Notes under the pieces: generated by a model
Seen by the model: only the letters and a program-made list of their open reading frames with translations
What the model was told of the DNA's origin: nothing
Databases searched by the model: none
Translations under genes and position numbers: made by a program
Source of the DNA: a virus
IMG/VR virus record: IMGVR_UViG_3300049259_000177
Span: 50,595 to 114,594 of that record
Direction: 5' to 3' (one strand)
DNA length: 64,000 nt
Shown here: in pieces, positions 1 to 64,000 of the stretch
Layout of the letters: each line of letters starts with the position of its first letter
How positions within the stretch are numbered: position 1 is the stretch's first letter

Positions 1-1202
1 GCCGGGAAGGTGACGTCCGGCCCCTCTTTCTTCGGCTGCGGCGCGCGTGTGTTCGACGTCGAGCCGTTGAGAATGCCGTCGATCTTGCGTTGCAGCCGCA
101 TCGAGATCTCGACGATGAGGTCGTTGAGTTCGATCGACGTGCTCTGTAATCCGTCCTGGCTGAACACGCGCGCGATGGTGCGCACGCGCTGCGGTGCCCA
201 GCCAGTGTCGTCGTCGGTGCGCCGCTGGTCGTAGCGGACGTAGTCGCCGAGGTAGTAGTCGACGGAGGGCGTCGGTGCGCCTTCGCCGCCAGGAATGTAG
301 ACGAGGGTGATCGCTTCACTCGTCGCCTGATAACTCGCCGCCTCGACTTCGCCTATAGCCTGCAAGGTGCCGAGGTCGGTGACGCCGCCACGACCGTCGT
401 ACGCTTCGCGGCGACGACCGGACCAGTTCGGCGTGGCTTCCTCGGCGAGCGCGCCTTCATCGCCGACGAGCAGCACCGTCGAGCGCTTGGTACGCCGCGA
501 CCGCACGCGCGGGCCCTGGGTGACGGACTGACCGAGCCGGAAGATGACGTCGGGGCGGTCGGTGCCGCCGGGCCCGGTGTCCGGTACGAACATCTGCAAC
601 GTCATGCCGTTCATGCGGAAGTCGGCCCAGGCGTTGTCCGCGAACCCTTGCAGCACCTTGAGGTAGTCGCTGCCCGTGTCGTAGGTGATCGTGTACTGCT
701 TCGGCCACGGCTGCCCGGCGGAGTCGTTGACGGCGTCGAAGTCGTAGGAGACGTCCTGCAACGCGCCGCGCGCCTTCGCCTTCGAGATCAGGTCGTGCAT
801 GATCTGACCGGGGGTGGCGTCGGCGAACCCTTGATGCGGGTCGAGGTTGATGACCGGACCGCCCGGGACGTGATCGGCCGGGAAGACGATCGGGTCTTCG
901 AGCAGCGCAAGGACGCCACGTCCGCCGAACGTCGTCGTCATCGTCGGCTTCGGCTGCTTCGCCGGATCGTCGCTGTCGTCTTCGAGCAGGTACCAGTCGG
1001 GCTGGATTACCCCGTCGACGACGGGGACGAGGACCGCTTCGTCGAGGTCGATCAGCGCCGAGCCGACGCCGAGCAGCGGGTACTCGGCAGACAGCGCACC
1101 GGTTCCGTTGAACTCTTCCTGGATGCTCGCGGAGGTGAACTCGGACAGGCGGCCGATGTAGGTGGTGCCGTCTATCTCGTAGATGTCGAAGTACACGCCC
1201 AT
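1..1202 (-). CDS. Minor tail/baseplate-hub protein (runs off the left end of the window)
   Basis: ATG at 1202 abuts the Dit stop codon. Translation begins MGVYFDIYEIDGTTYIGRLSEFTSASIQEEFNGTG. Follows tape measure and Dit, as in siphovirus tail modules. Confidence 0.75.
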   Translation of the reverse strand, partial: MGVYFDIYEIDGTTYIGRLSEFTSASIQEEFNGTGALSAEYPLLGVGSALIDLDEAVLVPVVDGVIQPDWYLLEDDSDDPAKQPKPTMTTTFGGRGVLALLEDPIVFPADHVPGGPVINLDPHQGFADATPGQIMHDLISKAKARGALQDVSYDFDAVNDSAGQPWPKQYTITYDTGSDYLKVLQGFADNAWADFRMNGMTLQMFVPDTGPGGTDRPDVIFRLGQSVTQGPRVRSRRTKRSTVLLVGDEGALAEEATPNWSGRRREAYDGRGGVTDLGTLQAIGEVEAASYQATSEAITLVYIPGGEGAPTPSVDYYLGDYVRYDQRRTDDDTGWAPQRVRTIARVFSQDGLQSTSIELNDLIVEISMRLQRKIDGILNGSTSNTRAPQPKKEGPDVTFP

Positions 1203-2036
1203 CTACACGAGCCAAGCAGGAGTGCCGGTGACGGTCAGTTTCGTGGTGGCACCGCCGCCGGTGCCGCGCAGTTGAAGCGACGGGGTGTTGCCCGGCCGGG
1301 CGGGTGGCACGTTGTGATAGCGGGCGCCGCTGTAGCGCAGGTGCCCGAGGTTGGGCACGAAGCCGCCGAGCCCGGTTGCACCCCATCCGTCGCTGCCACC
1401 GCCGACGACGATCGACTCACCGGCCGGGATCGCTCCGTCATAGGTCCACCAGTCGCCGTCGCCATCGGTGGTGGCGATAACGAGAGGGTTGTTGATCGGG
1501 CCGTCGACCTGAGTGGTGAGACGTTCCTGCGGTGCGGTGACGGCAGCGAACGAGGTGAGCGCGAGCGCCTGCGGCAGACCGGGACCTGCGACGGTTGCGT
1601 CGGTGACGGGACCTGCGTCGTCCCACCACACGCCATCCGGCACCTGCACCTCGATGGCGGCGCGGATGCCAAGGTTGCCGATCGGCGTCGGCTCGATCGC
1701 GGCAATGACCTCGCCGTAGCAGTAGCGCGCGCCGCCTCCGGCGAGTGTGCGCCTGTAGCGCTGCAACCTATGTCCGGGCGTGACGGCGCGCAGAAAGAGG
1801 TCCCACCACTGCTCGACGAGAGAGCGCGTGTCATCGCCGAGCCAGATATTGAGGGTGAAGGTGCCCTGGTCGAACTGCTTGGGTGCCCACAGTTGGCCGG
1901 TGCGATTGGCGACCTGGCCGTTTTGCCCGCGCTTGGCCGGGCTGCGGTACAAGCCGCTGCGCATCTCGACGTCGCGCAACCAGCCGTCGGTCAACAGCCA
2001 GTCATCCACCCACCAGTCTTCACGTTGATCGGTCAT
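1203..2036 (-). CDS. Distal tail protein (Dit-like)
   Basis: 277-aa ORF overlapping the tape measure stop (ATGA). Canonical position; contains GPINNP and ends ...GTPAWLV. Confidence 0.75.
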   Translation of the reverse strand: MTDQREDWWVDDWLLTDGWLRDVEMRSGLYRSPAKRGQNGQVANRTGQLWAPKQFDQGTFTLNIWLGDDTRSLVEQWWDLFLRAVTPGHRLQRYRRTLAGGGARYCYGEVIAAIEPTPIGNLGIRAAIEVQVPDGVWWDDAGPVTDATVAGPGLPQALALTSFAAVTAPQERLTTQVDGPINNPLVIATTDGDGDWWTYDGAIPAGESIVVGGGSDGWGATGLGGFVPNLGHLRYSGARYHNVPPARPGNTPSLQLRGTGGGATTKLTVTGTPAWLV

Positions 2037-5000
2037 GGGCCGAAGACCCCGATGTCCGCCATCGCTCGCAGCCGCCGGTTGATCGAGTCGCTCGCGGGCT
2101 CGGCGACCGGATTGTTGGTGACGATCGCCCCTTCCTCGAAGACCACGCCACGATCCTGCACGACTATCGGCCTCGGTTGTGTCTCACCACGCGCCGCACC
2201 GACGAGCGTGTCCAGTGAACTCGGTGCGGCCACCGCGAGTACATCGCCACCGAGTCCGTTGAGCCGGTCGATGAGGTCATCGCCGAGGAACGCGCGGGCT
2301 TTCTCTGTGAGGACGGCTTCTCCACCGAGTGCACGGATGACCCGCTCACCCCTACCCGGGATGACACCGCCGGTGTGGTAACCGACGTAGGAGCCGCCGG
2401 ACATCATCGCGGCGATGCCGGCGATGCCGGGGATGGCGCCGATGCCGCCGTAGCGGCTGACGCCATAGTTGAGACCGGCGAAGACGTTGGCGTACGGGTC
2501 GGTCGACACGCCGTAGGAGAACGGGCCGGTGCGCGCGTACTTGCCTGCGTACTTCGCGAACGTCGAGTCGATGACCTGCGCGAGCCCGACGGAGGGGTGC
2601 CCGGCCTGCCAGTTCGAGTCCCACTTGTTGACACTCTCCGGGTCGCCGGAGGACTCGCCGCTGATGAGCCGCAGCACGTACGGCGTCCACTTCGTCGACT
2701 GGCCGAGTTCGGTAAGTACCGAGTCGACCAACGACGACCAGCGCGTGACGTCGCCGGTGAGGCCTGACGTCGAAGGCGAGGGACCGGTCGGGTCGCCGGT
2801 GCCCTTGGCGGCAGCGTCTTTCTTGCCGAGCAGGTCGAGCACGCCGTCGATGAGTTGGTTCATCATGCCGCCGAGGGCCCCGGTGTATACCGGCGGCGCG
2901 TGCAAGTTCGCGTTGATGAGGTGCCGGACGGGGACGAATGCCGCCGTCAGCGCTTTCCTGAGCCCCCCAACGGCCAGGTTCTTCAAGGCGCCGACCGCGT
3001 CGCCGAACACGTCCTTGACGGCGCCGGTGACGCCGGTGACGCCGTGCCACACCGAGCCAGCGGCGCCCTTGATGTCGTGCCAGATGCCACCGATGCCGAA
3101 CGCCGGGGAACCGTCCGCCCCGACCGTCGGGCCCGGCGCGGGCGCGGCGGCGACGCGGGCGGAGAAGGTGGAGTTGATCGCGTGGATGGCGGGCGCTCCA
3201 CCGAGCCCGCGCACCGCTTCCGGCACGAGGATGCCCTCGCCGGGAGACACAAGTGCGCGGACGGTGTCGCGGCCGGGTGCGTAGCCGGGGATGACGCCGC
3301 CGTGCGCGAACTTGCCCTCGGGTAAGGGCGGCAGGTTGACGAGGTCGGCGACCTTGTTCCAGGCCCAGCGGATGCCGTTGTTGTAGACGGTGTTGACGAC
3401 GAACCGGACCGGCGCCTCGGCGACAGACTTGAGTCGCCCCCAAATCTGGCCGATCGCGCTGACCGTCGTACGGAAGGCGCCCTTGATGTCATTGAGCACA
3501 TTGGAGATCGCCGTCTTCGCCGCCCCGAACATGCTGTCGGCGGCGTTCTTGAGGCCGGTCCAGAACGTCGACCAGCCGGACGACAGTGTGTTCCAGGCGC
3601 CCGTGAACAGGCCCTTGATCCCGCCCCATATCGTGTCGATCACCGTCTTCACGGCGCCCCACAGGTCGCGCGCGACGGTCTTGAGGCCGGTCCAGAACGC
3701 CTGCCACCCGGCGGAGATGACCTTCCACTCGGTCAGGTACAGCGCCTTGATCCCGTCCCACACTGCCGCGATGGCGTCCCGCACGCCATGCCAGATCGCG
3801 AGACCGACGGTCTTGAGGCCGGTCCAGAACGCCTGCCACCCGGCGGAGATGACCTTGAAGGCGTCGGCGAAGACGGCCTTCGTCTGCTCCCAGTGCTTCG
3901 CGATGAACACGAACGCAAGACCGAGCGGGCCGGTGAGGATCGCGAACAGGTACGGCCAGTTGTCCTTGACCCAGTTCCAGACGAATTCCGCTGCTTCCTT
4001 CACTGCGTCGAAGGCACCGGTCACGATCTTGCGGAAGGTGTCGCTGCGCTGCCACAGCACGACAAAGGCGGCTCCGAGCGCGACGACGAGCCCGATGATG
4101 AGGACGATCGGGTTCGCGTCCATCGCCGCATTCAGGAGCCATTGCGCGGCGGCTACGGCCTTCGCGGCGGCAGCCTGGGCGAGTTCGGCGGCGGTAGCAG
4201 CGATCGTGCGTGCGCGGACGATGAGGAACTGCGCAGCCGTCTTCGCCAACGCACCGGCGGACAGGGCCATGTTCTTGAGGAACGTCCCGGTCCGCTTGCC
4301 CGCGTTGAGCAGCGCGTCGCCCGCCAACTTCGCTCCGCGCGCGAGTTTGCCGCCGAGCGTCGACGCCGCATTGCTGCCGGAGGTTTCGACGTCATCGAGG
4401 GCCTTTTTCTTCGCCTGGTCCTTCGGCAGTTCCTTGTCGATCTCTTTGGTGGACAAGCCGAGCGCGCCACGGAACTTGTCCCACAACTTCGACGCGCCCG
4501 GCACCTTCGACATGATGCCGCCGAGTTTCGAACCGAGTTTGCCGATGGCGCCGACGGTCAGCCCGATGCCGGTCGCTGCACCACCGATGGCGAGCAGGCC
4601 GAGCACGAACTGATGAATGCCGGGCACCTTCACGATCGCGTTGACCGCGCGCAGGATCAGGTCGAGGGAACGGGCGGCGGCGGTCAGCGCACCCGACCCG
4701 CCGCCGAGGTCGCCGAACAACTGGGCGACGGTCGTGAGCAGTTGCACGAAGGCCGGGCCGAACGAGGTGCTCATCGACTGCAACGCGGTGACGAGCGCGG
4801 GCACGAACTTGGTCGTCACTTGGTCGATCAACGTCGCGGTCGACTTGTCGGCGCCGATCTTGCCGATACCAGCGACAAGGCCGTCGAACAACCGGCCGAG
4901 CGCCTTCACGCCGGGGACCGCGTTATCGAAGTAGGTCTTGAGGGCGTTGCCCCCAGTCGTGCCGGGCTCGGTGATCGCCTTGAGTTTCTCGACGGACTTG

Positions 5001-7093
5001 TCGAGCGCGGTGAACAACTGGCGTCCTGCGGGTGCCGCCGCCTGGCCGATGTTGTGCAGTGCACCGAACAGGTCCTTGAACAGATCCCACAGCATCGAGC
5101 CCGCGTCATACGCGCGCTGGAAGAACCCGGTCAGTCCGGCGCCGGGGCCTTGCATCTCGCGCTGCACGTGCACGAGGTCGGAGAGGTTCTGTGCGCCGAT
5201 TGCGATGTTCTTCGCGAACTTCTCGACGAACGGGCCTGCGGCGACGGTCAGGTCGCGGATGATCCGCAGGATCGGGTCGAGCGCGCCACCGAGGCTTTGC
5301 AGCACGCGCACGTTCGAGTCGGTGATGGTTGCGAAGTCGCGCCGCCACGGACCAGAGGAGACCATCGTGAGCGCGCGATCGGCGACGCCGCCCATTACGC
5401 CACCGGTCTTCGATAGCAACGCGTCGAAGTTCGGCAGCAGGCGCATCGCAGCGGTGAGGCCGTCCTGCAACGGCGGCAGAAACGCCTCCTGCGCACTTGA
5501 GCGCAGGCTCTTGAGTTTCGGTTCGAGGGTGTTGGTGAGGAACTTCGCGAACGACTGACCGGCGGGGCCGAGGCCCTTGAGCGCCGCCGTCGCGGCGGCG
5601 GCGGTCGTCGACTGCTTCGCCTCGGCATCGGTCTGCGCCTTCACCGCCTGCGTCAGCGCATCCTGGGCTTCCTGGATGCGCTGGGCTGCGTCTCGGTTGG
5701 CGATCGCCTGCTCGCGCTGCGCGTCGGCGACGGCACGCTCGGCGTTGGCGATGTTCTCGGATCGTTGCAGCCGCTCGCGTTCGAGTTGACGTTCCTGATC
5801 GGCGACGGAGCGGTTCGCGTCCTGCACCTTGCGCTTTGCGTCGACGACGTTCTTCGCGCCGTTGACGCCCGCCTTCTCGGCATCAGCCGCCTCTTTCTTC
5901 AAGGCGGCGTTCTGCTCTTGGGCTTCCTTGTAGCGCTGGACCGCCTCGTCGTACTGCAACTGCGCCTCTTTGCGGTCCAGGTCGGTCGATGTCGCTGACC
6001 GGTTGACCGCGTCGAGGTTCTGCTGCGCCTGTTCCAGTGCCAACTCGGCGGAACGTTCGCTCAGGGCCGCGTCGGCGAGTTTGTCGGCGTACGCCTCAAG
6101 GTCGGCCTTCGCCTGCACCCGGGCCGCGTTGAGGTCCTCCTGTGCGTAGGTCGCGCTGCGTTGCGCGTCAGCCAGGGACCGCTCCGCGTCGGCGACCTGC
6201 TGGTTACCGGTACGGATCGCGTCGTCGCGGCTCTGCTCGGCTTGCTGAACCCGCTCCGCACCGGTGATCGTCGCCTGGTCGGCCTGCTCATGGGCGTCCC
6301 GCAGGGCTCGCTGCGCGGCGACGATGCGCTGCGCGGCTGCCTCCTGCGCGGCGGCGCTCGACGTCGCCGTACTGCCCGACTTGGCCTGCTCGGCGTTCAT
6401 TGCCTTGACGGCCTTGCCGATGCCGAGGAACGACGCGACGACCGGCGCGAGACCCTGCACGATCGCGCCGCCGATCGCGGGCAGGGTGGCGAGCAGGTTC
6501 ACCGCCGGTGCGGCGGCGGACACGAGCGAGATCAGCCCGGCGCCGAGTTGCGCGACGGCCGCGACGGCGACCTCGATCCCGGCGGCGATCGCCGGGAACT
6601 TCATCAGCGACAGGATCGCGGACGAGCCGGAGAGCAGTGCCGAGTAGTCGAAGTCGACGCTGATCTTCGAGCGGCGGTTGCGTGCCGCCCGGTCGATCTC
6701 CGCGTCGGCCTTCTCGGCGTCCGCGTCGACCTCAAGGGTCATCTTGCGGTCGCGTGCGATCCGGTCGATCTCGGCTTCGGCGGCGCTCGTGTCCGCGTCG
6801 ACGTCGACTGTGATGGTGCCCGCGCTGCGCTGCGCTTGCAGGACAGCGGCTTTGAGGTCGGCGACGAGGCGACCCTTGTCGATCGTGACCGGGATCGAGA
6901 GCGACGCGCGGGTCTCCTTGGCGGCCCGGTTGAGGTCGGCTTGCAGTCGCCGTGCGTCGATCTCCGCCTGCACTCGCGCGCGTACGCCGCGCACCTCGGC
7001 GTCGATCTTGCGTTGCAGGTCCCGGCCGAACCCGGTCGTGTCGCTGCCGACCTCGACGTAGAGCCCGCCAGCGCGGACGTCCTGCTCGGTCAT
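2033..7093 (-). CDS. Tape measure protein with C-terminal lytic transglycosylase (SLT-like) domain
   Basis: 1686 aa; Ala-rich coiled coil and Trp-periodic repeats (KVISAGWQAFWTGLKTV x2). C-terminus has ISGESSGDP..NKWDSNW..GHPSVGLAQVI..TF..Y..NVFAGLNY..RYG. Confidence 0.93.
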   Translation of the reverse strand: MTEQDVRAGGLYVEVGSDTTGFGRDLQRKIDAEVRGVRARVQAEIDARRLQADLNRAAKETRASLSIPVTIDKGRLVADLKAAVLQAQRSAGTITVDVDADTSAAEAEIDRIARDRKMTLEVDADAEKADAEIDRAARNRRSKISVDFDYSALLSGSSAILSLMKFPAIAAGIEVAVAAVAQLGAGLISLVSAAAPAVNLLATLPAIGGAIVQGLAPVVASFLGIGKAVKAMNAEQAKSGSTATSSAAAQEAAAQRIVAAQRALRDAHEQADQATITGAERVQQAEQSRDDAIRTGNQQVADAERSLADAQRSATYAQEDLNAARVQAKADLEAYADKLADAALSERSAELALEQAQQNLDAVNRSATSTDLDRKEAQLQYDEAVQRYKEAQEQNAALKKEAADAEKAGVNGAKNVVDAKRKVQDANRSVADQERQLERERLQRSENIANAERAVADAQREQAIANRDAAQRIQEAQDALTQAVKAQTDAEAKQSTTAAAATAALKGLGPAGQSFAKFLTNTLEPKLKSLRSSAQEAFLPPLQDGLTAAMRLLPNFDALLSKTGGVMGGVADRALTMVSSGPWRRDFATITDSNVRVLQSLGGALDPILRIIRDLTVAAGPFVEKFAKNIAIGAQNLSDLVHVQREMQGPGAGLTGFFQRAYDAGSMLWDLFKDLFGALHNIGQAAAPAGRQLFTALDKSVEKLKAITEPGTTGGNALKTYFDNAVPGVKALGRLFDGLVAGIGKIGADKSTATLIDQVTTKFVPALVTALQSMSTSFGPAFVQLLTTVAQLFGDLGGGSGALTAAARSLDLILRAVNAIVKVPGIHQFVLGLLAIGGAATGIGLTVGAIGKLGSKLGGIMSKVPGASKLWDKFRGALGLSTKEIDKELPKDQAKKKALDDVETSGSNAASTLGGKLARGAKLAGDALLNAGKRTGTFLKNMALSAGALAKTAAQFLIVRARTIAATAAELAQAAAAKAVAAAQWLLNAAMDANPIVLIIGLVVALGAAFVVLWQRSDTFRKIVTGAFDAVKEAAEFVWNWVKDNWPYLFAILTGPLGLAFVFIAKHWEQTKAVFADAFKVISAGWQAFWTGLKTVGLAIWHGVRDAIAAVWDGIKALYLTEWKVISAGWQAFWTGLKTVARDLWGAVKTVIDTIWGGIKGLFTGAWNTLSSGWSTFWTGLKNAADSMFGAAKTAISNVLNDIKGAFRTTVSAIGQIWGRLKSVAEAPVRFVVNTVYNNGIRWAWNKVADLVNLPPLPEGKFAHGGVIPGYAPGRDTVRALVSPGEGILVPEAVRGLGGAPAIHAINSTFSARVAAAPAPGPTVGADGSPAFGIGGIWHDIKGAAGSVWHGVTGVTGAVKDVFGDAVGALKNLAVGGLRKALTAAFVPVRHLINANLHAPPVYTGALGGMMNQLIDGVLDLLGKKDAAAKGTGDPTGPSPSTSGLTGDVTRWSSLVDSVLTELGQSTKWTPYVLRLISGESSGDPESVNKWDSNWQAGHPSVGLAQVIDSTFAKYAGKYARTGPFSYGVSTDPYANVFAGLNYGVSRYGGIGAIPGIAGIAAMMSGGSYVGYHTGGVIPGRGERVIRALGGEAVLTEKARAFLGDDLIDRLNGLGGDVLAVAAPSSLDTLVGAARGETQPRPIVVQDRGVVFEEGAIVTNNPVAEPASDSINRRLRAMADIGVFGP

Positions 7094-7494
7094 GCCACCA
7101 CCCGCACCGAGCGCTGGGTGGCCTTGAGGACGCTCACGACCCGCTTCACGCCACTACTGCCGTCACCGGTGAGGTGTGCGGGGCGCGGCACCTTGCGAGG
7201 CTTCTTACGCCGCATATCCGCCGCCAGCACCGACACCTCCTCGATCAGTTGCGCCAGCAGTTCCGTGTTCAGCGTCCAGCGGTCGAGGCTGCGGTCTTCG
7301 GGCTTGGTGCGGACCAAGGCATCCGCAGGCAGCCCTCGGACGTAGACGATCAGCCGTCGGACGCCGATGAAGCCTTCCTGGTCCGGGTCTTTCCAGACGC
7401 CCCGGAGGTCGACCCCGGGGTAGTGGTGAGCGAAGTCTGCTTCGAGGTCCCCTCCCCGCTCGTCGACGAGTCGGAGGACTGCAAGGCTTCCCCC
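7090..7494 (-). CDS. Tail assembly chaperone, -1 frameshift extension (gpGT-like)
   Basis: The -1 frame after GGGGGAA (7494-7488) reads GSLAVLRLVDERGGDLEADFAHHYPGVDLRGVW..RRLIVYVRGLP..WTLNTELLAQL and is open to the stop at 7090. Confidence 0.85.
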   Translation of the reverse strand, partial: GGSLAVLRLVDERGGDLEADFAHHYPGVDLRGVWKDPDQEGFIGVRRLIVYVRGLPADALVRTKPEDRSLDRWTLNTELLAQLIEEVSVLAADMRRKKPRKVPRPAHLTGDGSSGVKRVVSVLKATQRSVRVVA

Positions 7495-7949
7495 AGGCCC
7501 ACCCCGTACTGGCGGAACACGCCCTTCGCGAATTCGGCAACGTCTTCTCGCGTCGGTCGCGCGGCGACGAACTTGTTGTAGCCCTCCGGGTACTCCTCGG
7601 AGTTGAGCAGCCGACGGCCCGACTCGACGATGGCGTCGATCAACTCCGACGGCAGCGTCGGGCGAGCCACGAGCAGGTCGATGAGCAGCGACGTCGCGGC
7701 CATCGCCTGGTCGCGGTCGCTGGCCTGCTGCATGTCCACGGCCTTACGGATGAGCAGTGCGATGTCGAGATCGAGCAACTTGACGGGCTCGAACACGTCG
7801 AGCGGCAACTCGACCGGCAGCGCCGCGATGGTCTCGCCGCCGAGGCGGATCGGAGTCGGCGCGCCTTTCGCTTCGCGGCGTGTGGCGCGGGCGCGGTCGA
7901 GGTCGATGACGTTCTCGTCGAACGGCGCCGGAGCGTTTGGTGCGGTCAT
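7350..7949 (-). CDS. Tail assembly chaperone (gpG-like)
   Basis: Lies between major tail and tape measure; GAAAGGA RBS; contains slippery site GGGGGAA. Confidence 0.85.
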   Translation of the reverse strand: MTAPNAPAPFDENVIDLDRARATRREAKGAPTPIRLGGETIAALPVELPLDVFEPVKLLDLDIALLIRKAVDMQQASDRDQAMAATSLLIDLLVARPTLPSELIDAIVESGRRLLNSEEYPEGYNKFVAARPTREDVAEFAKGVFRQYGVGLGEALQSSDSSTSGEGTSKQTSLTTTPGSTSGASGKTRTRKASSASDG

Positions 7950-7985
7950 CTTGTGGCGTCCTTTCGTCTACCGGGGTCAGCACGG

Positions 7986-8018
7986 AGATTACGGATGGAC
8001 GGGGGTAGCGTCGCGTCG
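7986..8018 (-). promoter_or_regulatory. Late-type promoter (CGACGCGACRCTAV + 13-14 nt + -10) for the tail chaperone/tape measure operon
   Basis: CGACGCGACGCTAC-N13-TAATCT. Confidence 0.7.
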
Positions 8019-8222
8019 AGCGCGCTCCAAGTAGGGGCGTGATCCTGCCGCAAAGGTCTGACGCTCGTCGCGTCGAGCCCGTCGGGGGCGACGGCTGCGG
8101 ACCCCAGCCGCGCTGCACAGCCGCCGCCACCCAGTGGATGCGCCCCGAGGCCGCCACAGCCGGGGACGCTGCTCGACCGTAAGGGGCCGCACGACACAAC
8201 GTCGTGCTGGGCGCGCTGACCT

Positions 8223-8364
8223 CTAGTTCGAGGCGGCGGCGCCATAGCCCCGCACCCGGGACTTGCCGGTGAACGGATGACACGCTGTTGGCCCGCCAGA
8301 GCGGTCGATCAACCGCTCTAGACGGGCCAGCAGGTCAGCGCGTTGCGCCTCAGTCAGATTGCAT
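8223..8364 (-). pseudogene. Remnant of an HNH endonuclease N-terminus
   Basis: Reads NLTEAQRADLLARLERLIDRSGGPTACHPFTGKSRVRGYG then stops. Matches the DRSGGP.ACW.WTG...GYG start of phage HNH nucleases. No in-frame start and no HNH core. Confidence 0.55.
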
Positions 8365-8366
8365 CC

Positions 8367-8948
8367 TTATGCAGCGAGTGGGTCAAACGCAGGATCGTCC
8401 GTTACGTCATACCACGGGTCACCGACGTCGCTGCCCAAAATTGACAGCCGCAGCGGGAGGGTGGACTCCGCCGTCTTGTGCCACTGCTGGGTGACACCTT
8501 CGGACTGCATGCACTTCGGCACGATCCGGCGGTAGTGCTTGGTGCCGTCGGTGACCTCGATGATCGCGGCGACGTTGGTCCGGCCGCCGATGGCGGGTGG
8601 GCTGAACTTGTAGTACGGGGCGCCGCCGCCGCTGGGCGTCACCGAGGTGACCGTGCCGCCACCGTAGACGGACTTGAAGTTGTCTCCCGACCACTCCTGC
8701 AAGTCGACCTGCACCGTCGCGGCGTCGGTCGTCTGGAACCGGCGGGTCGGGTAATTCGACTGATGAGAGTTGACCTCCTGGAAGCCAGGGTTGGTCGCCC
8801 ATTCCAGCGAGTCCGGCGTGAACAGACCGACGTCCTTCCATGCCGGATCGAGAGTGGCGACGGGGCCGTCCGGTGCGATGGTGCCGACGGGGGCCAGGTA
8901 GACCCGCGCCATCTGCGCGACTGTGATGCGAGTGGCGTCACCGGCCAC
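8367..8948 (-). CDS. Major tail (tube) protein
   Basis: 193 aa, RVYLAPVGT..P....WKDVG motif, AGGAGG RBS, late-type promoter upstream. Confidence 0.88.
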   Translation of the reverse strand: MAGDATRITVAQMARVYLAPVGTIAPDGPVATLDPAWKDVGLFTPDSLEWATNPGFQEVNSHQSNYPTRRFQTTDAATVQVDLQEWSGDNFKSVYGGGTVTSVTPSGGGAPYYKFSPPAIGGRTNVAAIIEVTDGTKHYRRIVPKCMQSEGVTQQWHKTAESTLPLRLSILGSDVGDPWYDVTDDPAFDPLAA

Positions 8949-8990
8949 GGTGTACCTCCTGCGGAGATCGACGACGGGTCATCTGTGGGG

Positions 8991-9023
8991 AGATTAGGTG
9001 GCGGCTGGCTTAGTGTCGCGTCG
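8991..9023 (-). promoter_or_regulatory. Late-type promoter for major tail
   Basis: CGACGCGACACTAA-N13-TAATCT. Confidence 0.75.
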
Positions 9024-9548
9024 AGCGAAAGCACTACGCCGGTCCGCCTTCGGCGCCGTCTCCATCGCGCGAACAGCACTCGCTCCCATCTGCTCGGTCG
9101 GCAGCGGGGGGTGCAGGAACACCTGCACGCTGGACAGGTAACGGGGCTGCCCGTTGGGCAGCGGCACCCATCCGAGCGAGCCGTCCGCGCCGATGTTCGT
9201 CACGACCGGCTCCCCTGGCATGCTCGGTGTCTCCGGCACCCCGGCGACCTCCTGCAACGCGACGAGCAGCAGGCGGCGCAGCGCGGCGGCGCCAGGACGG
9301 CCGTCGAGGTCGCCAACCGCCTCGACCTGCACGATCGGGGACATGAGCCAGCGCAGACCCCGCAGCGACCCGCCGGGGGGGTCGGAAACGATCAGTCGCG
9401 GGTAGGGGACGACGTTACGCAGCCCGATGTGATCGTCGACGTCGTCGTCGGCTGTGAATCCGAGTTCCGTTTTGACCTTGTCGCTACCGCGCAGTCTCGC
9501 GACGACCACTGCGACGGGGTCGGCCGCCGCGAGGTCGATGTCGGGCAT
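8994..9548 (-). CDS. Tail terminator / tail completion protein
   Basis: Directly upstream of major tail; size and DPPGG / QPRY motifs fit. Confidence 0.6.
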   Translation of the reverse strand: MPDIDLAAADPVAVVVARLRGSDKVKTELGFTADDDVDDHIGLRNVVPYPRLIVSDPPGGSLRGLRWLMSPIVQVEAVGDLDGRPGAAALRRLLLVALQEVAGVPETPSMPGEPVVTNIGADGSLGWVPLPNGQPRYLSSVQVFLHPPLPTEQMGASAVRAMETAPKADRRSAFARRDTKPAAT

Positions 9549-9550
9549 GC

Positions 9551-9877
9551 TCAGGCAGTCGGCTCCGGTACGGGCACGGCGTCACCGGCCATCTCGGAGA
9601 CGACCTTCTCGGCCGCTTCCCGGTCGATGCCGAGTGCACCGGCAACAGCGTCCGGGTCCTCCGGGTCGACCTGTGCGTAGCCCGCGTTGATGATCGCGCG
9701 CGCCACGTGCGGGTACACGTCGATCTCGTCGCCGACCGGATAGTCCTCGTCCCTGGCGTCGAGCCCGAGCCCGGCCTGGTACGTCGGGCCGATCGGGTGC
9801 GCCAACGTCAGTCGGACCTTGCCCTCCTGGGGCTCGGCAGCCGACCGGCGACGACTTGTTGTCTTCGTAGGTGCCAC
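9551..9877 (-). CDS. Hypothetical virion protein
   Basis: 108 aa, AGGAGG RBS. Segment V.....AR.LINAGYAQ is shared with the N-terminus of the 10700-11866 protein. Confidence 0.65.
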   Translation of the reverse strand: MAPTKTTSRRRSAAEPQEGKVRLTLAHPIGPTYQAGLGLDARDEDYPVGDEIDVYPHVARAIINAGYAQVDPEDPDAVAGALGIDREAAEKVVSEMAGDAVPVPEPTA

Positions 9878-9909
9878 GGGTCCTCCTGATCACAGTGCGG
9901 TCGAGGGGC

Positions 9910-9943
9910 AGCGTAGGGCGGTCAGGGCACTAGCGTCACGTCG
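9910..9943 (-). promoter_or_regulatory. Late-type promoter
   Basis: CGACGTGACGCTAG-N14-TACGCT. Confidence 0.65.
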
Positions 9944-9950
9944 ACAGTGC

Positions 9951-10703
9951 TTACGCGGCGGCCGTCCCGGCAAACAGGTCAACGACATCACGGACGTTGA
10001 CCCCGTCGAAGACCGAGGAGTGGTCTCTGCCCGCGATGACACGCAGTGCCATGTGCGGGTCGTTGACCGCGTTCACGAATGCCTGCGACTGCGCCAGCGG
10101 CACGGTCGTGTCCGCGTCGCCGTGGTAGATGCGGACCGGCGGCAATCCCCGGTAGTTGGCAGGCTCGCCGATCGGGGCGTGACCGACGATCCCCGCCGCC
10201 CAACCAGCCGATCCGCCGTAGTCGGCCTCGATCTCGGGAGCATACGTCGCCTTGCCCACCGACGTGTCGTGGAAGTAGGCGAGATCGGTCGCGGGTGCGA
10301 ACACACATGCCGCCTTGACCAGTGTCGGGTTGCGCTTCACCCAGTTCAGCGCCGCCAAGCCGCCCATCGACCAGCCGAGCACGCACACCTTCGGGCTCGC
10401 GACGTGGATCGTGTTGAGCAGGTAGTTGTAGGCGGCCGTCAGATCGGTCATCTCTGCGTCGTCAGCCCACGGCGTCGGCCCGCCAGCGTCGATCGACAGC
10501 ACCGTGAATCCCGCGAGCGCCAGCGCCAGCGTGAATCCCCCGGACCCGCTACCCGCCGACTGGAACTGCAACGAGGTGCCGCCGTGGCCGTGGACGGCAA
10601 TCACGCCGACGCTGCTCCCGTCCCGCTTGGCGCGTTTCGGTTCGGTCAGCACACTCGACTCGCCCGCGCTGTACGCACCGACCGCGTAGGCCGCGACGGT
10701 CAT
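9951..10703 (-). CDS. Alpha/beta hydrolase (serine esterase/peptidase)
   Basis: HGHGG oxyanion segment, GWSMGG nucleophile elbow, HGDADTTV (Asp) and GRDH (His). Confidence 0.85.
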   Translation of the reverse strand: MTVAAYAVGAYSAGESSVLTEPKRAKRDGSSVGVIAVHGHGGTSLQFQSAGSGSGGFTLALALAGFTVLSIDAGGPTPWADDAEMTDLTAAYNYLLNTIHVASPKVCVLGWSMGGLAALNWVKRNPTLVKAACVFAPATDLAYFHDTSVGKATYAPEIEADYGGSAGWAAGIVGHAPIGEPANYRGLPPVRIYHGDADTTVPLAQSQAFVNAVNDPHMALRVIAGRDHSSVFDGVNVRDVVDLFAGTAAA

Positions 10704-11866
10704 CGCTCGACCGCCTCGATCATGCTCTCGACGCCCGGCACATCCCGACCGTAACAGCCCATCGCCAGACCAACCTTGTTGGTGAGCATCTGCGCTCTGA
10801 AGGTGTAGTTCTGGCCTTGCACCGGCTGGAACCGCCAGGTCAGGAAGAACGAGCCGTAGTATTGCTGGCCCGACGCGATCGCCGATGCGTTGGTCTTGGT
10901 GTCACGGCTGGTGATAGATGCGTCGGCGTTGACCTCGGCCAACACCGCCGAGAATCGGCTGACCGTACCTGCTACGACCGTACCGAGGCTGATCGCCAGC
11001 ACCACGCTCAACTGGATCTTGATGGGACGGACCCCACCGACGACACCGATCTGCAACCCGGGGATGTCGTGCGCGTTCCCATCCGCCGCATTCGCCTGCG
11101 ACAGCGAAGTAGCAAGGAACGCGTAGGCCAGTTCCCGTCCACCGGTGTTGTTAACCGCAGTCGTGTTCGCCGCGATTGCTGCCGCGTTCGCCTGCTCCGC
11201 CGCTGTTGCCCGTGCGACTTCGGCTGTCAAGTCCGTGATCAGCGCGCGCAGGTTGATGGCGGCGGTGTTGGCAGCCTCCGCCGCCTGTGCCCGGTTCGTC
11301 TCGGCGGTCAGGTCGGTGATCAGCGCGCGCAGGTTGATGGCGGCCTGCATCGCCGCCGCGCCGGACTCGTCGCCGCGCAGTTGGGCGTCGATCTCGGCGA
11401 GCGTGTCAAGCGCGACGTCCAGGGTTCCGCCGGTCAGCGCCGAAAGTTGCGCGTTGACGTACGCCCGGTCGCCGTGCACGTCCGGTGCACTGACGTGCGC
11501 GGCGAGCACGCTGTCCCCGTGAGCCCGGTCGCCGTGTGGGTCGGCAGCGGTCTCGTGCGCGGTGATACGCGGTCCTGCGACCGGGTCGGTCTCCGCCGTG
11601 ATGCCACCGCCCGGGCCACTACCGCCGAGTGTCGCGGGGTCGACGCCTTCGGCGAGCATTGTGTCGGCGTTCCAGGTCAGCACTTCGCGGTCTTGCAGCG
11701 TCGCGTAGTCGGCGAAGATGTTGCGCGGTCCGGTGACCAGCGGCGTGTCCGCGTCGGCGTACTGCGCGTAGCCAGCGTTGACCAGCCGCCGCGCGTCCTC
11801 ATCGGCGACGTCGATGACGTCGCCGACATGATGACCCTGCCACGGACTTGAGAACTTGACCCTCAC
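10700..11866 (-). CDS. Virion fibre-like protein with coiled-coil stalk
   Basis: 388 aa; LDTLAEI motif, duplicated AINLRALITDLTAE, beta-rich C-terminal domain. Confidence 0.6.
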   Translation of the reverse strand: MRVKFSSPWQGHHVGDVIDVADEDARRLVNAGYAQYADADTPLVTGPRNIFADYATLQDREVLTWNADTMLAEGVDPATLGGSGPGGGITAETDPVAGPRITAHETAADPHGDRAHGDSVLAAHVSAPDVHGDRAYVNAQLSALTGGTLDVALDTLAEIDAQLRGDESGAAAMQAAINLRALITDLTAETNRAQAAEAANTAAINLRALITDLTAEVARATAAEQANAAAIAANTTAVNNTGGRELAYAFLATSLSQANAADGNAHDIPGLQIGVVGGVRPIKIQLSVVLAISLGTVVAGTVSRFSAVLAEVNADASITSRDTKTNASAIASGQQYYGSFFLTWRFQPVQGQNYTFRAQMLTNKVGLAMGCYGRDVPGVESMIEAVER

Positions 11867-12402
11867 TGGCTTACCTCCCGCTGACGTGTCTCGACGGCAA
11901 CAACTTCGAGCGCGTGGTGCATGAAGTGGGTGCCGACGTCCTCGTCGGTCCCGTACTCACTCTCGGCGGCGCGTGGGAACGTGCAGCGCACGCTGGCCTT
12001 CACCGACGTGCCCGCGACTGTCGTCGGGCTACGCTCAATGTGTCGGGCGAGTTCGTTGGGCAGCACGACGCTCTCACAGCGACAGTGAATCCGGTTTCCG
12101 ATCGGCAGGTCCGGGTCGCCGGGACGGCGGGCGAGGTCGAAGCCAGCACGGATGTCGTTGGCGTCGTTGCCGGTGTTGACCTTTGGGATCTTGTAGCGAA
12201 GATTCGACGGGACTTCCTGGCCGTCGGCGTAGACATGGCTGGGCCGCACCTTCTCGTCCCGGCGGGTGAGCCACGTCTTCGCGTCCGGGGCACCGCGCTT
12301 GGCTTCGGTCTCGACGCGGACCGTGAGATGGTCGACATAGGGCCGCACGATCTTGGCGGCGACGAGAGTGTCTAGTCCGGCGGTCATCTCGAAGCGACTC
12401 AT
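11863..12402 (-). CDS. Neck/tail-completion protein containing a MuF-like (phage Mu gpF) domain
   Basis: ATG 12402 overlaps the upstream stop. Contains KTWLTRRDEKVRPSH..ADGQ...PGDP....NRIHCRC. Confidence 0.7.
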   Translation of the reverse strand: MSRFEMTAGLDTLVAAKIVRPYVDHLTVRVETEAKRGAPDAKTWLTRRDEKVRPSHVYADGQEVPSNLRYKIPKVNTGNDANDIRAGFDLARRPGDPDLPIGNRIHCRCESVVLPNELARHIERSPTTVAGTSVKASVRCTFPRAAESEYGTDEDVGTHFMHHALEVVAVETRQREVSQ

Positions 12403-12779
12403 GGCGTCGTGCTCACCCCGACCCGGATCTGCCCTTGGATGCGCACGTAGTTGACGCTGGCGTCCTCGCTGTGCCGGATGTTGTCGGCAGTGCGGATGAA
12501 CCACTCGCGGCCAGTGGCGACGTCGACGGGGTTGCCGTCGTCGTCGAGTTGGTACTCGACGACGAGGTCCTTCGGCTTCATCGGCCACAACGCCGGATCG
12601 ACAGAGATGTTGTAGATGCTCTCGCCGCCTTGCAGGTTCGCGCCGCCGCCGGTGACCCGCCCTGGGTAGGCGGGCGTTGGGTCGGCCCAGCCGCCGGGCA
12701 CGAGGTCACCGTGACTGTCCGGCGTCAAGTCTTCCTGACGACGTAGCGCGAGCGCTGTGTTCGGCAGCAAAACGCTCAT
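12399..12779 (-). CDS. Head closure / head-tail joining protein
   Basis: MSVLLPN... start coupled to the upstream gene; canonical position and size. Confidence 0.6.
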   Translation of the reverse strand: MSVLLPNTALALRRQEDLTPDSHGDLVPGGWADPTPAYPGRVTGGGANLQGGESIYNISVDPALWPMKPKDLVVEYQLDDDGNPVDVATGREWFIRTADNIRHSEDASVNYVRIQGQIRVGVSTTP

Positions 12780-13426
12780 AGCCGAATGACCCTGCTGCGG
12801 CCGGGGCGGATGAACACTCGCCGCCCGGCGAGGCGCCACCGGTCGAGGCTCTTGAGCGTGGGGGCGCCGTTGGTCGCCTGTGGGCCTGCTTGTGCGCGGC
12901 TACTGGCGAGGCTCTCGACACCGCCTGGGGTCAGGTACTCGTAGGAGATCGACTGGCCCTCGACGGAGACGCTGCGCACCCGCTGCGCTTTCTTGCCCTG
13001 CATCGACTGCCACAGCCGCACCACGTCCCCACTGCGCAGCACCGTGTTCTCGATGTAACGCCGGACCGGCAGGTAGATCGGCTGGGTGGCGTCGATGCCC
13101 GCGATGTAGGTGATGGTGTAGCGCCCAGTGGGCTGGCCTGAGATCGGGTCGGCCTCCGGTTCGGCGGAGGTGATCGAGATGACCTTCGACTCGCGCAGGC
13201 GCCAACCATCGGGATAGGCGATACGGCCGGTCTCGATGAACGTCGTCGGCGTGATCGGGCGCCCCAAGTAGCCCTCGACCTCAGCCTGTGCGTCGTAGAT
13301 GGCGCCGGTGATGATTTCGGTGGAAGTGTCGTCAAGCGGCTGGCTAAGGCCGAGTCGGATGGCGATCTTCTCGACCGGGACGACGAGCGGGCACGGTTCC
13401 TCGAAGTCGGCAGCGGGCTGGGTCAT
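12776..13426 (-). CDS. Head-tail adaptor protein
   Basis: AQAEVEGYLGR, ITYIAG, VRSVSVEGQSISY and LDRWR motifs. Confidence 0.75.
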   Translation of the reverse strand: MTQPAADFEEPCPLVVPVEKIAIRLGLSQPLDDTSTEIITGAIYDAQAEVEGYLGRPITPTTFIETGRIAYPDGWRLRESKVISITSAEPEADPISGQPTGRYTITYIAGIDATQPIYLPVRRYIENTVLRSGDVVRLWQSMQGKKAQRVRSVSVEGQSISYEYLTPGGVESLASSRAQAGPQATNGAPTLKSLDRWRLAGRRVFIRPGRSRVIRL

Positions 13427-13541
13427 CGCTACCCCCAACCTCCTCCGTTGATGCTTCTGGTGCTTACACCCGGGCCACTACGACGAACAGGCGGGCAGAC
13501 GAGGCATCGTGTGCGTCGTCGACCCGCCTGTCGCGTAGCGG

Positions 13542-14255
13542 TCAGTCCTTGCCGTCCGCGCCGTCGTCCGCCCCGCTGTCGCCCGCGCCGTCGTTCGCCC
13601 CGCTGCCGTCGGCGGCGAGGACAGGTGCCGCGTTGCCACCGGCGCCCATCCGCTCGCGCCCTGCCGCCTCGGTCAGCGGGCTCTGCGCCTCGGCCGTAGC
13701 GGCGTGCACGAATAGGTCGGCCTTGTCGCGCGGCACCCGCGCGTTCGCCGGGAACAGCAGTTGGGTCATCGGCGTGCGTGACCCCTGCTGGACGAACTTC
13801 TGGTAGACGCGGACCTTCGTCGTGGCGTACGTCGTGGTGCCGTCGCCGAAGTCGAAGACCTCTTCCGGATCGAGGTCGCTGCCTTCCTCGTCAACGAGTC
13901 CGAGCACGCCCGAACCCGGCAGCGAGCGCTGCCCCGCCGCCGCCGCCACTGGCGAGGTCGACAGGTGCCGCTGCACCGTAACGGGCGGGCGCTTGTCCGA
14001 GGTGGGCGCCGCGAGCGGACTCGCTGGGCTCGGCGCGCGCTTGGTGGCCGCGTCGGTGCGTGGTCCGGTCTCGACGTCGGGACCGTCCGGATGCGCGTAC
14101 CCGGCATCGACGGCGGACGTGCCCTCCGGGGCGTCCGACACGGCGCTCGGCTTGTCGGGCGTCTCGGTCGGCGTCTCGGTCTCGTCTTTCTTCGGCTCCT
14201 CGGCCGCCGCACGCGACGAGCCCTTCGCCTGAGTCTGCTTGCTGGCTGGCGGCAC
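13542..14255 (-). CDS. Hypothetical late protein (low-complexity arms around a small conserved domain)
   Basis: GGAGG RBS and late-type promoter. Central domain resembles the 14984 and 27305 proteins. Confidence 0.6.
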   Translation of the reverse strand: MPPASKQTQAKGSSRAAAEEPKKDETETPTETPDKPSAVSDAPEGTSAVDAGYAHPDGPDVETGPRTDAATKRAPSPASPLAAPTSDKRPPVTVQRHLSTSPVAAAAGQRSLPGSGVLGLVDEEGSDLDPEEVFDFGDGTTTYATTKVRVYQKFVQQGSRTPMTQLLFPANARVPRDKADLFVHAATAEAQSPLTEAAGRERMGAGGNAAPVLAADGSGANDGAGDSGADDGADGKD

Positions 14256-14296
14256 GGTGTCCCTCCATCGGATCGCGCACGAATGCGGTCACCGAG

Positions 14297-14330
14297 AGGT
14301 TAGAGAGCCGCCAGGCTTAGTGTCGCGTCG
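14297..14330 (-). promoter_or_regulatory. Late-type promoter
   Basis: CGACGCGACACTAA-N14-TAACCT. Confidence 0.75.
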
Positions 14331-14796
14331 AGGAAACCGCGAGCATGTGCTGCGCGTGCCAGGCGAGGATCTCCGCCCGGCTGATCTGCCACGGATCGTT
14401 CATCGGCCACGCGGCGACGACCTCGAACTTGAAGGTCTGGTAGCAGCGCTCGACCTCGGGTCCGAAGCCAGCGTCGCAGTCGATGCACGAGCCGACGGCG
14501 TCCGGGTCGTCGCCGTCACGAGCGGGCCGGAAGCCGTCGCTGGCCTCGTCGGGGAACACCTTGCGGGTGCCCGTGCAGGTCGGGCAGATGGCCCGGTCGC
14601 CGAGTGCGTCGATGAGCAGGCAGCGGGCGAGTTCGCTCGGGCCGGAACCGGCGTAACCCCAGGAAAACCCGGTGGGGCTGTGCTTGACGTGATGGGCGAG
14701 CAGGCCAACCCGGGTCGGCTCGGTGGCCGAGCCGGACCGCACGATCTGCACACGCTCGTGCTCGCCGGGCTCGCCGCGATAGATGGGCTCGTCCAT
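14317..14796 (-). CDS. DUF6166-like hypothetical protein
   Basis: HSPTGFSWGYAGSGPSELARCLL and YQTFKFEVVA..P...W.I motifs; AGGAGG RBS. Confidence 0.7.
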   Translation of the reverse strand: MDEPIYRGEPGEHERVQIVRSGSATEPTRVGLLAHHVKHSPTGFSWGYAGSGPSELARCLLIDALGDRAICPTCTGTRKVFPDEASDGFRPARDGDDPDAVGSCIDCDAGFGPEVERCYQTFKFEVVAAWPMNDPWQISRAEILAWHAQHMLAVSSTRH

Positions 14797-14983
14797 GACT
14801 CCTCCTGCTGCGCCCCAGTCGCTCGCCGAGGCTGCGGTACGACGCGCCGCCGGTTGTCCGCCAGATCAACGGGTGATTTGTGAGGCGGTGGAGCCCAGGT
14901 ATCCCGGGGCCCGGCGGTCACGTCGTCCGTAACGCAGCGTACGACGCTGCGCCGACACTGCGGCGCGTCATCGTGAAGTCGGG

Positions 14984-15493
14984 TCAGACGTAGGTGTAGC
15001 CACCCGCCAGCGGTGCGCTTGCGCCCGCGTCGGTCGTGACGACGACGGCAACGGCCCCTGCCGCGTGCGCCCCCGTGACGGCCGTGATCTCCGTGTCGGA
15101 GACGACCTTCACGTTGGTGCAGGCGACGCCGCCGATCGTCACACCGGTCGTGCCGCCGCCGGTGACCGGACCCTGGTCCGACTCCGTGTGGATGCCGGAC
15201 TGGAAGCCGGTGCCGGTGATCGTCACCTGCGTGCCACCGGCGGCCGGGCCCGTGTCGGGCGCGAGCGCGGTGACCGTCGGCGCGGCGTACGCAGCGTCGA
15301 CCTCGGACGTGCGAATCACCTGACCGGCGCGCCATTTGAGTTGCTGGCCGCGCTCCCCGGCGCCCCGGAAGGCGACGTCTTCGTAGACGTCCTGGCCGAC
15401 GGTGAGCGGCGGGTCGGGGTCGACTGCGGGCGCGAGCAGAGCGTCGACCTGTGCACGGGTCAGGACCGCGCCGGTCTCATCGCGAAGTGCCAT
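14984..15493 (-). CDS. IPT/TIG (Ig-like) domain virion decoration protein
   Basis: ACAGGAGG RBS before ATG 15493. APTVTALAPDTGPAAGGTQVTITGTGF...VVSDTEITAVT is an IPT/TIG signature. Confidence 0.82.
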   Translation of the reverse strand: MALRDETGAVLTRAQVDALLAPAVDPDPPLTVGQDVYEDVAFRGAGERGQQLKWRAGQVIRTSEVDAAYAAPTVTALAPDTGPAAGGTQVTITGTGFQSGIHTESDQGPVTGGGTTGVTIGGVACTNVKVVSDTEITAVTGAHAAGAVAVVVTTDAGASAPLAGGYTYV

Positions 15494-15561
15494 CACTGTC
15501 CTCCTGTGGGTGGGACGCCAGCGTCGCACCGTAACGTGCCTAACGTCGACCTGAGGACGCA

Positions 15562-15594
15562 AGGACCCCGCCAGTTGTCGCCTGACGGGGTCCT
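15562..15594 (-). terminator. Stem-loop, probable terminator
   Basis: AGGACCCCGTCAG-GCGACAA-CTGGCGGGGTCCT on the minus strand (13-bp stem with one G-U pair). Confidence 0.55.
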
Positions 15595-15772
15595 GCGGTC
15601 GGTGCCCATGCCCGGCCGACGAGCGGCCGTGCGTCCGAGGTGGCCGGTCCCCGGGATACTGCGCTAGTCCCACTCACCGCGATCGTTCGGCGCCGACCAA
15701 CCGGGTGCGCTCTCCCGGTGGGCTATGCAGGAGTCACTCTACGGCCGCGAGAGTCACTCTTGGCGCGTCACG

Positions 15773-16315
15773 TCACACGCAGTTGCACAGCAGGTCCGGC
15801 CGGTACAGCCGGAGCATCTCCATGGCGAAGGCGACCTTGTCCTCGACGCGCTGCCCGTAGGGCTGGGCTCGGCTCCACAGTTCGAGGTTCTCCGCGCGGT
15901 TGTCGCTCCGGGCACCGTTGCGATGGTGCACGCTTTCCTCTGGCAGCAACGGGCGGCCGAGGGTCTCCTCCATCGCGAGCCGGTGCTGGGCGACGAGGCG
16001 GCCGTCTCGATAGACCCGCACGTAACCGTGAGAGCGAGAGCCGTCACCGTCTGGCCGCTTCGCTCGCAGTGGCCGCTCCCAGTCAGGGTCGCCGTCGACC
16101 TTGCGCTGGTAGTGGCGATTGCACAGGCCCAGGTGGGCGGCGGGCGGCTTGTCGCAGCAATCGAGCGAGCACACCGCGCCCGGCACGCGGGCTACTCGTC
16201 GCAGCGCCGTCAGTGGGCGGCCATTCGACTGCTGCCAGTAGTGCCCGCCGCATAGACCCCTTGCCTTGTGCGGCTGGTTGCAGTCGTCGACCTCGCAGGC
16301 CCTCGCGTCTGTCAC
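15773..16315 (-). CDS. HNH homing endonuclease
   Basis: Two C..C...GLC..HY modules, then QHRLAMEETLGRPL...VHHRNG.RSDNRAENLELW. Confidence 0.9.
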   Translation of the reverse strand: MTDARACEVDDCNQPHKARGLCGGHYWQQSNGRPLTALRRVARVPGAVCSLDCCDKPPAAHLGLCNRHYQRKVDGDPDWERPLRAKRPDGDGSRSHGYVRVYRDGRLVAQHRLAMEETLGRPLLPEESVHHRNGARSDNRAENLELWSRAQPYGQRVEDKVAFAMEMLRLYRPDLLCNCV

Positions 16316-16327
16316 TAGATCAACACG

Positions 16328-16363
16328 ACGAGAGCCCCCGACCCGAAGGTCGGGGGCTCTCGT
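16328..16363 (-). terminator. Terminator hairpin after the major capsid gene
   Basis: Perfect 16-bp stem ACGAGAGCCCCCGACC with a cUUCGg tetraloop on the minus strand. Confidence 0.8.
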
Positions 16364-16377
16364 TCAGGCCGGGAGAA

Positions 16378-17685
16378 CTACGCCGCGAGGAAGGAACCGT
16401 AGACGAACGATTCCGGGCGGGGGACCTCAAGGCCCACCCGCTCCTCACCACGAAGCGTGACAACATTTCGCTCAATGTTATCACGGTTTTCCGTGCTCAC
16501 GATTACGTTGACTTCCTCGCGGTCGTAGACCTTGGCGCCCTGGCCGAAGGCGCCGAGGAGGAAGCGGTCCTGCACGATCGCGGGGGTGTCGATGACCTGC
16601 ATCCGCCAGACCCGCTTCTCGCCACCGATGGCGACCGACGTGGCGACGATGTAGTTGCCGTTGAGGTCGGTCTCCAGTTCGATGTCTTCCCAGTCGAACG
16701 GGTGCAGCACGACGCCGGTCGGCACGAACCATGCGAGCATCGCCCGGGTGGCGGCGCGGCGGATGGCGGCGGACTTCTTGTCGGCGGCGACCTGGGCGTA
16801 GGTCTGGATGCCCGGGGTGTTGACGATGCCGGTCATGTTCTCGCCGACGCCGTCGCCGTAGAGGATCTGGTCGTCCTCGGACATCTTGACGCCGTCGATC
16901 ATGTCCCGGTCGAGCAGGCCGCGCAGCCGGGGCTCGTCGTCGAGAACGTTCTTGTGCACGTCCATCGTGTGCGCGATGGTGCTGATCGGGTAGGTGACCG
17001 TGGTCAGGGTCACGCTGGACTTCGGCTTGAGGCCGAAGACCGTCACGCCGCCGTCGACCTCGCGCTCCGGCACCGGCCGCGCAGCGTTGATGAAGCCGGT
17101 CTCGCGGATGCCGTAGAGCATCGCGGCGGTGGTCTGCTCGCTCGGGAACAGGTCACGGACGCGGCTCGGGCGAAGCACGCGCTCCTGCAAGTCGAGTTGC
17201 TGGGCGGTGCCGAACGCCTGGATCGTGACGGTGCCCGCCGACAGCGAGTACACGTCCTTGCGGTCGAGGCCGCCGTAGAGCGAGACGCCCGACGACTTGA
17301 ACTCCGCGTTGAGCGGCAGCCGGAAGTTCGCCTGCTTCATCTCCGCGTAGACGTCCGAGTCGAGGAAGCGCTGGCCGAGGCCCTTGAAGCCACCACCGAG
17401 TCGCTCGCGCTCGGCGTCGGCCGCGTCGCCGCCGCCGACCGGAGTGCCCGGCTCGCGGCCAAGGAAGTCGCGGATACCCGCCGACTTCTCCAAGGCGACG
17501 ATCGTGCCCTGGATCTTCTCGCCTTCGGTGACGAGGTCCTGGAACGCCTTGGCCTCATCGTTGCTGAGGACGAACTTGCCGTCCTCGGTCTTCCATGAGT
17601 TGCTCGCCGCGTCCTGGTCCTCGGCATTGCCCTGCAACGCCTTCGTCAGTTCCGCGATGCGGTCCTTCGTCTCCGTCATGCCCAT
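16378..17685 (-). CDS. Major capsid protein (HK97 fold)
   Basis: GGAGG RBS; N-terminal coiled-coil delta domain; EDDQILYGDG.GEN.TGI, VLHPFDW, ERN.VT.R.EER.GL.V.RPESFV. Confidence 0.95.
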   Translation of the reverse strand: MGMTETKDRIAELTKALQGNAEDQDAASNSWKTEDGKFVLSNDEAKAFQDLVTEGEKIQGTIVALEKSAGIRDFLGREPGTPVGGGDAADAERERLGGGFKGLGQRFLDSDVYAEMKQANFRLPLNAEFKSSGVSLYGGLDRKDVYSLSAGTVTIQAFGTAQQLDLQERVLRPSRVRDLFPSEQTTAAMLYGIRETGFINAARPVPEREVDGGVTVFGLKPKSSVTLTTVTYPISTIAHTMDVHKNVLDDEPRLRGLLDRDMIDGVKMSEDDQILYGDGVGENMTGIVNTPGIQTYAQVAADKKSAAIRRAATRAMLAWFVPTGVVLHPFDWEDIELETDLNGNYIVATSVAIGGEKRVWRMQVIDTPAIVQDRFLLGAFGQGAKVYDREEVNVIVSTENRDNIERNVVTLRGEERVGLEVPRPESFVYGSFLAA

Positions 17686-17783
17686 GTGATGCTGCCTCCG
17701 TCGTCGGCGCGCATGTGTGCGCGGTCGGTGTGCGGTGAAATTGCCCCGCCCGGTCAGCACCGGGACGAACGGACTACCAGCAG

Positions 17784-17816
17784 ACGTTAGGTCGACAGGC
17801 GCTTAGTGTCGCGCCG
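17784..17816 (-). promoter_or_regulatory. Late-type promoter for major capsid
   Basis: CGGCGCGACACTAA-N13-TAACGT. Confidence 0.75.
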
Positions 17817-17861
17817 AGCGACGGCGATTCGTGACGAACCGAAGTTCGACTACTACGACCG

Positions 17862-20800
17862 TTACTCGCTAGCCCTTGACGCGAGGAACGACTTGGTCTC
17901 CGCCGCCCGGCCGCGCAACGCCTCGATGTCGATGGTCTCGCCGTCGCCTGCACCCTTCGTGACGACCGCGCTCGGCGCGTCCGTTGGGGGCGTCGTCAAC
18001 GCATCCGGGTTGGAGTCGCCCGAAGCGTCAATCGAGACACCGGCCGCCTTGAGTACCGCGACGAGATGCTCGACGGCCGCACGCAGCCGCTCCTCGTTCG
18101 CGCCGGACAGCACGCGACCAGCCTTAACCTCGGCTGCGAAGTCGTTGGCGATCTGCACCGACAGCGCAACCTGCTCGATGCTCTTGAGCGCGCCGAGCAC
18201 GAGGTACTGCGGGCCCGGTGACGTTTCGTCCTCGCCGTCGTCCGGTTCGTAGTCGTCGTTCTCGTCGCCGGTGCTGGTCGAGAGCACCTCGGCGGTCACC
18301 TCGATGACGACGGGCAGCGGTGGCCCGAGAGTGACCGAGCCGTCGCCGTTGACGTTGTAGGTCAACTCGTAGGTCTCGCTCTTGCCGTCGTTCGGTCCGC
18401 TGTACGCGCACCGGCGTGCGATGACGCGGTCGTCGTAGGTGCCGACAACCTCGACGTAGTTCCATTCGCGGCGCGGCGGCCCTGCGTCCTCGCCATCACC
18501 GGACGGGATCTCGTCGCCGCGCAGTTGGTCGTTGAGCGTCCGGCGTAGCGCGTCCTGAGTAGCCTCGAACGACCCGGCGAGGAATGGATACTGCTTCGCG
18601 TCGACCGCCATGTCCGCACCTACCGCCTTCGTCGAGGCGTACTCGCCGATCTCCGCCTCGGGCATCCATGTGTCGAGCACGTCACTCGACTGCGGATGCT
18701 CAATCGGCGCCGGTCCGGCCGCGCCGCGCTGGCGCAGTGCGGCGAACGCCTTGGCCTGCTCGCCGTCCATGTGCTTGCCTGCGATCTCGACGGCGCGGTC
18801 GTAGGCGCCGTCCTCGTTCCAGCGGATCAGCGCTGCGCCGCCGCCGCGTTCGTACCACTGCACGAGTTGCTTGGCGCGGCGCTGATCTTCGACAGGGAAT
18901 GCCTTGAACTCCTCGATCGCGTCAAGGTCGTCCTTGGTGACGTTCCACTCCTCCGGCAGCATGTCGACGGCGTCGATGGCGCGCGCGCGGCGGACGATCC
19001 AGCGCTTTACCTTCGGCTTCTCCTCGTCCTTCGCGCGCCCATACGCCTGGATCGCGTTCTTGAGGTCGTCGCGGTTGCCGATCGGATAGGGCTCGCGGTT
19101 GTCGCCAGCAGACACCGGCATCGTCGGCTTGCGGTGACGGCTAGCGGCGGACATCTTCGCGGCGATCAGACCGCCGGTGCCTTCGAGGTCGGGGATCTCG
19201 ATGGTTCCGGCTTCGGCCTCGGCGAGCAGGGCCTTACCGGCGTGCGACTCGGCCTTTTTCTTGTCCCACTCAGCAACGGCGGCACATGCGGCGGCCTGGG
19301 CTTCCTTGCTGACCTTGACCTTGCCGCCGAACGCGCGCCCGGTGGCGCACATCTTTTTGCACCAGTTGACGGCGGTGGCGACGGCGACCGACTCGGGGCG
19401 ACCCTTGTCGATGAGGTGGTGCGCGACCCGGCGCATGAGCATCGGCAGGCCGCCGACTTTCTTCACCCAGTTGTTGCCCTCGCCCAGCGGCGCGCGGGTG
19501 GACGCCGTGCCGGTCGGGTCGAACTTGGCCTCGGTGAGCACGATTGCGACCCAGTCATCGACGTCGGCCAGGATCGGCACGCGCCACTCGTGGCTATCGA
19601 GTGCCTTGACCTCGTCGTCGTCGGCCCACTCCTCGACGCCGACCTCACCGAACGCCTCGGCAAGTGCTTCGGGGGTGATCGAGGGCGCCATCTCGGCCAG
19701 TTCCTTGCGGACGATCTCCGCGACGCGCAGTCCGGCGACGGCATCCTCAACCTCGTCGAGATCGAGACCCTTGAGACCCTCCTCATGCAAGAACCGCTCG
19801 AACGCGGCTTCGACGTCTTCGTGCTCGTCGGCCATCGCGGCGAGCCGTGACTTGACGGCAAGCGTCCCAGATAGCGGCGCCGCGCCGAACAGCACCGGGC
19901 TGTACTCGAACAGTTCGAGTTCCTTGATGTGGCGGATGCCTTCCTTGTCGCGCACGCCCTTGCCGTCGGGCACGTGGTAACCGATCGACCACTCACACTC
20001 GCCGGTCTCGGAGAAGAACTTGACGTTCTCGTACGCGTCGCGGCCCTCGCGACTCTTGAGGTTGAACCGCATGCGCACGTAGAGCGCGCCCGCCGCCTTC
20101 GGCCACGGCTGGCCGTCCTTGGTCTGGTCCGGCAGCCGGGGGTCGCCCGGCATCCACTCTTCGACGGCCTCGGTGCGCGCTACCCAGCGCCCCCAGTCAT
20201 GAGAGTTGCCGGTGAAGTAGACCGACCCGTTGCGCCGGGCCAGCCACGTACCGGACGGAGTGGTCGGGCACCAGACGACGCCGTCGTGCGTCGTGAACAC
20301 GTCCTGTCGGGCGACACGCGGCGGCTTGCCCGTCCGCTTCGCCTCCGCGATTGCGGCCAGTGGCTCGCAGGTGTTCCGGCGCAGCATCGTGACCGTGTTG
20401 CACGGGTTGTCCGGGTAGTGGCGGTTGGTCGAGGTGCGACACGTGTTCGTCGGGATACCGGCAAGGGCGCACGCCATCTCGAAGGCGCGCAGGCCGTGCT
20501 CGCTGCGCTGCGCCCAGCGGGCCGTGCCGCTGGCCTCGACGTGGCCGTCCCCGTCCATGCAGGTGTCGATGAGCAGGTGGAGTTGTGCGGCGGTCAGGGA
20601 GCACAGGAACTCCGGCAACGGGGCATTGCCCTCGCCGAGCACGGCCGCCACGGCCTCCGTCGGTCCCTTGTTGAGCCGGAACTCCATGCCGCGACCGTTG
20701 TTGCAGCGGTGCTCGTGGAAGCCGCCGGGGAACGCGGCGGTCAGCGCGCGGCGGATCGAGGCGCACTTGAGCGGGTTGACCGCGATCGACTGCGCGATTG

Positions 20801-21467
20801 TCAGGCGCGGTGTCGATACCGCGTTGCTCTGCGGGCCGAGGTGTCCCTCGTTCCACGCCCAGGCGACGACCTCGACGAACGCGTCCGACCACTTCGCTTC
20901 AACCGGCGCTTCGGTATTGGCGAGGCTGCGGATGATCCCGTCGTCGGCGTCCAGTTCGCGGGTGGTCCGCCAGGTGATCGCGTAACCGCCATCCGCGCTT
21001 TTGACGCGACGGCGTACCGGCCAGCGGTGGTCGAGCGTGGTTAGCGAGGAGAACCCGCTCGTCTCGATCAGCCGGACCTCGCGCGGTTCGGCGTCGAACA
21101 CATTGACGGCCAGCACCGGCTCGAACCGGGCCGTGAGCGTCTCAGGGTTGAGGGCGTAGGCGCGATCGGCGGCGGTCACCTCGTCGTAGCGGAGCCATCC
21201 GCGCTCGGTGAGGATCTCGGTCGCCTCGTCGGCACAGAAGACGCCCTTGGGCTTGCGCTTCGCCAGCGTCGCCTTGTAGGCGCCTGGAATGATGATGTCG
21301 TTGACTTCGTCCTTGATGCCGGTGACCGACACGAGCGCCTCGACGACGCCCGTCGAGTCGTTAGCAGCAACGAGGTCGGTGGTTGTCGCGTGGCTGGACG
21401 CTTTCTTCTCAAGGCCGGGGGGCGTGGTCGCCTCAGGTGCGTCGAGCACGCTGGTCCCCTGTCCCAC
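17862..21467 (-). CDS. HK97-type prohead protease with intein and long C-terminal extension
   Basis: D.VNDIIIPGAY, F|intein|SHDW, EWSIGY and ELELFEYSPVLFGA motifs; late KAGRVLS..NEERL segment. Confidence 0.9.
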   Translation of the reverse strand: MGQGTSVLDAPEATTPPGLEKKASSHATTTDLVAANDSTGVVEALVSVTGIKDEVNDIIIPGAYKATLAKRKPKGVFCADEATEILTERGWLRYDEVTAADRAYALNPETLTARFEPVLAVNVFDAEPREVRLIETSGFSSLTTLDHRWPVRRRVKSADGGYAITWRTTRELDADDGIIRSLANTEAPVEAKWSDAFVEVVAWAWNEGHLGPQSNAVSTPRLTIAQSIAVNPLKCASIRRALTAAFPGGFHEHRCNNGRGMEFRLNKGPTEAVAAVLGEGNAPLPEFLCSLTAAQLHLLIDTCMDGDGHVEASGTARWAQRSEHGLRAFEMACALAGIPTNTCRTSTNRHYPDNPCNTVTMLRRNTCEPLAAIAEAKRTGKPPRVARQDVFTTHDGVVWCPTTPSGTWLARRNGSVYFTGNSHDWGRWVARTEAVEEWMPGDPRLPDQTKDGQPWPKAAGALYVRMRFNLKSREGRDAYENVKFFSETGECEWSIGYHVPDGKGVRDKEGIRHIKELELFEYSPVLFGAAPLSGTLAVKSRLAAMADEHEDVEAAFERFLHEEGLKGLDLDEVEDAVAGLRVAEIVRKELAEMAPSITPEALAEAFGEVGVEEWADDDEVKALDSHEWRVPILADVDDWVAIVLTEAKFDPTGTASTRAPLGEGNNWVKKVGGLPMLMRRVAHHLIDKGRPESVAVATAVNWCKKMCATGRAFGGKVKVSKEAQAAACAAVAEWDKKKAESHAGKALLAEAEAGTIEIPDLEGTGGLIAAKMSAASRHRKPTMPVSAGDNREPYPIGNRDDLKNAIQAYGRAKDEEKPKVKRWIVRRARAIDAVDMLPEEWNVTKDDLDAIEEFKAFPVEDQRRAKQLVQWYERGGGAALIRWNEDGAYDRAVEIAGKHMDGEQAKAFAALRQRGAAGPAPIEHPQSSDVLDTWMPEAEIGEYASTKAVGADMAVDAKQYPFLAGSFEATQDALRRTLNDQLRGDEIPSGDGEDAGPPRREWNYVEVVGTYDDRVIARRCAYSGPNDGKSETYELTYNVNGDGSVTLGPPLPVVIEVTAEVLSTSTGDENDDYEPDDGEDETSPGPQYLVLGALKSIEQVALSVQIANDFAAEVKAGRVLSGANEERLRAAVEHLVAVLKAAGVSIDASGDSNPDALTTPPTDAPSAVVTKGAGDGETIDIEALRGRAAETKSFLASRASE
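20205..21236 (-). mobile_element. Intein (344 aa) with LAGLIDADG-type endonuclease in the prohead protease
   Basis: Begins CADEATEILTERGW; block B TLDHRW; ends VVWCPTT..GTWLARRNGSVYFTGN|S; AWAWNEG and CMDGDG motifs. Confidence 0.9.
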
Positions 21468-21500
21468 GATGCCTCCCGAGTCGTCGACGGTCTCCCGCGC

Positions 21501-21534
21501 AGGCTAGAAGTGACAGGGGGTTAGTGTCGCGTTG
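21501..21534 (-). promoter_or_regulatory. Late-type promoter for prohead protease
   Basis: CAACGCGACACTAA-N14-TAGCCT. Confidence 0.75.
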
Positions 21535-22977
21535 TCACACCTTGGCGGCGCTGCGCAGACCGGCGATACGGGCCGCCACCTCGGCGGGGTCGAGGTAGAC
21601 CTTGGTCTCGTCGGGCCGCCCGTCACCACTGGGCGGTTCGACGGCGGTGATGCGCTTGGTCTCCGGGTGCCCGGCTGGCAGCAGGTCGTCGTCGCGGCTG
21701 TAGCCGTCCGGCCGGTCACCGGCGGCTGTGGACAGGAACGCCTTGACGCGGGCCACGCCCCACTGCTCAGCACTCAGGCTCGTCACCGTGTCGCCGGGCC
21801 ACGCCGACACGCCGCGCTCGAAGACGCTCTTGATCGAGTCGCCGTCCGGACGGGCGTGCTCCGGCCAACCTTCGGTGTCGGCGCGGGCCTCGTGGTCGGA
21901 TTGCAGGCCGACGAGCGCGGACACGTCGAGGTCTTTCTTGCTCGCCGGGCGGTTCGCCAGCGGTGCGATCGTGCTCGCCGAATTGGCCCGGGCCGCGATG
22001 CGCTTGCCCGTCGCCTTCCATGAGCCTCCCGACTCGGCGTAGACGACGACGCGGATGGCCGGGTTGTCGGCGCTGCCCTCGACATCGGAGTCGACGCCCG
22101 GCACCTTGCCGTTGGTGACGACGAGATCGACACGACCCTGCTGACTGCCGACCTTCACGTACGAGCCCCGGTGAATGCCGGGCGGCTTGCGCACCTTGGT
22201 GGCGCCGTCGAGCGGGTTGGCGGCCGGGGCGGTCGAGTCCGGCGGGATGACACTCGTCGGGTCCGACGCGTTCGCGGTGCGGTCCGGGTTCAGCGTCGGC
22301 GAGCCGATCGGGACCTCGACGAACGTCGAGTCCTGCACGAGCGTGACGACGCCGAACGACGCCGCCACGGGTGCGATGCGCTGGACCGGCAGGTCGGCAC
22401 CGGCCGATAGCGTGCCGAGCGGGATCTTCGGCAGGTAGAGGTCCGACGGGACCATCGGTGTTACCGGGTTGCCGTCAGTCGGGGCGGTGACCTCCGGCGC
22501 GGCCTGGCCGGAGTTGACGCCGTCCATGATCGCAGCGCGTAGGGGCTCGATGTCGGGAGACTCGACGAGTGCGTAGAACTCATCGGAGTCACCGTCGGCA
22601 GAGGTCCGACCGAGCCCGTTGATCTGGCCGGTGATCGGCTGTCCGTTGGCGGCGGCATCCTTGACGGCGGTGAGCACCGCGATGAGGAATGTCGCCGAGT
22701 CCAGCGTGTTCGGCTTCGCAAGGAAGGCGAGGGTCAGGAACAGCGGCACGCCGTTCTCGCTGTCCTGCTGCGGGAGCGCCTGCGTGGCGTCGTCGGGCAC
22801 CATGCAGACGATCGCGATGTCACCGACGCCTTCCGTGCCGCCGGACGCGGCATCTGCCGGTGCATTTGGGTCGGTGCCTGCGGGCGGTTGACTCGACGCG
22901 GGAGCCGGTGGCGCGGGTGGAACGGGCGTGGTCACGTCGGTGCCTCCTGGCGTCGTCCGGGCGGGTCCAGACGACAT
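21535..22977 (-). CDS. Multidomain head-module protein: degenerate 2H-phosphoesterase-like domain, Tudor/SH3-like domain and a small C-terminal domain
   Basis: PLFLTLAFL and YLPKIPLG sit where HxT motifs are expected. GSYVKV..GRV....GKVPG...GS.DNPA and VFERG..AW...EQWG.ARV.AFL...DDDLLP.GHP follow. Confidence 0.6.
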   Translation of the reverse strand: MSSGPARTTPGGTDVTTPVPPAPPAPASSQPPAGTDPNAPADAASGGTEGVGDIAIVCMVPDDATQALPQQDSENGVPLFLTLAFLAKPNTLDSATFLIAVLTAVKDAAANGQPITGQINGLGRTSADGDSDEFYALVESPDIEPLRAAIMDGVNSGQAAPEVTAPTDGNPVTPMVPSDLYLPKIPLGTLSAGADLPVQRIAPVAASFGVVTLVQDSTFVEVPIGSPTLNPDRTANASDPTSVIPPDSTAPAANPLDGATKVRKPPGIHRGSYVKVGSQQGRVDLVVTNGKVPGVDSDVEGSADNPAIRVVVYAESGGSWKATGKRIAARANSASTIAPLANRPASKKDLDVSALVGLQSDHEARADTEGWPEHARPDGDSIKSVFERGVSAWPGDTVTSLSAEQWGVARVKAFLSTAAGDRPDGYSRDDDLLPAGHPETKRITAVEPPSGDGRPDETKVYLDPAEVAARIAGLRSAAKV

Positions 22978-23029
22978 GATGCCCGCCAGCGGCGCTTAGG
23001 TCGCGCCGGGCGGGCATCACGGGAAGATC

Positions 23030-23449
23030 TCAGCCGTACAGACGGGCCTCCTCGCGCTCCAAGTGGGCCCGCTCGGCCTCGGTGAGCGCCATGTAGGCGC
23101 GACGCTCGGCGGCGTGGCCCTCGCACTGGTACGCCTCGCGATCGGTGGCGAGCAGCCCGCAGCGGCCGTCACTGAGCCCGTCTTCCGTGCGGATCTCGAT
23201 GAGATCGCCGCAGGTGACCGGGTAGGCGACGCCACCGGCGGCGTCATCGACTACATAGGCGGCCAGAACGCCCTCGACGAGACGTGTGCCGGGCAGTTCG
23301 AGTGCTGTGCGCATGTGGTCGCTACACACGCCTTGACGGTGGTCGCGGCCCGGAGCCTCGAACTCGCCGTACTCGTAGTCGGCCCACACGGTCGGCTGGC
23401 CGTAGGTGCGGACGAAGCCGCTGCGCTCTAGGGCGGTCATCTCGATCAT
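23030..23449 (-). CDS. Hypothetical early protein
   Basis: ACAGGAG RBS; preceded by an operator-type promoter and the 5'UTR hairpin. Confidence 0.7.
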   Translation of the reverse strand: MIEMTALERSGFVRTYGQPTVWADYEYGEFEAPGRDHRQGVCSDHMRTALELPGTRLVEGVLAAYVVDDAAGGVAYPVTCGDLIEIRTEDGLSDGRCGLLATDREAYQCEGHAAERRAYMALTEAERAHLEREEARLYG

Positions 23450-23471
23450 GTCTGTTTCTCCTGTCGGTCTG

Positions 23472-23529
23472 GCCGGGTCGCTCTCCCGGCTCGCAAGCGA
23501 GCGTACACCCGCTTAGCGACGTGGCGCAA
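23472..23529 (-). promoter_or_regulatory. Early-type promoter with CGCTAAGCG operator and 5'UTR hairpin
   Basis: TTGCGC-N5-CGCTAAGCGGGTG-TACGCT, then CCGGG-AGAGCGA-CCCGG. Confidence 0.75.
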
Positions 23530-23646
23530 CCGGATCGGGCGGTTGGCCTCCGCTCATTTCCCGATAGGACTGGATGGTGCGAAGGCCACGCTCGACCTCC
23601 TCGCGAGCCCGCCGACGCTTGCGAGCACGAAGCCAGCGACACGCCC

Positions 23647-24300
23647 TCACGTAAGCGACTCCCACTCAACGATCTCGTAGCGGCCAAAGCCCTGCGACCG
23701 GGAGGCGCCGACGCCTTGCTGCTCGCCGGTCAGCCAGAGCATGCCCCACCTGTCGCGGGTGAGTTCCTCGGAGTCGGTGACGACGGTGAACGACACCTTG
23801 GCGTCGGTGACGTACTCCTCGTACTGGATGCCGGTGCCGCGCCAGGTGTGCACGAAGCGCTGGTTGATGCCAGACGCCTCGACGACACCGAGCGGGATCG
23901 TGTCTTCGACGACGAACACGTGCTCGGCGAAGTAGGACAGCGTGCCCTTACGACTCGGCCCCCAGCGGTCCTTAGGCCACCGGACGTTCGCGGCTTCCTT
24001 GATCGCGGCCTTCACCTGACGACCTTCGATGTAGAGCCCGTCGGCGTTGCGCTTGAACCCGTTGAGGTGCTTGAGACTGTCGACCTCGGCGATCGCTTCC
24101 TCGGCGGGGATGCCGCGCTCGGCCATCGTCGTCGCGACCATCTCGCGGATCAGGTCGTCCTTGTCGGCCATCTTCGTGCGTAGCCAACCCTCGGCGACCT
24201 TCGGGTCAGTTGGCACGCCACCGGCGAGCGTCGCGACGAGCAACGTCGCCCGGAAGCGATGCGGGTAAGCCTGCTCGCGCAGGTCATCGAACAGGGACAT
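23647..24300 (-). CDS. Stand-alone RAMP/Cas7-like RNA-binding protein (217 aa)
   Basis: ACAGGAG RBS at 24309-24315. Has F.ATL.....LAGGVP, YIEGRQVKAAIKEAA and a C-terminal Gly-rich loop GVGASRSQGFGRY, all RAMP hallmarks. Confidence 0.8.
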   Translation of the reverse strand: MSLFDDLREQAYPHRFRATLLVATLAGGVPTDPKVAEGWLRTKMADKDDLIREMVATTMAERGIPAEEAIAEVDSLKHLNGFKRNADGLYIEGRQVKAAIKEAANVRWPKDRWGPSRKGTLSYFAEHVFVVEDTIPLGVVEASGINQRFVHTWRGTGIQYEEYVTDAKVSFTVVTDSEELTRDRWGMLWLTGEQQGVGASRSQGFGRYEIVEWESLT

Positions 24301-24317
24301 CGTGGCGGCTCCTGTGG

Positions 24318-24638
24318 CTAGTCGGATGGGATGGGGAGGGCGGCCGAGGCGTGGGTGGGGGAGTCGGGCCGAGGCGGGCTGGGGTCGGCGGGGCAGGGGT
24401 GGGTCGGGAAGTCGGGCTGGGGCTGGGGAGACACGGGAAGTCGGGCTGGGTGGGGTCGGGAAGACGTGCGGTGCAGCGGGCAGGCATGGGTGGTCGGAGC
24501 GGGAGAGGGACGGGCTGGCGAGGAACGGGTAGGCGCGGGCAGACCTGGGTGGTCGGACGCGGAGAGGGCCGAATAGGGCGGGGTCGGGAAGGCATGTCGG
24601 AGTGGGAAGGGCGGGGAAGCCTAGCCTTGGGAAGTCAG
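24318..24638 (-). ncRNA. Pentamer-periodic guide-like repeat array (CC-NNN units punctuated by CCGAC), 7 units
   Basis: Eight CCGAC/CTGAC-NNN delimiters (plus-strand starts 24318, 24360, 24408, 24437, 24490, 24549, 24593, 24631) enclose 51 near-pentamers. By manual count 40 end in GG on the plus strand. Confidence 0.8.
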
Positions 24639-25165
24639 GCGGCCTTGCCGACGATGCTGCGGTACATCGCGTCGTACTCCTCCTCGGTAAACACCTCCTC
24701 GGTGCGTCGGTCTCCGACGCGCTTGGCGACTGCCTTGTGGAACGCCTCGCGCATCTTCGCGACCGCTGCCGTCTCGTGATAGCGGCTGGCGACGTACATG
24801 TGGTCCGCACCGGTCATGTCGCCGACGCGGCGCCTCGTTCCGCCGTCGTCGATGGCGTAGACGACAGCGAAGTGGCTGAGCGCAGCGAGGTCACCACTGC
24901 CGACCGCGTCCGCGAAGGCACGTGGCTGCCGCCGGGCGAGAGCGGTCGAGCGGTCGTGGCGTAGCGCCAGCGAGAGATCCGACGTCAGGTAGCGGGCGGC
25001 ATTGTCGGTCAGCCACGCCGTCAGTACCTCCGGGTTGCTGGCGCGGAGATCTCGGATGGCCTAGTCAGCCACGACGGCAGGCACGAAGTCGCCATCCGGG
25101 CGGGCGGCGTCGATTGCTGCCTGGATCGCGGGTGGGAACATGCCGTCTCCGTTCGGGGCGTTCAT
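24635..25165 (-). pseudogene. Accessory gene of the RAMP locus (176 codons) with an in-frame amber at 25061-25063
   Basis: ATG 25165 lies 6 nt after TAGTGT (leaderless -10). Reads MNAPNGDGMFPPAIQAAIDAARPDGDFVPAVVAD*AIRDLRASNPEVLTAWL... and stays open to TGA 24635, which overlaps the first array delimiter. Confidence 0.7.
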
Positions 25166-25259
25166 GCGACGACACTAAGCGCGTGTGCGCCACGCCTAGC
25201 GCTTCACGTGCGGGCGTGTCGACCGGACAGGTGGTCGGGCACGCCCGCGCGTGATGGGC

Positions 25260-27162
25260 TCACACGGCTCGGAGGTTGCCCCGACGGCCCGTTGCCGGGC
25301 GTGAGGCGCTCTCCTGCCAGTCCTCGGCGAGCGGGCCGGGGTCCAGCACCTTGCGAGCACGAGTAACGGCGACGTAGCGCAGCCGCAGTTCTTCCGGTGA
25401 CGGTTCCTTGACCTCGCCGTCCTTGCCGGGCTTGGCCTCGAAGTCGTCGCCGATGCGGACGTTCTCCCACTCCCTGCCCTTCGCTTTGTGCGCGGTGGAG
25501 ACGATCAGCGTGGCCGACGCCTCGGTGACGGCGCCGTCGAGCACGCCGAGCAGAGTCGGGCAGGAGAACTCGTTGATGAGCCGGACGAGGACCGCGAGGT
25601 CACTGCCGTCCGGGTCGCTGTCGACGTACTCCTCGACCATCGACCACGAGGTGAACAGGCTCAACTCGGGGAACGTCGTCGAGCCGTTGTCGATCAACTC
25701 CTGCGCGCCACGGATGAAGGCGCTCATCTGCTTGCCGCCGCCGACGAGGTGCACCGACGTGCCGTCGCGCTGCGCGTCGAGCGCGACCTTGAGGGCGCCC
25801 GCGTTGGTCCGGCACAGCACCGCGTCCGGCTTGTCGAGCGCGGCGACGGTGGAGAGGATCTGCGTGGTGCCCTTGATTCGCAGCGGGGTGTCCAACTGCG
25901 ACAGGAAGCGGTTGGCCTCGGTGGCGATCGCCGGGCCGAAGCGGAACGACTGCGAGAGGTAGAGCACCTCGACGCCGGGCTCGCGGGAGAAGATCCCCAT
26001 CGCGTCGATCGCGCCGCGCCACTCGTAGATGGCCTGGGCGCGGTCGCCGACGAAGACGCGCTGGCAGTGGGTCTGGCGGGCGACAACGCTCGCGATGACC
26101 GGGTCGGCGTCCTGCGCCTCGTCGAACAGGATGAAGTCGACGTCGAGGCGCGGGTTGCTCAACTGCCACATCTCCCTGCGACTCGGCGCGGCGACGGATG
26201 CCGAGCGTGTTGCCCTGCGTGCGCGTACGCCAGGTGGTCCGTCCGATCCGGTAGTCGTCCCCCCGTCGGGCGAGGTACACGACGTGGTTGCCGTCGGTCA
26301 GGTCGGCGTCGAGGCGCACCACGCACCGGTGTTCGGCCGTGTATGCGCTCGTGCGCCCGCGAGAGGTCGTCGCCCGCACGAGATCGCCGTCGTAGTGGCG
26401 CTGGCCGACCGCTGTGACCTTGCGGCCCTGACGGCGGATGGAACCGAGCCTGCTCGCAGCCGGGGTCCACGACATCACGTAGTCGCCTTCGCGGAGCGTC
26501 TCGATGGGCACCTCCTCGAACGACGAGCCGAGGTGGCCGCCACGGCTCACCACGCGGCGTACGAGCGTCCCGGTGGGCTGGCAGTCGTGTTGGAAGCGCA
26601 GTTGACCGTCGGTGTCGTTCAGGTCGGCCCACGCCTTGCGGGCGAACGGGACAAGGTGGCGGGCGAGTTCGCGGTGGTTGGCGCCACGACGTTTGGTGAC
26701 CTCGCCTTCGAGGCCCTCGATGAATGGCATGTGCGTGACGTCGATCTCGCGGTCGGCGGAGGAGCAGAACCGGGCGACCATCTGCATCGTGTAACGGGCG
26801 AGCACGTCCTTGGTGACGGTCTTCTCGCCGACCCGGATGCCCTCGTTGATGCCGATGATCTTCGCGGCTTGCCAGGCAGGGACGCGGGCGTTGGAGCGCA
26901 GCCGATGGGCGTAGGTGCGGCCGACTGCCTTCATCGCGTAGGAGTGGGCCGTCCCGCAGACCATGTTCGAGGGGAAGGTCTGCTTCGCCTCACCGGCGAT
27001 CGCGGCGTTGTAGGCGATGTACATGCCTCGGCGGCTCGGGGTAGCGCTCGCCATCAGTTTCAGTGTCGAGGTCTTTCCGGTGCCTGCACCGGCCTCCACG
27101 ACGATGTTCTTGCGAGCGCGGAAGGCATCAACGATGGCCTGCTGCTCGGTGGTCGGGTTCAT
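25260..27162 (-). pseudogene. UvrD/Rep-like SF1 helicase split by a truncated intein and a frameshift
   Basis: N-part: PTTEQQAI, AGAGTGKT, TAHS. C-part, in another frame: ILFDEAQD, VGD.AQAIYEWRGA, LSQSFRFG, STAHKAKGREW, YVAVTRA. Confidence 0.85.
26172..26583 (-). mobile_element. N-terminal fragment of an intein (C-terminal half missing)
   Basis: HD|CQPTGTLV...VPIETLREGDYVMSW...YTAEHRC (blocks A and B). No terminal HN; the frame breaks at 26172. Confidence 0.8.
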
Positions 27163-27180
27163 TGCCCTGTCTCCTGTCCG

Positions 27181-27236
27181 GCGGGTCGCTCTCCCGCACA
27201 ACCAAGACCGTACACCCGCTTAGCGTGAGAGCGCAA
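27181..27236 (-). promoter_or_regulatory. Early-type promoter with operator and hairpin (UvrD)
   Basis: TTGCGC-N5-CGCTAAGCGGGTG-TACGGT, then GCGGG-AGAGCGA-CCCGC. Confidence 0.75.
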
Positions 27237-27304
27237 GCGGAACGGCTTGAATCCGCCAGGGCCGAGTTTTACTCGGGACGGAGGACAGTTTTATTGCGCT
27301 CGAC

Positions 27305-27553
27305 TCAGGCGAAGTCGATTGTGTCCAGCGTTGAGGTGGGCACTTCCTGACCGTTCGCGTACTTGAGCCGCCTACCGGTACCCGCACTGGCCTCGCCAGG
27401 CGCAAGCGAGGTGTCGGTCGACTTCGGATAGTCGAAGTCCTCGTAGACCGCCTCGGTGAACTTCACTGGCTGGTCGACCGGAACGGCCTCCGTGAGCGCA
27501 TCGAGCGCAGCCCGGTCGGCGATCTCAGTGCCGTCTTCTCGGTACAGCGCCAC
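27305..27553 (-). CDS. Small late protein, paralog of the N-domain of the IPT/TIG protein
   Basis: GAAAGGAG RBS, GTG 27553, late-type promoter. MALYREDG..IADRAALDAL...VYED...LKY.NGQ.V.TS.LD. Confidence 0.7.
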   Translation of the reverse strand: MALYREDGTEIADRAALDALTEAVPVDQPVKFTEAVYEDFDYPKSTDTSLAPGEASAGTGRRLKYANGQEVPTSTLDTIDFA

Positions 27554-27623
27554 GGCGCCGCTCCTTTCGGTCGGGGTGCTACGACCTAGCATGCTACGGA
27601 GCGTCGGCCCTACGGTCGCGCCG

Positions 27624-27932
27624 TCAGTATTCGGCGCCGACGATCGACGGCGGAACCACCTCAGGCGCGTCCCCGTCGACGGCGGTGACCGTGGTGAGCC
27701 CGTGCAGTGCGGCGAGCACGCTCTCGCCGTCGGAGCAGTCGAGGTCGTAGAACGGGCCCGTCGGCGTGGCGGCCACCCGGGAGCCGTCATGCGCACGCAG
27801 CAAGGTGACCACCGGCACGGAGCCGTACACAGCACCGACGCTGCTCGGGTCGGTGTCGCTGCTGGCGAGGTCAGCCGGGTCGACGACAACGGTGTAGGGC
27901 ACGTCGTCGAGCACACCCTGGACACTGAACAC
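27624..27932 (-). CDS. Hypothetical acidic protein
   Basis: AGGAGG RBS before GTG 27932; 102 aa. Confidence 0.65.
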   Translation of the reverse strand: MFSVQGVLDDVPYTVVVDPADLASSDTDPSSVGAVYGSVPVVTLLRAHDGSRVAATPTGPFYDLDCSDGESVLAALHGLTTVTAVDGDAPEVVPPSIVGAEY

Positions 27933-28012
27933 GTCGACCTCCTGACCCGGGGTTACGCAGTTACGCCGTCGGTTACGCCGTAACCCGGACCATACCCGCA
28001 CTCGGCGGCGCA

Positions 28013-28225
28013 TCACGCCCCCCGGAGACGCCGCGCCTCTGCAAGCAGCGCGGGTGGAGCGGCGGAGCCGAACGGGAGGTCGAGGACGCGCGCAGCAGCG
28101 GTGGCCTGGTCTACGCCGAGTGCGCGGGCCAGGTCGTCGAGGGTGGCTACTGGGCCACCGCCGGGCAGTCGCACGTCCCAGGACAGTGTCTTGATCCAGT
28201 CCTCGTTGCCCGTGGATTGCGTCAT
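28013..28225 (-). CDS. Small protein coupled to the MuF giant (candidate immunity protein)
   Basis: ATGA overlap with the 28222 stop; 70 aa, MTQSTGNEDWIKTLSWD. Confidence 0.6.
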   Translation of the reverse strand: MTQSTGNEDWIKTLSWDVRLPGGGPVATLDDLARALGVDQATAAARVLDLPFGSAAPPALLAEARRLRGA

Positions 28226-31200
28226 GCCGCCACCCGCAAGCGGGGGGTGCGTTCGTCGCCCGACTGGTTCCACGCGCTGACCCGCCATTCACCCGGTCCG
28301 GCAAGCACGACGAACTCGCTCGCCGTCAGGTCACCCATGCCTGAGCGCGGCATCGACAGGATGCGCGTGGCGGGCACTGTTCCCGCCAGCACCACGCCGA
28401 CCCCCTCCGAGGTGTCTGCGAACTGCTGGGCGGCGCCACGATCCGCCGAGAACGACGACAACGGACGCATGTCGATGCTTGTCGTGGTCCCGTGTGTTGC
28501 CCACACCGGGGCGGGGGGAAAGTCTTCCTCGGGCACGTCGGCTGGGTCCGAGAAGTGCATCCCGCGATACAGGGTCACCTGTGTGATGCCCGCTGCCGCC
28601 AAGCGAGCCTGCGTCTCCTCGTACTGCGCGCGGAGGAAGGTGCGCAGAACCGCCTCACGCTCTGCCTTGATTGCGTCGACCCTGGTTCGCACATCGGCAC
28701 CTAGTGTCCACGGCGCCGCTCCCGGTAGGCCGAACTCGTCGACCGCAATCTCCTGCAACGCGAGGGCGTCCGCGTCGCTGTCGTTGGAGGTCATCGACCA
28801 GCGCTGGACCAGCCTCGACACGGCATCGCGCCGTAGGGCGGTGCGGACGGTTTCATCGCCCGGCTCGAACTCGCCTGCGGCGTCGGAAAAGAACTCGACT
28901 GTGCCGTCGTCAGCGGTCTCGCTGGACCAGCGCGAGCCGCTAAGGCTGGCGACCGTGTCCTGGCCCAGCAGGGACGCGTCCGGCACGGTCACCATCCGGG
29001 CGGCGATGGCCGCATACACCTCCGTCTTGGCCTGGGTGCGCGCTTGCTCGCCATCCGGGCTGAGGTTCAGGTCGGCCGGATGCGCCGCTGTTCCGAGACC
29101 GGACGATAGAAGTGCCTGCACCGAGGGATCGAGCGGTGCGCCCATACCGATGTAGTCGACCGGAACGGCGACTGCCGGTTCGACCGATCCCGGCGTTGCC
29201 CCCGGCCGGTTAGGGCCGGGGGCCGCTGCTAAAGGGGTTGCAGCACCGCCTCCGGTGACTGCGAACGAACCGCCGAGGTCGCTCGTGATGCGGACCTCGC
29301 CGTACTGGCCGGTGACGGTGCGCGCTCCGGCGACCCCCCGGCTCTTGCTTGGCGGGTTCGAGTCGCGGCCAAGGCTCGCGAGGGTGCCGAACATGAAGTT
29401 GCGCATGTCCTCGTCGAGATAATCGCTTCCGCCGAACAGCGATTCGATGCCAGTAGTGAACACCTCGTGCGCGTCGCCCCGGCCGTAGTCCTTGCCGGTG
29501 TAGTGGCTCTTGAACTTGTCCTTGCGGCCGACTTCCTTCGGGCCCGAGTAGATCCGCGATACGGTCTCGCGGCTGCGGGCCCCGACCGCCCCGGTGGAGG
29601 TCCGCGACCACAGGAACGCATCCTCGGCAGCGACGAGGCCGGGCACGACCCGCTCCATGTGGTGCCCGAGTTCGTGCACCGCGACCTTATTCTTCTCGTC
29701 CGGACTGCCGCCGGAAATGGCGATCTCACGCGTGGCGACGGCGTAATGGCCGCGCGCGGTACCACGTACCTTGAACGCGCCGAGAGACCGCGCTCGCTCG
29801 GCGGTCAACCAGTCGCTCGGGTACCACTGCTCGGCCCACCGCAGTGCTTTCACGCTCTGCGCACGCTCGCCGGTCGAGTAGGCCATGCCGCCGCCGGGCG
29901 GCGTGCCGACCGGCCGGATCTCGCGCAGCACGTCACGCGCCGCGTTGGCGCGTGCCTCACGGATGCGGACCTTAGCCTCCTCGCGCTGGCCGCGTGTCGT
30001 CATCCACATCTCGCGCTGAGCCTCACGGCGGCGGTTCAAGCCTTCGAGCGCGCCGCCGGGCTCCTCGGCGGCGACAAGCGCGTCGCGCATCTCGTTGCTG
30101 ATCGCGGTGAGCCGCTGATATTCGGCAACGTCGTCACGTGAATCGGCGCCGGTGCGCGAGGACTGGTCGATGAAGTGCCGCAACAGCGAGACGCGGTTGC
30201 GCAGGTTCCGTTCGTCCGGCGCACCGGAGATCTCGGATCCACGTCCCTCGTCCCAGGCACGGTCGAGGAACGGCTGGGCGACCTGCTTGCGGACATCGCG
30301 TGCGTCGCGGTCGAGTTGCGTCATCGACTTGTACGCCGCGTCGCTCTGCTGGTCGAGGCCCTCGATGTAGCGCTCCGGGTTTCCGCCCATATCCGGCAGT
30401 GCTTCGGCGAGACGGCGACCGTACTCCTCCTGCATCGCGGCGCCGACCTGGCGCAGTGCATGCAAGTGACGCATCGCCGTCTCGCCCGGGCCGTCATCGG
30501 CGGCGCGGTCGGCTACATGCTGGTTCTCGGTGATGATCTCCGGAGTCTTGCCCGCTTCGAGGTCGGCGAGGGTGAAGTCACCGAGGGTCGAGACCTGCAT
30601 CTCGCGCTGGCCGAACTTGTCCGGGTCGGACGGCAGCATCGCCTGCCATGCGGCGACGCGATCCTTCCAGTCCCCGCCGGGTTCCGGAAGTGCCTCGTCC
30701 GGCTTGTTCGCGTCGATGCGGTCACCACCACCTGCGAGATGATCCGCCGCCTCGTTCGTCAACTGCTGCGCGCGCCCGTCGATGATGTCCTGCGCGCGCG
30801 AGTCGGGCCCGGTCGCCATCCGGTCGAACAGTGCGCCGAGGCTCTCGGAGTACAGCGGCGAGTTCGTGCCCGCGACCGTCGTCTTCGAGCGCATCTCGGC
30901 AAGGGAGTCGGTGAGCGCGTTGCGGTACGCCTCGCGCACCATCGTGTCGGCGTTCTTGCGTAGCGACGCGGTGCGGCCCGCGTCCTGGCCGAAGGACTGC
31001 CCGGCGATGACGGCCGCCGCCCAGCGCGGCGACGGCTGGAAGTCGCCCTGCTGGACGAGCCGCGCGAGCGGGACGCCGTCCCACTTGTTCGCGAGAGTCG
31101 GCAGCGCGCCGCCGGACTTACCGAGATCGCTGTCGAGATGCGTCTTGAACTTCTCTAGTGCTTCCCGCCGGGCACTGAGTAGCGCATTGCGTACGCGCTG

Positions 31201-34200
31201 CTCGGCGGCCGCTCGCTCCTCGTCGGTTGGCACGTAGGTGAAGGTGCCGACATTCGCGCTCTTGAGTGCCGTCTTCGCGCGTGCAAGCGGCAGCATCGCC
31301 TCGGTGTAGTCGACCGTCGGCGGATTGCTCCGGATCTGCTCCATGACGCGGCCGACCATCTGGTGGTCGGCTTCGCCATCTAGCGGCTTCGCATCGGCGA
31401 GCGCGTTGCGGATCACGTCGTACTGGCGCGTCAACGCTTCGGAGACTATCGACTTGCTGCGGTCACCGAGCGAGTTGGCGATCGCGCGTCGCGTCGCGGA
31501 GTCGAGGTTGATGCTGCGTGGGGTCAGTTCGGAGTTCAGGTCATTGACGGCGTAGCCGTATCCGTTGACGGCAGTGCGGCGGTCACGGTGCTGTGCATCA
31601 AAGACGGCATCGAGAATCCAGCCACGGCCGTTGCCTTGCGCGAGGCTGATGTCGGTGAGCATCGCGGCACGCTGGTCGTTGAGCGCGCGGGCGATCGCCA
31701 TTGCCATGATGTTTGCGGAGCGGTGCGTCTCGCCGTCCTGGCGTTGCTGTTCCAACGCCTCAGCGGCACCGGGTTCGCGCGAGAGTAGTACCGGCTTGAC
31801 GTCGCCGTCGTAGACCGTGTGGGTGTACCACGCTCGCTGGCCGTCCTCTTGTAGACCGATCTCGGTGCCCGCGATGCTCTTGCCGGTGCCCTCGTCGAAG
31901 CCCTCCGTCGGTGAGACGTTGTGCACGGTGCCGACGAACTCCTGGCCGGTCGTCGAGTTGGTGATGCGGATGCGGTCGCCGACCTGGATCTCGTTGTGGT
32001 TGATCGCCTTCTCGCCCTGGCTCTTGTCGGGCTTCTCATCGACGATCGGCTTGGGGTCCGGCGGCTGCGGGTGAATCCATACCGACCGGCCGCCCACGTA
32101 GTTGTCGGCGCGTATACCGTCGGCGGTCTCGACGTGCACCTCGATGGCGCCCCTGATGGCACCGACATTGCGGCTGCGCCGGACACGCACCACCTTGCCT
32201 GTGACGTCAAGGCTAGACGGGTCGACACCGAGCGCCTTCGCGGTCGCCTCACTGCCCGGGATGGTGACGTACATGCCCGCGCTTATCTGCGAGATCGTGC
32301 CGAGTTGCGACTTCGAGTCATCGGCCGTCGGATCGCCCTCGACCGGGTCGGGCTGGACCGTGGGGTCCTCGGCCGGGCCTGCGTCGACGGCGAGGTTAGT
32401 GCCGCGCATCACCGACACGTTGTGCGCGCGCCCGGCCGCGTCCGTGACGGCGAAGTTGACGATACGTCCGCCCTGAGAGCGCGTGGTCTCGGTTACCTTG
32501 CCGTAGACGTCACCGAAGCGAGCCCACTGCCCGGCCTGCACATCGTGTGCGCGAGTGCCTTGCCCGCCGCCGTGCAGCAGGTGGTTGTCGAGCGCGTCGA
32601 AGGACAGTGCGGCGCGGTTGAGCGCACCGGCGCGACGCGTGCCGGACCGTTGCGCCTCGTCGCGCAACGCGGCAGCCATTGCCTGTGCCTCGTTGCGGTT
32701 GAGCGACTGGTAGTTCAGCAACTTGTGTGCCGCGTTCCGCACCTGCGGGTCGGCGTGCGTCTTGTGCAGTTCGTAGCCGTGGATCATTCGGCGCTGGTAG
32801 GTGCGCAGCGCGACGCGCCCGGTCGGCTGCGGCCCGGGCGGGGCGGGCGTGAACGGCTGTACCTCGATGGCAGTGCCGAATGGCATCGTCTCCTCTTCGG
32901 CCGCGCCCTGGCGGCGGTAGGTGAGGTTGACGATGTCGCCGTTCTCGCCGTACGGCTCGGCGTTGGCGATCGTGACCGGCGTCGGCTGGCCGAGCGGCAG
33001 CATGACGGTGTCGCCCGCCTGCAACTCCCCTACCGTTCCGGGCTGGCGCGGCCCGGGCGACGGCTGCGGGTTCGGTCGCCGGTCGATCTCCGCCGGGGTG
33101 ACCAGCATCGTTGGGTCGGCGTACAGCGAGTCCTTCGTGCCATCCGGGTGTGTGTAGTCGACGCGGATCATGTCGGGCTCGTCATCGTCGCGGCCGACCG
33201 CGTCGACGTGCGCAGCGACGTCGCCCTGCGGGCCGGGTAGCATGACGTGGTCCCCCGCCTTGAGGTCGCGAATCGCGACGTCAGCCGGGGGTGCCGACAT
33301 GACGGGTGCGTCGTCGCCAGGCTCGGAGACGACCGACAGGCCACTCGCGTCGAGGGTGTGCCAGTTGTCGCCGCCGTCAGGCGAGTAGTAGAGAGTTTGC
33401 AGGCTCAGCGTCGTGCCGTCCTGCAAGACCCCGTAGTCGTCGAAGATGTGCTGCGGCTCGACGTGGTTGTCCGGCGCGACCTCGTCGGCGACGAGGATGA
33501 GACCCGCCTGCGACCCAAGTTCGTCGAGTCGCGAGTCTTCCCCGAGTGAGTCTTCGTGCGCCAGGTTCTCGTCGGTGTAGGCGAACGAGTCGGCGGAGTC
33601 CTCGGGGTTGTGGGTGTCCGCATCGGCCCAGTAGCGCCCGGCCTGGCCGCCGAGGATGCCGTGAACGATCTCGTCGGCGGTGATGTCACCGTTGAGCATC
33701 CGGCGTGCGTACTCCGGCGGGACGTTGATGACCATGCCCCGGTTGAGGGTGCCCGGTGGGTAGCGGTCGGGCAGCACGTTCGTCGGCGTTCCTGGCACGT
33801 CAGTCTGTGGGGCCGGAGTGCTGGCCGGAACGGACTGCGGGCCACCGAAGCCGAACTCGTTGATGTCATTGCCGTCCCAGCGGATGTCACCGGCCCGCAC
33901 TCGCGTGCTGTAGACCGGCCAATCGTTCGCTGGGTTGTCGTCGTTGATGGCGTGCTGCTGGGCATAGGTCTGAGACAGTGTGACCCAGTCGCCCGGGTTG
34001 ATGTGCGTGACGCCCGGAGGCGCAGCGCGGTAGATGGTGACCAGCGCTTCCGGATTGCCGCGTGCGGCGCGAATCGCGGCCTCGGACTCGTCGTCGTAAC
34101 CCATCTCCGGGTCGCCGTACTTGTGGAAGTGCATGTTGTCGTAGAAGTCGGCACTCGTGACCATGCCTCCGCCGGAGTCGGTGGCGAGCAGGTTGTCCAG

Positions 34201-36729
34201 CGACGGCCCGTCGAGCGACGGCAGGTGGCTGCCCTGGTAGTCGGCGGCGTCCTGCGGCGAACCGGGGGCGACGGGCACGGCGCGCGTCGCGTCGCGCGCG
34301 TTCGCAACGAGGCGCTGCGTCACAGCATCATCCGGGTTCTGCTCGTCGAGCGAGTCGAGTGAGCCGGTGAGAGCGCCCTCGGCCTGAGCCTTGTCGTCCT
34401 CGTTGCCGTATGTCTGCGCGTCGGCGAAATCGCGCAGTGCGTCGGCAACCGCGACCCGGTAGGAGTCGTTCCCGTCACCCTCGAACTGCGCAGCAAGATC
34501 GTAGAGTCCGGCGGCGTCTTGCTCGGTCTGCGGCGGGGCGCCGCCGGGCGTTCCGCTATCGGTCGCCGGGACGACGCGAGTGTGGCGGGAGATAGCGCCC
34601 TGGTCGGTATTGACCGTGCCACCGCCGCCAGAGCCGCCGGTCGCACCGGTCGCACCGGTGATAGTGACGGTCTGGCCGTCTCGCGGGTGTCCGTCGTGCT
34701 GGATGGTGACACGCGCACCGACCGGATGGATACCCGCAATGGTCGGCGTGACCGCCTGGGGACCTCGTGCCACGTGCTCGGCCGCGAGCATGCGGGTGCG
34801 CTCATCCGGGGTCTTGTCGGGCTTGCGGGCGAGTCGCTGCGCCTCCGCCGTAGCCTCCCCGGGCGTCATGTCCGTGACGGCCTTGGGCTCGTGGCTATCC
34901 GTGACCCGTGGCCGGTCCTTCGCGGCCTTGAGAACGTCGATTGCCTGGCCGACTGTCGCGTCGTTCCACGCGCCCCGGTGGGCGTGCAGTTCGGCGGCGA
35001 GGTCCGGGTGGTTCGGCTTGACGACGTCGTCGACGAGGCCGGACAGATGGCCGGTCTGCTTCGACGTCGCCTGGCGGGTGCCAGCATGACGTGGGCCGTT
35101 GCGGATCGAGCGGTTGGCGTTGACGACGCGATGCGTCGCGTACTCGTGCGGATCATGGGTGATGCGTTGGTGCATGAGTGCGGCGCGCAGGTTCGCCTCG
35201 TTCGTGCCGATGAGGTCACGGCCCGCCTTGAGGACGGCGGCGCGGTTCGGGTGGTCGGCGGGTAACTGTCGATCGGTCATGGCGTGCGCGTCGTGCGCGG
35301 CGGCGAGCCGTCGCTCACGGACACCGACGTCGCTCGCAGCCCGGGCGATGTCGGCAGCGTGTTGGGCGTCGAGGGGCTGTGGAGCCTGTCCCACCGTCTG
35401 CCGCAGGTGCGCAATGTGGTCGGCGTGCGCCGCGCTCTCGGGCGGTGCGCCGACCGCGTGCGGGTGATGGCTGTCCGGCGCGGCTGGGTCGGTGTGTGAC
35501 GGCATCAGTGGGTGGTCGGGACGGCTTGCGACCCGCTTGCCAACCTTGCTGACGTCACCGTGCGGGGCGCCGCCGCCGCCTGCCTTCGTGACCGTGACGT
35601 CAGTGCGGCTGACCGTCTCGGTCTTGCCGTTGGCGTGCTCGATCTGCACGTGGTTGCGGTCGACGACGTTGAGGACCTTCGCGACGTCACCGGCCAGGGT
35701 GCGAACCTCGCCCCCTTTGGAGATGAACTTGCCGTGCCGGTCGCGGGGATGCTCGTCAGGCTTCCACTCGTACGACGCGGTGCCTACGCGCACCGTCGTG
35801 TAGCCGGTGTGCGTCAACTTCATCTCGATCGTCTTGCCTTCCCGCGACTGAGGCAGGAACTGGCCGGTGCGCTTCGAGCGCCAGTCCACTCGACAGCGGC
35901 AGTTGGCAGTTTCCCGGTACGGCGCACGCGGGTCTCCGGGGAAGCGCAGCAGGGCGCCGCCAACAGTGAACGGGGTACCGAGCGGCTGCTCCTGGCCGTC
36001 GGCTTTTGCGTGCGACGGCCGCACCTTCTCGTCGCGCCGCGAGCGCCAGCGGCGCAACACGTCGACCGACTGGTCGGCTTCCGCGATGTGGTCGGCGGCG
36101 GCCTGCCGGGCGCCTTCGACGGTCGCGGTAGCCGCCTGCACCGCGAGCCCCTTCGCCCACTCCTGCATCGCCGGATAGTGCGCGAGAACCGCCTCGCGGA
36201 TGGCGGGCATGTCGGCGCCGGACTGATCGAGAGAGTTGATGAGGTCGCCGAGCAACTGGATCTGCCGGGCGGCCGACTCGGCGATCAGCGCGAGAACCGT
36301 CTCGACGATCCCGGCGGTGATGAGCGCGAGCATCGAGGAGTCCGGCTCCTGGTCCTCGCCGGACAGCGCAACGTAGAGTGCGGCGGCGGCGGCGATCGCA
36401 GCCGGGGAGATCACCGGCTCGCTCGCCGACTGGGCGTCGTCAGGCGCGGCTTCCTCGTCGGTCGCCTTCGCGGCGTCCAGCGCCTTGGTGCCAACACGGG
36501 TGTCGTGCTCGTACTCGGGCACCCAGTGGCGGGTGCCCTTACGTTGCTGCGGGCTCTCGACGCGGGTTATGGTCCGGTCCACCCAGCGCGAGGCGAGATG
36601 GCTCAGCGCAGCAGCCAGTGCGGCTTCGAGGCGGTCGCGGTCCTTGTCGTCGGGAGTGTAGGTCTGCCAGGACTCGACGGCTTTGGTGCGGATGGGAACG
36701 ACGCGTAGTCCGATCGGTTGTGCGGTCAC
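28222..36729 (-). CDS. Giant MuF (minor head) polyvalent protein with zincin peptidase and ADP-ribosyltransferase-like domains
   Basis: Directly after portal. MuF: RWRSRRDEKVRPSH..ADGQ...PGDP...ETANCRC. Also HPRDRHGKF; VTIYRA...GDWVT...NEFG; AVHELGHHME...HEVFTTG; C-terminal TLYRG...PLSSFS...SEFVVL. Confidence 0.85.
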   Translation of the reverse strand: MTAQPIGLRVVPIRTKAVESWQTYTPDDKDRDRLEAALAAALSHLASRWVDRTITRVESPQQRKGTRHWVPEYEHDTRVGTKALDAAKATDEEAAPDDAQSASEPVISPAAIAAAAALYVALSGEDQEPDSSMLALITAGIVETVLALIAESAARQIQLLGDLINSLDQSGADMPAIREAVLAHYPAMQEWAKGLAVQAATATVEGARQAAADHIAEADQSVDVLRRWRSRRDEKVRPSHAKADGQEQPLGTPFTVGGALLRFPGDPRAPYRETANCRCRVDWRSKRTGQFLPQSREGKTIEMKLTHTGYTTVRVGTASYEWKPDEHPRDRHGKFISKGGEVRTLAGDVAKVLNVVDRNHVQIEHANGKTETVSRTDVTVTKAGGGGAPHGDVSKVGKRVASRPDHPLMPSHTDPAAPDSHHPHAVGAPPESAAHADHIAHLRQTVGQAPQPLDAQHAADIARAASDVGVRERRLAAAHDAHAMTDRQLPADHPNRAAVLKAGRDLIGTNEANLRAALMHQRITHDPHEYATHRVVNANRSIRNGPRHAGTRQATSKQTGHLSGLVDDVVKPNHPDLAAELHAHRGAWNDATVGQAIDVLKAAKDRPRVTDSHEPKAVTDMTPGEATAEAQRLARKPDKTPDERTRMLAAEHVARGPQAVTPTIAGIHPVGARVTIQHDGHPRDGQTVTITGATGATGGSGGGGTVNTDQGAISRHTRVVPATDSGTPGGAPPQTEQDAAGLYDLAAQFEGDGNDSYRVAVADALRDFADAQTYGNEDDKAQAEGALTGSLDSLDEQNPDDAVTQRLVANARDATRAVPVAPGSPQDAADYQGSHLPSLDGPSLDNLLATDSGGGMVTSADFYDNMHFHKYGDPEMGYDDESEAAIRAARGNPEALVTIYRAAPPGVTHINPGDWVTLSQTYAQQHAINDDNPANDWPVYSTRVRAGDIRWDGNDINEFGFGGPQSVPASTPAPQTDVPGTPTNVLPDRYPPGTLNRGMVINVPPEYARRMLNGDITADEIVHGILGGQAGRYWADADTHNPEDSADSFAYTDENLAHEDSLGEDSRLDELGSQAGLILVADEVAPDNHVEPQHIFDDYGVLQDGTTLSLQTLYYSPDGGDNWHTLDASGLSVVSEPGDDAPVMSAPPADVAIRDLKAGDHVMLPGPQGDVAAHVDAVGRDDDEPDMIRVDYTHPDGTKDSLYADPTMLVTPAEIDRRPNPQPSPGPRQPGTVGELQAGDTVMLPLGQPTPVTIANAEPYGENGDIVNLTYRRQGAAEEETMPFGTAIEVQPFTPAPPGPQPTGRVALRTYQRRMIHGYELHKTHADPQVRNAAHKLLNYQSLNRNEAQAMAAALRDEAQRSGTRRAGALNRAALSFDALDNHLLHGGGQGTRAHDVQAGQWARFGDVYGKVTETTRSQGGRIVNFAVTDAAGRAHNVSVMRGTNLAVDAGPAEDPTVQPDPVEGDPTADDSKSQLGTISQISAGMYVTIPGSEATAKALGVDPSSLDVTGKVVRVRRSRNVGAIRGAIEVHVETADGIRADNYVGGRSVWIHPQPPDPKPIVDEKPDKSQGEKAINHNEIQVGDRIRITNSTTGQEFVGTVHNVSPTEGFDEGTGKSIAGTEIGLQEDGQRAWYTHTVYDGDVKPVLLSREPGAAEALEQQRQDGETHRSANIMAMAIARALNDQRAAMLTDISLAQGNGRGWILDAVFDAQHRDRRTAVNGYGYAVNDLNSELTPRSINLDSATRRAIANSLGDRSKSIVSEALTRQYDVIRNALADAKPLDGEADHQMVGRVMEQIRSNPPTVDYTEAMLPLARAKTALKSANVGTFTYVPTDEERAAAEQRVRNALLSARREALEKFKTHLDSDLGKSGGALPTLANKWDGVPLARLVQQGDFQPSPRWAAAVIAGQSFGQDAGRTASLRKNADTMVREAYRNALTDSLAEMRSKTTVAGTNSPLYSESLGALFDRMATGPDSRAQDIIDGRAQQLTNEAADHLAGGGDRIDANKPDEALPEPGGDWKDRVAAWQAMLPSDPDKFGQREMQVSTLGDFTLADLEAGKTPEIITENQHVADRAADDGPGETAMRHLHALRQVGAAMQEEYGRRLAEALPDMGGNPERYIEGLDQQSDAAYKSMTQLDRDARDVRKQVAQPFLDRAWDEGRGSEISGAPDERNLRNRVSLLRHFIDQSSRTGADSRDDVAEYQRLTAISNEMRDALVAAEEPGGALEGLNRRREAQREMWMTTRGQREEAKVRIREARANAARDVLREIRPVGTPPGGGMAYSTGERAQSVKALRWAEQWYPSDWLTAERARSLGAFKVRGTARGHYAVATREIAISGGSPDEKNKVAVHELGHHMERVVPGLVAAEDAFLWSRTSTGAVGARSRETVSRIYSGPKEVGRKDKFKSHYTGKDYGRGDAHEVFTTGIESLFGGSDYLDEDMRNFMFGTLASLGRDSNPPSKSRGVAGARTVTGQYGEVRITSDLGGSFAVTGGGAATPLAAAPGPNRPGATPGSVEPAVAVPVDYIGMGAPLDPSVQALLSSGLGTAAHPADLNLSPDGEQARTQAKTEVYAAIAARMVTVPDASLLGQDTVASLSGSRWSSETADDGTVEFFSDAAGEFEPGDETVRTALRRDAVSRLVQRWSMTSNDSDADALALQEIAVDEFGLPGAAPWTLGADVRTRVDAIKAEREAVLRTFLRAQYEETQARLAAAGITQVTLYRGMHFSDPADVPEEDFPPAPVWATHGTTTSIDMRPLSSFSADRGAAQQFADTSEGVGVVLAGTVPATRILSMPRSGMGDLTASEFVVLAGPGEWRVSAWNQSGDERTPRLRVAA

Positions 36730-38246
36730 GCGCCGCCTCCGCGCAGGATCTTGAATCGGAAGCCGCCGACACGCGGCGGCGGGGTCGTGTCGCCGCCGCC
36801 GTCGGTGCCGGTCGCGGCCAAGGCGCCGCTTTCGTGCGCGGCTCGTACGACATCAACCGCTCCGCGACGGCCAGCCGGAGCGCCGGGACGCGGCGCCGGG
36901 GAAGGTGCGTCGCCTCCCGGCGCTGCGGCCGGGTCTTGGTGACCGGCGGGAACGGCGCCAGCCGGTTGTGTCGGTAGGTCTTTCTTGAGCGCCTCGACAT
37001 CTTCCTGCTTCGCGGCGATCGGTGTCGACCCGGCCGGGCGCCACAACGCCCGGGTCTCGGCGGTCTCCTCCATCTCGTCGGCGTGACCCGCTATCTTCGC
37101 GTAGGAGTAGATGGAGCGCAGTCCGGCCGCGACTTCGCCGCGAGCCTCTTCGCGACGTGACCGTTCGGGGATCTGCAACGCCTGGACTTCGCTCGTGTCC
37201 AGGAAGCCGACGAGGTCGTCGTCGCTGTCTTCGTCCCAGCCAGATACGACGATGCGGTTGTGTCGCGACACCGGACCGGTCCAGGCGTTGTACTCCTCCT
37301 GTTCTGCGTTGGCGAAGGTGCGCTCGCTGGCGTTGAACAGTGACTCGCCGAGCATGAAGCCCGCGAGGATCTCCAACTTCGCATTCTTCGATGTCGCGCC
37401 GTACTGCATGTCGCGCGGAGTTGCCGCCAAGTCGATGTACTTCAACTCACCCTGGATGACCGACAACTTCCCCGCTTCGACCGGGCCCCGACCGAACCGG
37501 GCCTCGATCCGGTCCATCTCCTCGTCTTCGATGTCACCGTTGACACCGAGGACGCCGCCGGGGCGTCCGTCGTTGCGCATGAACGACACGTTGTAGAGGC
37601 GGGAGAAGTAGTCGAGTTCGATCGACATGCCGATCGACTCAAGCGGGGTGACACCCGCGTACGGGTCGATCGGGTGTGGCTCACGGAACCACCGGACGTT
37701 CTCCGGCGGGATCTCGCGCGGCTTGCCGCCCGAGCGCGGCCACACAGCGAAGCACTTGACGAGGTCCTTGCCGCTGCCGGGGATCGGGCGGGTGCGTCCG
37801 GGTGGCAGCAGGTCGGCGCGGATGACGGCGCCGCTGCGCGCCTTGGTCACCTCGACGAACGCGCCGCGCTTGGACAGGAGGATCTGCGCGGACAGCCGCT
37901 TGCGGAACTGGTAGCCCGTCTCCAACGGATTCGCCCGCTTGTTGAGCACGTGGTAGAGCGGATGGTCCTCGACGACACCGGTCTTGTTGCGTAGCCTGAA
38001 GTCCAGCCGCGCCGAGTTGCCTGCGATCCACTCGACGGAGTTGAAGACCCACACGACGCGCTCGTAGCCTTCGGCCATCGCGCGCTCGATCGGCCACGGC
38101 CGCGACCGGCCCTGGTAGTCAATACCCGCAGCGGCCAGGGTGGCGTAATAGTCGCCGAGCACCACTTTGCGCTCACTGCGCGAGTCGACGAGCGCCGGGT
38201 GCGGCTTGGTCTCTCCGCTGCGGAGGCTGGGCAGGAACCGGGCCAC
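36726..38246 (-). CDS. Portal protein (HK97 family)
   Basis: HPLYHVLNKRANP, REPHPIDPY.GVTPLES, FMRNDGRPGGVL, TFANAEQE; located between terminase and MuF. Confidence 0.93.
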   Translation of the reverse strand: MARFLPSLRSGETKPHPALVDSRSERKVVLGDYYATLAAAGIDYQGRSRPWPIERAMAEGYERVVWVFNSVEWIAGNSARLDFRLRNKTGVVEDHPLYHVLNKRANPLETGYQFRKRLSAQILLSKRGAFVEVTKARSGAVIRADLLPPGRTRPIPGSGKDLVKCFAVWPRSGGKPREIPPENVRWFREPHPIDPYAGVTPLESIGMSIELDYFSRLYNVSFMRNDGRPGGVLGVNGDIEDEEMDRIEARFGRGPVEAGKLSVIQGELKYIDLAATPRDMQYGATSKNAKLEILAGFMLGESLFNASERTFANAEQEEYNAWTGPVSRHNRIVVSGWDEDSDDDLVGFLDTSEVQALQIPERSRREEARGEVAAGLRSIYSYAKIAGHADEMEETAETRALWRPAGSTPIAAKQEDVEALKKDLPTQPAGAVPAGHQDPAAAPGGDAPSPAPRPGAPAGRRGAVDVVRAAHESGALAATGTDGGGDTTPPPRVGGFRFKILRGGGA

Positions 38247-38259
38247 TAGGCGGCGCTCC

Positions 38260-38463
38260 TCAGCGGTCGGTGCCGAGGTAGACGCCGAGCGCGGCGCCGA
38301 GCGCTGCGATCGCGCCGTACCCGGCGAGCGGCGCTGCGATGAACAGCACCGTCAGGACACCGCCGACACCTGCGACGATCAGCACGCTCGCGAGCAGGTC
38401 GCGGACCTGGCGCGCAGTCAGCAAGGGTGCGCGCGTCTCGCGCCGATCCGCAGAGGGGGCCAC
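38260..38463 (-). CDS. Small two-TM membrane protein
   Basis: Two hydrophobic helices; lies between terminase and portal. Confidence 0.6.
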   Translation of the reverse strand: MAPSADRRETRAPLLTARQVRDLLASVLIVAGVGGVLTVLFIAAPLAGYGAIAALGAALGVYLGTDR

Positions 38464-38502
38464 GCAGGCAGGCTAGGTGCTCGAAGGGGTTTGCGTCGCG
38501 TG

Positions 38503-38796
38503 CTAGCCGGACGCCGCCCCGACGAGGGTCTCTTCCTCCTCCGCCTCGCCTCGTTTCTTGCGTTCCCCGACGGGCCCACCGTGGAGGCATTGAGTCTGGA
38601 CACACGGCTCGTCCACCACCTCCGGGTACGGGCGCCGACAGCGTTGACACATGACTTCGAGCACCTCCACCTTGGCGGTCTCGACCATGCGCACAGAGCC
38701 GCGCCGTTCAGCGTGTTTGGCTTGCCGGGCATCGAGAGGAAGATAGGCCGCGCCGACCCACAAGTGCGTCTCGTGGACGATCGGAGCCTCGGGCAC
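38503..38796 (-). CDS. Small Zn-binding protein
   Basis: HLW...CQRCRRPY....PC; GAGAGGA upstream of GTG 38796. Confidence 0.55.
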   Translation of the reverse strand: MPEAPIVHETHLWVGAAYLPLDARQAKHAERRGSVRMVETAKVEVLEVMCQRCRRPYPEVVDEPCVQTQCLHGGPVGERKKRGEAEEEETLVGAASG

Positions 38797-38952
38797 GCGG
38801 CGGGTCCTCTCTGGATGCTGCTCTGCACGACCCGAGGAAGGTGTGGCGCGCCCCGTGTCCCGTGTAGCGTTGCGCCGGGTTTGACCGGACACGTGTATCC
38901 GACAAACCGTGTCGTCCTCAAGTCCGGCATGTCGACCTGTGGTTCGACTGGC

Positions 38953-40713
38953 CTACACGATGAGCCGCGCTTTCTTCCGCTTCGGCTTGATGATCGGCTC
39001 GTACAGCGACAGCAGGAGAGCCTCTGCGCGGTCCGGCGAGGGCAATCCGCGCGTCCTCATCGACGACTTCGCCTCTATAACGGTCAGGCCACCGGAGTTG
39101 GTGCCCATCATGGGCGCCGACAACTGCGCCTGCGTGCGCCGGTCGATGCGCAGCCGCAGCATGCCGGGCTCACCTGGGCCGGTCGGCGTGAGCAGCGAAC
39201 GCCCAGCGAGCCACAGTTCGTCGCGCTTGCGAGCCGGGCGTAGTGTCTCGGCGTCTGGCTCGCGATGGGTGCTCTCACGGACGTCAACGCCGACGATCTT
39301 TGCCGTGTGCAGACCTTCGCTCCCCCACGCGGTGAGGGTGCCGACAACACCCCAGCCGAGGCCAATGACGTCGACCTTGACGTGGATGCGCGACGTCGTG
39401 CCGAGCGCTGCGGCGAGCGCCTCCGCTTCCTTGATCTCGCGCAGCACTTCTCCGGACACGTCGAGGTGGTTGGCATTTGCCGCGCCGGAGGCGATGTGCC
39501 GGATGGTGCACAGATTGCCGACGCTGCGCGACACGACGAACTCGTCGCCGCCGTCGGCAGCAACGTCGACACCGAGGCGTATCCATGCACCGCGCTTGAC
39601 GTGCCACTCCTCCTGTTCGGTGGACAGATCCAGGTCACACAGCCGCACATACTCGTCGAAGTCGTCGTCACCATCTTCAGGCTCCGGCGCTTCAATGCCG
39701 AGGTCGACCCACGTCGACGGGATCGCGCGACGCGGTCCGCCTTTCGGAAACTTTGCGTGCACCTTCGCTGTGACGTACGGCGCATCATCGCCGTGTTCGG
39801 CGATCGTCTCGTCCACCCACTCCTGATCGACAAGGTGTGCGGCGAGTGAGTGCTCTGGCACTTCCGGCGGGCACGAGCGGCAGCGCAGCACCGCTTCGCC
39901 GGACAACTGCGGACTGTCGTACGCGGAGATCGGAATGGTGCACACGTCGTCGGACAGGCACAGCCCCTCGAACCATGAGCCCTCGTCGTCGGTCGGCGGG
40001 TTACCGATCGCAAGCAGGCGTGTCTCCTCGCCGGTGAGTAGGCCGCGCATCGCGCCACCGATGACACGCCCGATACCACCGGCTTCGTCGATAACGATGA
40101 ACAACTTGGGTGCGTGGATACCTTGCACGGCGGACTCGTCGTGCGGCGGTGCGGAGAAACCGTAGGCGACGTCGACCATGACACCGTCGTTGTTGGGCGC
40201 CGCCCACTGCGTCTGATCGACCTGCCCGGGCAGCCCGGCGCGCTTGTGGATAGCGCGTATGTGCGGCCACAACTGGCGCCGTACCTGCCGGAACCGTGTC
40301 GCGGTCGTAACTGTCAACGATGTGCCGACGGGGAACACGGAGCCCCGCCACACAACCCCTCGTGCCGCGATATGGGTTTTCCCCGTACCGAAAGCAGAGG
40401 GTACGGCGACACGGCGGTTGTGTGGGATCGCGTTGAGCACGTCACGCTGCTTCGACCACGTCGTCTCTTGCAACACGTCTTCCACGAAGCCCGACGGGTC
40501 GTCTTGGTACAGGCAGTACGGCGTGCCGCCTTCCTTCGCGGCGACGGTGAGCACTTCAACGAGATCGCGCGGGGTTAGCCCGCGCAGGCCGCCGCGCCGA
40601 ATCTCCGGCGGTACTGCCATGAGATCGCTGAACAGTCGCTTCGCTTCGCGGCTACTGACCCGACTGGGTGTGCGCGCCGCCTCGGTGACAGCAGACGTCA
40701 CCGGGCACTGCAT
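38953..40713 (-). CDS. terL: Terminase large subunit (start uncertain: 40713 or 40701)
   Basis: Walker A SAFGTGKT, Walker B FIVIDEA, IGNP coupling motif, nuclease LGVDVAADGGD and SPDRAEA. Confidence 0.93.
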   Translation of the reverse strand: MQCPVTSAVTEAARTPSRVSSREAKRLFSDLMAVPPEIRRGGLRGLTPRDLVEVLTVAAKEGGTPYCLYQDDPSGFVEDVLQETTWSKQRDVLNAIPHNRRVAVPSAFGTGKTHIAARGVVWRGSVFPVGTSLTVTTATRFRQVRRQLWPHIRAIHKRAGLPGQVDQTQWAAPNNDGVMVDVAYGFSAPPHDESAVQGIHAPKLFIVIDEAGGIGRVIGGAMRGLLTGEETRLLAIGNPPTDDEGSWFEGLCLSDDVCTIPISAYDSPQLSGEAVLRCRSCPPEVPEHSLAAHLVDQEWVDETIAEHGDDAPYVTAKVHAKFPKGGPRRAIPSTWVDLGIEAPEPEDGDDDFDEYVRLCDLDLSTEQEEWHVKRGAWIRLGVDVAADGGDEFVVSRSVGNLCTIRHIASGAANANHLDVSGEVLREIKEAEALAAALGTTSRIHVKVDVIGLGWGVVGTLTAWGSEGLHTAKIVGVDVRESTHREPDAETLRPARKRDELWLAGRSLLTPTGPGEPGMLRLRIDRRTQAQLSAPMMGTNSGGLTVIEAKSSMRTRGLPSPDRAEALLLSLYEPIIKPKRKKARLIV

Positions 40714-40855
40714 CCTTTCGTCACGTGAATGACCATGCCCGCCTTCGCATCGGTTCGATCGCAGACCTCTTCGCCGCTCGCCAGCACTGCGATCCGTACC
40801 CGCAGTCGCACCGGCTTGCCACATCCGGGGCATACGACACTAACGGCCGTCAGCC

Positions 40856-41083
40856 TCACGGGAAGCACACCGAGCAGCCGGGGACCGCGTCGTCGGCTGC
40901 AACGAGCGCGCCCGCTGGGGCTCCGCAGGCAAGGCTGCCGTCGTCGAGGCGCCGGTGCGCCTGATCGTCGAGCAGGTGGGCGAGCCAGCGGGTGCGGGGA
41001 TGGATGAGGCGCAGATCCTCCCGGCGCGCGAGGCGGTCCGCCCGGCGCTGGCGGGCGATGTCGAGCGGGGCGACGGCCTCCAC
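40856..41083 (-). CDS. Hypothetical protein with Cys/His cluster
   Basis: 75 aa, H...ACG...CSVC; sits downstream of a late-motif copy. Confidence 0.45.
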   Translation of the reverse strand: MEAVAPLDIARQRRADRLARREDLRLIHPRTRWLAHLLDDQAHRRLDDGSLACGAPAGALVAADDAVPGCSVCFP

Positions 41084-41128
41084 GCGGCTAGGTTCGCCTC
41101 CGGCAGCCCTTAGTGTCGCGTCGAGCCC

Positions 41129-43681
41129 TTAGTCGTCGTCCTTGCCCGCGCGGTGGTCGGACCAGCCCTCGGGCACCGGCGGCGGGACGTAGGAAGGTCG
41201 CTCGTGTTCACGAGCCATGTCGACGAAGCGGCTGTAGTGCCCTTGGAAGACGACCGGCACGGTACGGGTCGGGCCGTTGCGCTGCTTCGCGACGATCAGG
41301 TCGGCTTCGCCCGCGCGGGGTGACTCTTTGTCGTAGTAGTCCTCGCGGTGTAGCAGGATCACGACGTCCGCGTCCTGCTCCAAACTGCCCGACTCACGTA
41401 GGTCACTCAACATTGGCCGCTTATCGCCGCGCGTCTCCGGATTGCGATTCAACTGTGACAGCGCCACCACCGGCACGTTCAGTTCCTTCGCGAGCAACTT
41501 GAGCGAGCGGGTTATCTCGCTGACCTCCTGCTGGCGGTTCTCGCTGCGTCGGCCGAGGGTCGTGAGTTGCACGTAGTCGATGACGACGAGGCGCAGGTCG
41601 ATGCTCGCCTTGAGCCGTCGGCACTTGGTGCGCATCTCGATCGGCGTGGTCAGCGGGCTGTCGTCGATGTAGAGCGGAGACGACACGATCTCACCGAGCC
41701 TGCTCGCGAGCCGCGCCCAGTTCTCATCGCTCATCCGTCCGCCGCGAATGTTCTCCAACGGCACGCGGGCTTCCGCGCTGAACAACCGCATCACGATCTC
41801 GGTGCGGCCCATCTCCAACGAGAAGATGACCGACGCGCGCCCGTAGCGGATGGATGCCGAGCGCATGAAATCTAACGCAAGAGTTGAGTTGTGCGTGGGA
41901 ATCATGCTTCGACTCGCGAGGTAGAGACCGTCGACGGCGGCCACCTGCACGCACCGGACGGGCACGCTCTCTACTGGCCGCACGTCAGTAATCATCCGGT
42001 GGGACAGACGGACAGCGGGTCGTCGACTCTGATGCGCCCGCCGTTTGCGTTCCAATCGGAATACATCTTCACCGGCTGCGAAAGTCAGCGTATGCGCCAC
42101 GGACGACTCCGGCGTGCGCCCCGGCACTTGCTTGCGAAACCACCCACACCGATAGCCGAGGCTCACAATCAACTCGTACACATCGGCCGCTAAGCGCACG
42201 CTCGTGGAGGTGAATTGCACCTGCCCGGAGGGCATCACTGTTCCGTCGGTGTCGAGCAGCCCCGCGAGCAGGGCGCGTCGCTGCCGCTCGGAGCCACGCA
42301 GATAGGCGCGGGGCACATGCTTGTCGCCCAGAACTCCGAGAGCACGCAGGCGTCCCTGGACGGGCCGGTGAGTACACGGCGGCATCGGCTGTCCCTGGCG
42401 TCGGCATCGCGCCCATAACGTGTTGCACGGCTGGCAGTGCCCAGTTCGCGCATGGCCGCGTCCACACGTCGCTTCGGTCTTGGTCATCGCCACGGTCACG
42501 GCGTTCGGCTTAACGGCAGTGACGGCAGCCGGAATCCCGACGCGAGTGAACGCCTCTACGTAGTGAGGCGCGTCATCGCGATGGCAGGTGATCCGGCTGC
42601 CAGCGCTGTGCCCGTCGCCGAGCCACACGCCGAGCACGTACGGCGGCACTGGCACGTCAACGTCAGGCAGGTCTAGTGGTGCGGTTAGCCGCACGCTGTG
42701 GTTCCGGCGCCCGTCGGCGGTCGGACAGAGTACCGTCTCGGCGATCTGCCGAGTCGTGACAACGAGTGGAGCGGCTCCACGTCGCCGGACCGCGCGGGTC
42801 GCCGTCTCCCATTGATGTTCGGCGTCGGCTATGACCGTTGTGCCGTCGGAGAACACCACCTCATAGCAGGACCGACCAACCATCGTCTCGGTTGCGGCCA
42901 CCACCCGGGTTGGGCATCCATCGGCGCCGAGTAGCCAGTCCCCGACGGCCACCTCGCCCATCGTGGACCAGCCGGTGGGGGTGGGCAGCGGCGTGTCTAA
43001 TGCCAGGGCTTTGCCCAGACCTGGACGCCCAGCGACGATGACCAACTGGCCGGGATGCAGACCGTGGATCAACTCGTCGAGTTCGCTGAAACCGGTAGGA
43101 ACACCGATCGCACCGGCACCCTGTCCGCGTGCCTCGATCGCTTCGATCTCGTTCATCGACGACTCGATGACGTCTTCGAGCCGGACGATGTCCTGTGCAT
43201 GGCTGCGTTGCGCGATGCTGAACAGTTCGCCCTGCGCGGCGGTGAGCAAGGCGTCGGCGTCCATGCCGGTGAAGTCGGCATCCGCCTGGTGGCCCATCTG
43301 CACAATGCGGGTTCCGGCGGCGATCATGCGGCGAAGGACCGCTTTGTCGTGCACAATCTGCGCGTAGAACCTGCAATTTGCGGATGTCGGCACTGACGCG
43401 ATGAGGGTGTGCAGGTAGGTCGCGGTGCCGATCTTCACCGTGACTTTCCGCTGATCACATTCGGCGAGCACGCTGATCGCGTCGACCGGCTGGCCGTTGC
43501 CGTACATCTCGATCAGCACGCCGTAGAGCAGTTCGTGTGCGGGTCGATAGAAGTCGTTGGGGGTGAGCACGTCGACAGCGTCGGCGATCGCTTCCTGCGA
43601 CAGCATCATCGACCCGAGCACAGCCTGCTCAGCGTCGATCGCCTGCGGCGGCGTACGGCCGCCGCCGTCCTCCTGGCTCAC
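41129..43681 (-). CDS. dnaB: Replicative DNA helicase DnaB with intein
   Basis: PPQAIDAEQAVLG, GRPGLGK|intein|STLA, FSLEM, IDYVQL, LSQLNR, DLRESGSLEQDAD, KQRNGP. Confidence 0.96.
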   Translation of the reverse strand: MSQEDGGGRTPPQAIDAEQAVLGSMMLSQEAIADAVDVLTPNDFYRPAHELLYGVLIEMYGNGQPVDAISVLAECDQRKVTVKIGTATYLHTLIASVPTSANCRFYAQIVHDKAVLRRMIAAGTRIVQMGHQADADFTGMDADALLTAAQGELFSIAQRSHAQDIVRLEDVIESSMNEIEAIEARGQGAGAIGVPTGFSELDELIHGLHPGQLVIVAGRPGLGKALALDTPLPTPTGWSTMGEVAVGDWLLGADGCPTRVVAATETMVGRSCYEVVFSDGTTVIADAEHQWETATRAVRRRGAAPLVVTTRQIAETVLCPTADGRRNHSVRLTAPLDLPDVDVPVPPYVLGVWLGDGHSAGSRITCHRDDAPHYVEAFTRVGIPAAVTAVKPNAVTVAMTKTEATCGRGHARTGHCQPCNTLWARCRRQGQPMPPCTHRPVQGRLRALGVLGDKHVPRAYLRGSERQRRALLAGLLDTDGTVMPSGQVQFTSTSVRLAADVYELIVSLGYRCGWFRKQVPGRTPESSVAHTLTFAAGEDVFRLERKRRAHQSRRPAVRLSHRMITDVRPVESVPVRCVQVAAVDGLYLASRSMIPTHNSTLALDFMRSASIRYGRASVIFSLEMGRTEIVMRLFSAEARVPLENIRGGRMSDENWARLASRLGEIVSSPLYIDDSPLTTPIEMRTKCRRLKASIDLRLVVIDYVQLTTLGRRSENRQQEVSEITRSLKLLAKELNVPVVALSQLNRNPETRGDKRPMLSDLRESGSLEQDADVVILLHREDYYDKESPRAGEADLIVAKQRNGPTRTVPVVFQGHYSRFVDMAREHERPSYVPPPVPEGWSDHRAGKDDD
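41888..43009 (-). mobile_element. Ala-starting (class 3-type) intein, 374 aa, with LAGLIDADG endonuclease
   Basis: ALALDTPLPTPTGW start; DAEHQW, VRCVQV and IPTHN|S (W-C-T triplet); LGVWLGDG and LAGLLDTDG. Confidence 0.92.
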
Positions 43682-43746
43682 CGCTTCGCCCTTCGGTGAC
43701 TGATGTGGAGCCTCACGTTATCGGCGGACGCCGACAGGTTGGCGCG

Positions 43747-44175
43747 TCAGAGATCGGCATCCGTAGCGGCGACGACGAGGGCGAGAACGTTCTCCATGTC
43801 GGGCACGCCTTGTTCGAGCACGGCACGCGCGAGCACGGCATGGCTGACGGTCATGCTGTGCATATACCACTGCTCCGGCGTCGGGACGACCCGGACCTCG
43901 GGAACGTGTCCGATCGACGCACACACATCGGCGTAGGCGACCGAGTCATAGAACGGCTCGGTCCATTCGAGGCACTCATCGTGGTCGGCGTAGATGTCGA
44001 GCACGTCGGCAACGGCGGCGCCGTTGAGACCGCTGCCGGGAGGCGCGGTGAGCCCGAGGAAGCGCGCTTTGTCCTCCTCGGTCATCGCGGCTTCGACGGC
44101 AAGCGCGCTGCGAGTCATGGCGCGCTGGCGCCCGGCCTCGGCCTGCTCGATGGTCAGTTCGTCTTCGTTGGTCAT
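43747..44175 (-). CDS. Hypothetical protein
   Basis: ATGA-coupled to the upstream HTH gene. Confidence 0.6.
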   Translation of the reverse strand: MTNEDELTIEQAEAGRQRAMTRSALAVEAAMTEEDKARFLGLTAPPGSGLNGAAVADVLDIYADHDECLEWTEPFYDSVAYADVCASIGHVPEVRVVPTPEQWYMHSMTVSHAVLARAVLEQGVPDMENVLALVVAATDADL

Positions 44176-44630
44176 CGTCGTCCTTGTCTCAACTGCGCAA
44201 CGCGGGCGGTGGTAAGCCCGGTGCACTTGGCTACTTCGGAGTTGCGGTACGCACCGCCGCCGGGCTTGCGGTAGCGGCCGTTCAGCATGCCGGTGGCGGC
44301 TTCGTCGCGGACCTCACGGGCCTCGTTGGCGAGCGTCTCGTTGCGGGCGACGGTGGCCGCCGCGCGGCTCATGACCTGTTCGGCATTCGAGATCTTGCCG
44401 ATCCGGCCGACGCGCTCGGCGATGTCTACGAACGCGCTACGACTGACGCCGATCGCGCGGTAGACGTCGACTGGCCCCCAGTTGTAGTGGCGATGCAAGG
44501 ACATGGCGGCGGCGTCACGCTCCTGGCGTGCCTCGTCGGCCCGGGCTCGGGCCGCACGGATGATCTTCGCGGCCTGGGTCGCGCGCTTGCCTGGGTCCTT
44601 GATGGCGCGGACAGACTCGATCGTTGGCAT
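44172..44630 (-). CDS. Tandem helix-turn-helix protein (candidate repressor)
   Basis: WGPVDVYRAIGVSRSAF and RNSEVAKCTGLTTARVAQLR; its promoter carries two operator copies. Confidence 0.7.
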   Translation of the reverse strand: MPTIESVRAIKDPGKRATQAAKIIRAARARADEARQERDAAAMSLHRHYNWGPVDVYRAIGVSRSAFVDIAERVGRIGKISNAEQVMSRAAATVARNETLANEAREVRDEAATGMLNGRYRKPGGGAYRNSEVAKCTGLTTARVAQLRQGRR

Positions 44631-44681
44631 GGTCGGTCCCTGACGGTGCTGATGGGGAAGGTGATGACGGTCTCCTCTTGG

Positions 44682-44747
44682 CCGGGTCGCTCAACCGGAC
44701 GTTACGGACGGTACCCGCTTAGCGACTGTCATGCAACCCGCTTAGCG
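44682..44747 (-). promoter_or_regulatory. Promoter with two operator copies upstream of the double-HTH gene
   Basis: CGCTAAGCGGG-TTGCAT-GACAGT-CGCTAAGCGGG-TACCGT, then CCGGTTGAGCGACCCGG. Confidence 0.75.
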
Positions 44748-44748
44748 A

Positions 44749-45698
44749 TCACCACCTGGCCGGGGTGGCGGCGTAGGTCATCTGGCGGCCAACGCGACGG
44801 CCCTTGGCGATCTCGTCAAGACGCCGGGCGACCGCGAGGGCATAGGCACGAGGCTTGCGACCGGCAGGTCCGTAGTTCCCGGCGACCACGGCGGCGCGAA
44901 CGGTGGCGGCGGCTTTGGCGAGCCGCTTCTCGTCGAGCCACGGCGCCTTGTCGCCGATCTTCGCGGACGACAGCACCCGGGCGGCATCGAGCGCCCGGCG
45001 TCGATGGCGCGAGCCCACCGGGCCGAAGTACGGCTCGACCGGGCGGTGGTCGACGACGAGCCAGCGAATCGTCCGGGCCGCATCACGACGGGCGTGCTCG
45101 CCGGGCCCTGCCTGCGCGCGTGCACGGGCGCGGTCCCGGCGTTCGGAGGAGGAGAGGACCGGATGGCCACCAGCGGCCGGTAGGACGCGGCTGGGGGCCA
45201 CCTTGACCCTGTGTTCACGGTACGCGGCACGTAACCACCGGGCGGCCTGCGCGCCCATCCGGTAGCGGACGAGGAACAGGAAGACGGCAGCAAACTCGGG
45301 GCCGTGCGGCGCGCAGTACCGGCCACCGTCACAGGTCGCGGTGAGGTTATGTGCAACCTCGTGCAAGATCACCCGCTCGTTGCGGGCCCACGGCGGTAGT
45401 GCAATCCGGTCGCCATAGAACGAGCCGGTCGCATCGCCCCGGCTTTCCAGTGCACGGTGATGGTGCGCTGACCGAACCGACTCTGAAACCACGACTGGCG
45501 GACGAGGTCATCGACATACCGCTGGCAATCCTCGATGGAGCACGCCTTGCCGCCGTCGCTCTGGCGGATGATCCGAGCGTCGACGACGAGCGTCACGCAC
45601 GCTTTGGTGCTGTGGTTGACCGGCAGGGTGCGCTCGGCGTCGTAGAGCCGCTGCCGCTGCGTGTCGCGGGCCCGATCGTAGGTGGCGGTGAGCCTCAT
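44749..45698 (-). pseudogene. HEXXH metallohydrolase (TIGR04338-like) with a frameshift near 45440
   Basis: N-part RDTQRQRLYDAE...QRYVD.LV...WF..RFG; C-part IALP.WARNERVILHEVAH...HGPEFA is in a different frame. One extra G in the GGGG run joins them. Confidence 0.75.
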
Positions 45699-46063
45699 CG
45701 GGCCGCCGCCTTGCGGGCCCAGCGCACCTTGCGACCGATCGGACGATCCGGCACGAGCGCGGCGGCGACCGTGCGGTCGCAGTCCCGGTCGTGGGTGGCG
45801 GCTCTGCCTGCTTTGCTCGACGGCCGGACGTACGTCAGGTCGACGAGGTCGAAGTAGCGGACCTGGCCGGTGGCGGCGCGGCGGCACTCGATCTTCCATT
45901 CGCCGTCGCGGTCGTAGAACGACAGTACGTGCCAGACGCCGAGCCGGGTCCGGGCGGTGACCTTGACGGTGCTGGTTCCGGCGTGGAGGGCGAAGCCTCC
46001 GAGTCTTGGATGTTCCACTGCCTGCTCCTGTTTCGGGCCGTCGCTCGCGGCCGTCTGAGTCAA
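45695..46063 (-). CDS. Hypothetical early protein
   Basis: 122 aa, downstream of an operator-type promoter. Confidence 0.55.
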   Translation of the reverse strand: MTQTAASDGPKQEQAVEHPRLGGFALHAGTSTVKVTARTRLGVWHVLSFYDRDGEWKIECRRAATGQVRYFDLVDLTYVRPSSKAGRAATHDRDCDRTVAAALVPDRPIGRKVRWARKAAAR

Positions 46064-46078
46064 GTATAGCGGACGGGG

Positions 46079-46172
46079 TACACCCGCTTAGCGGGTTCCG
46101 AGGCCCCGACCTGCACGTTCGTCTCGCGACACGCCGTGACTTGACACGTGTTTTGCGTGTACCCGCTTAGCG
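46079..46172 (-). promoter_or_regulatory. Two operator copies
   Basis: CGCTAAGCGGGT at 46082-46093 and 46161-46172. Confidence 0.65.
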
Positions 46173-46477
46173 GACGGCGAGGGCCAGTTCGAGGGCCAGC
46201 GGCGACTCCGGCCGCAGCCCCGAGACTGGACCGACATAGGCACGGTGCGTCGAGTCCTTGACACACCCGTCGTGCACGAGGTCGACGACGGCGCCGATCG
46301 CTTCCAGTCGGACGTCACCGCCCCCGCACTTTGGGCACGTCGATGCGAGAGGGACGGTGACCGGGGTCAGCGTCGTCATTCTCTGTCGATCTCCCGGCGC
46401 AGTGTTGCTCGATAACTGCATGGCGGTACGGAATCACCCAAACGGGTTAGCGTCGCGTCGAAGAGGACTAAGCGGGC

Positions 46478-46876
46478 CTACTCGCCTATCACATGCACCT
46501 CGGCATAGGCGATGTCGGTGCTCTCGGCGATCACCTCGACCTCGTCTTCGCTGATCGGCACGCCGAGCCGACGGTGCGCCCGAGGCTTGCCGCTGGCGCT
46601 GAACAACTTGACCGAGACACGCTCGCTGCCCAGCCCGTGCTTGATCGCGACGATCCCCGTCGGCTCCGGCGCAAGATTCTCGACCTTCGCGAACTTTTTG
46701 CGGAGCGGTAACAGGCCCTCGTTCGCCATCCGCTCGCGAACGACGTCGACGGCGCGCATGAACAGCGCCCAGCCCTTCGCCGGGTCACCGGCGGCACTGA
46801 CGACCGGCTGGATGATGAGACCTATCGCGCTGGCAACATGCTCGACGAGCGCGACCTCGTCTACTGGCTCAGGCAA
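46478..46876 (-). CDS. Hypothetical protein
   Basis: GAGGAGG RBS; overlaps the upstream gene. Confidence 0.55.
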   Translation of the reverse strand: MPEPVDEVALVEHVASAIGLIIQPVVSAAGDPAKGWALFMRAVDVVRERMANEGLLPLRKKFAKVENLAPEPTGIVAIKHGLGSERVSVKLFSASGKPRAHRRLGVPISEDEVEVIAESTDIAYAEVHVIGE

Positions 46877-47144
46877 GAGTCACCTCCTCGACCGAGGCGG
46901 CGCCTGACTTCACCGAGAGCAGCCGGTGGCCGATCTCGACCAGCCTCGGGCCAGAAATACGGCTCATGTCGCCGTGAACGATCTTGATGCGCTGGCGGTG
47001 GACGCCGTCGAGGTGACGAGCCTGCGTAACGTGCATAGCGTCGGGGCCGCGCACCGGGAGCCCGTGCTCGCGACAGTAGTGCTCGTAGGAGTCGTTCCGC
47101 CCGCCGACGTAGATCATGAGCACCGGAACATTCACTGGTTCCAT
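46869..47144 (-). CDS. Hypothetical protein
   Basis: 91 aa within a coupled gene run. Confidence 0.5.
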   Translation of the reverse strand: MEPVNVPVLMIYVGGRNDSYEHYCREHGLPVRGPDAMHVTQARHLDGVHRQRIKIVHGDMSRISGPRLVEIGHRLLSVKSGAASVEEVTLA

Positions 47145-49042
47145 GCTCGGCCGATCTCGTCGTTGGCGACGACTTTCGTCGTCGTGGTGGTCACGAGGTC
47201 GTAGCCGCGCAAGGCCGACATGCCGTTGCGGTAGGTCGACTTCGAGCGGTCCACGTCGGCGAGCCGGGCTACCTCGTCATGGTCGACCCACTCCGGCCAG
47301 TGGTCAAGGATCGCGGTGAGCATCCGCTTCGGCGTCTCGCTGAGCAGGCCCATCCAGTGATCGACGAGCGCGCGGCCGGTCGGCAGAGGCTCGTAGGTGT
47401 CCCCCAGCGCGTCCACGCCGTTCTGCGTGACCGTTGGCGACGTGGTCGAGCCTTCGATGTAGCCCTTGCCGCGCAGCGTCGACATGGCGTTGCGGAACGT
47501 GGAGCGCTTGCGGCTGACACCGGAGCGGGCAGCGATCACCCGGTCGGTCAACGGGATGCCCGCCTCGACCATGACAGTGAGGATGCGCCGGGGCGCGCCG
47601 CTCAGCGACGGGTCCGGTTCGGTGTCCGGGGACGGCGCGCTATGCGTAGCGCGTTGCACCTGTGGCACAGGTGCCGGTGTGGCACGCCGAGGTGCCTCCT
47701 GTGGCACACGATGTGCCACACCGGTTGCAGGTTGTGCAACCCGTGTGGCACGTTCTGCACCCTTCGAGGCTCGATGATGCACCTCACCGGACGGCACGAG
47801 CGCCTTCGTCACAAACTCCCGCTCGACGGCGATACGCTGCTCGACCTCGGCGAAGGCGGCGTCGAGGCGCTGCACGACGGCCACGGCGTCCTCGGAGAGC
47901 CCCACGGGCTCAGCGGGCCGCGCGGCTAGTTCGGCTTGTAGCGCGTCGATCTCGGCCTGTAGGGCGGCTTTCTGCTCGCGCAGCGCCGTCTCACGGATGC
48001 CTGCGGCGCCTACCTCGTCGGCGAGGCGGGCGCGCTCGACCTCGATGCGGCGCACCTCGGCGCGTAGCACCTTCGGGTTGCTCGCGTTGGCCTCCTCAAC
48101 GACCTCGGCCATCCTCGTCCGGTAGACGTCGAGGTCCACGGTCGCGCCGGTACCGACGACCCGACGGGCCCGCTCGCCGGGCTTGGGTGTGACGGAGGAG
48201 TCGAACGTCTCCCGGGCACGGATCTGCACGACGCCTTCGCGTTCAAGCCAGCCAGGAGAGACGAGCAGCGCGGTGCCGACAGCCAGTTTGCGGACCTGCT
48301 CGATCATCGCCCGCTGGTCGGCCTTCGGGACGTGCTCACCGAGCCAGTCGATGATTGCGTCGATCGAGTTGGGGCCGACGGTGCGGAAGGCGAGCATCAT
48401 GTCGGCGAGTTCGGCGACGGACTTGTTGAGCCGAGCGGAGCGCTGGGTGAACAGGCCGACGCCGATGCCGACGTTGCGGCCCTCCTCGACCAACTGCTCC
48501 CACGCGGCCACCGAGGCGGCTAGATCCGGGTTGCCGTGCGGAATCTGCTGGGGAATGTAGCGAGCGGCCTCGTCGAGTGCGACGAAGATCGGGTCGCGTC
48601 GCTGGCCGTCGACGAGGGAACCCTGTCGCATATAGAGGCGCCGGATGAACGCGGTGATGAAGCGGGTCCGCTCGCCGTGCGTCCACATCTTGCCGAGGTG
48701 GTCACGGGAGCAGTCGACGATGACATTGACGTGCTCGTCGGCGACGAGGTCGGCGACGATCTCGCCGCTGCCCGGCGTGATCGGCATGTCGCCGTGGGTG
48801 CCACCGAGGATTAGGCAGGGGACGCCGTCACCTCGTCCGTCGGCCGCGTGGCGTAGGCCCCAGTGCACGCCGATCGGGTCGATCGAGCACCACCGCAGCG
48901 CGGCCTTGCTCATCTCCTCAAGCACGACCGAGAGCAGGTTGGTCTTCCCCATCCCCTTTGAGCCATAGACGAGCAGCGTCGCGGTGACGGCGTCAAGCGT
49001 CAGGTCCAGGCCAGCACCGATGTGCAGGCGGCGGGTGGGCAC
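47132..49042 (-). CDS. HerA/FtsK-like ATPase with coiled coil and C-terminal tandem winged-HTH
   Basis: YGSKGMGKT, IDPIG, ALDEAA, GRNVG....TQRSA; duplicated RSTFRNAMSTLR / KSTYRNGMSALR. Confidence 0.8.
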   Translation of the reverse strand: MPTRRLHIGAGLDLTLDAVTATLLVYGSKGMGKTNLLSVVLEEMSKAALRWCSIDPIGVHWGLRHAADGRGDGVPCLILGGTHGDMPITPGSGEIVADLVADEHVNVIVDCSRDHLGKMWTHGERTRFITAFIRRLYMRQGSLVDGQRRDPIFVALDEAARYIPQQIPHGNPDLAASVAAWEQLVEEGRNVGIGVGLFTQRSARLNKSVAELADMMLAFRTVGPNSIDAIIDWLGEHVPKADQRAMIEQVRKLAVGTALLVSPGWLEREGVVQIRARETFDSSVTPKPGERARRVVGTGATVDLDVYRTRMAEVVEEANASNPKVLRAEVRRIEVERARLADEVGAAGIRETALREQKAALQAEIDALQAELAARPAEPVGLSEDAVAVVQRLDAAFAEVEQRIAVEREFVTKALVPSGEVHHRASKGAERATRVAQPATGVAHRVPQEAPRRATPAPVPQVQRATHSAPSPDTEPDPSLSGAPRRILTVMVEAGIPLTDRVIAARSGVSRKRSTFRNAMSTLRGKGYIEGSTTSPTVTQNGVDALGDTYEPLPTGRALVDHWMGLLSETPKRMLTAILDHWPEWVDHDEVARLADVDRSKSTYRNGMSALRGYDLVTTTTTKVVANDEIGRAWNQ

Positions 49043-49061
49043 GAGACGACGCTAGGCCAGG

Positions 49062-51893
49062 TCAGTCCTCATCTGGCGCTTCATCCTCGTCGGTGTCGTC
49101 GCGGAAGACACAGGCGGCGAGGCGGTCATCGTCGAGGTGCTCTCGCTTGCGTTCGACAACTGCGGCCAGTCGGCGGTCATCGTCGAGGCCCCGAGTAGAG
49201 ATCTCGATATAGGTCGGCAGCAGATCACCGACGGTGCGTCCCACGATTTCCTGACCGTCGTCGAGCAGGACATCGACGAACTTACTGATCGCCTGCTGCA
49301 TGTTGTGGGCCATACCGAGCCGCAGCGTTTTGAGGTGGCCCTCCCACAGTTCCGGGTCGGCGTAGTCCTCGACGAAGCGCCGGTACGCCTCTGCGCGCTC
49401 GGCGTCGTTCCATGCCTGGATGACACTCCCGGCCAGTTCACCGCGCCGCTGGCGCTTCACCTCAGCCGCATCGTGCGCCGCGCGCCACTCCTGCTGCGCC
49501 TTGGCAATCGCGTCCTCGGCGGAGTCGTCGCGGTAGATGATCGCCGAGCGCTCATTGTCCCAGCGGCTCGTCCACGTGTCGGTACCGCGCCACGGTGTCG
49601 ACCATGTGTGCTCGGACAGGTAGGGCTCGCCCTCGACGACGACAGAGCCACCCGGGCCGCGACGCCACGTCAGGGTCGCCTCGTAGGACACGAGCGAGGG
49701 CACCTCGGAGCGGTCGCCCCAGCCGTCGCGGTAGCGTAGTCTGTCGTTCGGCCACACGTGGACGGTGATCACCTTGCTCCGCTGCTTGTAGGTGACCCGT
49801 GTGATGACGCCATGCTTGGCCTTGCGGCCACGGCGTGGGCCGTCGGCGGGGATCGCGGGCATGTTGGCCTCGACCCGCTCGATGGCCTGCTGGGCGGCCT
49901 CGTACGCCTCCGGGTCGCTCAGGTGCTCAGCGGCCGTAGCGACGCGGTTCCAGCGCTTCCAGCGCTCGTCGGAGAACAGGATGCGCCAGCGGGCAGCGCG
50001 AGTACCGGAGACGAGCACCCAGCGACGCTCAGTCGTCTTGCCGCGTGGGCGGGTAACCCACTCCTGCGCGTAGACGTTGCGAGCGAACTCGCTCTCGTCG
50101 AGCAGCCGGTGCTCCGGTGCGAGGGCGATATAGGAGCCGTCGCGCTGGCGGCCGACGAGCATCACGCCGGGCAGCGCCTTGAGGCGGGCGACGATCTCGG
50201 GGTCGTCCGTGGCTGCGGCCTTGCGGCGCGAGCCGAACTCGTCCTCGATCATGCGCACTGCCTTGGCCTCGTGCTCTCCGTCGCCGACGAGTGGGCGGTG
50301 GTGCTTGTTCGTGAACTTCCACCACCGCACGAGGTCGTCGACTGCTTCGAGAGCCTCGGCTTCGTCGAGATCGTAGGCGCTCATGAGCCGCCCCGCGAGC
50401 ATCTGCCGGAACGGAGCCTCCGCCTCGGCTTCCTCCCGCTTGACGGCGATGGCCGCCTTGAGCAGCGGGAACATCGCGACGTAGTGCTTGCGCTCGGTGC
50501 GCGCTTGCAGGTAGTCGAGCATCTCGTCCTCGGTCACGAGGTCGAGCGGCAGGATGAAGTCGTCGGTTGCGTAGACGACGCAGGTAGCACGTCGCTTGGG
50601 CTCGTGACCGGCACTGCGCCAGTCGGAGTAGACGACATCGCCTTCGCGCTTGTAGCGGAACACGAGCCCGCCATCGCTGGCCCGCTCCTCGATCGTGTAG
50701 ATGCGCCGTGACTTCGGGTAGGCCGCGCCGCTCGGGGTGATGCGCTCGTGACCGTTGCTCCGCTCGTAGCGGTACTGTCGGAAGCCGTCGGTGTTGAACG
50801 CACCCATGACGCGCATGCCCGGCCGCAGTTCGGCGTTGTGCTCGCGCAGCCACTCCTCGAACGGCTGGCGGCCGGTCGTCAGCGCGAACTCCTCCTCATC
50901 GACGAGCCGCACGTGCCCGGCCTCGTATGACTCCTGCTTGAGCAGCGACACGGTGGGGCTCGGCAGCGGGTGAAACACGGTGGTCCGGTCGATGAGCCCT
51001 TGCAGGATGAGCGCGACCTTCATGTAGTGCCGCTCGCGCGCGCCCTGCGCCTCCTCGGCCCGCTGCCAGTCGTAGGAACCCGGCTCCACCGGCACGCGCT
51101 TGCGCTTGCCGGTGCCGAACTCGTACTCGTCCCGGTAGAACAGGCCGGTGAACTCGTCGCGCGCGGGCACGAGCCGGTAGCCGACGTTGAAATTGGTGTC
51201 CATGCGGAACACGCGCTCGCCGTTGCGGATGAGCCAGTACGAGTGCCGGTTGGCCTCGTTCATGCGCCGGGTAACCCACGGGTCGCCGTAGTCGCGGGCT
51301 CGGGTGCTCGGGACGATGACCACGACACCGCGTTGCTCGGGTAGCACTTGATTGAGGTTCGCCTCGGAGTCCATGAGCCACTCGTCGAACTCTTCGATCC
51401 GACTGGCGTCGATACCGCCACCTTCCGGGTCGATCGCGGTCTCCTCGTCCATCGCGAGCACCATCGAGCGACACACGATCGGCGTGCCCTCGGGTGCAGG
51501 CTCGCCGTCGCGCAAGGTGACGATCTCCTCGTCGCGGCCGAGGTAGAGGTTGACCGTCTCGATCGCCTCGGTGAGCCGGGCGACGAACTTCTCGACCGGC
51601 GCGAGCATGGCGCGGGCGGCACTCATCTGTGCGTCGAGTTCGGCACGCATCCGCTTGGTGGCGCTCTCCAACTCCTCCCGCTTGCGCATCACGAGAGCGC
51701 GGGTTTCGGCGAGTGACTGCTTCATGCTGGTTGCGTCGAGCGCGGAGCCACCGACGGGCATGAGCGCGTTGCCCGGCTGCTGGCGCTCCACGACCTCGGC
51801 GATCTCGGCGCTCAGTCGCTCGACGTCGGCCTTCGCCTCCTCGAAGCCGGAGCCGTCCGGCTCGTCGTCGTACTCGTCGTCGTAGTCGGTCAC
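49062..51893 (-). CDS. Large hypothetical protein (943 aa) with N-terminal coiled coil
   Basis: Long GC3-rich ORF; no motif recognised. Confidence 0.75.
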   Translation of the reverse strand: MTDYDDEYDDEPDGSGFEEAKADVERLSAEIAEVVERQQPGNALMPVGGSALDATSMKQSLAETRALVMRKREELESATKRMRAELDAQMSAARAMLAPVEKFVARLTEAIETVNLYLGRDEEIVTLRDGEPAPEGTPIVCRSMVLAMDEETAIDPEGGGIDASRIEEFDEWLMDSEANLNQVLPEQRGVVVIVPSTRARDYGDPWVTRRMNEANRHSYWLIRNGERVFRMDTNFNVGYRLVPARDEFTGLFYRDEYEFGTGKRKRVPVEPGSYDWQRAEEAQGARERHYMKVALILQGLIDRTTVFHPLPSPTVSLLKQESYEAGHVRLVDEEEFALTTGRQPFEEWLREHNAELRPGMRVMGAFNTDGFRQYRYERSNGHERITPSGAAYPKSRRIYTIEERASDGGLVFRYKREGDVVYSDWRSAGHEPKRRATCVVYATDDFILPLDLVTEDEMLDYLQARTERKHYVAMFPLLKAAIAVKREEAEAEAPFRQMLAGRLMSAYDLDEAEALEAVDDLVRWWKFTNKHHRPLVGDGEHEAKAVRMIEDEFGSRRKAAATDDPEIVARLKALPGVMLVGRQRDGSYIALAPEHRLLDESEFARNVYAQEWVTRPRGKTTERRWVLVSGTRAARWRILFSDERWKRWNRVATAAEHLSDPEAYEAAQQAIERVEANMPAIPADGPRRGRKAKHGVITRVTYKQRSKVITVHVWPNDRLRYRDGWGDRSEVPSLVSYEATLTWRRGPGGSVVVEGEPYLSEHTWSTPWRGTDTWTSRWDNERSAIIYRDDSAEDAIAKAQQEWRAAHDAAEVKRQRRGELAGSVIQAWNDAERAEAYRRFVEDYADPELWEGHLKTLRLGMAHNMQQAISKFVDVLLDDGQEIVGRTVGDLLPTYIEISTRGLDDDRRLAAVVERKREHLDDDRLAACVFRDDTDEDEAPDED

Positions 51894-52159
51894 ACCGTCA
51901 CCTCATCGGGCATGGTCCGGCCGGACGCGTCGAGAATGTGGACCCAGCAGCCGGTGCCGAGGATGAGTTCGCCGTCGCGGATGGCGCCGGTCCAGCGAAC
52001 CCGGTGGCCGCACGTCGCGTGCGCGACACAGGCGGCGTGCTTCCCGTTCGGGGAGTCGGGGCAGTGGTCGTAGGTGCCGCCGTCGTCGCCGGAGAGGGTG
52101 TCGACGAGGCCGACGCCGGGCTCGCGGTTGAGCAGGGCTCCGCAGTGCGCGCAAGTCAT
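51890..52159 (-). CDS. Small Cys-rich protein
   Basis: ACAGGAG RBS, operator promoter; CAHC, HCPDSP, CGH. Confidence 0.65.
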   Translation of the reverse strand: MTCAHCGALLNREPGVGLVDTLSGDDGGTYDHCPDSPNGKHAACVAHATCGHRVRWTGAIRDGELILGTGCWVHILDASGRTMPDEVTV

Positions 52160-52176
52160 GATCGTCTCCTGTCGTG

Positions 52177-52234
52177 CCGGGGTCGCTCTCCCCGGTCAGG
52201 AACGACCGTACACCCGCTTAGCGTCAGGTGGCAA
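52177..52234 (-). promoter_or_regulatory. Early-type promoter with operator and hairpin
   Basis: TTGCCA-N5-CGCTAAGCGGGTG-TACGGT, then CCGGGG-AGAGCGA-CCCCGG. Confidence 0.75.
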
Positions 52235-53432
52235 GCCTGACGGGCATGACGAGATAGGAGAAGCCGGGATCGTCGGGGTTGGTGAGCAGCACGGGCTTGT
52301 GCTCACCGCCGAAGCGACAGGTGACCTTCTCGCCGCCGAGCGCGGCGAGCCCGGCGGTCACGTAACGGGCGTTGAAGGCGACGCGGAGCCGGTCACCTTC
52401 CCATTCGACCTCACGAACCTTGCGCCGCACACTCGCCTCACCGGTGTCGTCGGCGTGCACACCGCCTGCGACTTCGACGACACCCTCGCCTAGCCACTCG
52501 GCGGTGACCGGGGCGCTGCGGACGACGACGGCGGCCTGCCGGATCGCCTCGGCGAGTGACGCGCTCGGGATATTCGCGCGGGCGACCTGAGGGACGTCCA
52601 TGAGCGCGCGGTACCTCGGGAACTCACCGTCGTAGAGGCGGGCGTGGAACACGCGCGAGCCGCCGACAAAGGTCAGGACGTCGTCGCTGCCGCCCCGGCC
52701 GGACGGATCGCGGTTGAGATAGACCTCGACCTCCGGTTCCTTCGCGAGCGCCTTGCCCATCCGCTCCATCACCCTGCTCGGGATGTTGAGGGGGCCGAGC
52801 CGGGCCGGGAAGTGCCCGGGCACCTCGGCGACGGCCAGCCGGTAGCGGTCGGTCGACGCGGCAACGATCTTGTCGTCGACGGTCTCGACGTGCGTGCAGG
52901 TAAGGATCGGCAGGCTGTCGTCGCGTCCGGCCGCGATGGCGCCGCGCGCCAAGTAGGCGAGCCTCTCACCAGGCATGACGAACAACTGCTCGCCGATCTC
53001 CGGTGGCGCGGGCCACTCCTCGACCGGCAGTGTCGGTAGTTCCATGTCGAGGTCGTCCCCGGCCGACAGTCGCAGGCGGCTCTCGCTGTGCTTGCCGGAG
53101 GTGATCGTCAACCGCAAGTCGACGCCGCGCGGAATGACGTGCAGCATGTCGTTGAGCAACCGCGCGGGCACGAGGGCGTGACCGCTGCCACCGGCGGCGA
53201 GGATCGACTGCTGCGCCGAAGTCTCGTAGTCGAAGGTCGACGCAGTCAGCGAGCCGTTTCCCGCATTGAGTAGGACGCCTTGCAACACCGGGAGGGACAG
53301 CGCGGTAGAGCGCATGGCGCTCGCTGCCCATCGCAACGCAGCGGAGAGATCGTCACGAGCGACGGTGGCGGCAAGGTCGGGCGGAGTTTTCCTCCCCGCG
53401 TACGCGCGAGCCTCGGTGGCGGCAACACTCAC
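52224..53432 (-). CDS. dnaN: DNA polymerase III beta sliding clamp
   Basis: LPVLQGVLL, FDYETSA, DDSLPILT, STDRYRLA, DGEFPRY, FNARYV, YLVMPVR. Confidence 0.92.
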   Translation of the reverse strand: MSVAATEARAYAGRKTPPDLAATVARDDLSAALRWAASAMRSTALSLPVLQGVLLNAGNGSLTASTFDYETSAQQSILAAGGSGHALVPARLLNDMLHVIPRGVDLRLTITSGKHSESRLRLSAGDDLDMELPTLPVEEWPAPPEIGEQLFVMPGERLAYLARGAIAAGRDDSLPILTCTHVETVDDKIVAASTDRYRLAVAEVPGHFPARLGPLNIPSRVMERMGKALAKEPEVEVYLNRDPSGRGGSDDVLTFVGGSRVFHARLYDGEFPRYRALMDVPQVARANIPSASLAEAIRQAAVVVRSAPVTAEWLGEGVVEVAGGVHADDTGEASVRRKVREVEWEGDRLRVAFNARYVTAGLAALGGEKVTCRFGGEHKPVLLTNPDDPGFSYLVMPVRLAT

Positions 53433-54067
53433 GACGGGACTCCTGCGATGTGGTCGAGCACGACACCGGCGGCGCGTGCGTGGGACAGGACGTGGCCGAG
53501 GTCGCGGGCCGGACCCTCGACGGGAACGAAGTAGAGGGTGACGGCTTCGCCGACACCGGGGACGAGACGGTAGTAGCCGTCGGCCTCGACGCCGGTACGC
53601 ACCACGACGTGCACGGGTGCACCGCCCGGGCCGCTGCCGCCTTCCTTCGCGCGGAGCCCGGCCTTGATGAGCATCCCCGCGAGCATCTCGCAGCGCTCGT
53701 ACAGTGACGTCGCCACTTGCCGGTCCTCCTCTCGCGTCGGAGTTGGGCCATGCAGTTCCTCACGGAGCCGCTGGGCGACCGCAGTCTGCGCGTCGCGGAC
53801 CTTGCGCGCCTTGTCGCGACGGGCGCGCAAGGTGTGGACGAGATCCGGCTTATGCGCCTCCGCCTCGTCCATGTCGAGGAGCCGGTTGAGCACTTGGTAA
53901 TAGCGCGTCGTGGAGATCTCTGGAAACACCTCGCGGATCGCCGCCAACTTCGGTCCGCTGTTCGCGTGACCGCTACGCGGATGCGTGCGCGCCCACTCCT
54001 CCTCGAAAATGAGGACGGAGCGCTCGAAGTCGCCGAACTGCTCGCGCTGGGCCGCTATCTCGTCCAT
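53429..54067 (-). CDS. DUF3263-containing protein (an in-frame longer form from 54274 is possible)
   Basis: FEEEW.....K.AAIRE.F..S.TRYYQVLNRLLD; own RBS, hairpin and promoter at 54070-54128. Confidence 0.75.
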   Translation of the reverse strand: MDEIAAQREQFGDFERSVLIFEEEWARTHPRSGHANSGPKLAAIREVFPEISTTRYYQVLNRLLDMDEAEAHKPDLVHTLRARRDKARKVRDAQTAVAQRLREELHGPTPTREEDRQVATSLYERCEMLAGMLIKAGLRAKEGGSGPGGAPVHVVVRTGVEADGYYRLVPGVGEAVTLYFVPVEGPARDLGHVLSHARAAGVVLDHIAGVPS

Positions 54068-54170
54068 GAGGCTCTCCTGTTCGCCGGGTCGCTCGACCGG
54101 CTCGCCGCCACCGTACACTGGCTTAGCGACGGTTTCCAGGCACTTGTGCAACTGCTTCCATGACATGACG

Positions 54171-54557
54171 TCACCGACGGTCGCAGTACGCTCTGCGCCA
54201 CAATCGACGCAGCGGCCCATGATCGCGCCGGACGGGTGACCCGTCGCCGTCACCTCGAACTGCCGGTCGTCCACTGACGACCACCTCTCGCTTGACGATC
54301 ATGCCTTTGGGAAGCCGCTCGAAGATGCCGACCTGCTGTGGCTCGGCGCCCAGTGTGATCCTCGCTGCCAGCACAACACACTCGTCGTCTTCGAACACGC
54401 GGTAGCCAACGTTGGTGACGACGAAACCGTGGTCCTCGGCGAACTCGGGTACGTCGTCCAAGTCGGTCCAGTGACCGATGCTTGTCGCATCAGTCCACGT
54501 GATCTTCTCAAGGTCGTACTCGGCGAGTAGTTCCTCGTGCTTGCCCACGTTCGGCAC
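54171..54557 (-). CDS. Hypothetical phage protein
   Basis: ITWTDA...W...VG...EDDE.VVLA...P.GMI pattern. Confidence 0.55.
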   Translation of the reverse strand: MPNVGKHEELLAEYDLEKITWTDATSIGHWTDLDDVPEFAEDHGFVVTNVGYRVFEDDECVVLAARITLGAEPQQVGIFERLPKGMIVKREVVVSGRPAVRGDGDGSPVRRDHGPLRRLWRRAYCDRR

Positions 54558-54581
54558 TAGTCACGCCCCTCGACGTCGAGG

Positions 54582-55166
54582 TCAGGCAGCACGTGGCGCC
54601 CACAAGGTCGGCACGTCGGCATCGCGGCAGTAGAGCGGATGCTTGGGTGACCCATCTGTGTTGACCTGCAACGAATATGTCATCCATCCACCGTCACCGA
54701 TCAGCGCGCCGACGTGACGCGCACGGTCGGCGACGAGAACCCGGCCGCGCTTGCTCGACGGCCCACAACCCCAGCCGACGATGACGTGCGGCCAAACGTG
54801 CTCCGGCATGCCGAGCAGGAAGTCGTCGTTGTACTTACCGACCGGGTCGGCGGCGGTGAGCAGATCCGTCGGCCAGCGCGACCGGAAGGCGAACAGGTTG
54901 ACGATGAGCGCACCGCCCATGCCGTCGGCCTTCGCTCGCTTGAGGCAACGAGCGACCGTTGGATCGACGATGAACGCGTCTGCCGCGCTGGGATTCAGCA
55001 TGCAGTACGCCCGCCACGCGCCGGGTCCCCAGCACCGACTGAGGGCGTAGCGATAGACACGATCAGCGTCGAAGATCGCGTATGCCTCACCGTGCTCGTC
55101 GGAGTGCGCGGTGTCGACGACACAGTCGTCCGGCAGTGACAGCCTGTCTATAAGGTCGGCGGTCAC
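54582..55166 (-). CDS. DUF1643 family protein
   Basis: YRYAL.R.W, MLNPS.AD...DPTV.RC, VNLFA.R, PKHPLY. Confidence 0.85.
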   Translation of the reverse strand: MTADLIDRLSLPDDCVVDTAHSDEHGEAYAIFDADRVYRYALSRCWGPGAWRAYCMLNPSAADAFIVDPTVARCLKRAKADGMGGALIVNLFAFRSRWPTDLLTAADPVGKYNDDFLLGMPEHVWPHVIVGWGCGPSSKRGRVLVADRARHVGALIGDGGWMTYSLQVNTDGSPKHPLYCRDADVPTLWAPRAA

Positions 55167-55591
55167 GACAGGTGTGCCTTGTGCCGGTCCTGTCCACGCC
55201 GCTTAGGGACCTCGACGGTCGCGACGATCAACCCGGCGGTCGGCGTCGCTTCGAGAAACTCGATCAGCCCGTCGCGGGCCTTACGTGCCTCATCGGTATC
55301 GTCACCGGCTTTCGCGATCAACTCCCGGCAGGTCTCCATGTCGGTCGAGACCGGGATGGTTCGCCATACGACACCGGAGGCGCCAGGATGGTTCGCGGTC
55401 GCTGCGATCACTCGGTCGTGGGTGACCTGCCGGACTTCGGCGACGCTCTCCTCGTCGGCAAGGTCGGCGACAGCACCGAACTGCATGACGATATCGAAGT
55501 CGCTGCGGGGCCGCTCGCCGAGACGGCGGGCTCGCGCCTTCGCCTTCGCCTGCGCTCCCGGCTTGACCCGGCGGCCCCTGCTCTGCGGCAT
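55163..55591 (-). CDS. Hypothetical protein
   Basis: GAGGAG before MPQSRGRR; coupled to its neighbours. Confidence 0.55.
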   Translation of the reverse strand: MPQSRGRRVKPGAQAKAKARARRLGERPRSDFDIVMQFGAVADLADEESVAEVRQVTHDRVIAATANHPGASGVVWRTIPVSTDMETCRELIAKAGDDTDEARKARDGLIEFLEATPTAGLIVATVEVPKRRGQDRHKAHLS

Positions 55592-55595
55592 CTCC

Positions 55596-56174
55596 TCACC
55601 CGCCGTTCTCGCGGGTGAGACCGGCGACGCGCGAGCACACGGGCCACTGGCCGGGGCCGCTGGCGGCCAGTACGACCTGGGCGATCTCGACCTGCTCGGC
55701 CGGGGTTGCGAGGTAGGCGTAGGGCGCGTACTGGCCGCCGCCGTTGTTCGTCCAGGTCGTAGGGGCGAACTGCAAGCCGCCGTCGTATTCGGCGTCGATA
55801 CCCCAACGACCGCCAGACTCGCACGATGCGACCCGGTCCCATACTGCCGGGTAGCCGCCGGAAGACGCGAGCGCAACGACAGCGCGCTCACGGGCCTGCT
55901 GGGCGGCCCGCTTGCGGGCCTGCGCCAACGCCCGCCGGTGGGCCCGCTGGGCGGCCTCATGAGTCGCCTTGGTCAGCGCGCGCCGGTAGGCATCACGGGT
56001 GGCCCGCATCGGGTCGTCACGTAGCGCGTAGGAGGGCGCAGCGACCATCCTCGGCTTCGGTCGTAGGGGGGGCTTGGGCCCGGAGGCGATCGCGGCGCCG
56101 GAGGCGACGGCTATCGTCGCGACGGTCGCGAGAGCGAGAGGGCGCACGAGTCTCCTGTCACGGTTTGTCGGCAT
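55596..56174 (-). CDS. Secreted resuscitation-promoting factor (Rpf-like transglycosylase)
   Basis: Signal peptide, then WDRVASCESGG.W....YDGGLQF..TTW...GG..YA..A..AT..EQ..IA..VL...G.GQWPVC. Confidence 0.92.
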   Translation of the reverse strand: MPTNRDRRLVRPLALATVATIAVASGAAIASGPKPPLRPKPRMVAAPSYALRDDPMRATRDAYRRALTKATHEAAQRAHRRALAQARKRAAQQARERAVVALASSGGYPAVWDRVASCESGGRWGIDAEYDGGLQFAPTTWTNNGGGQYAPYAYLATPAEQVEIAQVVLAASGPGQWPVCSRVAGLTRENGG

Positions 56175-56180
56175 CCGTCC

Positions 56181-56213
56181 AGCCTGCCGGACGGCGGGCT
56201 TAGTGTCGCGTGA
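56181..56213 (-). promoter_or_regulatory. Late-type leaderless promoter for the Rpf gene
   Basis: TCACGCGACACTAA-N13-CAGGCT-N6-ATG. Confidence 0.65.
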
Positions 56214-56680
56214 GGTTGCGCCGGGCTGGCGCTTCACGCAGTCGCCGGATCGCGGCCTCGGTAAGCATCCAGACGCTCGCGTCGTTGCCGGAGCGGGTCT
56301 TACGGGTCAGCGGGACCGAGGCGATCATCACCGGTTCAAGCCAGCCGTCGGCCCGCAGCCGGTTCGTCGTCGCGGACACCGACTGGTGCATCCGGCCGAG
56401 GGTCTGTTCGAGTTCGTCGTCGGTCTGCGGCCGGACCCGTATCGCTTCGACGACCTCGGCGCGCAGCGTGCCGGACTTGGGCAGGTCTCGCAGCACGGCG
56501 CGGACACCCATCTCGGTGACGATGTTCGGGGTGATCGGAGCATCGGACCGGTGGCAACGGGGCAGCCGCCGTCTCTTCGTCGACGTGCCGATCATCGACG
56601 GTCGCGACACCGCAGATCTGACATTCAGGCGGGTCCTCGTCGTAGACGATCGGCTTCGCCTTGTGGTTGTAGACGGTCAT
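56200..56680 (-). pseudogene. Winged-HTH protein, apparently frameshifted near 56560-56580
   Basis: Coupled start MTVYNHKAKP..CQICG at 56680. The wHTH part (TDDELE..LG..HQSVSA....L...GW...RKTRSG..A.VW) is in another frame. Confidence 0.55.
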
Positions 56681-57003
56681 CCCGGTTCCACCTCCGCTCC
56701 ACCTGAGGTGGGGTCCGCGAACGCGAACGCCCGGAGCACCTTGCCGTCCGGCATCGTGATCTCCCAGGGGCCACTGATGAGCCCGTAGGCCCGCCACTGG
56801 CAGCCGCGCCCGATCCACTCGCGCTCGCCGGACACGTCGAGCAGCGCAACACCGATGCACTCCTGCCCGGCACGAGTTCGCATCTGTGGCGGCCAGTCGC
56901 GGACCGCCGCCTCGTCGCCGCAGGACGGGCAGACGAAGGTGTAGCCGAGCGGGTCGGGACCGAACCGGCGGATCGCTTCGGCGAGCCACTCGGCGTGCGT
57001 CAT
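56677..57003 (-). CDS. VVA0879-like conserved phage protein
   Basis: EA..RFG.D....FVCPSCG, QECIG, GC.W.AYGL..GP. Confidence 0.7.
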   Translation of the reverse strand: MTHAEWLAEAIRRFGPDPLGYTFVCPSCGDEAAVRDWPPQMRTRAGQECIGVALLDVSGEREWIGRGCQWRAYGLISGPWEITMPDGKVLRAFAFADPTSGGAEVEPG

Positions 57004-57266
57004 GTTCCGCGACTCAAGCAGAGGCACGTTCGCCCTCCTCGATGCAGCACGGGCCAAGGTAACGGCCATCACCGACAGCCTTGATCGGCGCGCCAGCCGG
57101 GAAGCCCTCCTGGCATCGGTCGCACACGCCGCCGTAACGCGAGGCGAACACGTAACGCTGACCAAACAGGCGAGCCCAGCGGGCGGACTCCTCGGCTTGT
57201 TCCGTGCGCTCTTTGGTCTCGACGCCGCGCAGGCGGTCGCAGTCCTCTTGCAGAAATCCGTGACAA

Positions 57267-57749
57267 TCACAGCGCGTCGGCACCGGCCACCTCCTTGTAG
57301 ACGAGGCCGCGCTGGATGCGCCAGACAGTGCCTCGATTCACGCCCCACTCGGCCGCGACGACCGACGACACCCTCGGGTCCGCCCTGATTGCGTTCGCTT
57401 GCTCTTGCGTCAGGTGCCGCAGGCTGTAGCCACGGTTGAGGCGCAGCGGGATCGCGCGCAAGTGTTCGACGTTGACGCACGGCCGATGCATGCACTCCGG
57501 TCCGCCCGGGCAGTCCGGCGACTCGCGATGGCACTTGTGGTCGACGTCATGGCCCGGTGGGATCGGGCCAACGAACTCAAGGTAGAACGCGACGTGAGCA
57601 GCGATCCGCTTGCCGTTGTAGCCGACGCAGCCATAACCCGCGCCGCCACCCTGTCGCCGCCGCGCCCCCGTCCATTCGTGACAGCCGTCCGGCCGCACGA
57701 CAACCCGGCTGAGCAGCCGCTCTCGGACGGGAATGTCCCGGGCTCTCAC
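57267..57749 (-). CDS. HNH endonuclease with C-terminal HTH
   Basis: GCHEWTG...GYG...AH..Y...G.IP.G..VDH.C...CVN.EHL. Confidence 0.88.
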   Translation of the reverse strand: MRARDIPVRERLLSRVVVRPDGCHEWTGARRRQGGGAGYGCVGYNGKRIAAHVAFYLEFVGPIPPGHDVDHKCHRESPDCPGGPECMHRPCVNVEHLRAIPLRLNRGYSLRHLTQEQANAIRADPRVSSVVAAEWGVNRGTVWRIQRGLVYKEVAGADAL

Positions 57750-58498
57750 GGCATCCTCCCTCGAAGGGCGAGGTCTGCGTCGCGGGCGGCGCGGACCATC
57801 CGGTTGAGGTTGAGGCTGCCCATCATCGCCTGCACGTCCGACACGATCTCGGCGGCACTGGCGGTGAAGTCCGGGTGCAGGTCACGCAGCGAGGTCCTCG
57901 GCACGACGTGACGCTCGACGTCGGCAGCGGTGGCGCGCAGGCGCGCGGCGACCGCCTTGGCGGACTCGACGTAGCGCTCGACGAGCGCGGCCTGCACGTT
58001 CTCGGAGACCCCGGCGTCGCGCGGTTCGAGCGGTTCCGGGGTGGCCGCCGTGACCGCGCCGAGCATGTCCGGGCCGGAGGGGGTGAGGCCGAGGGCCTCC
58101 TCATGCTGGCGGTCGCGCTCGGACTCGGCCGCGTCCTGCCCGGCGACCGGTTCGCCGAGCGCACCTGCGAGCCACTCCTGCGCTTGCTGTTCCAGCACCT
58201 CGTAGTGCTCGCCGACGATCGACTTCACGTCGGCTTCGCTGGCGATCGCGGTGAGCGTCTCCTCGCCGAGCATGAGTGGCACCCAGTACCAGCCGTCGGA
58301 GAAGGACTCGTTGCGCTCCTGCCGGGCGAGGATCGACCAGCCGCCCTGGGTGACGTCGTAGACCCGGCCGTGACGTTCGAGCCGGATCAGCCCGTCGAGT
58401 TCCTCGACGCCGGTCTCGCCGACAACGAACGCCTTGTCCGCGCCTCGGTCCGGCGGCATGATCGGCCGCCAGCGCAGCATGCGGGTGGGGGTGGTCAT
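57746..58498 (-). CDS. Hypothetical protein
   Basis: 250 aa in a translationally coupled run. Confidence 0.6.
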   Translation of the reverse strand: MTTPTRMLRWRPIMPPDRGADKAFVVGETGVEELDGLIRLERHGRVYDVTQGGWSILARQERNESFSDGWYWVPLMLGEETLTAIASEADVKSIVGEHYEVLEQQAQEWLAGALGEPVAGQDAAESERDRQHEEALGLTPSGPDMLGAVTAATPEPLEPRDAGVSENVQAALVERYVESAKAVAARLRATAADVERHVVPRTSLRDLHPDFTASAAEIVSDVQAMMGSLNLNRMVRAARDADLALRGRMP

Positions 58499-58761
58499 GA
58501 CGCGTCGATCTTCTGCGCGGCGTGCAGCCGGACGGACCCGTCGATCATCTGCGCGGCGAAGCGCGCCGCGAGGTCCGGGTCGGTGATTGTGAACACCAAC
58601 TCGAAGCCGTCGGAGAGCCGGACGGTGGCGGAGAGCACCGACTCACCGTCGGCGTTGCTCGTGAGCATCGTGTGGCACGACTGCACGGTCGGCAGGACCG
58701 GCACGGTCCGGTTGGACGTGCCGCAGGTGGTCGACGTGCGGGTCGTGTCGAGGGTGGTCAC
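58495..58761 (-). CDS. Hypothetical protein
   Basis: 88 aa, overlaps both neighbours by 4 nt. Confidence 0.55.
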   Translation of the reverse strand: MTTLDTTRTSTTCGTSNRTVPVLPTVQSCHTMLTSNADGESVLSATVRLSDGFELVFTITDPDLAARFAAQMIDGSVRLHAAQKIDAS

Positions 58762-60059
58762 GAGGCGGCCTCTCGTTGCTTGTCGGTCTCGTGCGCGTCG
58801 AGCAGTTCCTTGAGGGTCAGTCGCGGCGTCCGGTCATAGGACGACCGCGTCTCCCCGTATGTCTTGCGCAGGTAGGCGAGGCGCGGGCCGGTGATGCCCG
58901 CCGCGACGCCGGTGAGCACGTCGTCGACGTTGCGGGCACCGCTGTAGCGCCAGTCGTTGACGTGGCTGGGCTTCACGCCTGCTTCGTGCAGGCGCAGGAT
59001 GTCGCCGAGCAGTTCTTCGCTCCACCGGTACGCGCCGGTCAGTGACGGCACGTAGTGGCTCTCGCGTCGGCTGCCCTGTGAGGTGGTGGTAACCGCACCC
59101 GACCAGCGGCCGAGATCCTGTGGGGTCAGGTCGTTCGCGGCGAGGATGCGGCACAACTCAGGAGTCAGGTAGATACGGTCGCCGCTGCGACGACCGCCGC
59201 CGAACCATATGCCCTGACCTGTCCACTGGTAGCGGCCGATCTTCCAATCCGCGTCGGCGTAGGACTTGAGGTCGGCGAGGGTGTGGCCCTTGCCGAGCGG
59301 TCCGTCCTTGATCGGGTCGCCGTCCTGCTTGCGGGAGGTGCCGAACTCTTCGGGGTCACTGCCGTACGGCACCCATTCAGCCGGAATCCCGGCGAGCCGG
59401 TCGACCCACTCGGTCATCGGGATGCCCTGGCGCTGCGCGACGATCGCTGCGCCCGGCGCCACACCGTCGGCGGCGAACCTCGCGGCCTCGGACAGCGTGC
59501 AGCCCGCGACGCGGTAGCCGCGCAGCGCCTCGATGTCGGTAACACCGGAGGACGCGAGGCTCTCCCACTCGGCCGGGGCCAGGTCGAAGCCGTACGCGAA
59601 CGGGGAGATCTTGTGTTGGATCGCACTCTCGACGACCTTGCGGGCGTACGACGGGCCGTGACTGGCGGCGAGGAACCGCGTCGTCACCTTGCGCGGCTTG
59701 ATGGTGCTCACCCAGTGGCTCTCGAAGTCCTTGCGAGCGCCGTCCCAGCGGCGGGCGACGGCCGCCCACTCGTCGACATTATCGCGGTCCTGCGCATAGA
59801 TAGGCGCGCCGACCAGCGGCAGGATCAGGAGGTCGCGCTCGACCAGCGGCGGCTCGACGCGCTTGTCGCCGTCGGTCAACTCGAAGATGCCGCCGAGTGC
59901 GTCGTCACCGGCGCGCTTGCGATAGATGACGTCGAGATCGGAGATCCCGGCGCACTCGTATGCGAGCAGCGCGCGGGCGCCTAGCGACCGTCTGCGCAAT
60001 TCGCGGCGCGCCTCGCACGCGAGCAGTTCGAGCGCAGTCATCTCGCGCAGGTCGGACAT
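58758..60059 (-). CDS. Hypothetical protein (433 aa)
   Basis: Long GC3-rich ORF coupled to its neighbours. Confidence 0.7.
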   Translation of the reverse strand: MSDLREMTALELLACEARRELRRRSLGARALLAYECAGISDLDVIYRKRAGDDALGGIFELTDGDKRVEPPLVERDLLILPLVGAPIYAQDRDNVDEWAAVARRWDGARKDFESHWVSTIKPRKVTTRFLAASHGPSYARKVVESAIQHKISPFAYGFDLAPAEWESLASSGVTDIEALRGYRVAGCTLSEAARFAADGVAPGAAIVAQRQGIPMTEWVDRLAGIPAEWVPYGSDPEEFGTSRKQDGDPIKDGPLGKGHTLADLKSYADADWKIGRYQWTGQGIWFGGGRRSGDRIYLTPELCRILAANDLTPQDLGRWSGAVTTTSQGSRRESHYVPSLTGAYRWSEELLGDILRLHEAGVKPSHVNDWRYSGARNVDDVLTGVAAGITGPRLAYLRKTYGETRSSYDRTPRLTLKELLDAHETDKQREAAS

Positions 60060-60343
60060 TAGATCAGCCGCCCGCCGAGCAGCGGCCGGTTGGCGTAGCG
60101 CACGACCTCATCAATCGTGAAATCAGCGCGTCGGCCGTGGTAGTCGATGGCAACCGACGTGACACCCTGCGCGCGCAGTTTGCGCAGCCACGACAGGCTT
60201 ACCCGCTTACGGAAGGTGTAGCGCCGCCATCCGACCTCCGGCCGGAAGATCTGCCCGATCACCGGATGTTCAGCGGCGCCCGGCAACGTGCCGCAACCGA
60301 AGTACTCGGCAATACGCGCGGGAACCTGCGCTTGGTGGATCAT
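60059..60343 (-). CDS. Hypothetical early protein
   Basis: ACAGGAGG RBS before MIHQAQ; operator promoter and hairpin upstream. Confidence 0.65.
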   Translation of the reverse strand: MIHQAQVPARIAEYFGCGTLPGAAEHPVIGQIFRPEVGWRRYTFRKRVSLSWLRKLRAQGVTSVAIDYHGRRADFTIDEVVRYANRPLLGGRLI

Positions 60344-60360
60344 CTCGGAGCCTCCTGTCG

Positions 60361-60419
60361 GCGCGGTCGCTCTCCGCGCGGTCCCAGCATCGTACACCCG
60401 CTTAGCGCAGGTGGGTCAA
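60361..60419 (-). promoter_or_regulatory. Early-type promoter with operator and hairpin
   Basis: TTGACC-N6-CGCTAAGCGGGTG-TACGAT, then GCGCGG-AGAGCGA-CCGCGC. Confidence 0.75.
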
Positions 60420-60428
60420 GCGGAACGG

Positions 60429-60644
60429 CTACTTGTGCTCTATCGTGCCGAATACGCGCTTGACGATCTCGCGGGCTGGCTCATCACCGGCGCTGGGCTC
60501 GTCGATCGGCAGTAGATCCTTCGCGTCAATATTTCCTGACGAGCCGCCGTCGAAGCGCACGTGATAGCGGCCGTCCCCGACGTCGGCGCAGACGCGCCCG
60601 GTCGCGCCGTTGCTCTTGCGCCGGACGCGGGTACCCCTGTTCAC
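60429..60644 (-). CDS. Small SH3-like protein
   Basis: GTRVR....TGRV......YHVRFDGG pattern. Confidence 0.5.
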   Translation of the reverse strand: MNRGTRVRRKSNGATGRVCADVGDGRYHVRFDGGSSGNIDAKDLLPIDEPSAGDEPAREIVKRVFGTIEHK

Positions 60645-61054
60645 GCGTCCGGCCGGGGTGCCGTCCGTGGCGGCGCTGCCTTCTCCGCCTGCTTCTCCGC
60701 CTGCTTCAGCGCCCGTCTGTCAGCCGCGCTACGTTCCTTCACCGCCGCCTGGGCCCGCGCGGTCTCCGCCACTGCGTCACTGACGGCCTGCTCGTCGCGA
60801 GCGGCACTCCGGCGCTGTCGCTGCGGCTTCGCCGCCGTCTTGGCGGCGGCGGCGCGAGCCTTGTCGGCGTCAGCGACACGCTTGCGGTCGTCGGTGATCG
60901 CCGCGTCGACCCCAGCGTCGTCGTGGTAGGCGCCGAGCCCGGTGCCATCGCTGTCCCGGGTCACTCGGTAGGTGGTCTGGCCGCCGGTTGGCGGGGCCTG
61001 CTCGGTGACCGTGTAGCCGGTCCGGTCTGCCTCGGCCTCAGCCTTTGCCGCCAT
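60641..61054 (-). CDS. Hypothetical Ala-rich protein
   Basis: GAGGAGG RBS; 137 aa. Confidence 0.55.
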   Translation of the reverse strand: MAAKAEAEADRTGYTVTEQAPPTGGQTTYRVTRDSDGTGLGAYHDDAGVDAAITDDRKRVADADKARAAAAKTAAKPQRQRRSAARDEQAVSDAVAETARAQAAVKERSAADRRALKQAEKQAEKAAPPRTAPRPDA

Positions 61055-61544
61055 CGGGCGCCTCCTCGTCGTCTCGCAGTGATCGTGTCAGGTCATCGCC
61101 GCTACCGTCGCCCCGTTCCGCGTGCAAGCGCAGCGCGGCCTTGACGATGTCGCGCAGTGCGTCGCGGTTCTCGTGGCTGTCGAGCGCGCTAGACGGCTGG
61201 ATGCAGCCGATGCGCAATAGGGGGTCCGGCTCGACGGTGACCTCGCCGTAGCCCACGGAGAACGTCGGCCGCGCCGGGACCTGCTCGTCTGCGCCGTGCG
61301 GCGAGCCAAGGATCACGAGGTTCGTCAACGTCTTGCCTATCGGACTGTCCGACTCAATCTCGATCTCAAGGTGCACGCCGTCGTCGTCGACGCGCGCACC
61401 GACGATCTTGCCGACCTTCGGGTCGACGATCGGGCCGCCGGGGTATTCGCGGAAGGGCATCGCCTTGCCGATGAGATCCTTCGCGACGCCCGGCCCGTAG
61501 TGGTCGAACTTGCCCGGGTGTGGCAGCAGGCCGACGTACCTCAC
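61038..61544 (-). CDS. Hypothetical protein
   Basis: 168 aa in a coupled run. Confidence 0.55.
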   Translation of the reverse strand: MRYVGLLPHPGKFDHYGPGVAKDLIGKAMPFREYPGGPIVDPKVGKIVGARVDDDGVHLEIEIESDSPIGKTLTNLVILGSPHGADEQVPARPTFSVGYGEVTVEPDPLLRIGCIQPSSALDSHENRDALRDIVKAALRLHAERGDGSGDDLTRSLRDDEEAPDGGKG

Positions 61545-61915
61545 CCACCCACCTCGAAAACCCCGGCTGGCGAGTGCGCACCGATAGCCATTACCACCCG
61601 GTACTCCGGCCAGTTCTTGTCGAAGTCCACTGTCGCCAGGTTGATGTCGCCGACAACCGCGCCGAAATGCTCAGCGATGTCGCGCGCCCGGGCGTGGTCA
61701 ATGACGATCGGCCCGACGACGTCGGCTTCGAGGGAGGCGGGCATCTCAGCGTCGAAGCCTCGAAGCAGGTGGTCGAACAGGCGGCTTTCGAGGTGGGCAC
61801 GCGCTGGCGCGTCGTCGAGTAGGTGGCACGACACCTGCATCTCCCAGTAGTAGCGCAAGCACCGGCCGCTGTCCGGCTCGCCGATCTCCTCGCGAATCGC
61901 AATCACACCGATCAC
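61541..61915 (-). CDS. Hypothetical protein
   Basis: GTGA overlap with the NUDIX stop. Confidence 0.5.
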   Translation of the reverse strand: MIGVIAIREEIGEPDSGRCLRYYWEMQVSCHLLDDAPARAHLESRLFDHLLRGFDAEMPASLEADVVGPIVIDHARARDIAEHFGAVVGDINLATVDFDKNWPEYRVVMAIGAHSPAGVFEVGG

Positions 61916-62637
61916 AGCGCTGGCACCTTCTCCGCCCAGTTTGGACACTGCTCGATGAACTGGGCGAACGCCTCGGTCAGCCGCAGGGTCGGCAGGGTGT
62001 CGAGGTGCACCCACTTGACGGCGTAGTGCTTCGTCGGCTCCATCACAGCCGCCTCGGCCTGCTGCTCGTTATCGACGTAACGACAGCCAAGCCACCACAT
62101 CGTGTAGTGCTTCGCGCGCTCGGCATTGAACCACTCGGTAACGCCGACGACAGGACCGACGCCGACGACGAGGCCGGTCTCCTCCTGCGTCTCACGCACA
62201 GCGGTGTAGCCGATCGGCTCGCTGTAGTTTTGCTTGCCGCCGGGTGCCCCCCAGCAGTCGTCCTCGATGCGGTGCACCATGAGCAGCAATGGGCCACGCA
62301 GTACGAGCGCAACAGCGGTGATGCCGTGCTCGCAACCGACCGGCGGCGAACCCGGCCTCGGCAACTCGTAGGACCGAACCGGCTCCTCGCTGCGATGACT
62401 GAGGACGTCGACGACGGCTCGCTTGGCGACCTTGCTCGCGCCTTCGAGCGAACGGGGAAGATCCTCAGCGTGCAGCAGGCTGATCGCGACGAACGACGGG
62501 TTCGCGTCGACGGCTTGGCGGATGCGGTCGAGAGCGTCGTCGAGATCGCTGCACTCGACGGTCGCCTCGTCGGAGTGACCGTCGGCGATACCGAGCAGGG
62601 CGTGCAGGGCGTACTGCGGCACCGCCTCCTCGTCCAT
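61912..62637 (-). CDS. NUDIX hydrolase with N-terminal extension
   Basis: Nudix box PGGKQNYSEPIGYTAVRETQEETGL. Confidence 0.85.
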   Translation of the reverse strand: MDEEAVPQYALHALLGIADGHSDEATVECSDLDDALDRIRQAVDANPSFVAISLLHAEDLPRSLEGASKVAKRAVVDVLSHRSEEPVRSYELPRPGSPPVGCEHGITAVALVLRGPLLLMVHRIEDDCWGAPGGKQNYSEPIGYTAVRETQEETGLVVGVGPVVGVTEWFNAERAKHYTMWWLGCRYVDNEQQAEAAVMEPTKHYAVKWVHLDTLPTLRLTEAFAQFIEQCPNWAEKVPAL

Positions 62638-62824
62638 CACGCCTCCGGCGGTAGTGGGAAGCCGCCGCCGGAGATCTCGGTGACCTTGTCGGCAAGCCAG
62701 GCGAGGAACCGCCGGACTGGGCCGGGATGCGCGGCGCGATAGTCCTGCCAGCGGCCCTGATTGCAGGTGACGCAGGCACGGGCATGTTCGTCGTCGTCCA
62801 TCGAGCCGAAGCCGCAGGTCGTCC

Positions 62825-63130
62825 TCACAGCGTGTGCCCATAGTCCTTGCCACGCGGCGCGTTGTGCGCAACCCGGAACCAGTAGTCACGCTCGATGTCG
62901 CACTGGCGCAGGCGTGCGGAGAAGCGGCCCCGCCTCCACAGCGCGCGCCATGCTCGGTGACGGCGCTCGCGGTCGCGCTGGAACAGCGCCGGGAGCAGGT
63001 CCGGCCCGATGATCCGATGGCCCCACAGGTGACGCCACCACGCACGGATGCCAGCCCGATAGCACGGCTCATACGGGCCGGACAGGTCGCGGTCGGTGTC
63101 ACCGGCCTTCCACGTGTACTGCAACGTCAT
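62825..63130 (-). CDS. Hypothetical protein
   Basis: 101 aa, ATGA-coupled. Confidence 0.5.
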   Translation of the reverse strand: MTLQYTWKAGDTDRDLSGPYEPCYRAGIRAWWRHLWGHRIIGPDLLPALFQRDRERRHRAWRALWRRGRFSARLRQCDIERDYWFRVAHNAPRGKDYGHTL

Positions 63131-63585
63131 GGCTTCTCTCCCGCTGCCAGCCGTCGGTCGATCTCAGCGGCGACGAGAGCACCGGCGATGATGAGCAGTC
63201 GAAGCGGGCTCCGGCCGGGCTTCCACCATGACTTGTCCCACGGGAACATCTGCGGCGGCTCCGGGTCGTTGGGGTCGTGGCCGGACGCGGCGCGATCCAA
63301 GAACGACCACGCCGCCCAGGCCAATTCGTTGCCCGCGTGCCGTGCGTCGTGCTCGGCGGTGAATCCTTCCTCGGCGGGCTGACGGTCGCGCTCGGCGGCA
63401 ATCAACGTGGAGCCATCGAGGCGGGGGATCTCCACCGGCAAGCCCTCGCGGCGGACCGCGACGATCTGTTGTTCGTCGAGACCGTGACCACACGGACGAG
63501 CCGTGAAGCGCCTGGTGATGGTCCGAGGGTCGACATAGCCATCGGCTCCGCGTAGGCGCACGCCGCAACGAGGACAGGCGGTCAT
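63127..63585 (-). CDS. Conserved phage protein (Zn-ribbon plus AERxRQ..EG..EHD domain)
   Basis: IAAERDRQ..EGFT.EHD..H..NELA.AA...PW...WWKP....R.L..AGAL..AEIDR. Confidence 0.7.
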   Translation of the reverse strand: MTACPRCGVRLRGADGYVDPRTITRRFTARPCGHGLDEQQIVAVRREGLPVEIPRLDGSTLIAAERDRQPAEEGFTAEHDARHAGNELAWAAWSFLDRAASGHDPNDPEPPQMFPWDKSWWKPGRSPLRLLIIAGALVAAEIDRRLAAGEKP

Positions 63586-64000
63586 GTGATGAGCGGCTGG
63601 CGGGCCGACCGGTTGCCCGGCCAGCCGCACGGCAGGGTCCTGTCGTCGCCAGGCTCGCGCCGGACGAGCAGCCCGTGCTCGGTGAGCAATTCGCGGTAGC
63701 GGGCGCGGCACTTCTCGCCGCGCTCGAACGACGGCAGATCCTTGGTCTCCCTGTACGCCTGCACCCACAGCGTGCCGGGGCTTGCTGTAGCCATGGCAGG
63801 AGCGTACGGCGGGCCAGTGACGGTCTGGCGCTTCACGGGGCGCCGGTCGGCCAGAACGTGCCGATGAGCACGCACATGACGACGAGCACAACGATGGGCA
63901 CCCGCAGCACGCCCCACGGGTAGCCCTGCCGCCGGGCGACGACGGTCGCGGACAGGAGCAGGGCCCCTGCCCCGATCAGCGCTAGCCAGATCCACATGCC

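What the first reader, a model, noticed from the sequence alone, without database searches (positions are those of the whole stretch)
23647..25165. Phage-encoded lone Cas7/RAMP-like protein with a pentamer-periodic RNA array: candidate gapped-guide targeting system
Seen: a three-part operon on the minus strand. A leaderless accessory gene (25165-24635) is followed by a 321-nt non-coding array (24638-24318) and then a 217-aa gene with RAMP hallmarks (YIEGRQVKAAIKEAA; Gly-rich loop GVGASRSQGFGRY). On the sense strand the array is CCGAC-NNN-(CC-NNN)n, repeated 7 times, with units of 38, 44, 59, 53, 29, 48 and 42 nt. By manual count 40 of 51 pentamers keep the CC exactly and 10 more keep its second C. 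There are no CRISPR repeats and no cas1/2/3/5/6 in the window. Established: Cas7-type RAMPs polymerise along guide RNA with a fixed nucleotide step. Inference: one subunit binds each pentamer, the constant CC is the protein handle, the variable bases are displayed for pairing, and CCGAC marks guide boundaries. From memory this resembles the recently reported VIPR (GGY/NN) systems, but here the sense strand is C-rich with CCGAC punctuation, so it may be a distinct variant.
Basis: partly seen in the sequence, partly recalled or inferred. Interest (0 to 1): 0.97.

Follow-up and report, generated by a model that had tools for sequence, protein, structure and literature searches.

The report
Phage VIPR system, C-rich guide array
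This 115-kb actinobacterial phage carries a divergent member of the VIPR systems first described in 2026: a lone Cas7-like protein plus an array of five-base-stepped guides, written on the C-rich strand, two of which spell the catalytic motifs of the integrases of rival mobile elements.

Summary
A 217-aa gene (23647-24300, minus) is preceded by a 320-nt non-coding array, about 55% C, with a 5-nt lattice and 11 CCGAC punctuation marks. An accessory gene lies upstream.

The protein has a Cas7/Csm3 fold. Its family profile matches the SUSP1 Vipr family (hhalign 90%, E 1.6e-6). The array grammar [N N c C C]n, with CC|GAC|TWCCC punctuation and unit length 5n+3, recurs next to more than 50 homologs.

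Under the published skip-one-base rule, guide U3 spells ETLDTYAHLW, the catalytic tyrosine motif of tyrosine integrases. It has 18 hits in 401 actinomycete genomes against 0 for the reversed control. Guide U10 spells IIDREVWD of large serine recombinases, with 30 hits against 7 for the control.

So this is a VIPR system, a kind published in 2026, from a clade that departs from the characterised type II. The fixed bases are C on the vipr strand, the guanine-reading residues are replaced, and there is no structured tail. I had no RNA data. I favour the C-rich sense strand as the guide (about 65%) over the G-rich antisense strand.

In this phage the accessory gene carries an in-frame TAG, and many units are too short to guide. 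This scan has found the same clade on other DNA before.

The parts
23647..24300 (-). vipr: 217-aa RAMP/Cas7-fold protein with G-loop GVGASRSQGFGRY
   Evidence: ORF. AF2 model pLDDT 76. Foldseek top hits are Csm3/Cas7, E 1e-6. VIA Z 10.1 to type VII Cas7 and 9.1 to Csm3. Family profile vs SUSP1 Vipr family: hhalign 90%, E 1.6e-6. 1452 homologs.
24301..24323 (-). short leader with the Shine-Dalgarno sequence (AGGAG) between the last CCGAC and the vipr ATG
   Evidence: Sequence. In 24 homolog loci the last punctuation lies a median of 25 nt before the vipr start.
24321..24640 (-). guide array: pentamer lattice [N N c C C] with 11 CCGAC punctuation marks. The first C of each is at 24600, 24587, 24556, 24497, 24459, 24444, 24415, 24407, 24388, 24367 and 24325.
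   Evidence: The same grammar appears in 844 units from about 65 loci, with unit length mostly 5n+3. No Rfam family matches.
24496..24554 (-). guide U3 (11 pentamers). Its NN bases read with a 1-nt skip give CAnAGnTGnGCnTAnGTnTCnAGnGTnTC. The reverse complement encodes ETLDTYAHLW.
   Evidence: Exact 20/20 match in a tyrosine integrase of IMG/VR contig L076. 18 hits with at most 2 mismatches in 401 Actinomycetes genomes, 0 for the backwards control. All 13 hits checked are in frame in LGH..ETLDTY.HLWPD. 5 of 5 are PF00589.
24324..24365 (-). guide U10 (8 pentamers). Its NN bases give TCnCAnACnTCnCGnTCnATnAT. The reverse complement encodes IIDREVWD.
   Evidence: 30 exact hits in IMG/VR, 23 of them in long ORFs with the shared flanks GEH.AIIDREVWDKVH. 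8 of 8 tested are large serine recombinases, PF00239+PF07508+PF13408. The backwards control gives 7 hits.
24458..24495 (-). guide U4 (7 pentamers). Target not established.
   Evidence: The 14 specified bases give mostly chance hits. Two high-GC hits read NVVAQIW.GKQ. This is only a lead.
24635..25165 (-). vap-like accessory gene, interrupted by an in-frame TAG at 25063-25061. The part after the TAG (24638-25060) is the conserved domain.
   Evidence: Homologs lie upstream of array plus vipr on the same strand in about 33 loci. AF2 model pLDDT 86, helical, with no PDB or Pfam match. The phage has no tRNA.
25172..25177 (-). -10-like hexamer TAGTGT, 6 nt upstream of the accessory gene's ATG (possible leaderless start)
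   Evidence: Read from the sequence. This is inference only. The consensus scan found no sigma-70-type promoter or terminator on either strand.

Best explanation
The locus is a VIPR-type RNA-guided DNA-recognition system from a divergent, mainly actinobacterial clade. It sits in a phage record of 114.6 kb that is about 88% complete.

Proposed mechanism, with what is inferred marked:
- A transcript starting upstream of the accessory gene runs through the array into vipr (inferred).
- The array is cut at the CCGA|C marks, perhaps by host RNase E, which in mycobacteria cuts C-rich single strands at RR|CNU (inferred).
- Each Vipr subunit holds the fixed y-C-C of one pentamer and presents the two free bases (by homology to SUSP1 Vipr).
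- The free dinucleotides pair with DNA while skipping every third base, so a guide reads codon positions 1-2 of a conserved protein motif whatever the wobble base is (supported here by target decoding).

The two longest guides aim at the catalytic-tyrosine motif of tyrosine integrases and at a conserved motif of the recombinase domain of large serine recombinases. The phage record itself has neither gene. The likely role is to silence integration or excision of resident prophages, satellites or integrative elements that compete with this phage.

This copy looks partly decayed: the accessory gene has an amber stop, and half the units have only 1-4 pentamers.

The confidence given (0.85) is for the locus being a VIPR-type guide system. 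The sub-claim that the guide RNA is the C-rich sense strand stands at about 0.65.
For: Protein and homology:
- RAMP fold.
- Homology to the experimentally characterised Vipr family (SUSP1 Vipr is PDB 36pp).
- No cas genes and no CRISPR array. Only weak G-loop matches to Csm4/Cas6 models.

Array:
- The grammar is conserved next to homologs from 75% down to 25% identity, in phages of 41-73% GC.
- Unit lengths are quantised as 5n+3.
- NN composition fits codon positions 1-2 better than the other two frames.

Targets:
- U3: 18 hits vs 0 for the control, all in tyrosine integrases and in frame.
- U10: 30 hits vs 7 for the control, 23 in one recombinase motif.
- No tyrosine integrase or large serine recombinase domain in the phage record. 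No match to U3 in the phage's own genome with up to 3 mismatches.

For the sense (C-rich) strand as the RNA:
- In 80 type II loci, all 206 lattice runs are co-oriented with vipr. In this family, 152 of 159 put C on the vipr strand.
- The array fills the whole vap-vipr spacer and leaves no room for its own promoter or terminator.
- In L070 a C-array sits 4 nt after an ASRSQ-type vipr and 9 nt before a G-array, in a single same-strand cluster that also holds a WRPR-type vipr.
- The SUSP1 residues that read the two guanines (D177, W178, R138) align to A, S/T and E here, while R179 is kept.
- GA|C fits the mycobacterial RNase E preference (PMC10641625).
Against: - There is no RNA evidence of any kind.
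- All published vrRNAs are G-anchored. Read on the other strand, this array is GG(g)NN, close to the NNNGG variant named in the preprint's methods.
- L052, L053 and L063 carry arrays in both orientations around vipr, so arrays can be transcribed on their own.
- A long C-rich, G-poor untranslated RNA should attract Rho (general knowledge).
- The residue mapping rests on a 90%-probability profile alignment, not on a structure.
- The accessory gene here is broken, and only 3-5 of the 11 units are long enough to be specific.
- Silencing, binding and processing are all inferred.
Confidence: 0.85

Rival explanations
1. Same system, but the functional guide is the G-rich strand, transcribed antisense to vap and vipr. 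On that strand it reads GG(g)NN pentamers ending in GGGWA-GTCGG, a relaxed form of the canonical GGY/NN with a short conserved 3' end.
For: - Every characterised vrRNA is G-anchored, with the repeats preceding a conserved 3' part.
- The preprint lists NNNGG-type variants.
- In L052/L053, read on the G strand, each array ends in a hairpin, and one array follows a co-directional gene directly.
- The predicted dsDNA targets are identical for either strand, so the integrase matches do not discriminate.
Against: - It needs a promoter inside the first codons of vipr and termination inside vap, because the array fills the spacer.
- It would invert the strict co-orientation seen in 206 of 206 type II arrays.
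- The third fixed base would be a purine, which the SUSP1 pocket excludes.
- The guanine-reading residues are not conserved.
- The L070 C-array is wedged between same-strand elements with gaps of 4 and 9 nt.
Confidence: 0.3
2. The locus in this particular phage is a decaying remnant. The family is a real VIPR clade, but here the accessory gene is a pseudogene and the array has eroded, so the system may no longer act.
For: - In-frame TAG in vap and no suppressor tRNA.
- Units of 8-21 nt make up half the array, whereas the family mode is 33-48 nt.
- The array has 11 units, against 13-49 in many relatives.
Against: - vipr itself is intact and all family-invariant residues are present.
- U3 keeps a perfect 20/20 match to a natural integrase, and U10 keeps perfect 16/16 matches.
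- In the E. coli system vipr plus vrRNA suffice for repression, and vap only enhances it.
- The TAG could be a sequencing error in a metagenome-derived record.
Confidence: 0.2
3. The C-rich tract is not a guide array but a regulatory spacer, for example a Rho-loading or attenuation region between two genes. Under this reading the pentamer pattern and the integrase matches are incidental.
For: C-rich, G-poor, unstructured RNA is what Rho binds (general knowledge). No RNA family matches.
Against: - Quantised 5n+3 units and position-specific conservation across about 65 loci.
- The free positions are near-uniform, while the fixed ones are 90-100% C.
- Two guides hit single gene families in frame, far above reversed controls.
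- The tract is always beside a Vipr homolog.
Confidence: 0.03

Closest known systems
Type II VIPR of Escherichia phage SUSP1 and a Pseudomonas fulva prophage (Vipr + vap1 + vrRNAs; bioRxiv 10.64898/2026.04.26.720920 and 10.64898/2026.04.26.720927; PDB 36pp)
   Same: - A lone small RAMP protein with RRM core, thumb and G-loop, and a detectable profile match.
- A two-gene phage locus with no cas genes.
- 5-nt repeats made of a fixed block plus two free bases.
- Targets read with a 1-nt skip falling on wobble positions of genes of rival mobile elements.
   Different: - The fixed bases are y-C-C on the vipr strand instead of G-G-Y.
- D177, W178 and R138 align to A, S/T and E.
- There is no per-guide promoter, leader hairpin or structured 3' tail (compare). 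Instead there is a continuous array with an 8-nt punctuation, embedded between vap and vipr.
- The vap here is an unrelated helical protein with no known fold.
- Guides are 6-9 pentamers in the family, against 9-16 in type II.
Other VIPR types and non-canonical 5-mer arrays. These include staggered arrays and the NNNGG, YNNNG and NNNNG repeats in 10.64898/2026.04.26.720920, and 21 clusters with GAC/NN, CAC/NN, WGT/NN or TGH/NN in 10.64898/2026.10.21.760802.
   Same: Divergent Vipr-like folds beside 5-nt arrays whose fixed block is not GGY. Abutting guides, where the end of one marks the start of the next.
   Different: I could not see the figures or tables, so I cannot say whether this clade is among them. 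No text I could read names a C-anchored motif, CCGAC punctuation or 5n+3 units.
Cas7 backbone subunits of class 1 CRISPR effectors (Csm3, Cmr4, type VII Cas7)
   Same: Best structural matches. One subunit per fixed step of guide RNA, with a thumb that disrupts pairing periodically (established for Cas7).
   Different: There is no CRISPR array, no Cas5/Cas6/Cas10/Cas1/Cas2, and no sequence-level family membership. The step is 5 nt with 2 paired bases rather than 6 nt with 5 paired.

Membership tests
VIPR (Vipr + vrRNA) | Small stand-alone RAMP protein with RRM core, thumb and glycine-rich loop | tested here: met
   AF2 model. Foldseek hits to Csm3/Cas7 at E 1e-6 and VIA Z 8-10 over residues 9-217. 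The G-loop GxGA[ST]RSQG.G is invariant in the family.
VIPR (Vipr + vrRNA) | Sequence homology to an experimentally characterised Vipr | tested here: met
   Profile of 49 family members vs profile of 28 SUSP1-type Viprs: hhalign probability 90%, E 1.6e-6, 129 collinear columns from helix 1 to the G-loop. The single-sequence comparison was weak (E 0.046).
VIPR (Vipr + vrRNA) | Minimal locus (vipr plus an accessory gene, long non-coding flanks), mostly in viruses, with no CRISPR or cas genes | tested here: met
   The vap-like gene is conserved in about 33 loci. The neighbouring UvrD-like helicase is not conserved with it.
VIPR (Vipr + vrRNA) | Tandem 5-nt repeats with a fixed block and two hypervariable bases | tested here: met
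   Position-specific counts over 844 units. Window lattice vs shifted lattices.
VIPR (Vipr + vrRNA) | Fixed block is GGY on the strand of the vipr gene | tested here: not met
   On the vipr strand the block is y-C-C. Counts are 152 C-runs vs 7 G-runs in this family, against 206 G-runs vs 0 C-runs in 80 type II loci. The opposite strand reads GG(g), with a purine at position 3.
VIPR (Vipr + vrRNA) | Guanine-reading residues of SUSP1 Vipr (H17, D177, R138, W178) | tested here: not met
   D177, W178 and R138 align to A199, S200 and E161. R179 aligns to R201, which is conserved. H17 is not alignable. This rests on alignment, not on a structure.
VIPR (Vipr + vrRNA) | Conserved structured 3' tail after each repeat tract | tested here: not met
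   Units abut with only an 8-nt GAC-TWCCC punctuation. No Rfam hit. Some relatives have one hairpin per array.
VIPR (Vipr + vrRNA) | Non-contiguous 1-nt-skip recognition of targets in competing mobile elements | tested here: met
   By computation only. U3 matches tyrosine integrases, 18 hits vs 0 for the control. U10 matches serine recombinases, 30 hits vs 7 for the control. The skip base falls on the wobble position in all hits checked.
VIPR (Vipr + vrRNA) | vrRNA is expressed, processed and bound by Vipr, and represses its target | not testable with these tools
No tool was available to model a protein-RNA complex.
CRISPR-Cas class 1 (Cas7 family) | CRISPR repeat-spacer array and partner cas genes (Cas5, Cas6, large subunit, Cas1/2) | tested here: not met
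   None found around the locus or in the family's loci. Only the fold is shared.

The most novel reading that the evidence does not exclude
This clade uses a second VIPR alphabet. The guide is the C-rich RNA co-transcribed with vipr. Its y-C-C anchors are read by a remodelled G-loop (GASRSQG) and thumb (IQYEEY) in place of the guanine-reading D-W and R of type II. The guides are released from an operon-embedded array at GA|C sites by a host nuclease. L070 would then be a phage running a G-type and a C-type VIPR side by side without cross-talk.
Probability: 0.6. Interest if true: 0.75.

Novelty: new variant of a known kind. Interest (0 to 1): 0.6.

Why it matters
VIPR is months old, and only G-anchored type II systems have been tested.

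If the C-anchored reading holds, the RNA-anchoring code of Vipr proteins is itself evolvable. Two orthogonal protein-RNA pairs would then be available for programmable DNA binding, and there would be a natural test case for how RAMP G-loops and thumbs specify bases.

Whichever strand is used, the decoded guides show a clear strategy. By reading only codon positions 1-2, a 20-base guide targets the invariant catalytic motifs of both integrase superfamilies across many unrelated elements. This fits a lytic phage disarming resident prophages or satellites.

The finding is not a new kind of system, and this scan has already met the same clade several times on other DNA.

Tried and rejected
- Sequence family searches for Vipr and vap (Pfam, PHROGs, NCBIfam, PADLOC, PDB sequences) gave nothing, or only weak G-loop matches.
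- A megablast of the locus against phage records found nothing. tblastn found one isolate, 'Microcystis phage Mae-JY09'.
- Global 5-nt Fourier power over 150-nt windows missed the arrays, because the phase shifts by 3 nt at every punctuation. Anchoring the lattice at CCGAC solved this.
- Consensus promoter and terminator scans were uninformative on both strands, in the window and in the low-GC relatives L069 and L071.
- Hairpins at array ends in L052/L053 fit either strand.
- The RNase E argument also fits either strand partly, since the G strand has a single C in GU|CGG.
- Mismatch asymmetry between U3 and near-matching integrases reflects amino-acid variation (A/G/S), not wobble pairing, so it cannot reveal the RNA strand.
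- Guide orientation relative to target genes is only mildly biased, 126 vs 93.
- No self-target for U3 in the phage genome.
- U4 (14 specified bases) gave mostly chance hits.
- No other well-formed guide in the collected arrays spells the TLDTY motif.
- The vap model has no PDB match at E <= 0.001.
- The UvrD-like helicase upstream is not part of the system.
So there was no read evidence, and I could not look at actinobacterial type II loci by protein id.
- The supplementary tables of the VIPR preprint are not held, so I could not check whether this clade already has a type number.
Full report
WHAT IS THERE. The window is the right-hand 64 kb of a single 114,594-bp virus record with 68% GC. 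CheckV estimates it is 88% complete, and it encodes no tRNA. On the minus strand lie, in order:
- a UvrD-like helicase split over two frames (25260-27201);
- a 177-codon accessory reading frame (25165-24635);
- a C-rich non-coding tract;
- a 217-aa gene (24300-23647).

The accessory frame is interrupted by an in-frame TAG at 25063-25061. After it there is no ATG, GTG or TTG for 81 codons. Homologs are continuous across this point. In this record the accessory gene is therefore broken, mis-sequenced, or started unconventionally.

THE ARRAY. The tract is 55% C and 18% G. It carries 11 CCGAC, against 1.3 expected and at most 6 in 2000 shuffles. With a 5-nt lattice anchored at each CCGAC, 41 of 46 pentamers have C at position 5 and 27 have CC at positions 4-5. 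Shifted lattices give 17-23 and 7-14.

THE PROTEIN. No sequence library names it. It has 1452 relatives at E <= 1e-3 in the 90%-identity collection and 580 cluster representatives at 50%. Where a source names them, they are actinobacterial. An AlphaFold2 model (pLDDT 76) matches Csm3/Cas7 subunits first: Foldseek E 1e-6, and VIA Z 10.1 to type VII Cas7 and 9.1 to Csm3.

I located the VIPR locus of Escherichia phage SUSP1. Its vipr is L013 28474-29061, minus strand, and is identical to PDB 36pp. Its YNNGG arrays lie on the same strand as vipr. I then built profiles of both families. They align with 90% probability (E 1.6e-6) over 129 columns, from RRM helix 1 to the G-loop. Homology to bona fide Vipr is therefore supported, though distant.

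THE ARRAY IS A FAMILY TRAIT. In 11 of the first 12 homolog loci, and then in most of 60 more, the gene is preceded (sometimes followed) by a tract of about 50% C with 5-49 CCGAC and almost no GTCGG.

From 844 units the grammar on the vipr strand is CC|GAC|T-W-c-C-C, then [N N c C C]n. Position 5 is 90-100% C, position 4 is 45-95%, position 3 is 30-70%, and positions 1-2 are near-uniform. Unit lengths peak at 33, 38, 43 and 48, that is 5n+3.

A vap homolog lies upstream on the same strand in about 33 loci. In 24 loci with the order vap-array-vipr, the array fills the spacer. The first punctuation lies a median of 38 nt after the vap stop, and in several loci the stop codon is part of it. The last punctuation lies a median of 25 nt before the vipr start.

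Relatives at only 25-31% identity keep the G-loop GxGA[ST]RSQG. They also keep a C-lattice on the vipr strand in phages of 41-52% GC, with other punctuation: GTGAC in L071, TTGCAAC in L069, and a single GAC-led guide in L066. The C-richness is therefore not a by-product of high GC.

THE GUIDES DECODE. I applied the published rule, in which the two free bases pair and one target base is skipped.

Guide U3 (24554-24496) gives CAnAGnTGnGCnTAnGTnTCnAGnGTnTC. Its reverse complement reads ETLDTYAHLW. One IMG/VR contig of 69% GC carries a perfect 20/20 match at exactly that peptide of a tyrosine integrase. In 401 Actinomycetes genomes the pattern has 18 hits with at most 2 mismatches, and the tool's backwards control has none. 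All 13 hits I inspected are in frame in LGH..ETLDTY.HLWPD, with the skipped base at the wobble position, and 5 of 5 are PF00589.

Guide U10 (24365-24324) gives TCnCAnACnTCnCGnTCnATnAT, which reads IIDREVWD. It has 30 exact hits in IMG/VR, against 7 for the backwards pattern. Of these, 23 lie in long ORFs sharing the flanks GEH.AIIDREVWDKVH. All 8 tested are large serine recombinases, and the site lies at the end of the PF07508 domain.

Across 219 well-formed guides from all loci, the free dinucleotides fit codon positions 1-2 of phage genes better than the other frames, with a mild excess of guides antisense to the target gene.

The phage record has neither integrase family, and its genome has no match to U3. 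U4 gave no clear target.

The picture matches what the VIPR papers report for E. coli and Pseudomonas, namely guides against rival prophages and satellites (abstract of 10.64898/2026.10.15.759431).

WHICH STRAND IS THE RNA? This is the open point, and I had no read data. The predicted double-stranded targets are the same either way.

For the C-rich sense strand:
- Strict co-orientation of arrays with vipr where the strand is known: 206 of 206 runs in 80 type II loci. The corresponding count in this family is 152 of 159 with C on the vipr strand.
- There is no room for an independent promoter or terminator. A -10-like TAGTGT lies 6 nt before the accessory ATG.
- In the L070 cluster, a WRPR-type Vipr with G-arrays and an ASRSQ-type Vipr with a C-array share one tightly packed same-strand block.
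- SUSP1 D177, W178 and R138, which read G1 and G2, are replaced by A, S/T and E, while R179 is kept.
- GA|C matches the RR|CNU preference of mycobacterial RNase E for C-rich single strands (PMC10641625).

For the G-rich antisense strand:
- All tested vrRNAs are G-anchored.
- The preprint mentions NNNGG-type variants.
- Three loci have arrays in both orientations.
- A long C-rich untranslated RNA should be a Rho substrate.

I put the sense strand at about 65%.

COMPARISON AND NOVELTY. The system works like VIPR and is homologous to it. Three features of the characterised type II are not met: GGY on the vipr strand, the guanine-reading residues, and a structured tail per guide.

Non-canonical 5-mer VIPR arrays and abutting ('staggered') arrays have been reported in general terms. 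I could not see the figures or tables, so this clade may already carry a type number. I therefore call it a new variant of a known kind.

Earlier agents of this scan reached similar readings for relatives on other DNA. I took from them the lead that guides may spell integrase motifs, and tested it on this window's own guides.

LIMITS. Transcription, processing at CCGAC, protein binding and silencing are all inferred. The residue mapping depends on a distant profile alignment. In this copy the accessory gene is broken and half the units are very short, so it may be only partly functional.

Noticed in passing
window 25061-25063 (minus strand): An in-frame TAG splits the vap-like gene into 34 and 141 codons. 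Homologs are continuous here, and the phage record has no tRNA or suppressor. It may be a pseudogene, a sequencing error or an unusual start.
   Followed up: partly
window 25260-27201 (minus strand): A UvrD-like helicase is split over two overlapping frames: N-terminal AAA/UvrD part at 25600-27201, C-terminal part at 25260-26171. An inserted stretch begins CQPTGTLV, which looks intein-like. This could be a frameshift or an intein. The helicase is not conserved next to vipr in other loci.
   Followed up: partly
window 17862-21467 (minus strand): A 1201-aa ORF with a prohead protease S78 domain and what looks like an intein-type insertion near the N-terminus (CADEATEILTERGW...). The VIPR island and the helicase sit directly beside this head-module gene.
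   Followed up: no
L070 2345-4850 (IMGVR_UViG_3300033150_000513): One same-strand cluster holds two Vipr paralogs. One is 191 aa with G-loop GRWRPR, the other is 220 aa with GASRSQG. The cluster has five GGC/NN arrays and one C-lattice array, which lies 4 nt after the second gene. This is a natural pair of G-type and C-type systems.
   Followed up: partly
L052 1951-4420 and L053 3630-5560: Relatives at 46% identity have the order array(inverted)-vipr-vap-array. A conserved hairpin sits at the vipr-proximal end of each array. A palindrome GCACG-N3-CGTGC lies in the 140-170-nt spacer before vipr and may be an operator.
   Followed up: partly
L074 (PP395641.1, 'Microcystis phage Mae-JY09') 3932-5080: This is the only isolate in the phage collection with this Vipr clade. 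The stretch fetched from it (L074) has 73% GC, which is unusual for a Microcystis phage. It carries a CCGAC-punctuated array downstream of the gene, followed by a perfect 14-bp hairpin.
   Followed up: no
window 23513-23665 (minus strand): A 50-aa arginine-rich ORF overlaps the last 19 nt of vipr. It has no family match and no homologs in the collected loci.
   Followed up: partly
window 24458-24495: Guide U4 decodes to [KN]VVA[HQ][IM][CW]. Two high-GC viral contigs (L306, L270) carry NVVAQIW.GKQ.L at the match, which may be a third conserved target motif. The other 118 hits look random.
   Followed up: partly

What the first reader, a model, noticed from the sequence alone, without database searches (positions are those of the whole stretch)
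24498..24551. Array unit decodes to the catalytic-tyrosine motif of tyrosine integrases (A-E-T-L-E/D-T-Y-A-H-L-W)
Seen: the plus-strand unit is aGCgg gaGAgg gACgg gCTgg cGAgg aACgg gTAgg cGCgg gCAga cCTgg gTG. The variable dinucleotides give GCn GAn ACn CTn GAn ACn TAn GCn CAn CTn TGn. Using the third variable base as wobble gives GCG GAG ACG CTC GAA ACG TAC GCG CAC CTG TG, i.e. AETLETYAHLW, with TAC and CAC correctly specifying Tyr and His. One 6-nt pentamer has to be accommodated. Established: actinobacterial phage/ICE tyrosine integrases end in LGHxxxx[E/M]TLDTYxHLW/F, where Y is the nucleophile. Inference: this guide targets the most conserved coding stretch of rival integrases, in codon register, so it could tolerate synonymous changes. 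No integrase is present in this window.
Basis: partly seen in the sequence, partly recalled or inferred. Interest (0 to 1): 0.95.

Follow-up and report, generated by a model that had tools for sequence, protein, structure and literature searches.

The report
Phage VIPR guide aimed at integrases
One unit of a five-base-phased guide array in this actinobacterial phage spells, by the recently published VIPR "read two, skip one" code, the active-site tyrosine motif of a family of bacterial integrases, so the phage probably uses it to shut down rival mobile elements.

Summary
The unit at 24496-24551 lies in a 320-nt array between two minus-strand genes. One is a 217-aa Cas7-like RAMP (Foldseek/VIA, Z 9-10.8). 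The other is a small helper gene. In 24 related phage arrays a C stands at every fifth base (82-87%), two variable bases follow it, and GAC punctuates the units. This matches VIPR systems (Vipr + vap + vrRNA; bioRxiv 10.64898/2026.04.26.720920 and .720927), where the variable dinucleotides read DNA and skip every third base.

The 11 dinucleotides of this unit give GCnGAnACnCTnGAnACnTAnGCnCAnCTnTG. Exact matches were 17 in genome contigs and 27 in metagenome contigs. A dinucleotide-order-shuffled control gave 0. All 44 are in frame and read AETLDTYAHLW at the catalytic tyrosine of PF00589 integrases, in Pseudonocardia, Acidimicrobiia and other Actinomycetota. The phage record itself has no integrase.

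The guide's third base does not track the target's wobble base, so it is a skipped base, not a wobble reader. A guide shared by two sister arrays spells the HELGHLV(L/M)H motif of ImmA/IrrE regulators. Which strand is the RNA, whether it is expressed and whether it silences are untested. This scan had already noted the same C-phased VIPR variant on other DNA.

The parts
24496..24554 (-). The guide unit in question. GAC punctuation (24554-24552) is followed by 11 five-base repeats (one of 6 nt). Their leading dinucleotides are CA AG TG GC TA GT TC AG GT TC GC. The reverse complement reads GC GA AC CT GA AC TA GC CA CT TG.
   Evidence: Sequence and unit parse. Exact in-frame matches to the integrase Tyr box: 17 + 27, against 0 for the shuffled control.
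24301..24637 (-). The whole pentamer-phased array, about 11 GAC-delimited units. Most are short or irregular. It is C-rich on the gene-sense strand and runs from the helper gene's stop codon to the RAMP gene's ribosome-binding site.
   Evidence: Composition and period. Arrays of the same kind stand at the same place in most related loci.
23647..24300 (-). vipr-like gene: a 217-aa lone Cas7/Csm3-like RAMP with a C-terminal G-loop GVGASRSQGFGRY.
   Evidence: AlphaFold2 pLDDT 80.8. Foldseek top hits are type VII Cas7 and Csm3, E 6e-7. VIA Z 9-10.8, and all top 50 are Cas7-type. The family has more than 1450 members. No Pfam or PHROG hit.
24638..25165 (-). vap-like helper gene (176 codons), interrupted by an in-frame TAG at 25061-25063 where homologues have Leu.
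   Evidence: Translation. Conserved upstream partner of the RAMP gene in 29 of 46 loci. Alignment. Helical model with no PDB fold match.

Best explanation
The locus is a VIPR-type phage system: a lone Cas7-like Vipr protein, a vap-like helper gene and an array of short guide units built from five-base repeats. In the published mechanism one Vipr protomer binds each repeat, hides the three fixed bases and presents the two variable bases. These pair with double-stranded DNA while every third target base is skipped. The unit at 24496-24551 carries 11 such dinucleotides. Together they specify the codons A-E-T-L-D-T-Y-A-H-L-W, the box around the catalytic tyrosine, of one family of actinobacterial tyrosine integrases that sit with an excisionase-like gene on integrative elements. 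Because the skipped base falls on the wobble position, one guide fits many synonymous versions of the motif. The phage has no integrase of its own. It most likely uses this guide to sit on the integrase gene of resident rival elements and block its expression. Any truncated product would lack the nucleophile, which would hinder excision or integration of those elements during infection. Shown here: the array grammar, the RAMP fold, the exact in-frame targets and the controls. Inferred: expression of the guide, which strand is the RNA, binding, silencing and the benefit to the phage.
For: RAMP fold of the 217-aa protein. Strict 5-nt phase with two variable bases in 24 arrays. Conserved helper-array-RAMP cassette. 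Published VIPR code and structures. Exact matches to the 22-base pattern: 17 in genome contigs and 27 in metagenome contigs, all in frame as AETLDTYAHLW. My estimate of the chance expectation in 596 Gb is about 0.07 or less. The shuffled-order control gave 0. In 301 genomes of one family there were 7 hits at up to 2 mismatches, all this motif, against 2 for the reversed control; two of the 7 are in unpublished genomes G280 and G128. The targets are PF00589 integrases, usually next to an HTH_17 excisionase-like gene. There is no integrase and no self-match (best 15/22) in the phage record. The third base behaves as a skip base. The match stops at the GAC boundaries (sequence). As independent support for the same code in this clade, a guide shared by sister arrays L007 and L009 spells HELGHLVLH and HELGHLVMH. 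These are the two commonest natural forms of the ImmA/IrrE motif (44 and 43 of 119 hits; Pfam PF06114 + HTH).
Against: No RNA or binding data exist for this clade. The fixed bases on the gene-sense strand are x-Y-C, not the published GGY. There is no 3' tail or pseudoknot. Sequence similarity to the reference SUSP1 Vipr is weak (hhalign E 0.035). The helper gene carries a stop codon, and most other units of this array are short or irregular, so the locus may be decaying. No other guide of this or sister arrays matched the integrase loci above shuffled controls. The pattern has no hit in IMG/VR viral contigs. The host of the phage is unknown, so contact between guide and target is not shown. 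The elements carrying the integrase are heterogeneous, and in the stretches examined they are not obviously phages or satellites.
Confidence: 0.75

Rival explanations
1. The guide acts on integrase mRNA rather than on DNA. If the C-rich sense strand is the RNA, it is complementary in the gapped register to the integrase coding strand and hence to its mRNA. It could then block translation or trigger decay.
For: The decoded target is the coding strand. Published cryo-EM shows that the Vipr filament can pair with single-stranded RNA targets.
Against: In the published system RNA targets give mostly incomplete filaments, natural targets lie on both strands, and silencing works on DNA. No nuclease is seen in the cassette.
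Confidence: 0.1
2. This is a decaying relic: a once-functional VIPR cassette that no longer works in this phage. The integrase match is then a fossil of past conflict.
For: In-frame TAG in the helper gene. Only one long regular unit among about 11. The neighbouring helicase is split over two frames.
Against: The Vipr gene is intact and 60-75% identical to many relatives. The guide keeps 11/11 dinucleotides matching present-day genes. In the published system vap only enhances the effect. The stop codon could be an assembly error in a metagenomic record.
Confidence: 0.12
3. The match is coincidence and the array is only a cis element, for example a Vipr-binding leader or a Rho-loading C-rich tract that controls the downstream gene.
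For: C-rich, G-poor RNA is typical of Rho loading sites (general knowledge). The array sits directly before the RAMP gene's ribosome-binding site. 9 of 38 related loci have no array at that place.
Against: 44 exact in-frame matches against 0 for the shuffled control, with a chance expectation of about 0.07 or less. A second clade guide matches another catalytic motif, with covarying variants. Loci without an upstream array can carry arrays elsewhere.
Confidence: 0.03

Closest known systems
VIPR systems (Vipr + vap + vrRNA). The reference is type II of Escherichia phage SUSP1 (bioRxiv 10.64898/2026.04.26.720920, 10.64898/2026.04.26.720927, 10.64898/2026.10.15.759431).
   Same: Lone single-RRM RAMP with a G-loop, an adjacent small accessory gene and phage-borne arrays of five-base repeats with three fixed and two variable bases. 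Natural targets fit the 1-nt-skip rule, lie in coding sequence with the skip on the wobble base, and belong to rival mobile elements.
   Different: On the vipr-sense strand the fixed bases are x-Y-C (last C 82-87%) rather than GGY. In SUSP1 the YNNGG repeats are on the vipr strand. Units here are short (mostly 5-8 repeats) and are separated only by GAC, without the conserved 3' tail or pseudoknot. The array sits between vap and vipr. In a low-confidence alignment the SUSP1 residues that hold G1 and G2 (D177, W178) are A and S here, while R179, which holds Y3, is kept. The target class, an integrase active-site box, does not appear in the preprint text I read or searched.
Non-canonical VIPR repeat variants: NNNGG, YNNNG and NNNNG in 10.64898/2026.04.26.720920; GAC/NN, CAC/NN, WGT/NN and TGH/NN in 10.64898/2026.10.21.760802.
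   Same: Five-base phase next to a Vipr-like fold, with a fixed motif that departs from GGY. Read on the G-rich strand, this array is NNNGG-like.
   Different: No C-phased motif or GAC-punctuated short units appear in the parts of those preprints I read or searched. Whether this clade is among their types could not be checked, because figures and data tables are not held.
Type III / type VII CRISPR-Cas backbone (Csm3, Cmr4 and Cas7 filaments on crRNA).
   Same: Best structural matches of the 217-aa protein (Z 9-10.8). It has a RAMP G-loop and presumably binds one protomer per repeat.
   Different: The phase is 5 nt, not 6. There is no repeat-spacer CRISPR array and no Cas5, Cas6, Cas10, Cas11 or adaptation genes nearby. 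The target is read in a 2+1 gapped register rather than 5+1.

Membership tests
VIPR system | Lone RAMP (Vipr) with an RRM core, G-loop and thumb, without other cas genes | tested here: met
   AF2 model pLDDT 80.8. Foldseek E 6e-7 to type VII Cas7 and Csm3. VIA Z up to 10.8, with all top 50 rows Cas7-type. G-loop GVGASRSQGFGRY. Neighbouring genes have no cas-family hits.
VIPR system | Detectable homology to a characterised Vipr (SUSP1) | tested here: inconclusive
   hhalign of the family profile against SUSP1 Vipr gives E 0.035 and probability 1.4%. The alignment is colinear over 118 columns, including helix 1 and the G-loop. The solved Vipr entry (36pp) is in the sequence copy of the PDB but not in the fold library.
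VIPR system | Adjacent accessory gene (vap) | tested here: inconclusive
   A conserved gene of about 175 aa lies directly upstream in 29 of 46 loci. It is helical with no known fold. Identity with vap1-6 could not be checked. The copy here has an in-frame TAG.
VIPR system | Tandem five-base repeats with a fixed trinucleotide and a hypervariable dinucleotide | tested here: met
   Autocorrelation peaks at lags 5, 10 and 15. C is 82-87% at every fifth base, and the two following bases are near-uniform, over 24 arrays (17.6 kb).
VIPR system | Canonical GGY fixed motif on the strand of the vipr gene | tested here: not met
   The sense strand reads x-Y-C + NN. The opposite strand reads G(85%)-G(60%)-N + NN, with only 35% pyrimidine at the third place. 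In SUSP1 the YNNGG repeats are on the vipr strand.
VIPR system | Natural targets obey the 1-nt-skip rule, in coding sequence, with the skip on the wobble base | tested here: met
   44 of 44 exact matches are in frame and the skip bases vary synonymously. The shuffled control gave 0. A second clade guide matches the ImmA HExxH motif.
VIPR system | vrRNA is expressed, processed and bound by Vipr; the RNP binds DNA and silences | not testable with these tools
No promoter-like or terminator-like sites were found.
VIPR type II (SUSP1-like) | Repeat tract capped by a conserved structured 3' tail or pseudoknot; 9-16 repeats per vrRNA | tested here: not met
   Units are delimited only by GAC, and most have 5-8 repeats (11 in this unit). 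No conserved tail lies between units.
Tyrosine recombinase / phage integrase (the target genes) | PF00589 catalytic domain with a C-terminal LGH...Y box | tested here: met
   PF00589 at E 1e-19 to 8e-24 in five target ORFs. The match ends at profile position 168/172, and the context reads RLGHATAAETLDTYAHLW.
CRISPR-Cas (class 1) | Repeat-spacer array with long direct repeats, plus a multi-subunit cas operon | tested here: not met
   No Rfam hit in the window. No cas-family hits in the neighbours. The phase is 5 nt, not 6.

The most novel reading that the evidence does not exclude
The C-phased, GAC-punctuated arrays are sense-strand vrRNAs read by a Vipr lineage that kept the pyrimidine pocket but replaced recognition of the two guanines. 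That would make a distinct VIPR type. Its guides would be motif guides aimed at invariant catalytic codons, namely the Tyr box of integrases and the HExxH of ImmA/IrrE. One guide would then silence a whole family of rival integrative elements despite synonymous drift.
Probability: 0.45. Interest if true: 0.7.

Novelty: new variant of a known kind. Interest (0 to 1): 0.55.

Why it matters
VIPR was described only in 2026, and its natural targets are known for a few proteobacterial systems. This case is a clean natural example from an actinobacterial phage. An 11-dinucleotide guide matches, base for base, the active-site tyrosine box of 44 integrase genes from different species. It shows how skipping the wobble base lets one guide cover a protein motif rather than one DNA sequence. 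It also gives a directly testable prediction: the phage silences integrases and so blocks excision or integration of resident islands. If the RNA strand is confirmed, the non-GGY repeat would widen the known recognition grammar of Vipr proteins and the design space for programmable guides.

Tried and rejected
- Rfam gathering scan of the whole window: no family.
- Consensus promoter and terminator scan around the array: nothing on either strand.
- Phage GenBank collection: no DNA relative of the locus. Only one protein relative of the RAMP, in Microcystis phage Mae-JY09.
- The integrase pattern in IMG/VR viral contigs: 0 hits.
- All guides with 7 or more repeats from 24 arrays, searched against the 23 integrase loci. 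Those with 8 or more repeats and at most one irregular repeat were also searched against the phage record plus 46 VIPR loci. Nothing beyond this one guide stood above shuffled guides.
- Two long sister guides (13 dinucleotides each): 0 exact hits in viral contigs.
- The other units of this window's array have 8 dinucleotides or fewer, or are irregular. They are too short for an informative exact search.
- Extending the match across the GAC boundaries into neighbouring units fails on both sides (sequence inspection).
- Third base as a wobble reader: rejected.
- Helper protein fold: no PDB match.
- Five target-bearing genomes hold no Vipr homologue, which says nothing about the host.
- Preprint supplement search for actinobacterial types: nothing held.
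- Readings considered and dropped: a proline-rich coding region, because a period of 5 is incompatible with codons and no ORF is conserved; and iterons, a centromere or G-quadruplex DNA, because the strand bias, RAMP linkage and decoded targets are better explained by guide RNA.

Full report
**What is there**

The window is the right-hand 64 kb of a 114.6-kb IMG/VR virus record with about 68% G+C. The finding lies in a 337-nt gap (24301-24637) between two minus-strand genes. Upstream is a 176-codon gene (25165-24638) with one in-frame TAG. Downstream is a 217-aa gene (24300-23647). Neither has a Pfam or PHROG hit.

The gap is 54% C on the gene-sense strand and is the only such stretch in the record. 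G occupancy on the plus strand autocorrelates at lags 5, 10 and 15.

**The array is a conserved, rule-bound feature**

Relatives of the 217-aa protein are numerous: more than 1450 at E <= 1e-3, many 60-75% identical. 46 IMG/VR loci encode one. In most loci with enough upstream sequence, a C-rich stretch of 0.1-1.9 kb stands directly before the gene. 29 loci also show the upstream helper gene.

I pooled 24 non-redundant arrays (17.6 kb) and anchored them on CCGAC.
- Every fifth base is C in 82-87% of cases.
- The base before it is C or T.
- The two bases after it are close to uniform.
- Spacing between successive GAC marks is mostly 5n+3.

The grammar is therefore GAC, then n five-base repeats of the form NN-x-Y-C, then GAC. 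The unit in question is GAC (24554-24552) plus 11 repeats (24551-24496). One repeat has 6 nt and one ends in TC. The other units of this array are shorter or irregular.

**The protein**

An AlphaFold2 model built on 25 homologues (pLDDT 80.8) matches Cas7-type RAMPs. Foldseek gives E 6e-7 and probability 1.0 to type VII Cas7 and Csm3. VIA-align gives Z 9-10.8, with all top 50 rows Cas7, Csm3, Cmr4 or Cas7-11. The C-terminus carries a RAMP G-loop, GVGASRSQGFGRY, which is nearly invariant in the family. The helper protein folds as helices with no PDB match.

**This kind of system is published**

A note from this scan pointed me to the VIPR preprints, which I read. VIPR systems consist of a lone ancestral RAMP (Vipr), an accessory gene (vap) and vrRNAs made of YNNGG repeats.

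One protomer binds each repeat and hides GGY. The NN bases pair with double-stranded DNA while every third target base is skipped. Natural targets are mostly coding sequences of rival phages and satellites, with the skipped base on the wobble position. The outcome is transcriptional silencing.

**The decisive test**

The 11 dinucleotides give GCnGAnACnCTnGAnACnTAnGCnCAnCTnTG, with 22 specified bases.
- IMG/VR viral contigs: 0 exact matches.
- Genome contigs of 185,579 species: 17 exact matches.
- Metagenome contigs: 27 exact matches.
- The same dinucleotides in shuffled order gave 0 in the metagenome collection.

My estimate of the chance expectation for 596 Gb on both strands is about 0.07 with equal base frequencies, and lower at 70% G+C.

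All 44 matches are in frame and read AETLDTYAHLW, almost always within ...RLGHATAAETLDTYAHLWPDSDDRTR.... The ORFs are PF00589 integrases (E 1e-19 to 8e-24). The site lies at the end of the catalytic domain, where the tyrosine nucleophile sits. The named hosts are Pseudonocardia (9 of 17), Acidimicrobiia or Acidimicrobiales (3) and Nitriliruptoraceae (1). The other 4 are unnamed Actinomycetota or Actinomycetes MAGs.

In 301 genomes of the family of one hit, 7 carried the site with up to 2 mismatches. All are the same motif (variants TYSHLW and AITLDTY). The reversed-pattern control gave 2. Two of these 7, G280 and G128, are unpublished genomes. Only that count and the L071 row rest on them.

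Third-codon bases differ freely among the hits. The guide's own third base agrees with them no more than chance (4.35 of 10 against 3.3 +/- 0.8). It is A where all 17 genome-contig targets have C. So it is a skipped base, as published, not a wobble reader, and the true residue is Asp rather than Glu. The match does not continue past either GAC, so GAC bounds the guide.

The phage record has no PF00589 gene, and its best self-match is 15 of 22.

**What the targets are**

The integrases are 48-87% identical to one another. Where sequence is available they usually follow an HTH_17 excisionase-like gene. The cargo is not conserved.
- In one complete genome the element is only about 4 kb, between two transporter genes.
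- In a metagenomic contig the neighbours include a PIN-domain gene, an HTH gene and a UvrD-type helicase.
- Several hits are C-terminal integrase remnants.
- No tRNA gene lies in the nine loci scanned.

The targets are therefore integrative islands with an xis-int module. Their type (satellite, integrative element or prophage remnant) is unresolved.

**Independent support within the clade**

I decoded all units with at least 9 repeats and at most one irregular repeat (41 units). A guide shared by two sister arrays (L007, L009) stood out. It reads HELGHLVLH in one and HELGHLVMH in the other. The pattern has at least 119 hits in viral contigs. 44 read HELGHLVLH and 43 read HELGHLVMH. Three hit ORFs tested by Pfam are HTH + Peptidase_M78 (ImmA/IrrE) proteins, the regulators of lysogeny switches. 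The two guide variants thus track the two main natural variants of another catalytic motif of mobile elements.

**Which strand is the RNA?**

This is unresolved.

For the C-rich sense strand:
- In the main clade the arrays, whether before or after vipr, are almost always C-phased on the gene strand (13.2 kb against 1.5 kb). They abut the flanking genes, which suggests co-transcription.
- In SUSP1 the repeats are on the vipr strand.
- The base just 5' of NN is a pyrimidine, like Y3 of GGY.
- In a low-confidence alignment the SUSP1 residues that hold the two guanines (D177, W178) are A and S here, while R179 at the pyrimidine pocket is kept.

For the G-rich strand:
- It reads G-G-N-NN, close to the listed NNNGG variant.
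- Divergent loci L043 and L044 carry an inverted, G-phased copy upstream of vipr, so orientation is not absolute.

I put the sense strand at roughly two to one. The predicted double-stranded target is the same either way.

**Mechanism, rivals and verdict**

Most likely (0.75) this is a working VIPR guide. It places a Vipr filament on the Tyr-box codons of rival integrase genes and blocks their expression, which hampers excision or integration of resident elements. This step is inferred from the published systems. The rivals are:
- action on integrase mRNA (0.1);
- a decaying relic, given the stop codon in vap and the ragged array (0.12);
- coincidence with a purely cis-acting leader (0.03).

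The class of system is known, so this is a new variant: non-GGY phase, GAC-bounded short units and an integrase active-site target. This scan had already met the same C-phased variant on other DNA.

Noticed in passing
L007:4001-region array unit at offset 352; L009 unit at offset 149 (arrays upstream of the vipr homologues): Two sister phage arrays share a 9-dinucleotide guide that differs at one dinucleotide. The two versions decode to HELGHLVLH and HELGHLVMH, the two commonest natural forms of the ImmA/IrrE (Peptidase_M78) metal-binding motif in HTH-fused regulators of prophages.
   Followed up: yes
window 25061-25063 (minus strand, codon 35 of the 25165-24638 gene): The vap-like helper gene has a single in-frame TAG where homologues have Leu. 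It is either a real nonsense mutation or an assembly error.
   Followed up: partly
window 25260-27201 (minus strand): A UvrD/SF1-type DNA helicase is split over two overlapping frames. The N-terminal part is 27201-25600 and the C-terminal part is 26171-25260. Both match PHROG 1967. This could be a frameshift, an insertion remnant or an assembly error.
   Followed up: no
L043:1790-2440 and 3890-4430; L044:3530-3780 and 5260-5580: In a divergent subclade the vipr gene is flanked by an inverted (G-phased, GTCGG-punctuated) array upstream and a direct (C-phased) array downstream. A conserved spacer of about 150 nt lies between the upstream array and vipr. This bears on which strand is transcribed.
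   Followed up: partly
L022:5140-5970 and 6470-7170; L010:7390-7620; L029:6220-6780: Some loci that lack (L022, L010) or have (L029) an array between vap and vipr carry further C-phased arrays 1-3 kb downstream of vipr on the same strand.
   Followed up: no
window 17862-21467 (minus strand) and 28222-36729 (minus strand): A 1201-aa ORF contains a prohead serine protease domain (PF04586, PHROG 80) in its middle. A 2835-aa ORF lies upstream of the cassette. The VIPR cassette sits among head-morphogenesis genes.
   Followed up: no
L207:4873-11441: Next to one target integrase lie a PIN_3 gene, an HTH_17 gene and an 886-aa UvrD-type helicase. This suggests that some targeted islands carry defence-like or toxin-antitoxin cargo.
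   Followed up: no

What the first reader, a model, noticed from the sequence alone, without database searches (positions are those of the whole stretch)
24557..24595. A second unit decodes, on the opposite strand, to M-F/L-D-R-Y-G-S-A, another recombinase-like Tyr motif
Seen: the sense-strand unit ccgacATG ccTTC ccGAC ccCGC ccTAT tcGGC ccTCT ccGCGt gives ATG TTC GAC CGC TAT GGC TCT GCG. The other orientation contains TAG. Established: a subgroup of tyrosine recombinases has GWxSxxM[L/F]xRY[G/A] around the catalytic Tyr. Inference: this is a second anti-integrase guide. Its orientation is opposite to the previous unit, which would favour a double-stranded DNA target over mRNA. The match is only 8 codons, so it is weaker evidence.
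Basis: partly seen in the sequence, partly recalled or inferred. Interest (0 to 1): 0.75.

Follow-up and report, generated by a model that had tools for sequence, protein, structure and literature searches.

The report
One guide unit of a phage VIPR array
The 39-base stretch is a real guide unit in a phage VIPR array (a CRISPR-like system first described in 2026), but its proposed target, an integrase gene, is not supported, whereas the next unit in the array does match phage integrase genes.

Summary
On the minus strand, 24595-24556 is eight in-phase pentamers of the form NN-y-C-C behind a CCGAC mark. It is one unit (U1) of a 334-nt non-coding array between a helper gene and a 217-aa gene. 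That protein folds like Cas7/Csm3. Thirteen related loci carry the same array: fifth base C in 94%, first two bases near random. This fits VIPR (Vipr + vap + vrRNA; bioRxiv 2026), where the variable NN pairs read double-stranded DNA and skip every third base.

The integrase target fails. None of 83 exact and 17 one-mismatch hits lies in a tyrosine recombinase. None of 94 integrases in four host-like genomes reaches 13/16. With TA placed on the catalytic Tyr, the best score is 10/16. Exact hits in viral contigs (3) equal the controls (3, 2).

The neighbouring unit U2 is an anti-integrase guide. Its 9-NN core has 8 exact viral hits, all at the integrase motif TLDTYAHLW, and one record matches 21/22.

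The target of U1 is unknown. This scan has met the same system in other genomes. The fixed letters here are C-C, or G-G if the antisense strand is the RNA; the strand is untested.

The parts
24556..24600 (-). Unit U1, the finding: CCGAC mark (24600-24596) plus 8 pentamers NN-y-C-C. The informative dinucleotides are AT TT GA CG TA GG TC GC.
   Evidence: The Viterbi parse gives one in-phase segment here.
24318..24640 (-). The whole pentamer array of about 7 guide units, U0-U6, reset at CCGAC. It fills the gap from the stop codon of the helper gene to the ribosome-binding site of vipr. It is 56% C on the gene strand.
   Evidence: The same array type lies beside the homologous gene in 13 of 13 other loci.
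24498..24556 (-). Unit U2, 11 pentamers: CA AG TG GC TA GT TC AG GT TC CG. Its reverse complement reads R-[D/E]-T-L-[D/E]-T-Y-A-[H/Q]-L-[C/W], the catalytic-Tyr motif of tyrosine integrases.
   Evidence: The 9-NN core has 8 exact hits in viral contigs, all in integrases at ..TLDTYAHLW.., and L214 matches 21/22. P<0.001 in integrase Tyr windows.
23647..24300 (-). vipr: a 217-aa lone Cas7/Csm3-like RAMP protein with a C-terminal Gly-rich loop.
   Evidence: AlphaFold2 model, pLDDT 79.5. Foldseek against PDB: top hits all Cas7 family, E 2.5e-6, probability 1.0. VIA-align Z 11.3, 160 residues aligned. No Pfam, PHROG or PADLOC family. 1452 homologues.
24635..25165 (-). Candidate vap (helper) gene, mostly helical, interrupted by an in-frame TAG at 25061-25063.
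   Evidence: Translation. The part after the stop aligns to the 195-aa L004 homologue, E 2e-15. The gene is conserved beside vipr, also in a cyanophage. The fold has no PDB match.

Best explanation
The stretch is one guide unit (U1) of a VIPR-type array. The array is probably transcribed with the flanking vap and vipr genes. The Cas7-like Vipr protein is then expected to coat the RNA, one protomer per pentamer. It would hold the fixed bases (y-C-C on the gene strand) and expose the two variable bases of each pentamer. The 8 exposed dinucleotides would pair with double-stranded DNA that reads AT.TT.GA.CG.TA.GG.TC.GC, skipping every third base, and silence transcription there.

Shown here: the array grammar, its conservation, the Cas7-like fold, the absence of self-targets, and that the adjacent unit U2 matches phage integrase genes under this rule.

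Inferred from the 2026 VIPR papers: filament formation, DNA binding and silencing.

The natural target of U1 is not identified, and it is not a tyrosine recombinase in any set searched.
For: Fold: Cas7/Csm3/type VII Cas7.

Array grammar and conservation: fifth base C in 94%, NN near uniform, CCGAC punctuation, units of about 38-59 nt, in 12 arrays. The same array lies downstream of vipr in a Microcystis phage and in a Caldilineaceae contig.

Published mechanism and rule.

No guide matches the phage's own 114.6-kb record at >=80% except U4 (10 informative bases), whose 9/10 is at chance (P 0.66).

Guides are not shared with the other arrays, so they are hypervariable.

U2's 9-NN core has 8 of 8 exact viral hits in integrases, against about 0.2 expected from the 16-base controls, and one record matches 21/22.
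Against: No RNA data were available, so neither transcription nor the strand of the RNA is shown. The published fixed motif is GGY. Here it is yCC on the gene strand, or GG + mostly purine on the other strand.

No sequence-level link to the published Vipr proteins was tested, and no solved Vipr structure appeared in the PDB copy.

U1, U3 and U5 have no convincing target in IMG/VR.

The helper gene carries a premature stop in this phage, so the locus may be decaying.
Confidence: 0.82

Rival explanations
1. U1 is a second anti-integrase guide. It would be aimed at a subgroup of tyrosine recombinases with ..M-[F/L]-x-R-Y-G.. around the catalytic Tyr that was not in the sets searched, or it would tolerate 4-6 mismatches.
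For: The neighbour U2 is an anti-integrase guide. SUSP1 vrRNA4 silences a satellite recombinase with only 6 units. Some actinobacterial integrases read ..MTLDRYGHLF.. or ..GWSSDQMLRRYGRS.., which share up to 10/16 informative bases with U1. In Tyr windows U1's best score is 12/16, P = 0.04-0.09.
Against: That 12/16 hit is out of frame with the Tyr codon. No integrase appears among 83 exact hits or 17 one-mismatch hits. Of 93 hits at >=13/16 in four genomes, none lies inside any of 94 PF00589 matches. No integrase with G-[H/W]..[I/M][F/L][D/E]RYG was found in 121 Streptosporangiales genomes. U1 has no >=13/16 hit in five viral records that carry U2's target. Exact viral hits equal the controls.
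Confidence: 0.1
2. U1 targets some other gene of a rival element or of the host. The two leads are a phage sigma-factor gene (viral record G492) and the DISARM helicase gene drmA.
For: There is an exact in-frame 16/16 hit in a sigma-70-like gene of a 62-kb, 61% GC viral record. There is an exact hit in a DrmA gene (NF038325, E = 0) and a 15/16 hit in a DrmA-like gene (same flanking motif; family not scanned) of an Actinomycetes genome. DrmA relatives come from the same families that carry this Vipr clade.
Against: Three exact viral hits is the control level. No other guide of the array converges on G492 or on the DISARM loci. Only 1 of the 120 closest DrmA proteins has MFDRYGSA. Most exact hits are in cellular genes, namely Sortilin/BNR, sulfatase-like and exosortase genes.
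Confidence: 0.1
3. The guide RNA is the G-rich antisense strand (GG-s-NN, each unit ending in GTCGG), not the C-rich gene strand. The target prediction stays the same, but the transcription unit and the protein-RNA contacts differ.
For: All published VIPR types fix G-G, and NNNGG repeats are listed as a variant. On the plus strand the fixed mark follows each repeat tract, like the published 3' tail.
Against: In 13 of 13 loci the C-rich strand is the vipr gene strand, whether the array lies upstream or downstream of vipr. The array fills the vap-vipr gap exactly, from stop codon to ribosome-binding site. No promoter-like site was found on either strand.
Confidence: 0.28
4. The tract is not a guide array. 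It would be a C-rich leader, for example a Rho-loading or translation-control element, and the peptide reading would be numerology.
For: The RNA would be C-rich and G-poor. There is no Rfam family. No target was found for U1.
Against: A plain C-rich leader does not explain a strict 5-base phase with near-random bases at two positions. It also does not explain constant linkage to a Cas7-like gene across phyla, or U2's 8 of 8 integrase hits.
Confidence: 0.04

Closest known systems
VIPR systems (Vipr + vap + vrRNA). Best studied is type II of Escherichia phage SUSP1 and a Pseudomonas fulva prophage (bioRxiv 10.64898/2026.04.26.720920, .720927, 2026.10.15.759431).
   Same: A lone minimal RAMP protein, encoded by phages. 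A two-gene locus with a helper gene. A non-CRISPR array of 5-base repeats with three fixed and two hypervariable bases. Targets read as NNx with the skipped base at codon wobble. Rival-element recombinase genes as targets (shown here for U2). No self-targets.
   Different: The fixed bases are y-C-C on the gene strand, not G-G-Y. Units are short (5-11 pentamers) and punctuated only by CCGAC, with no structured 3' tail. The array sits between vap and vipr, or directly after vipr in distant relatives. There is no detectable sequence similarity to any named family. Expression and binding are untested.
Non-canonical VIPR-like 5-mer arrays found by a genomic language model (bioRxiv 10.64898/2026.10.21.760802; examples GAC/NN, CAC/NN, WGT/NN, TGH/NN).
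   Same: A 5-base period, a fixed trinucleotide other than GGY, and a Vipr-like fold next to the array.
   Different: The motifs named in that text do not include yCC/NN. Whether this clade is among its 21 clusters could not be checked, because figures are not held.
Class 1 CRISPR Cas7 backbone (Csm3, Cmr4, type VII Cas7).
   Same: An RRM core with thumb and Gly-rich loop. Predicted fold match Z 10-11 over about 155 residues.
   Different: No CRISPR repeats and no other cas genes. The period is 5 bases, not 6. The guide is read in gapped form.

Membership tests
VIPR system | Vipr protein: a minimal stand-alone RAMP (RRM core, thumb, Gly-rich loop) outside any CRISPR-Cas locus | tested here: met
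   The model matches Cas7/Csm3 chains. A Gly-rich loop near the C-terminus is conserved. I saw no CRISPR-like repeat array in the window's tandem-repeat list, nor around the locus; other cas genes were not searched for.
VIPR system | Array of tandem 5-base repeats with a fixed trinucleotide and a hypervariable dinucleotide next to vipr | tested here: met
   The fixed bases differ from the published GGY: yCC on the gene strand.
VIPR system | Fixed motif GGY (or the listed variants NNNGG, YNNNG, NNNNG) on the transcribed strand | tested here: inconclusive
   The plus strand reads GG-s-NN, which fits NNNGG. The gene strand reads NN-y-CC.
VIPR system | Conserved accessory gene (vap) beside vipr | tested here: met
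   A homologous helper gene lies upstream of vipr in actinobacterial, Chloroflexota and cyanophage loci. Here it carries an in-frame TAG. Its relation to vap1-6 was not tested.
VIPR system | Guides match rival mobile elements by the 1-nt skip rule at >=80% of NN bases, with no self-target | tested here: met
   Met for U2: 8 of 8 exact core hits in viral integrases, one at 21/22. No self-target above chance. Not met for U1, U3 or U5 in the sets searched.
VIPR system | vrRNAs are expressed, co-purify with Vipr and repress DNA targets | not testable with these tools
   This needs small-RNA sequencing, pull-down and reporter assays.
   Tyr-aligned maximum 10/16. None of 94 integrases matches at >=13/16. 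No integrase among the exact or 1-mismatch hits.

The most novel reading that the evidence does not exclude
U1 could be aimed at a host defence gene rather than a rival phage. Its only exact hit in a defence or mobile-element gene family is drmA, the DISARM helicase, in actinobacteria of the same families that carry this Vipr clade. If that were the real target, it would be the first VIPR guide that silences host immunity.
Probability: 0.04. Interest if true: 0.8.

Novelty: new variant of a known kind. Interest (0 to 1): 0.42.

Why it matters
VIPR was first described in 2026, so each divergent clade tests how general its gapped code is. This clade spans actinobacterial, Chloroflexota and cyanophage loci. 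It keeps the 5-base step but fixes C-C on the gene strand and separates short guides with CCGAC. That points either to a changed protein-RNA code or to antisense guides.

The array also gives a natural example outside E. coli of a guide (U2) aimed at the catalytic-Tyr motif of rival phages' integrases.

For the finding itself the lesson is narrower. The decoding method is sound, but an 8-codon resemblance is not a target. U1 remains an orphan guide.

Tried and rejected
1. Rfam scan of 23000-26000: no family.
2. Pfam, PHROGs, NCBIfam and PADLOC on vipr and vap: nothing.
3. blastn and tblastn against cultured phages: only Microcystis phage Mae-JY09.
4. Promoter and terminator scan: nothing.
5. 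U1 exact in IMG/VR: 3 hits against controls of 3 and 2.
6. U2 full length, U3 and U5 exact in IMG/VR: 0 hits.
7. U2 at <=3 mismatches in 101 Streptomycetaceae genomes: 3 hits, none an integrase.
8. Convergence of the other guides on G492, on two DISARM loci and on five integrase-bearing viral records: none.
9. The drmA idea: the motif is present in only 1 of 120 close homologues.
10. The recurrent 'RDIYFLIFDRYGSAD' hits come from a sulfatase/LTA-synthase-like cellular family.
11. The vap fold has no PDB match with E <= 0.001.
12. A profile search of PDB sequences with the Vipr alignment gave 0 hits.
13. The VIPR preprint supplement holds no mention of actinobacteria.

Closer relatives of this array and RNA evidence therefore could not be examined.

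Full report
THE OBSERVATION. The finding lies in a 334-nt gap (24301-24634) between two minus-strand genes. GC skew on the plus strand is about +0.5, so the gene strand is 56% C. On the minus strand, 24595-24556 reads ATGCC TTCCC GACCC CGCCC TATTC GGCCC TCTCC GCGTC, behind CCGAC at 24600-24596.

The 5-base phase is real:
- G autocorrelation is 0.23 at lag 5 and 0.20 at lag 10.
- In-phase C triples number 93 against 56 +/- 6 in shuffles, z = 6.
- The longest in-phase run is 17 pentamers, P = 0.005.

The whole gap parses into about seven units (U0-U6) of 5-11 pentamers. Each unit is reset at a CCGAC mark. The first mark overlaps the stop codon of the upstream gene, and the last sits just before the ribosome-binding site of the downstream gene.

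WHAT IT IS. The downstream 217-aa protein has no Pfam, PHROG or PADLOC family, but it has 1452 homologues and 580 representative clusters. An AlphaFold2 model (pLDDT 79.5) matches only Cas7-family chains: type VII Cas7, Csm3 and Cmr4. Foldseek gives E 2.5e-6 at probability 1.0, and VIA-align gives Z 11.3 with 160 residues aligned.

Eleven loci with homologues of 58-69% identity carry the same C-rich array directly upstream of the gene. They come from viral contigs and from Streptosporangium, Streptomyces, Nocardiopsis, Actinomadura, Pedococcus and other genomes. A logo anchored on CCGAC shows C at every fifth base in 71-94% of sites. A phase parse of about 4,800 nt gives C at 94%, 69% and 56% for positions 5, 4 and 3, and near-uniform bases at positions 1-2.

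Two distant relatives carry the same CCGAC + pentamer array on the gene strand directly downstream of the gene. They are Microcystis phage Mae-JY09 (36% identity) and a Caldilineaceae contig (49%).

A conserved, mostly helical gene precedes the Cas7-like gene in all of them. Its fold has no PDB match. In locus L004 the module follows an integrase, a repressor and a cro-like gene, so it opens the early operon of a temperate phage.

THE KNOWN SYSTEM. Earlier notes of this scan on other genomes named VIPR, and I read the papers. The main points are:
- VIPR consists of a lone ancestral RAMP (Vipr), a vap gene and vrRNAs of 9-16 YNNGG repeats.
- Vipr forms a filament with one protomer per repeat. 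It sequesters GGY and exposes NN.
- NN pairs with double-stranded DNA while every third target base is skipped. That base usually falls on codon wobble, and either strand can be targeted.
- Natural targets are rival phages and satellites, and the criterion is >=80% NN match.
- SUSP1 vrRNA4, with six units, silences a satellite's excision recombinase.
- Variant repeats (NNNGG, YNNNG, NNNNG; GAC/NN, CAC/NN and others) are reported.

TESTING THE INTEGRASE CLAIM FOR U1. The pattern is AT.TT.GA.CG.TA.GG.TC.GC, with 16 informative bases.
- In IMG/VR it has 3 exact hits. Two control patterns of the same composition give 3 and 2.
- One hit is in frame in a sigma-factor-like gene of a 62-kb, 61% GC virus. 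No other guide converges on that record.
None of the 80 loci listed (plus the 3 viral hits, 83 in all) lies in a tyrosine recombinase. They fall in Sortilin/BNR proteins, a sulfatase-like family, an exosortase, a DrmA helicase and others.
- In 401 Actinomycetes genomes there are 17 hits at <=1 mismatch against 4 for the control. None is an integrase.
- In four genomes that carry this Vipr clade there are 93 hits at >=13/16 against 56 for the control. None falls inside any of 94 PF00589 matches.
- With U1's TA placed on the catalytic Tyr of 28 integrases, the score averages 6.3 and peaks at 10/16, for ..MTLDRYGHLF.. and ..QMLRRYGRS...
- U1's best hit inside the Tyr windows is 12/16, but it is out of frame (P 0.04-0.09).
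- A gapped pattern for G-[H/W]..[I/M][F/L][D/E]RYG found no integrase in 121 Streptosporangiales genomes.
- The phage record itself has no PF00589 match and no self-target.

THE NEIGHBOUR UNIT. U2 (24556-24498) behaves differently. Its best hit in the integrase windows is 17/22, which 0 of 1000 shuffled or random guides reach. Its 9-NN core has 8 exact hits in IMG/VR, where about 0.2 are expected. All 8 are in tyrosine integrases at ..LGHAS..TLDTYAHLW.., in frame with the skipped base at wobble. A 45-kb, 69% GC viral record matches 21/22. So the array does hold an anti-integrase guide. This raises the prior for U1, yet U1 has no >=13/16 hit in five records that carry U2's target.

OTHER LEADS FOR U1. 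The DrmA hit looked attractive, with 16/16 in one metagenome gene and 15/16 in one genome. However, only 1 of the 120 closest DrmA proteins has the motif, and no other guide hits the DISARM loci. I treat it as chance.

STRAND. On the gene strand the scaffold is y-C-C. On the other strand it is G-G-s, with each unit ending in GTCGG. In 13 of 13 loci the C-rich strand is the vipr strand, whether the array is upstream or downstream, and it fills the gap exactly. That favours co-transcription. The constant G-G of all published types keeps the antisense model alive, at about 0.28. No RNA data could be reached.

VERDICT. The unit is a VIPR-type guide of a divergent clade that this scan has met before on other DNA. 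The decoding logic and the dsDNA idea agree with the literature. The integrase target of this unit is not supported, and its target is unknown.

Noticed in passing
window 24498-24556 (-): The adjacent unit U2 matches the catalytic-Tyr motif (..ETLDTYAHLW..) of tyrosine integrases in GC-rich viral contigs. There are 8 of 8 exact core hits, and one record matches 21/22.
   Followed up: yes
window 25061-25063 (-): The conserved helper (vap-like) gene has an in-frame TAG inside a conserved N-terminal stretch. After it, no in-frame start codon occurs until a 60-aa remnant. This may be a pseudogene, a read-through site or a sequencing error.
   Followed up: partly
window 25260-27201 (-): The UvrD-like helicase is split over two frames. 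The N-terminal part runs into a Hint/intein-like stretch (CQPTG...) that is not continued. It looks like a broken intein-bearing helicase.
   Followed up: no
L005 3170-3695 (Microcystis phage Mae-JY09, record end) and L014 4730-5090: Distant relatives place the same CCGAC + C-anchored pentamer array directly downstream of vipr. In Mae-JY09 it ends at a strong hairpin near the genome end. This is a cultured phage in which the RNA strand could be tested.
   Followed up: partly
L004 106-3663: In a 45-kb temperate viral contig the vap-array-vipr module comes right after the integrase, an XRE repressor and a cro-like gene. It therefore opens the early operon.
   Followed up: partly
window 3613-3856 and 11195-11344: Long tandem repeats of period 132 and 81 lie in coding sequence. 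They may belong to structural genes such as a tape measure.
   Followed up: no
G004 contig C656 (34-46 kb): Four tyrosine-integrase genes lie within 12 kb in an Actinomadura genome that also carries this Vipr clade. This may be an integrative element cluster.
   Followed up: no
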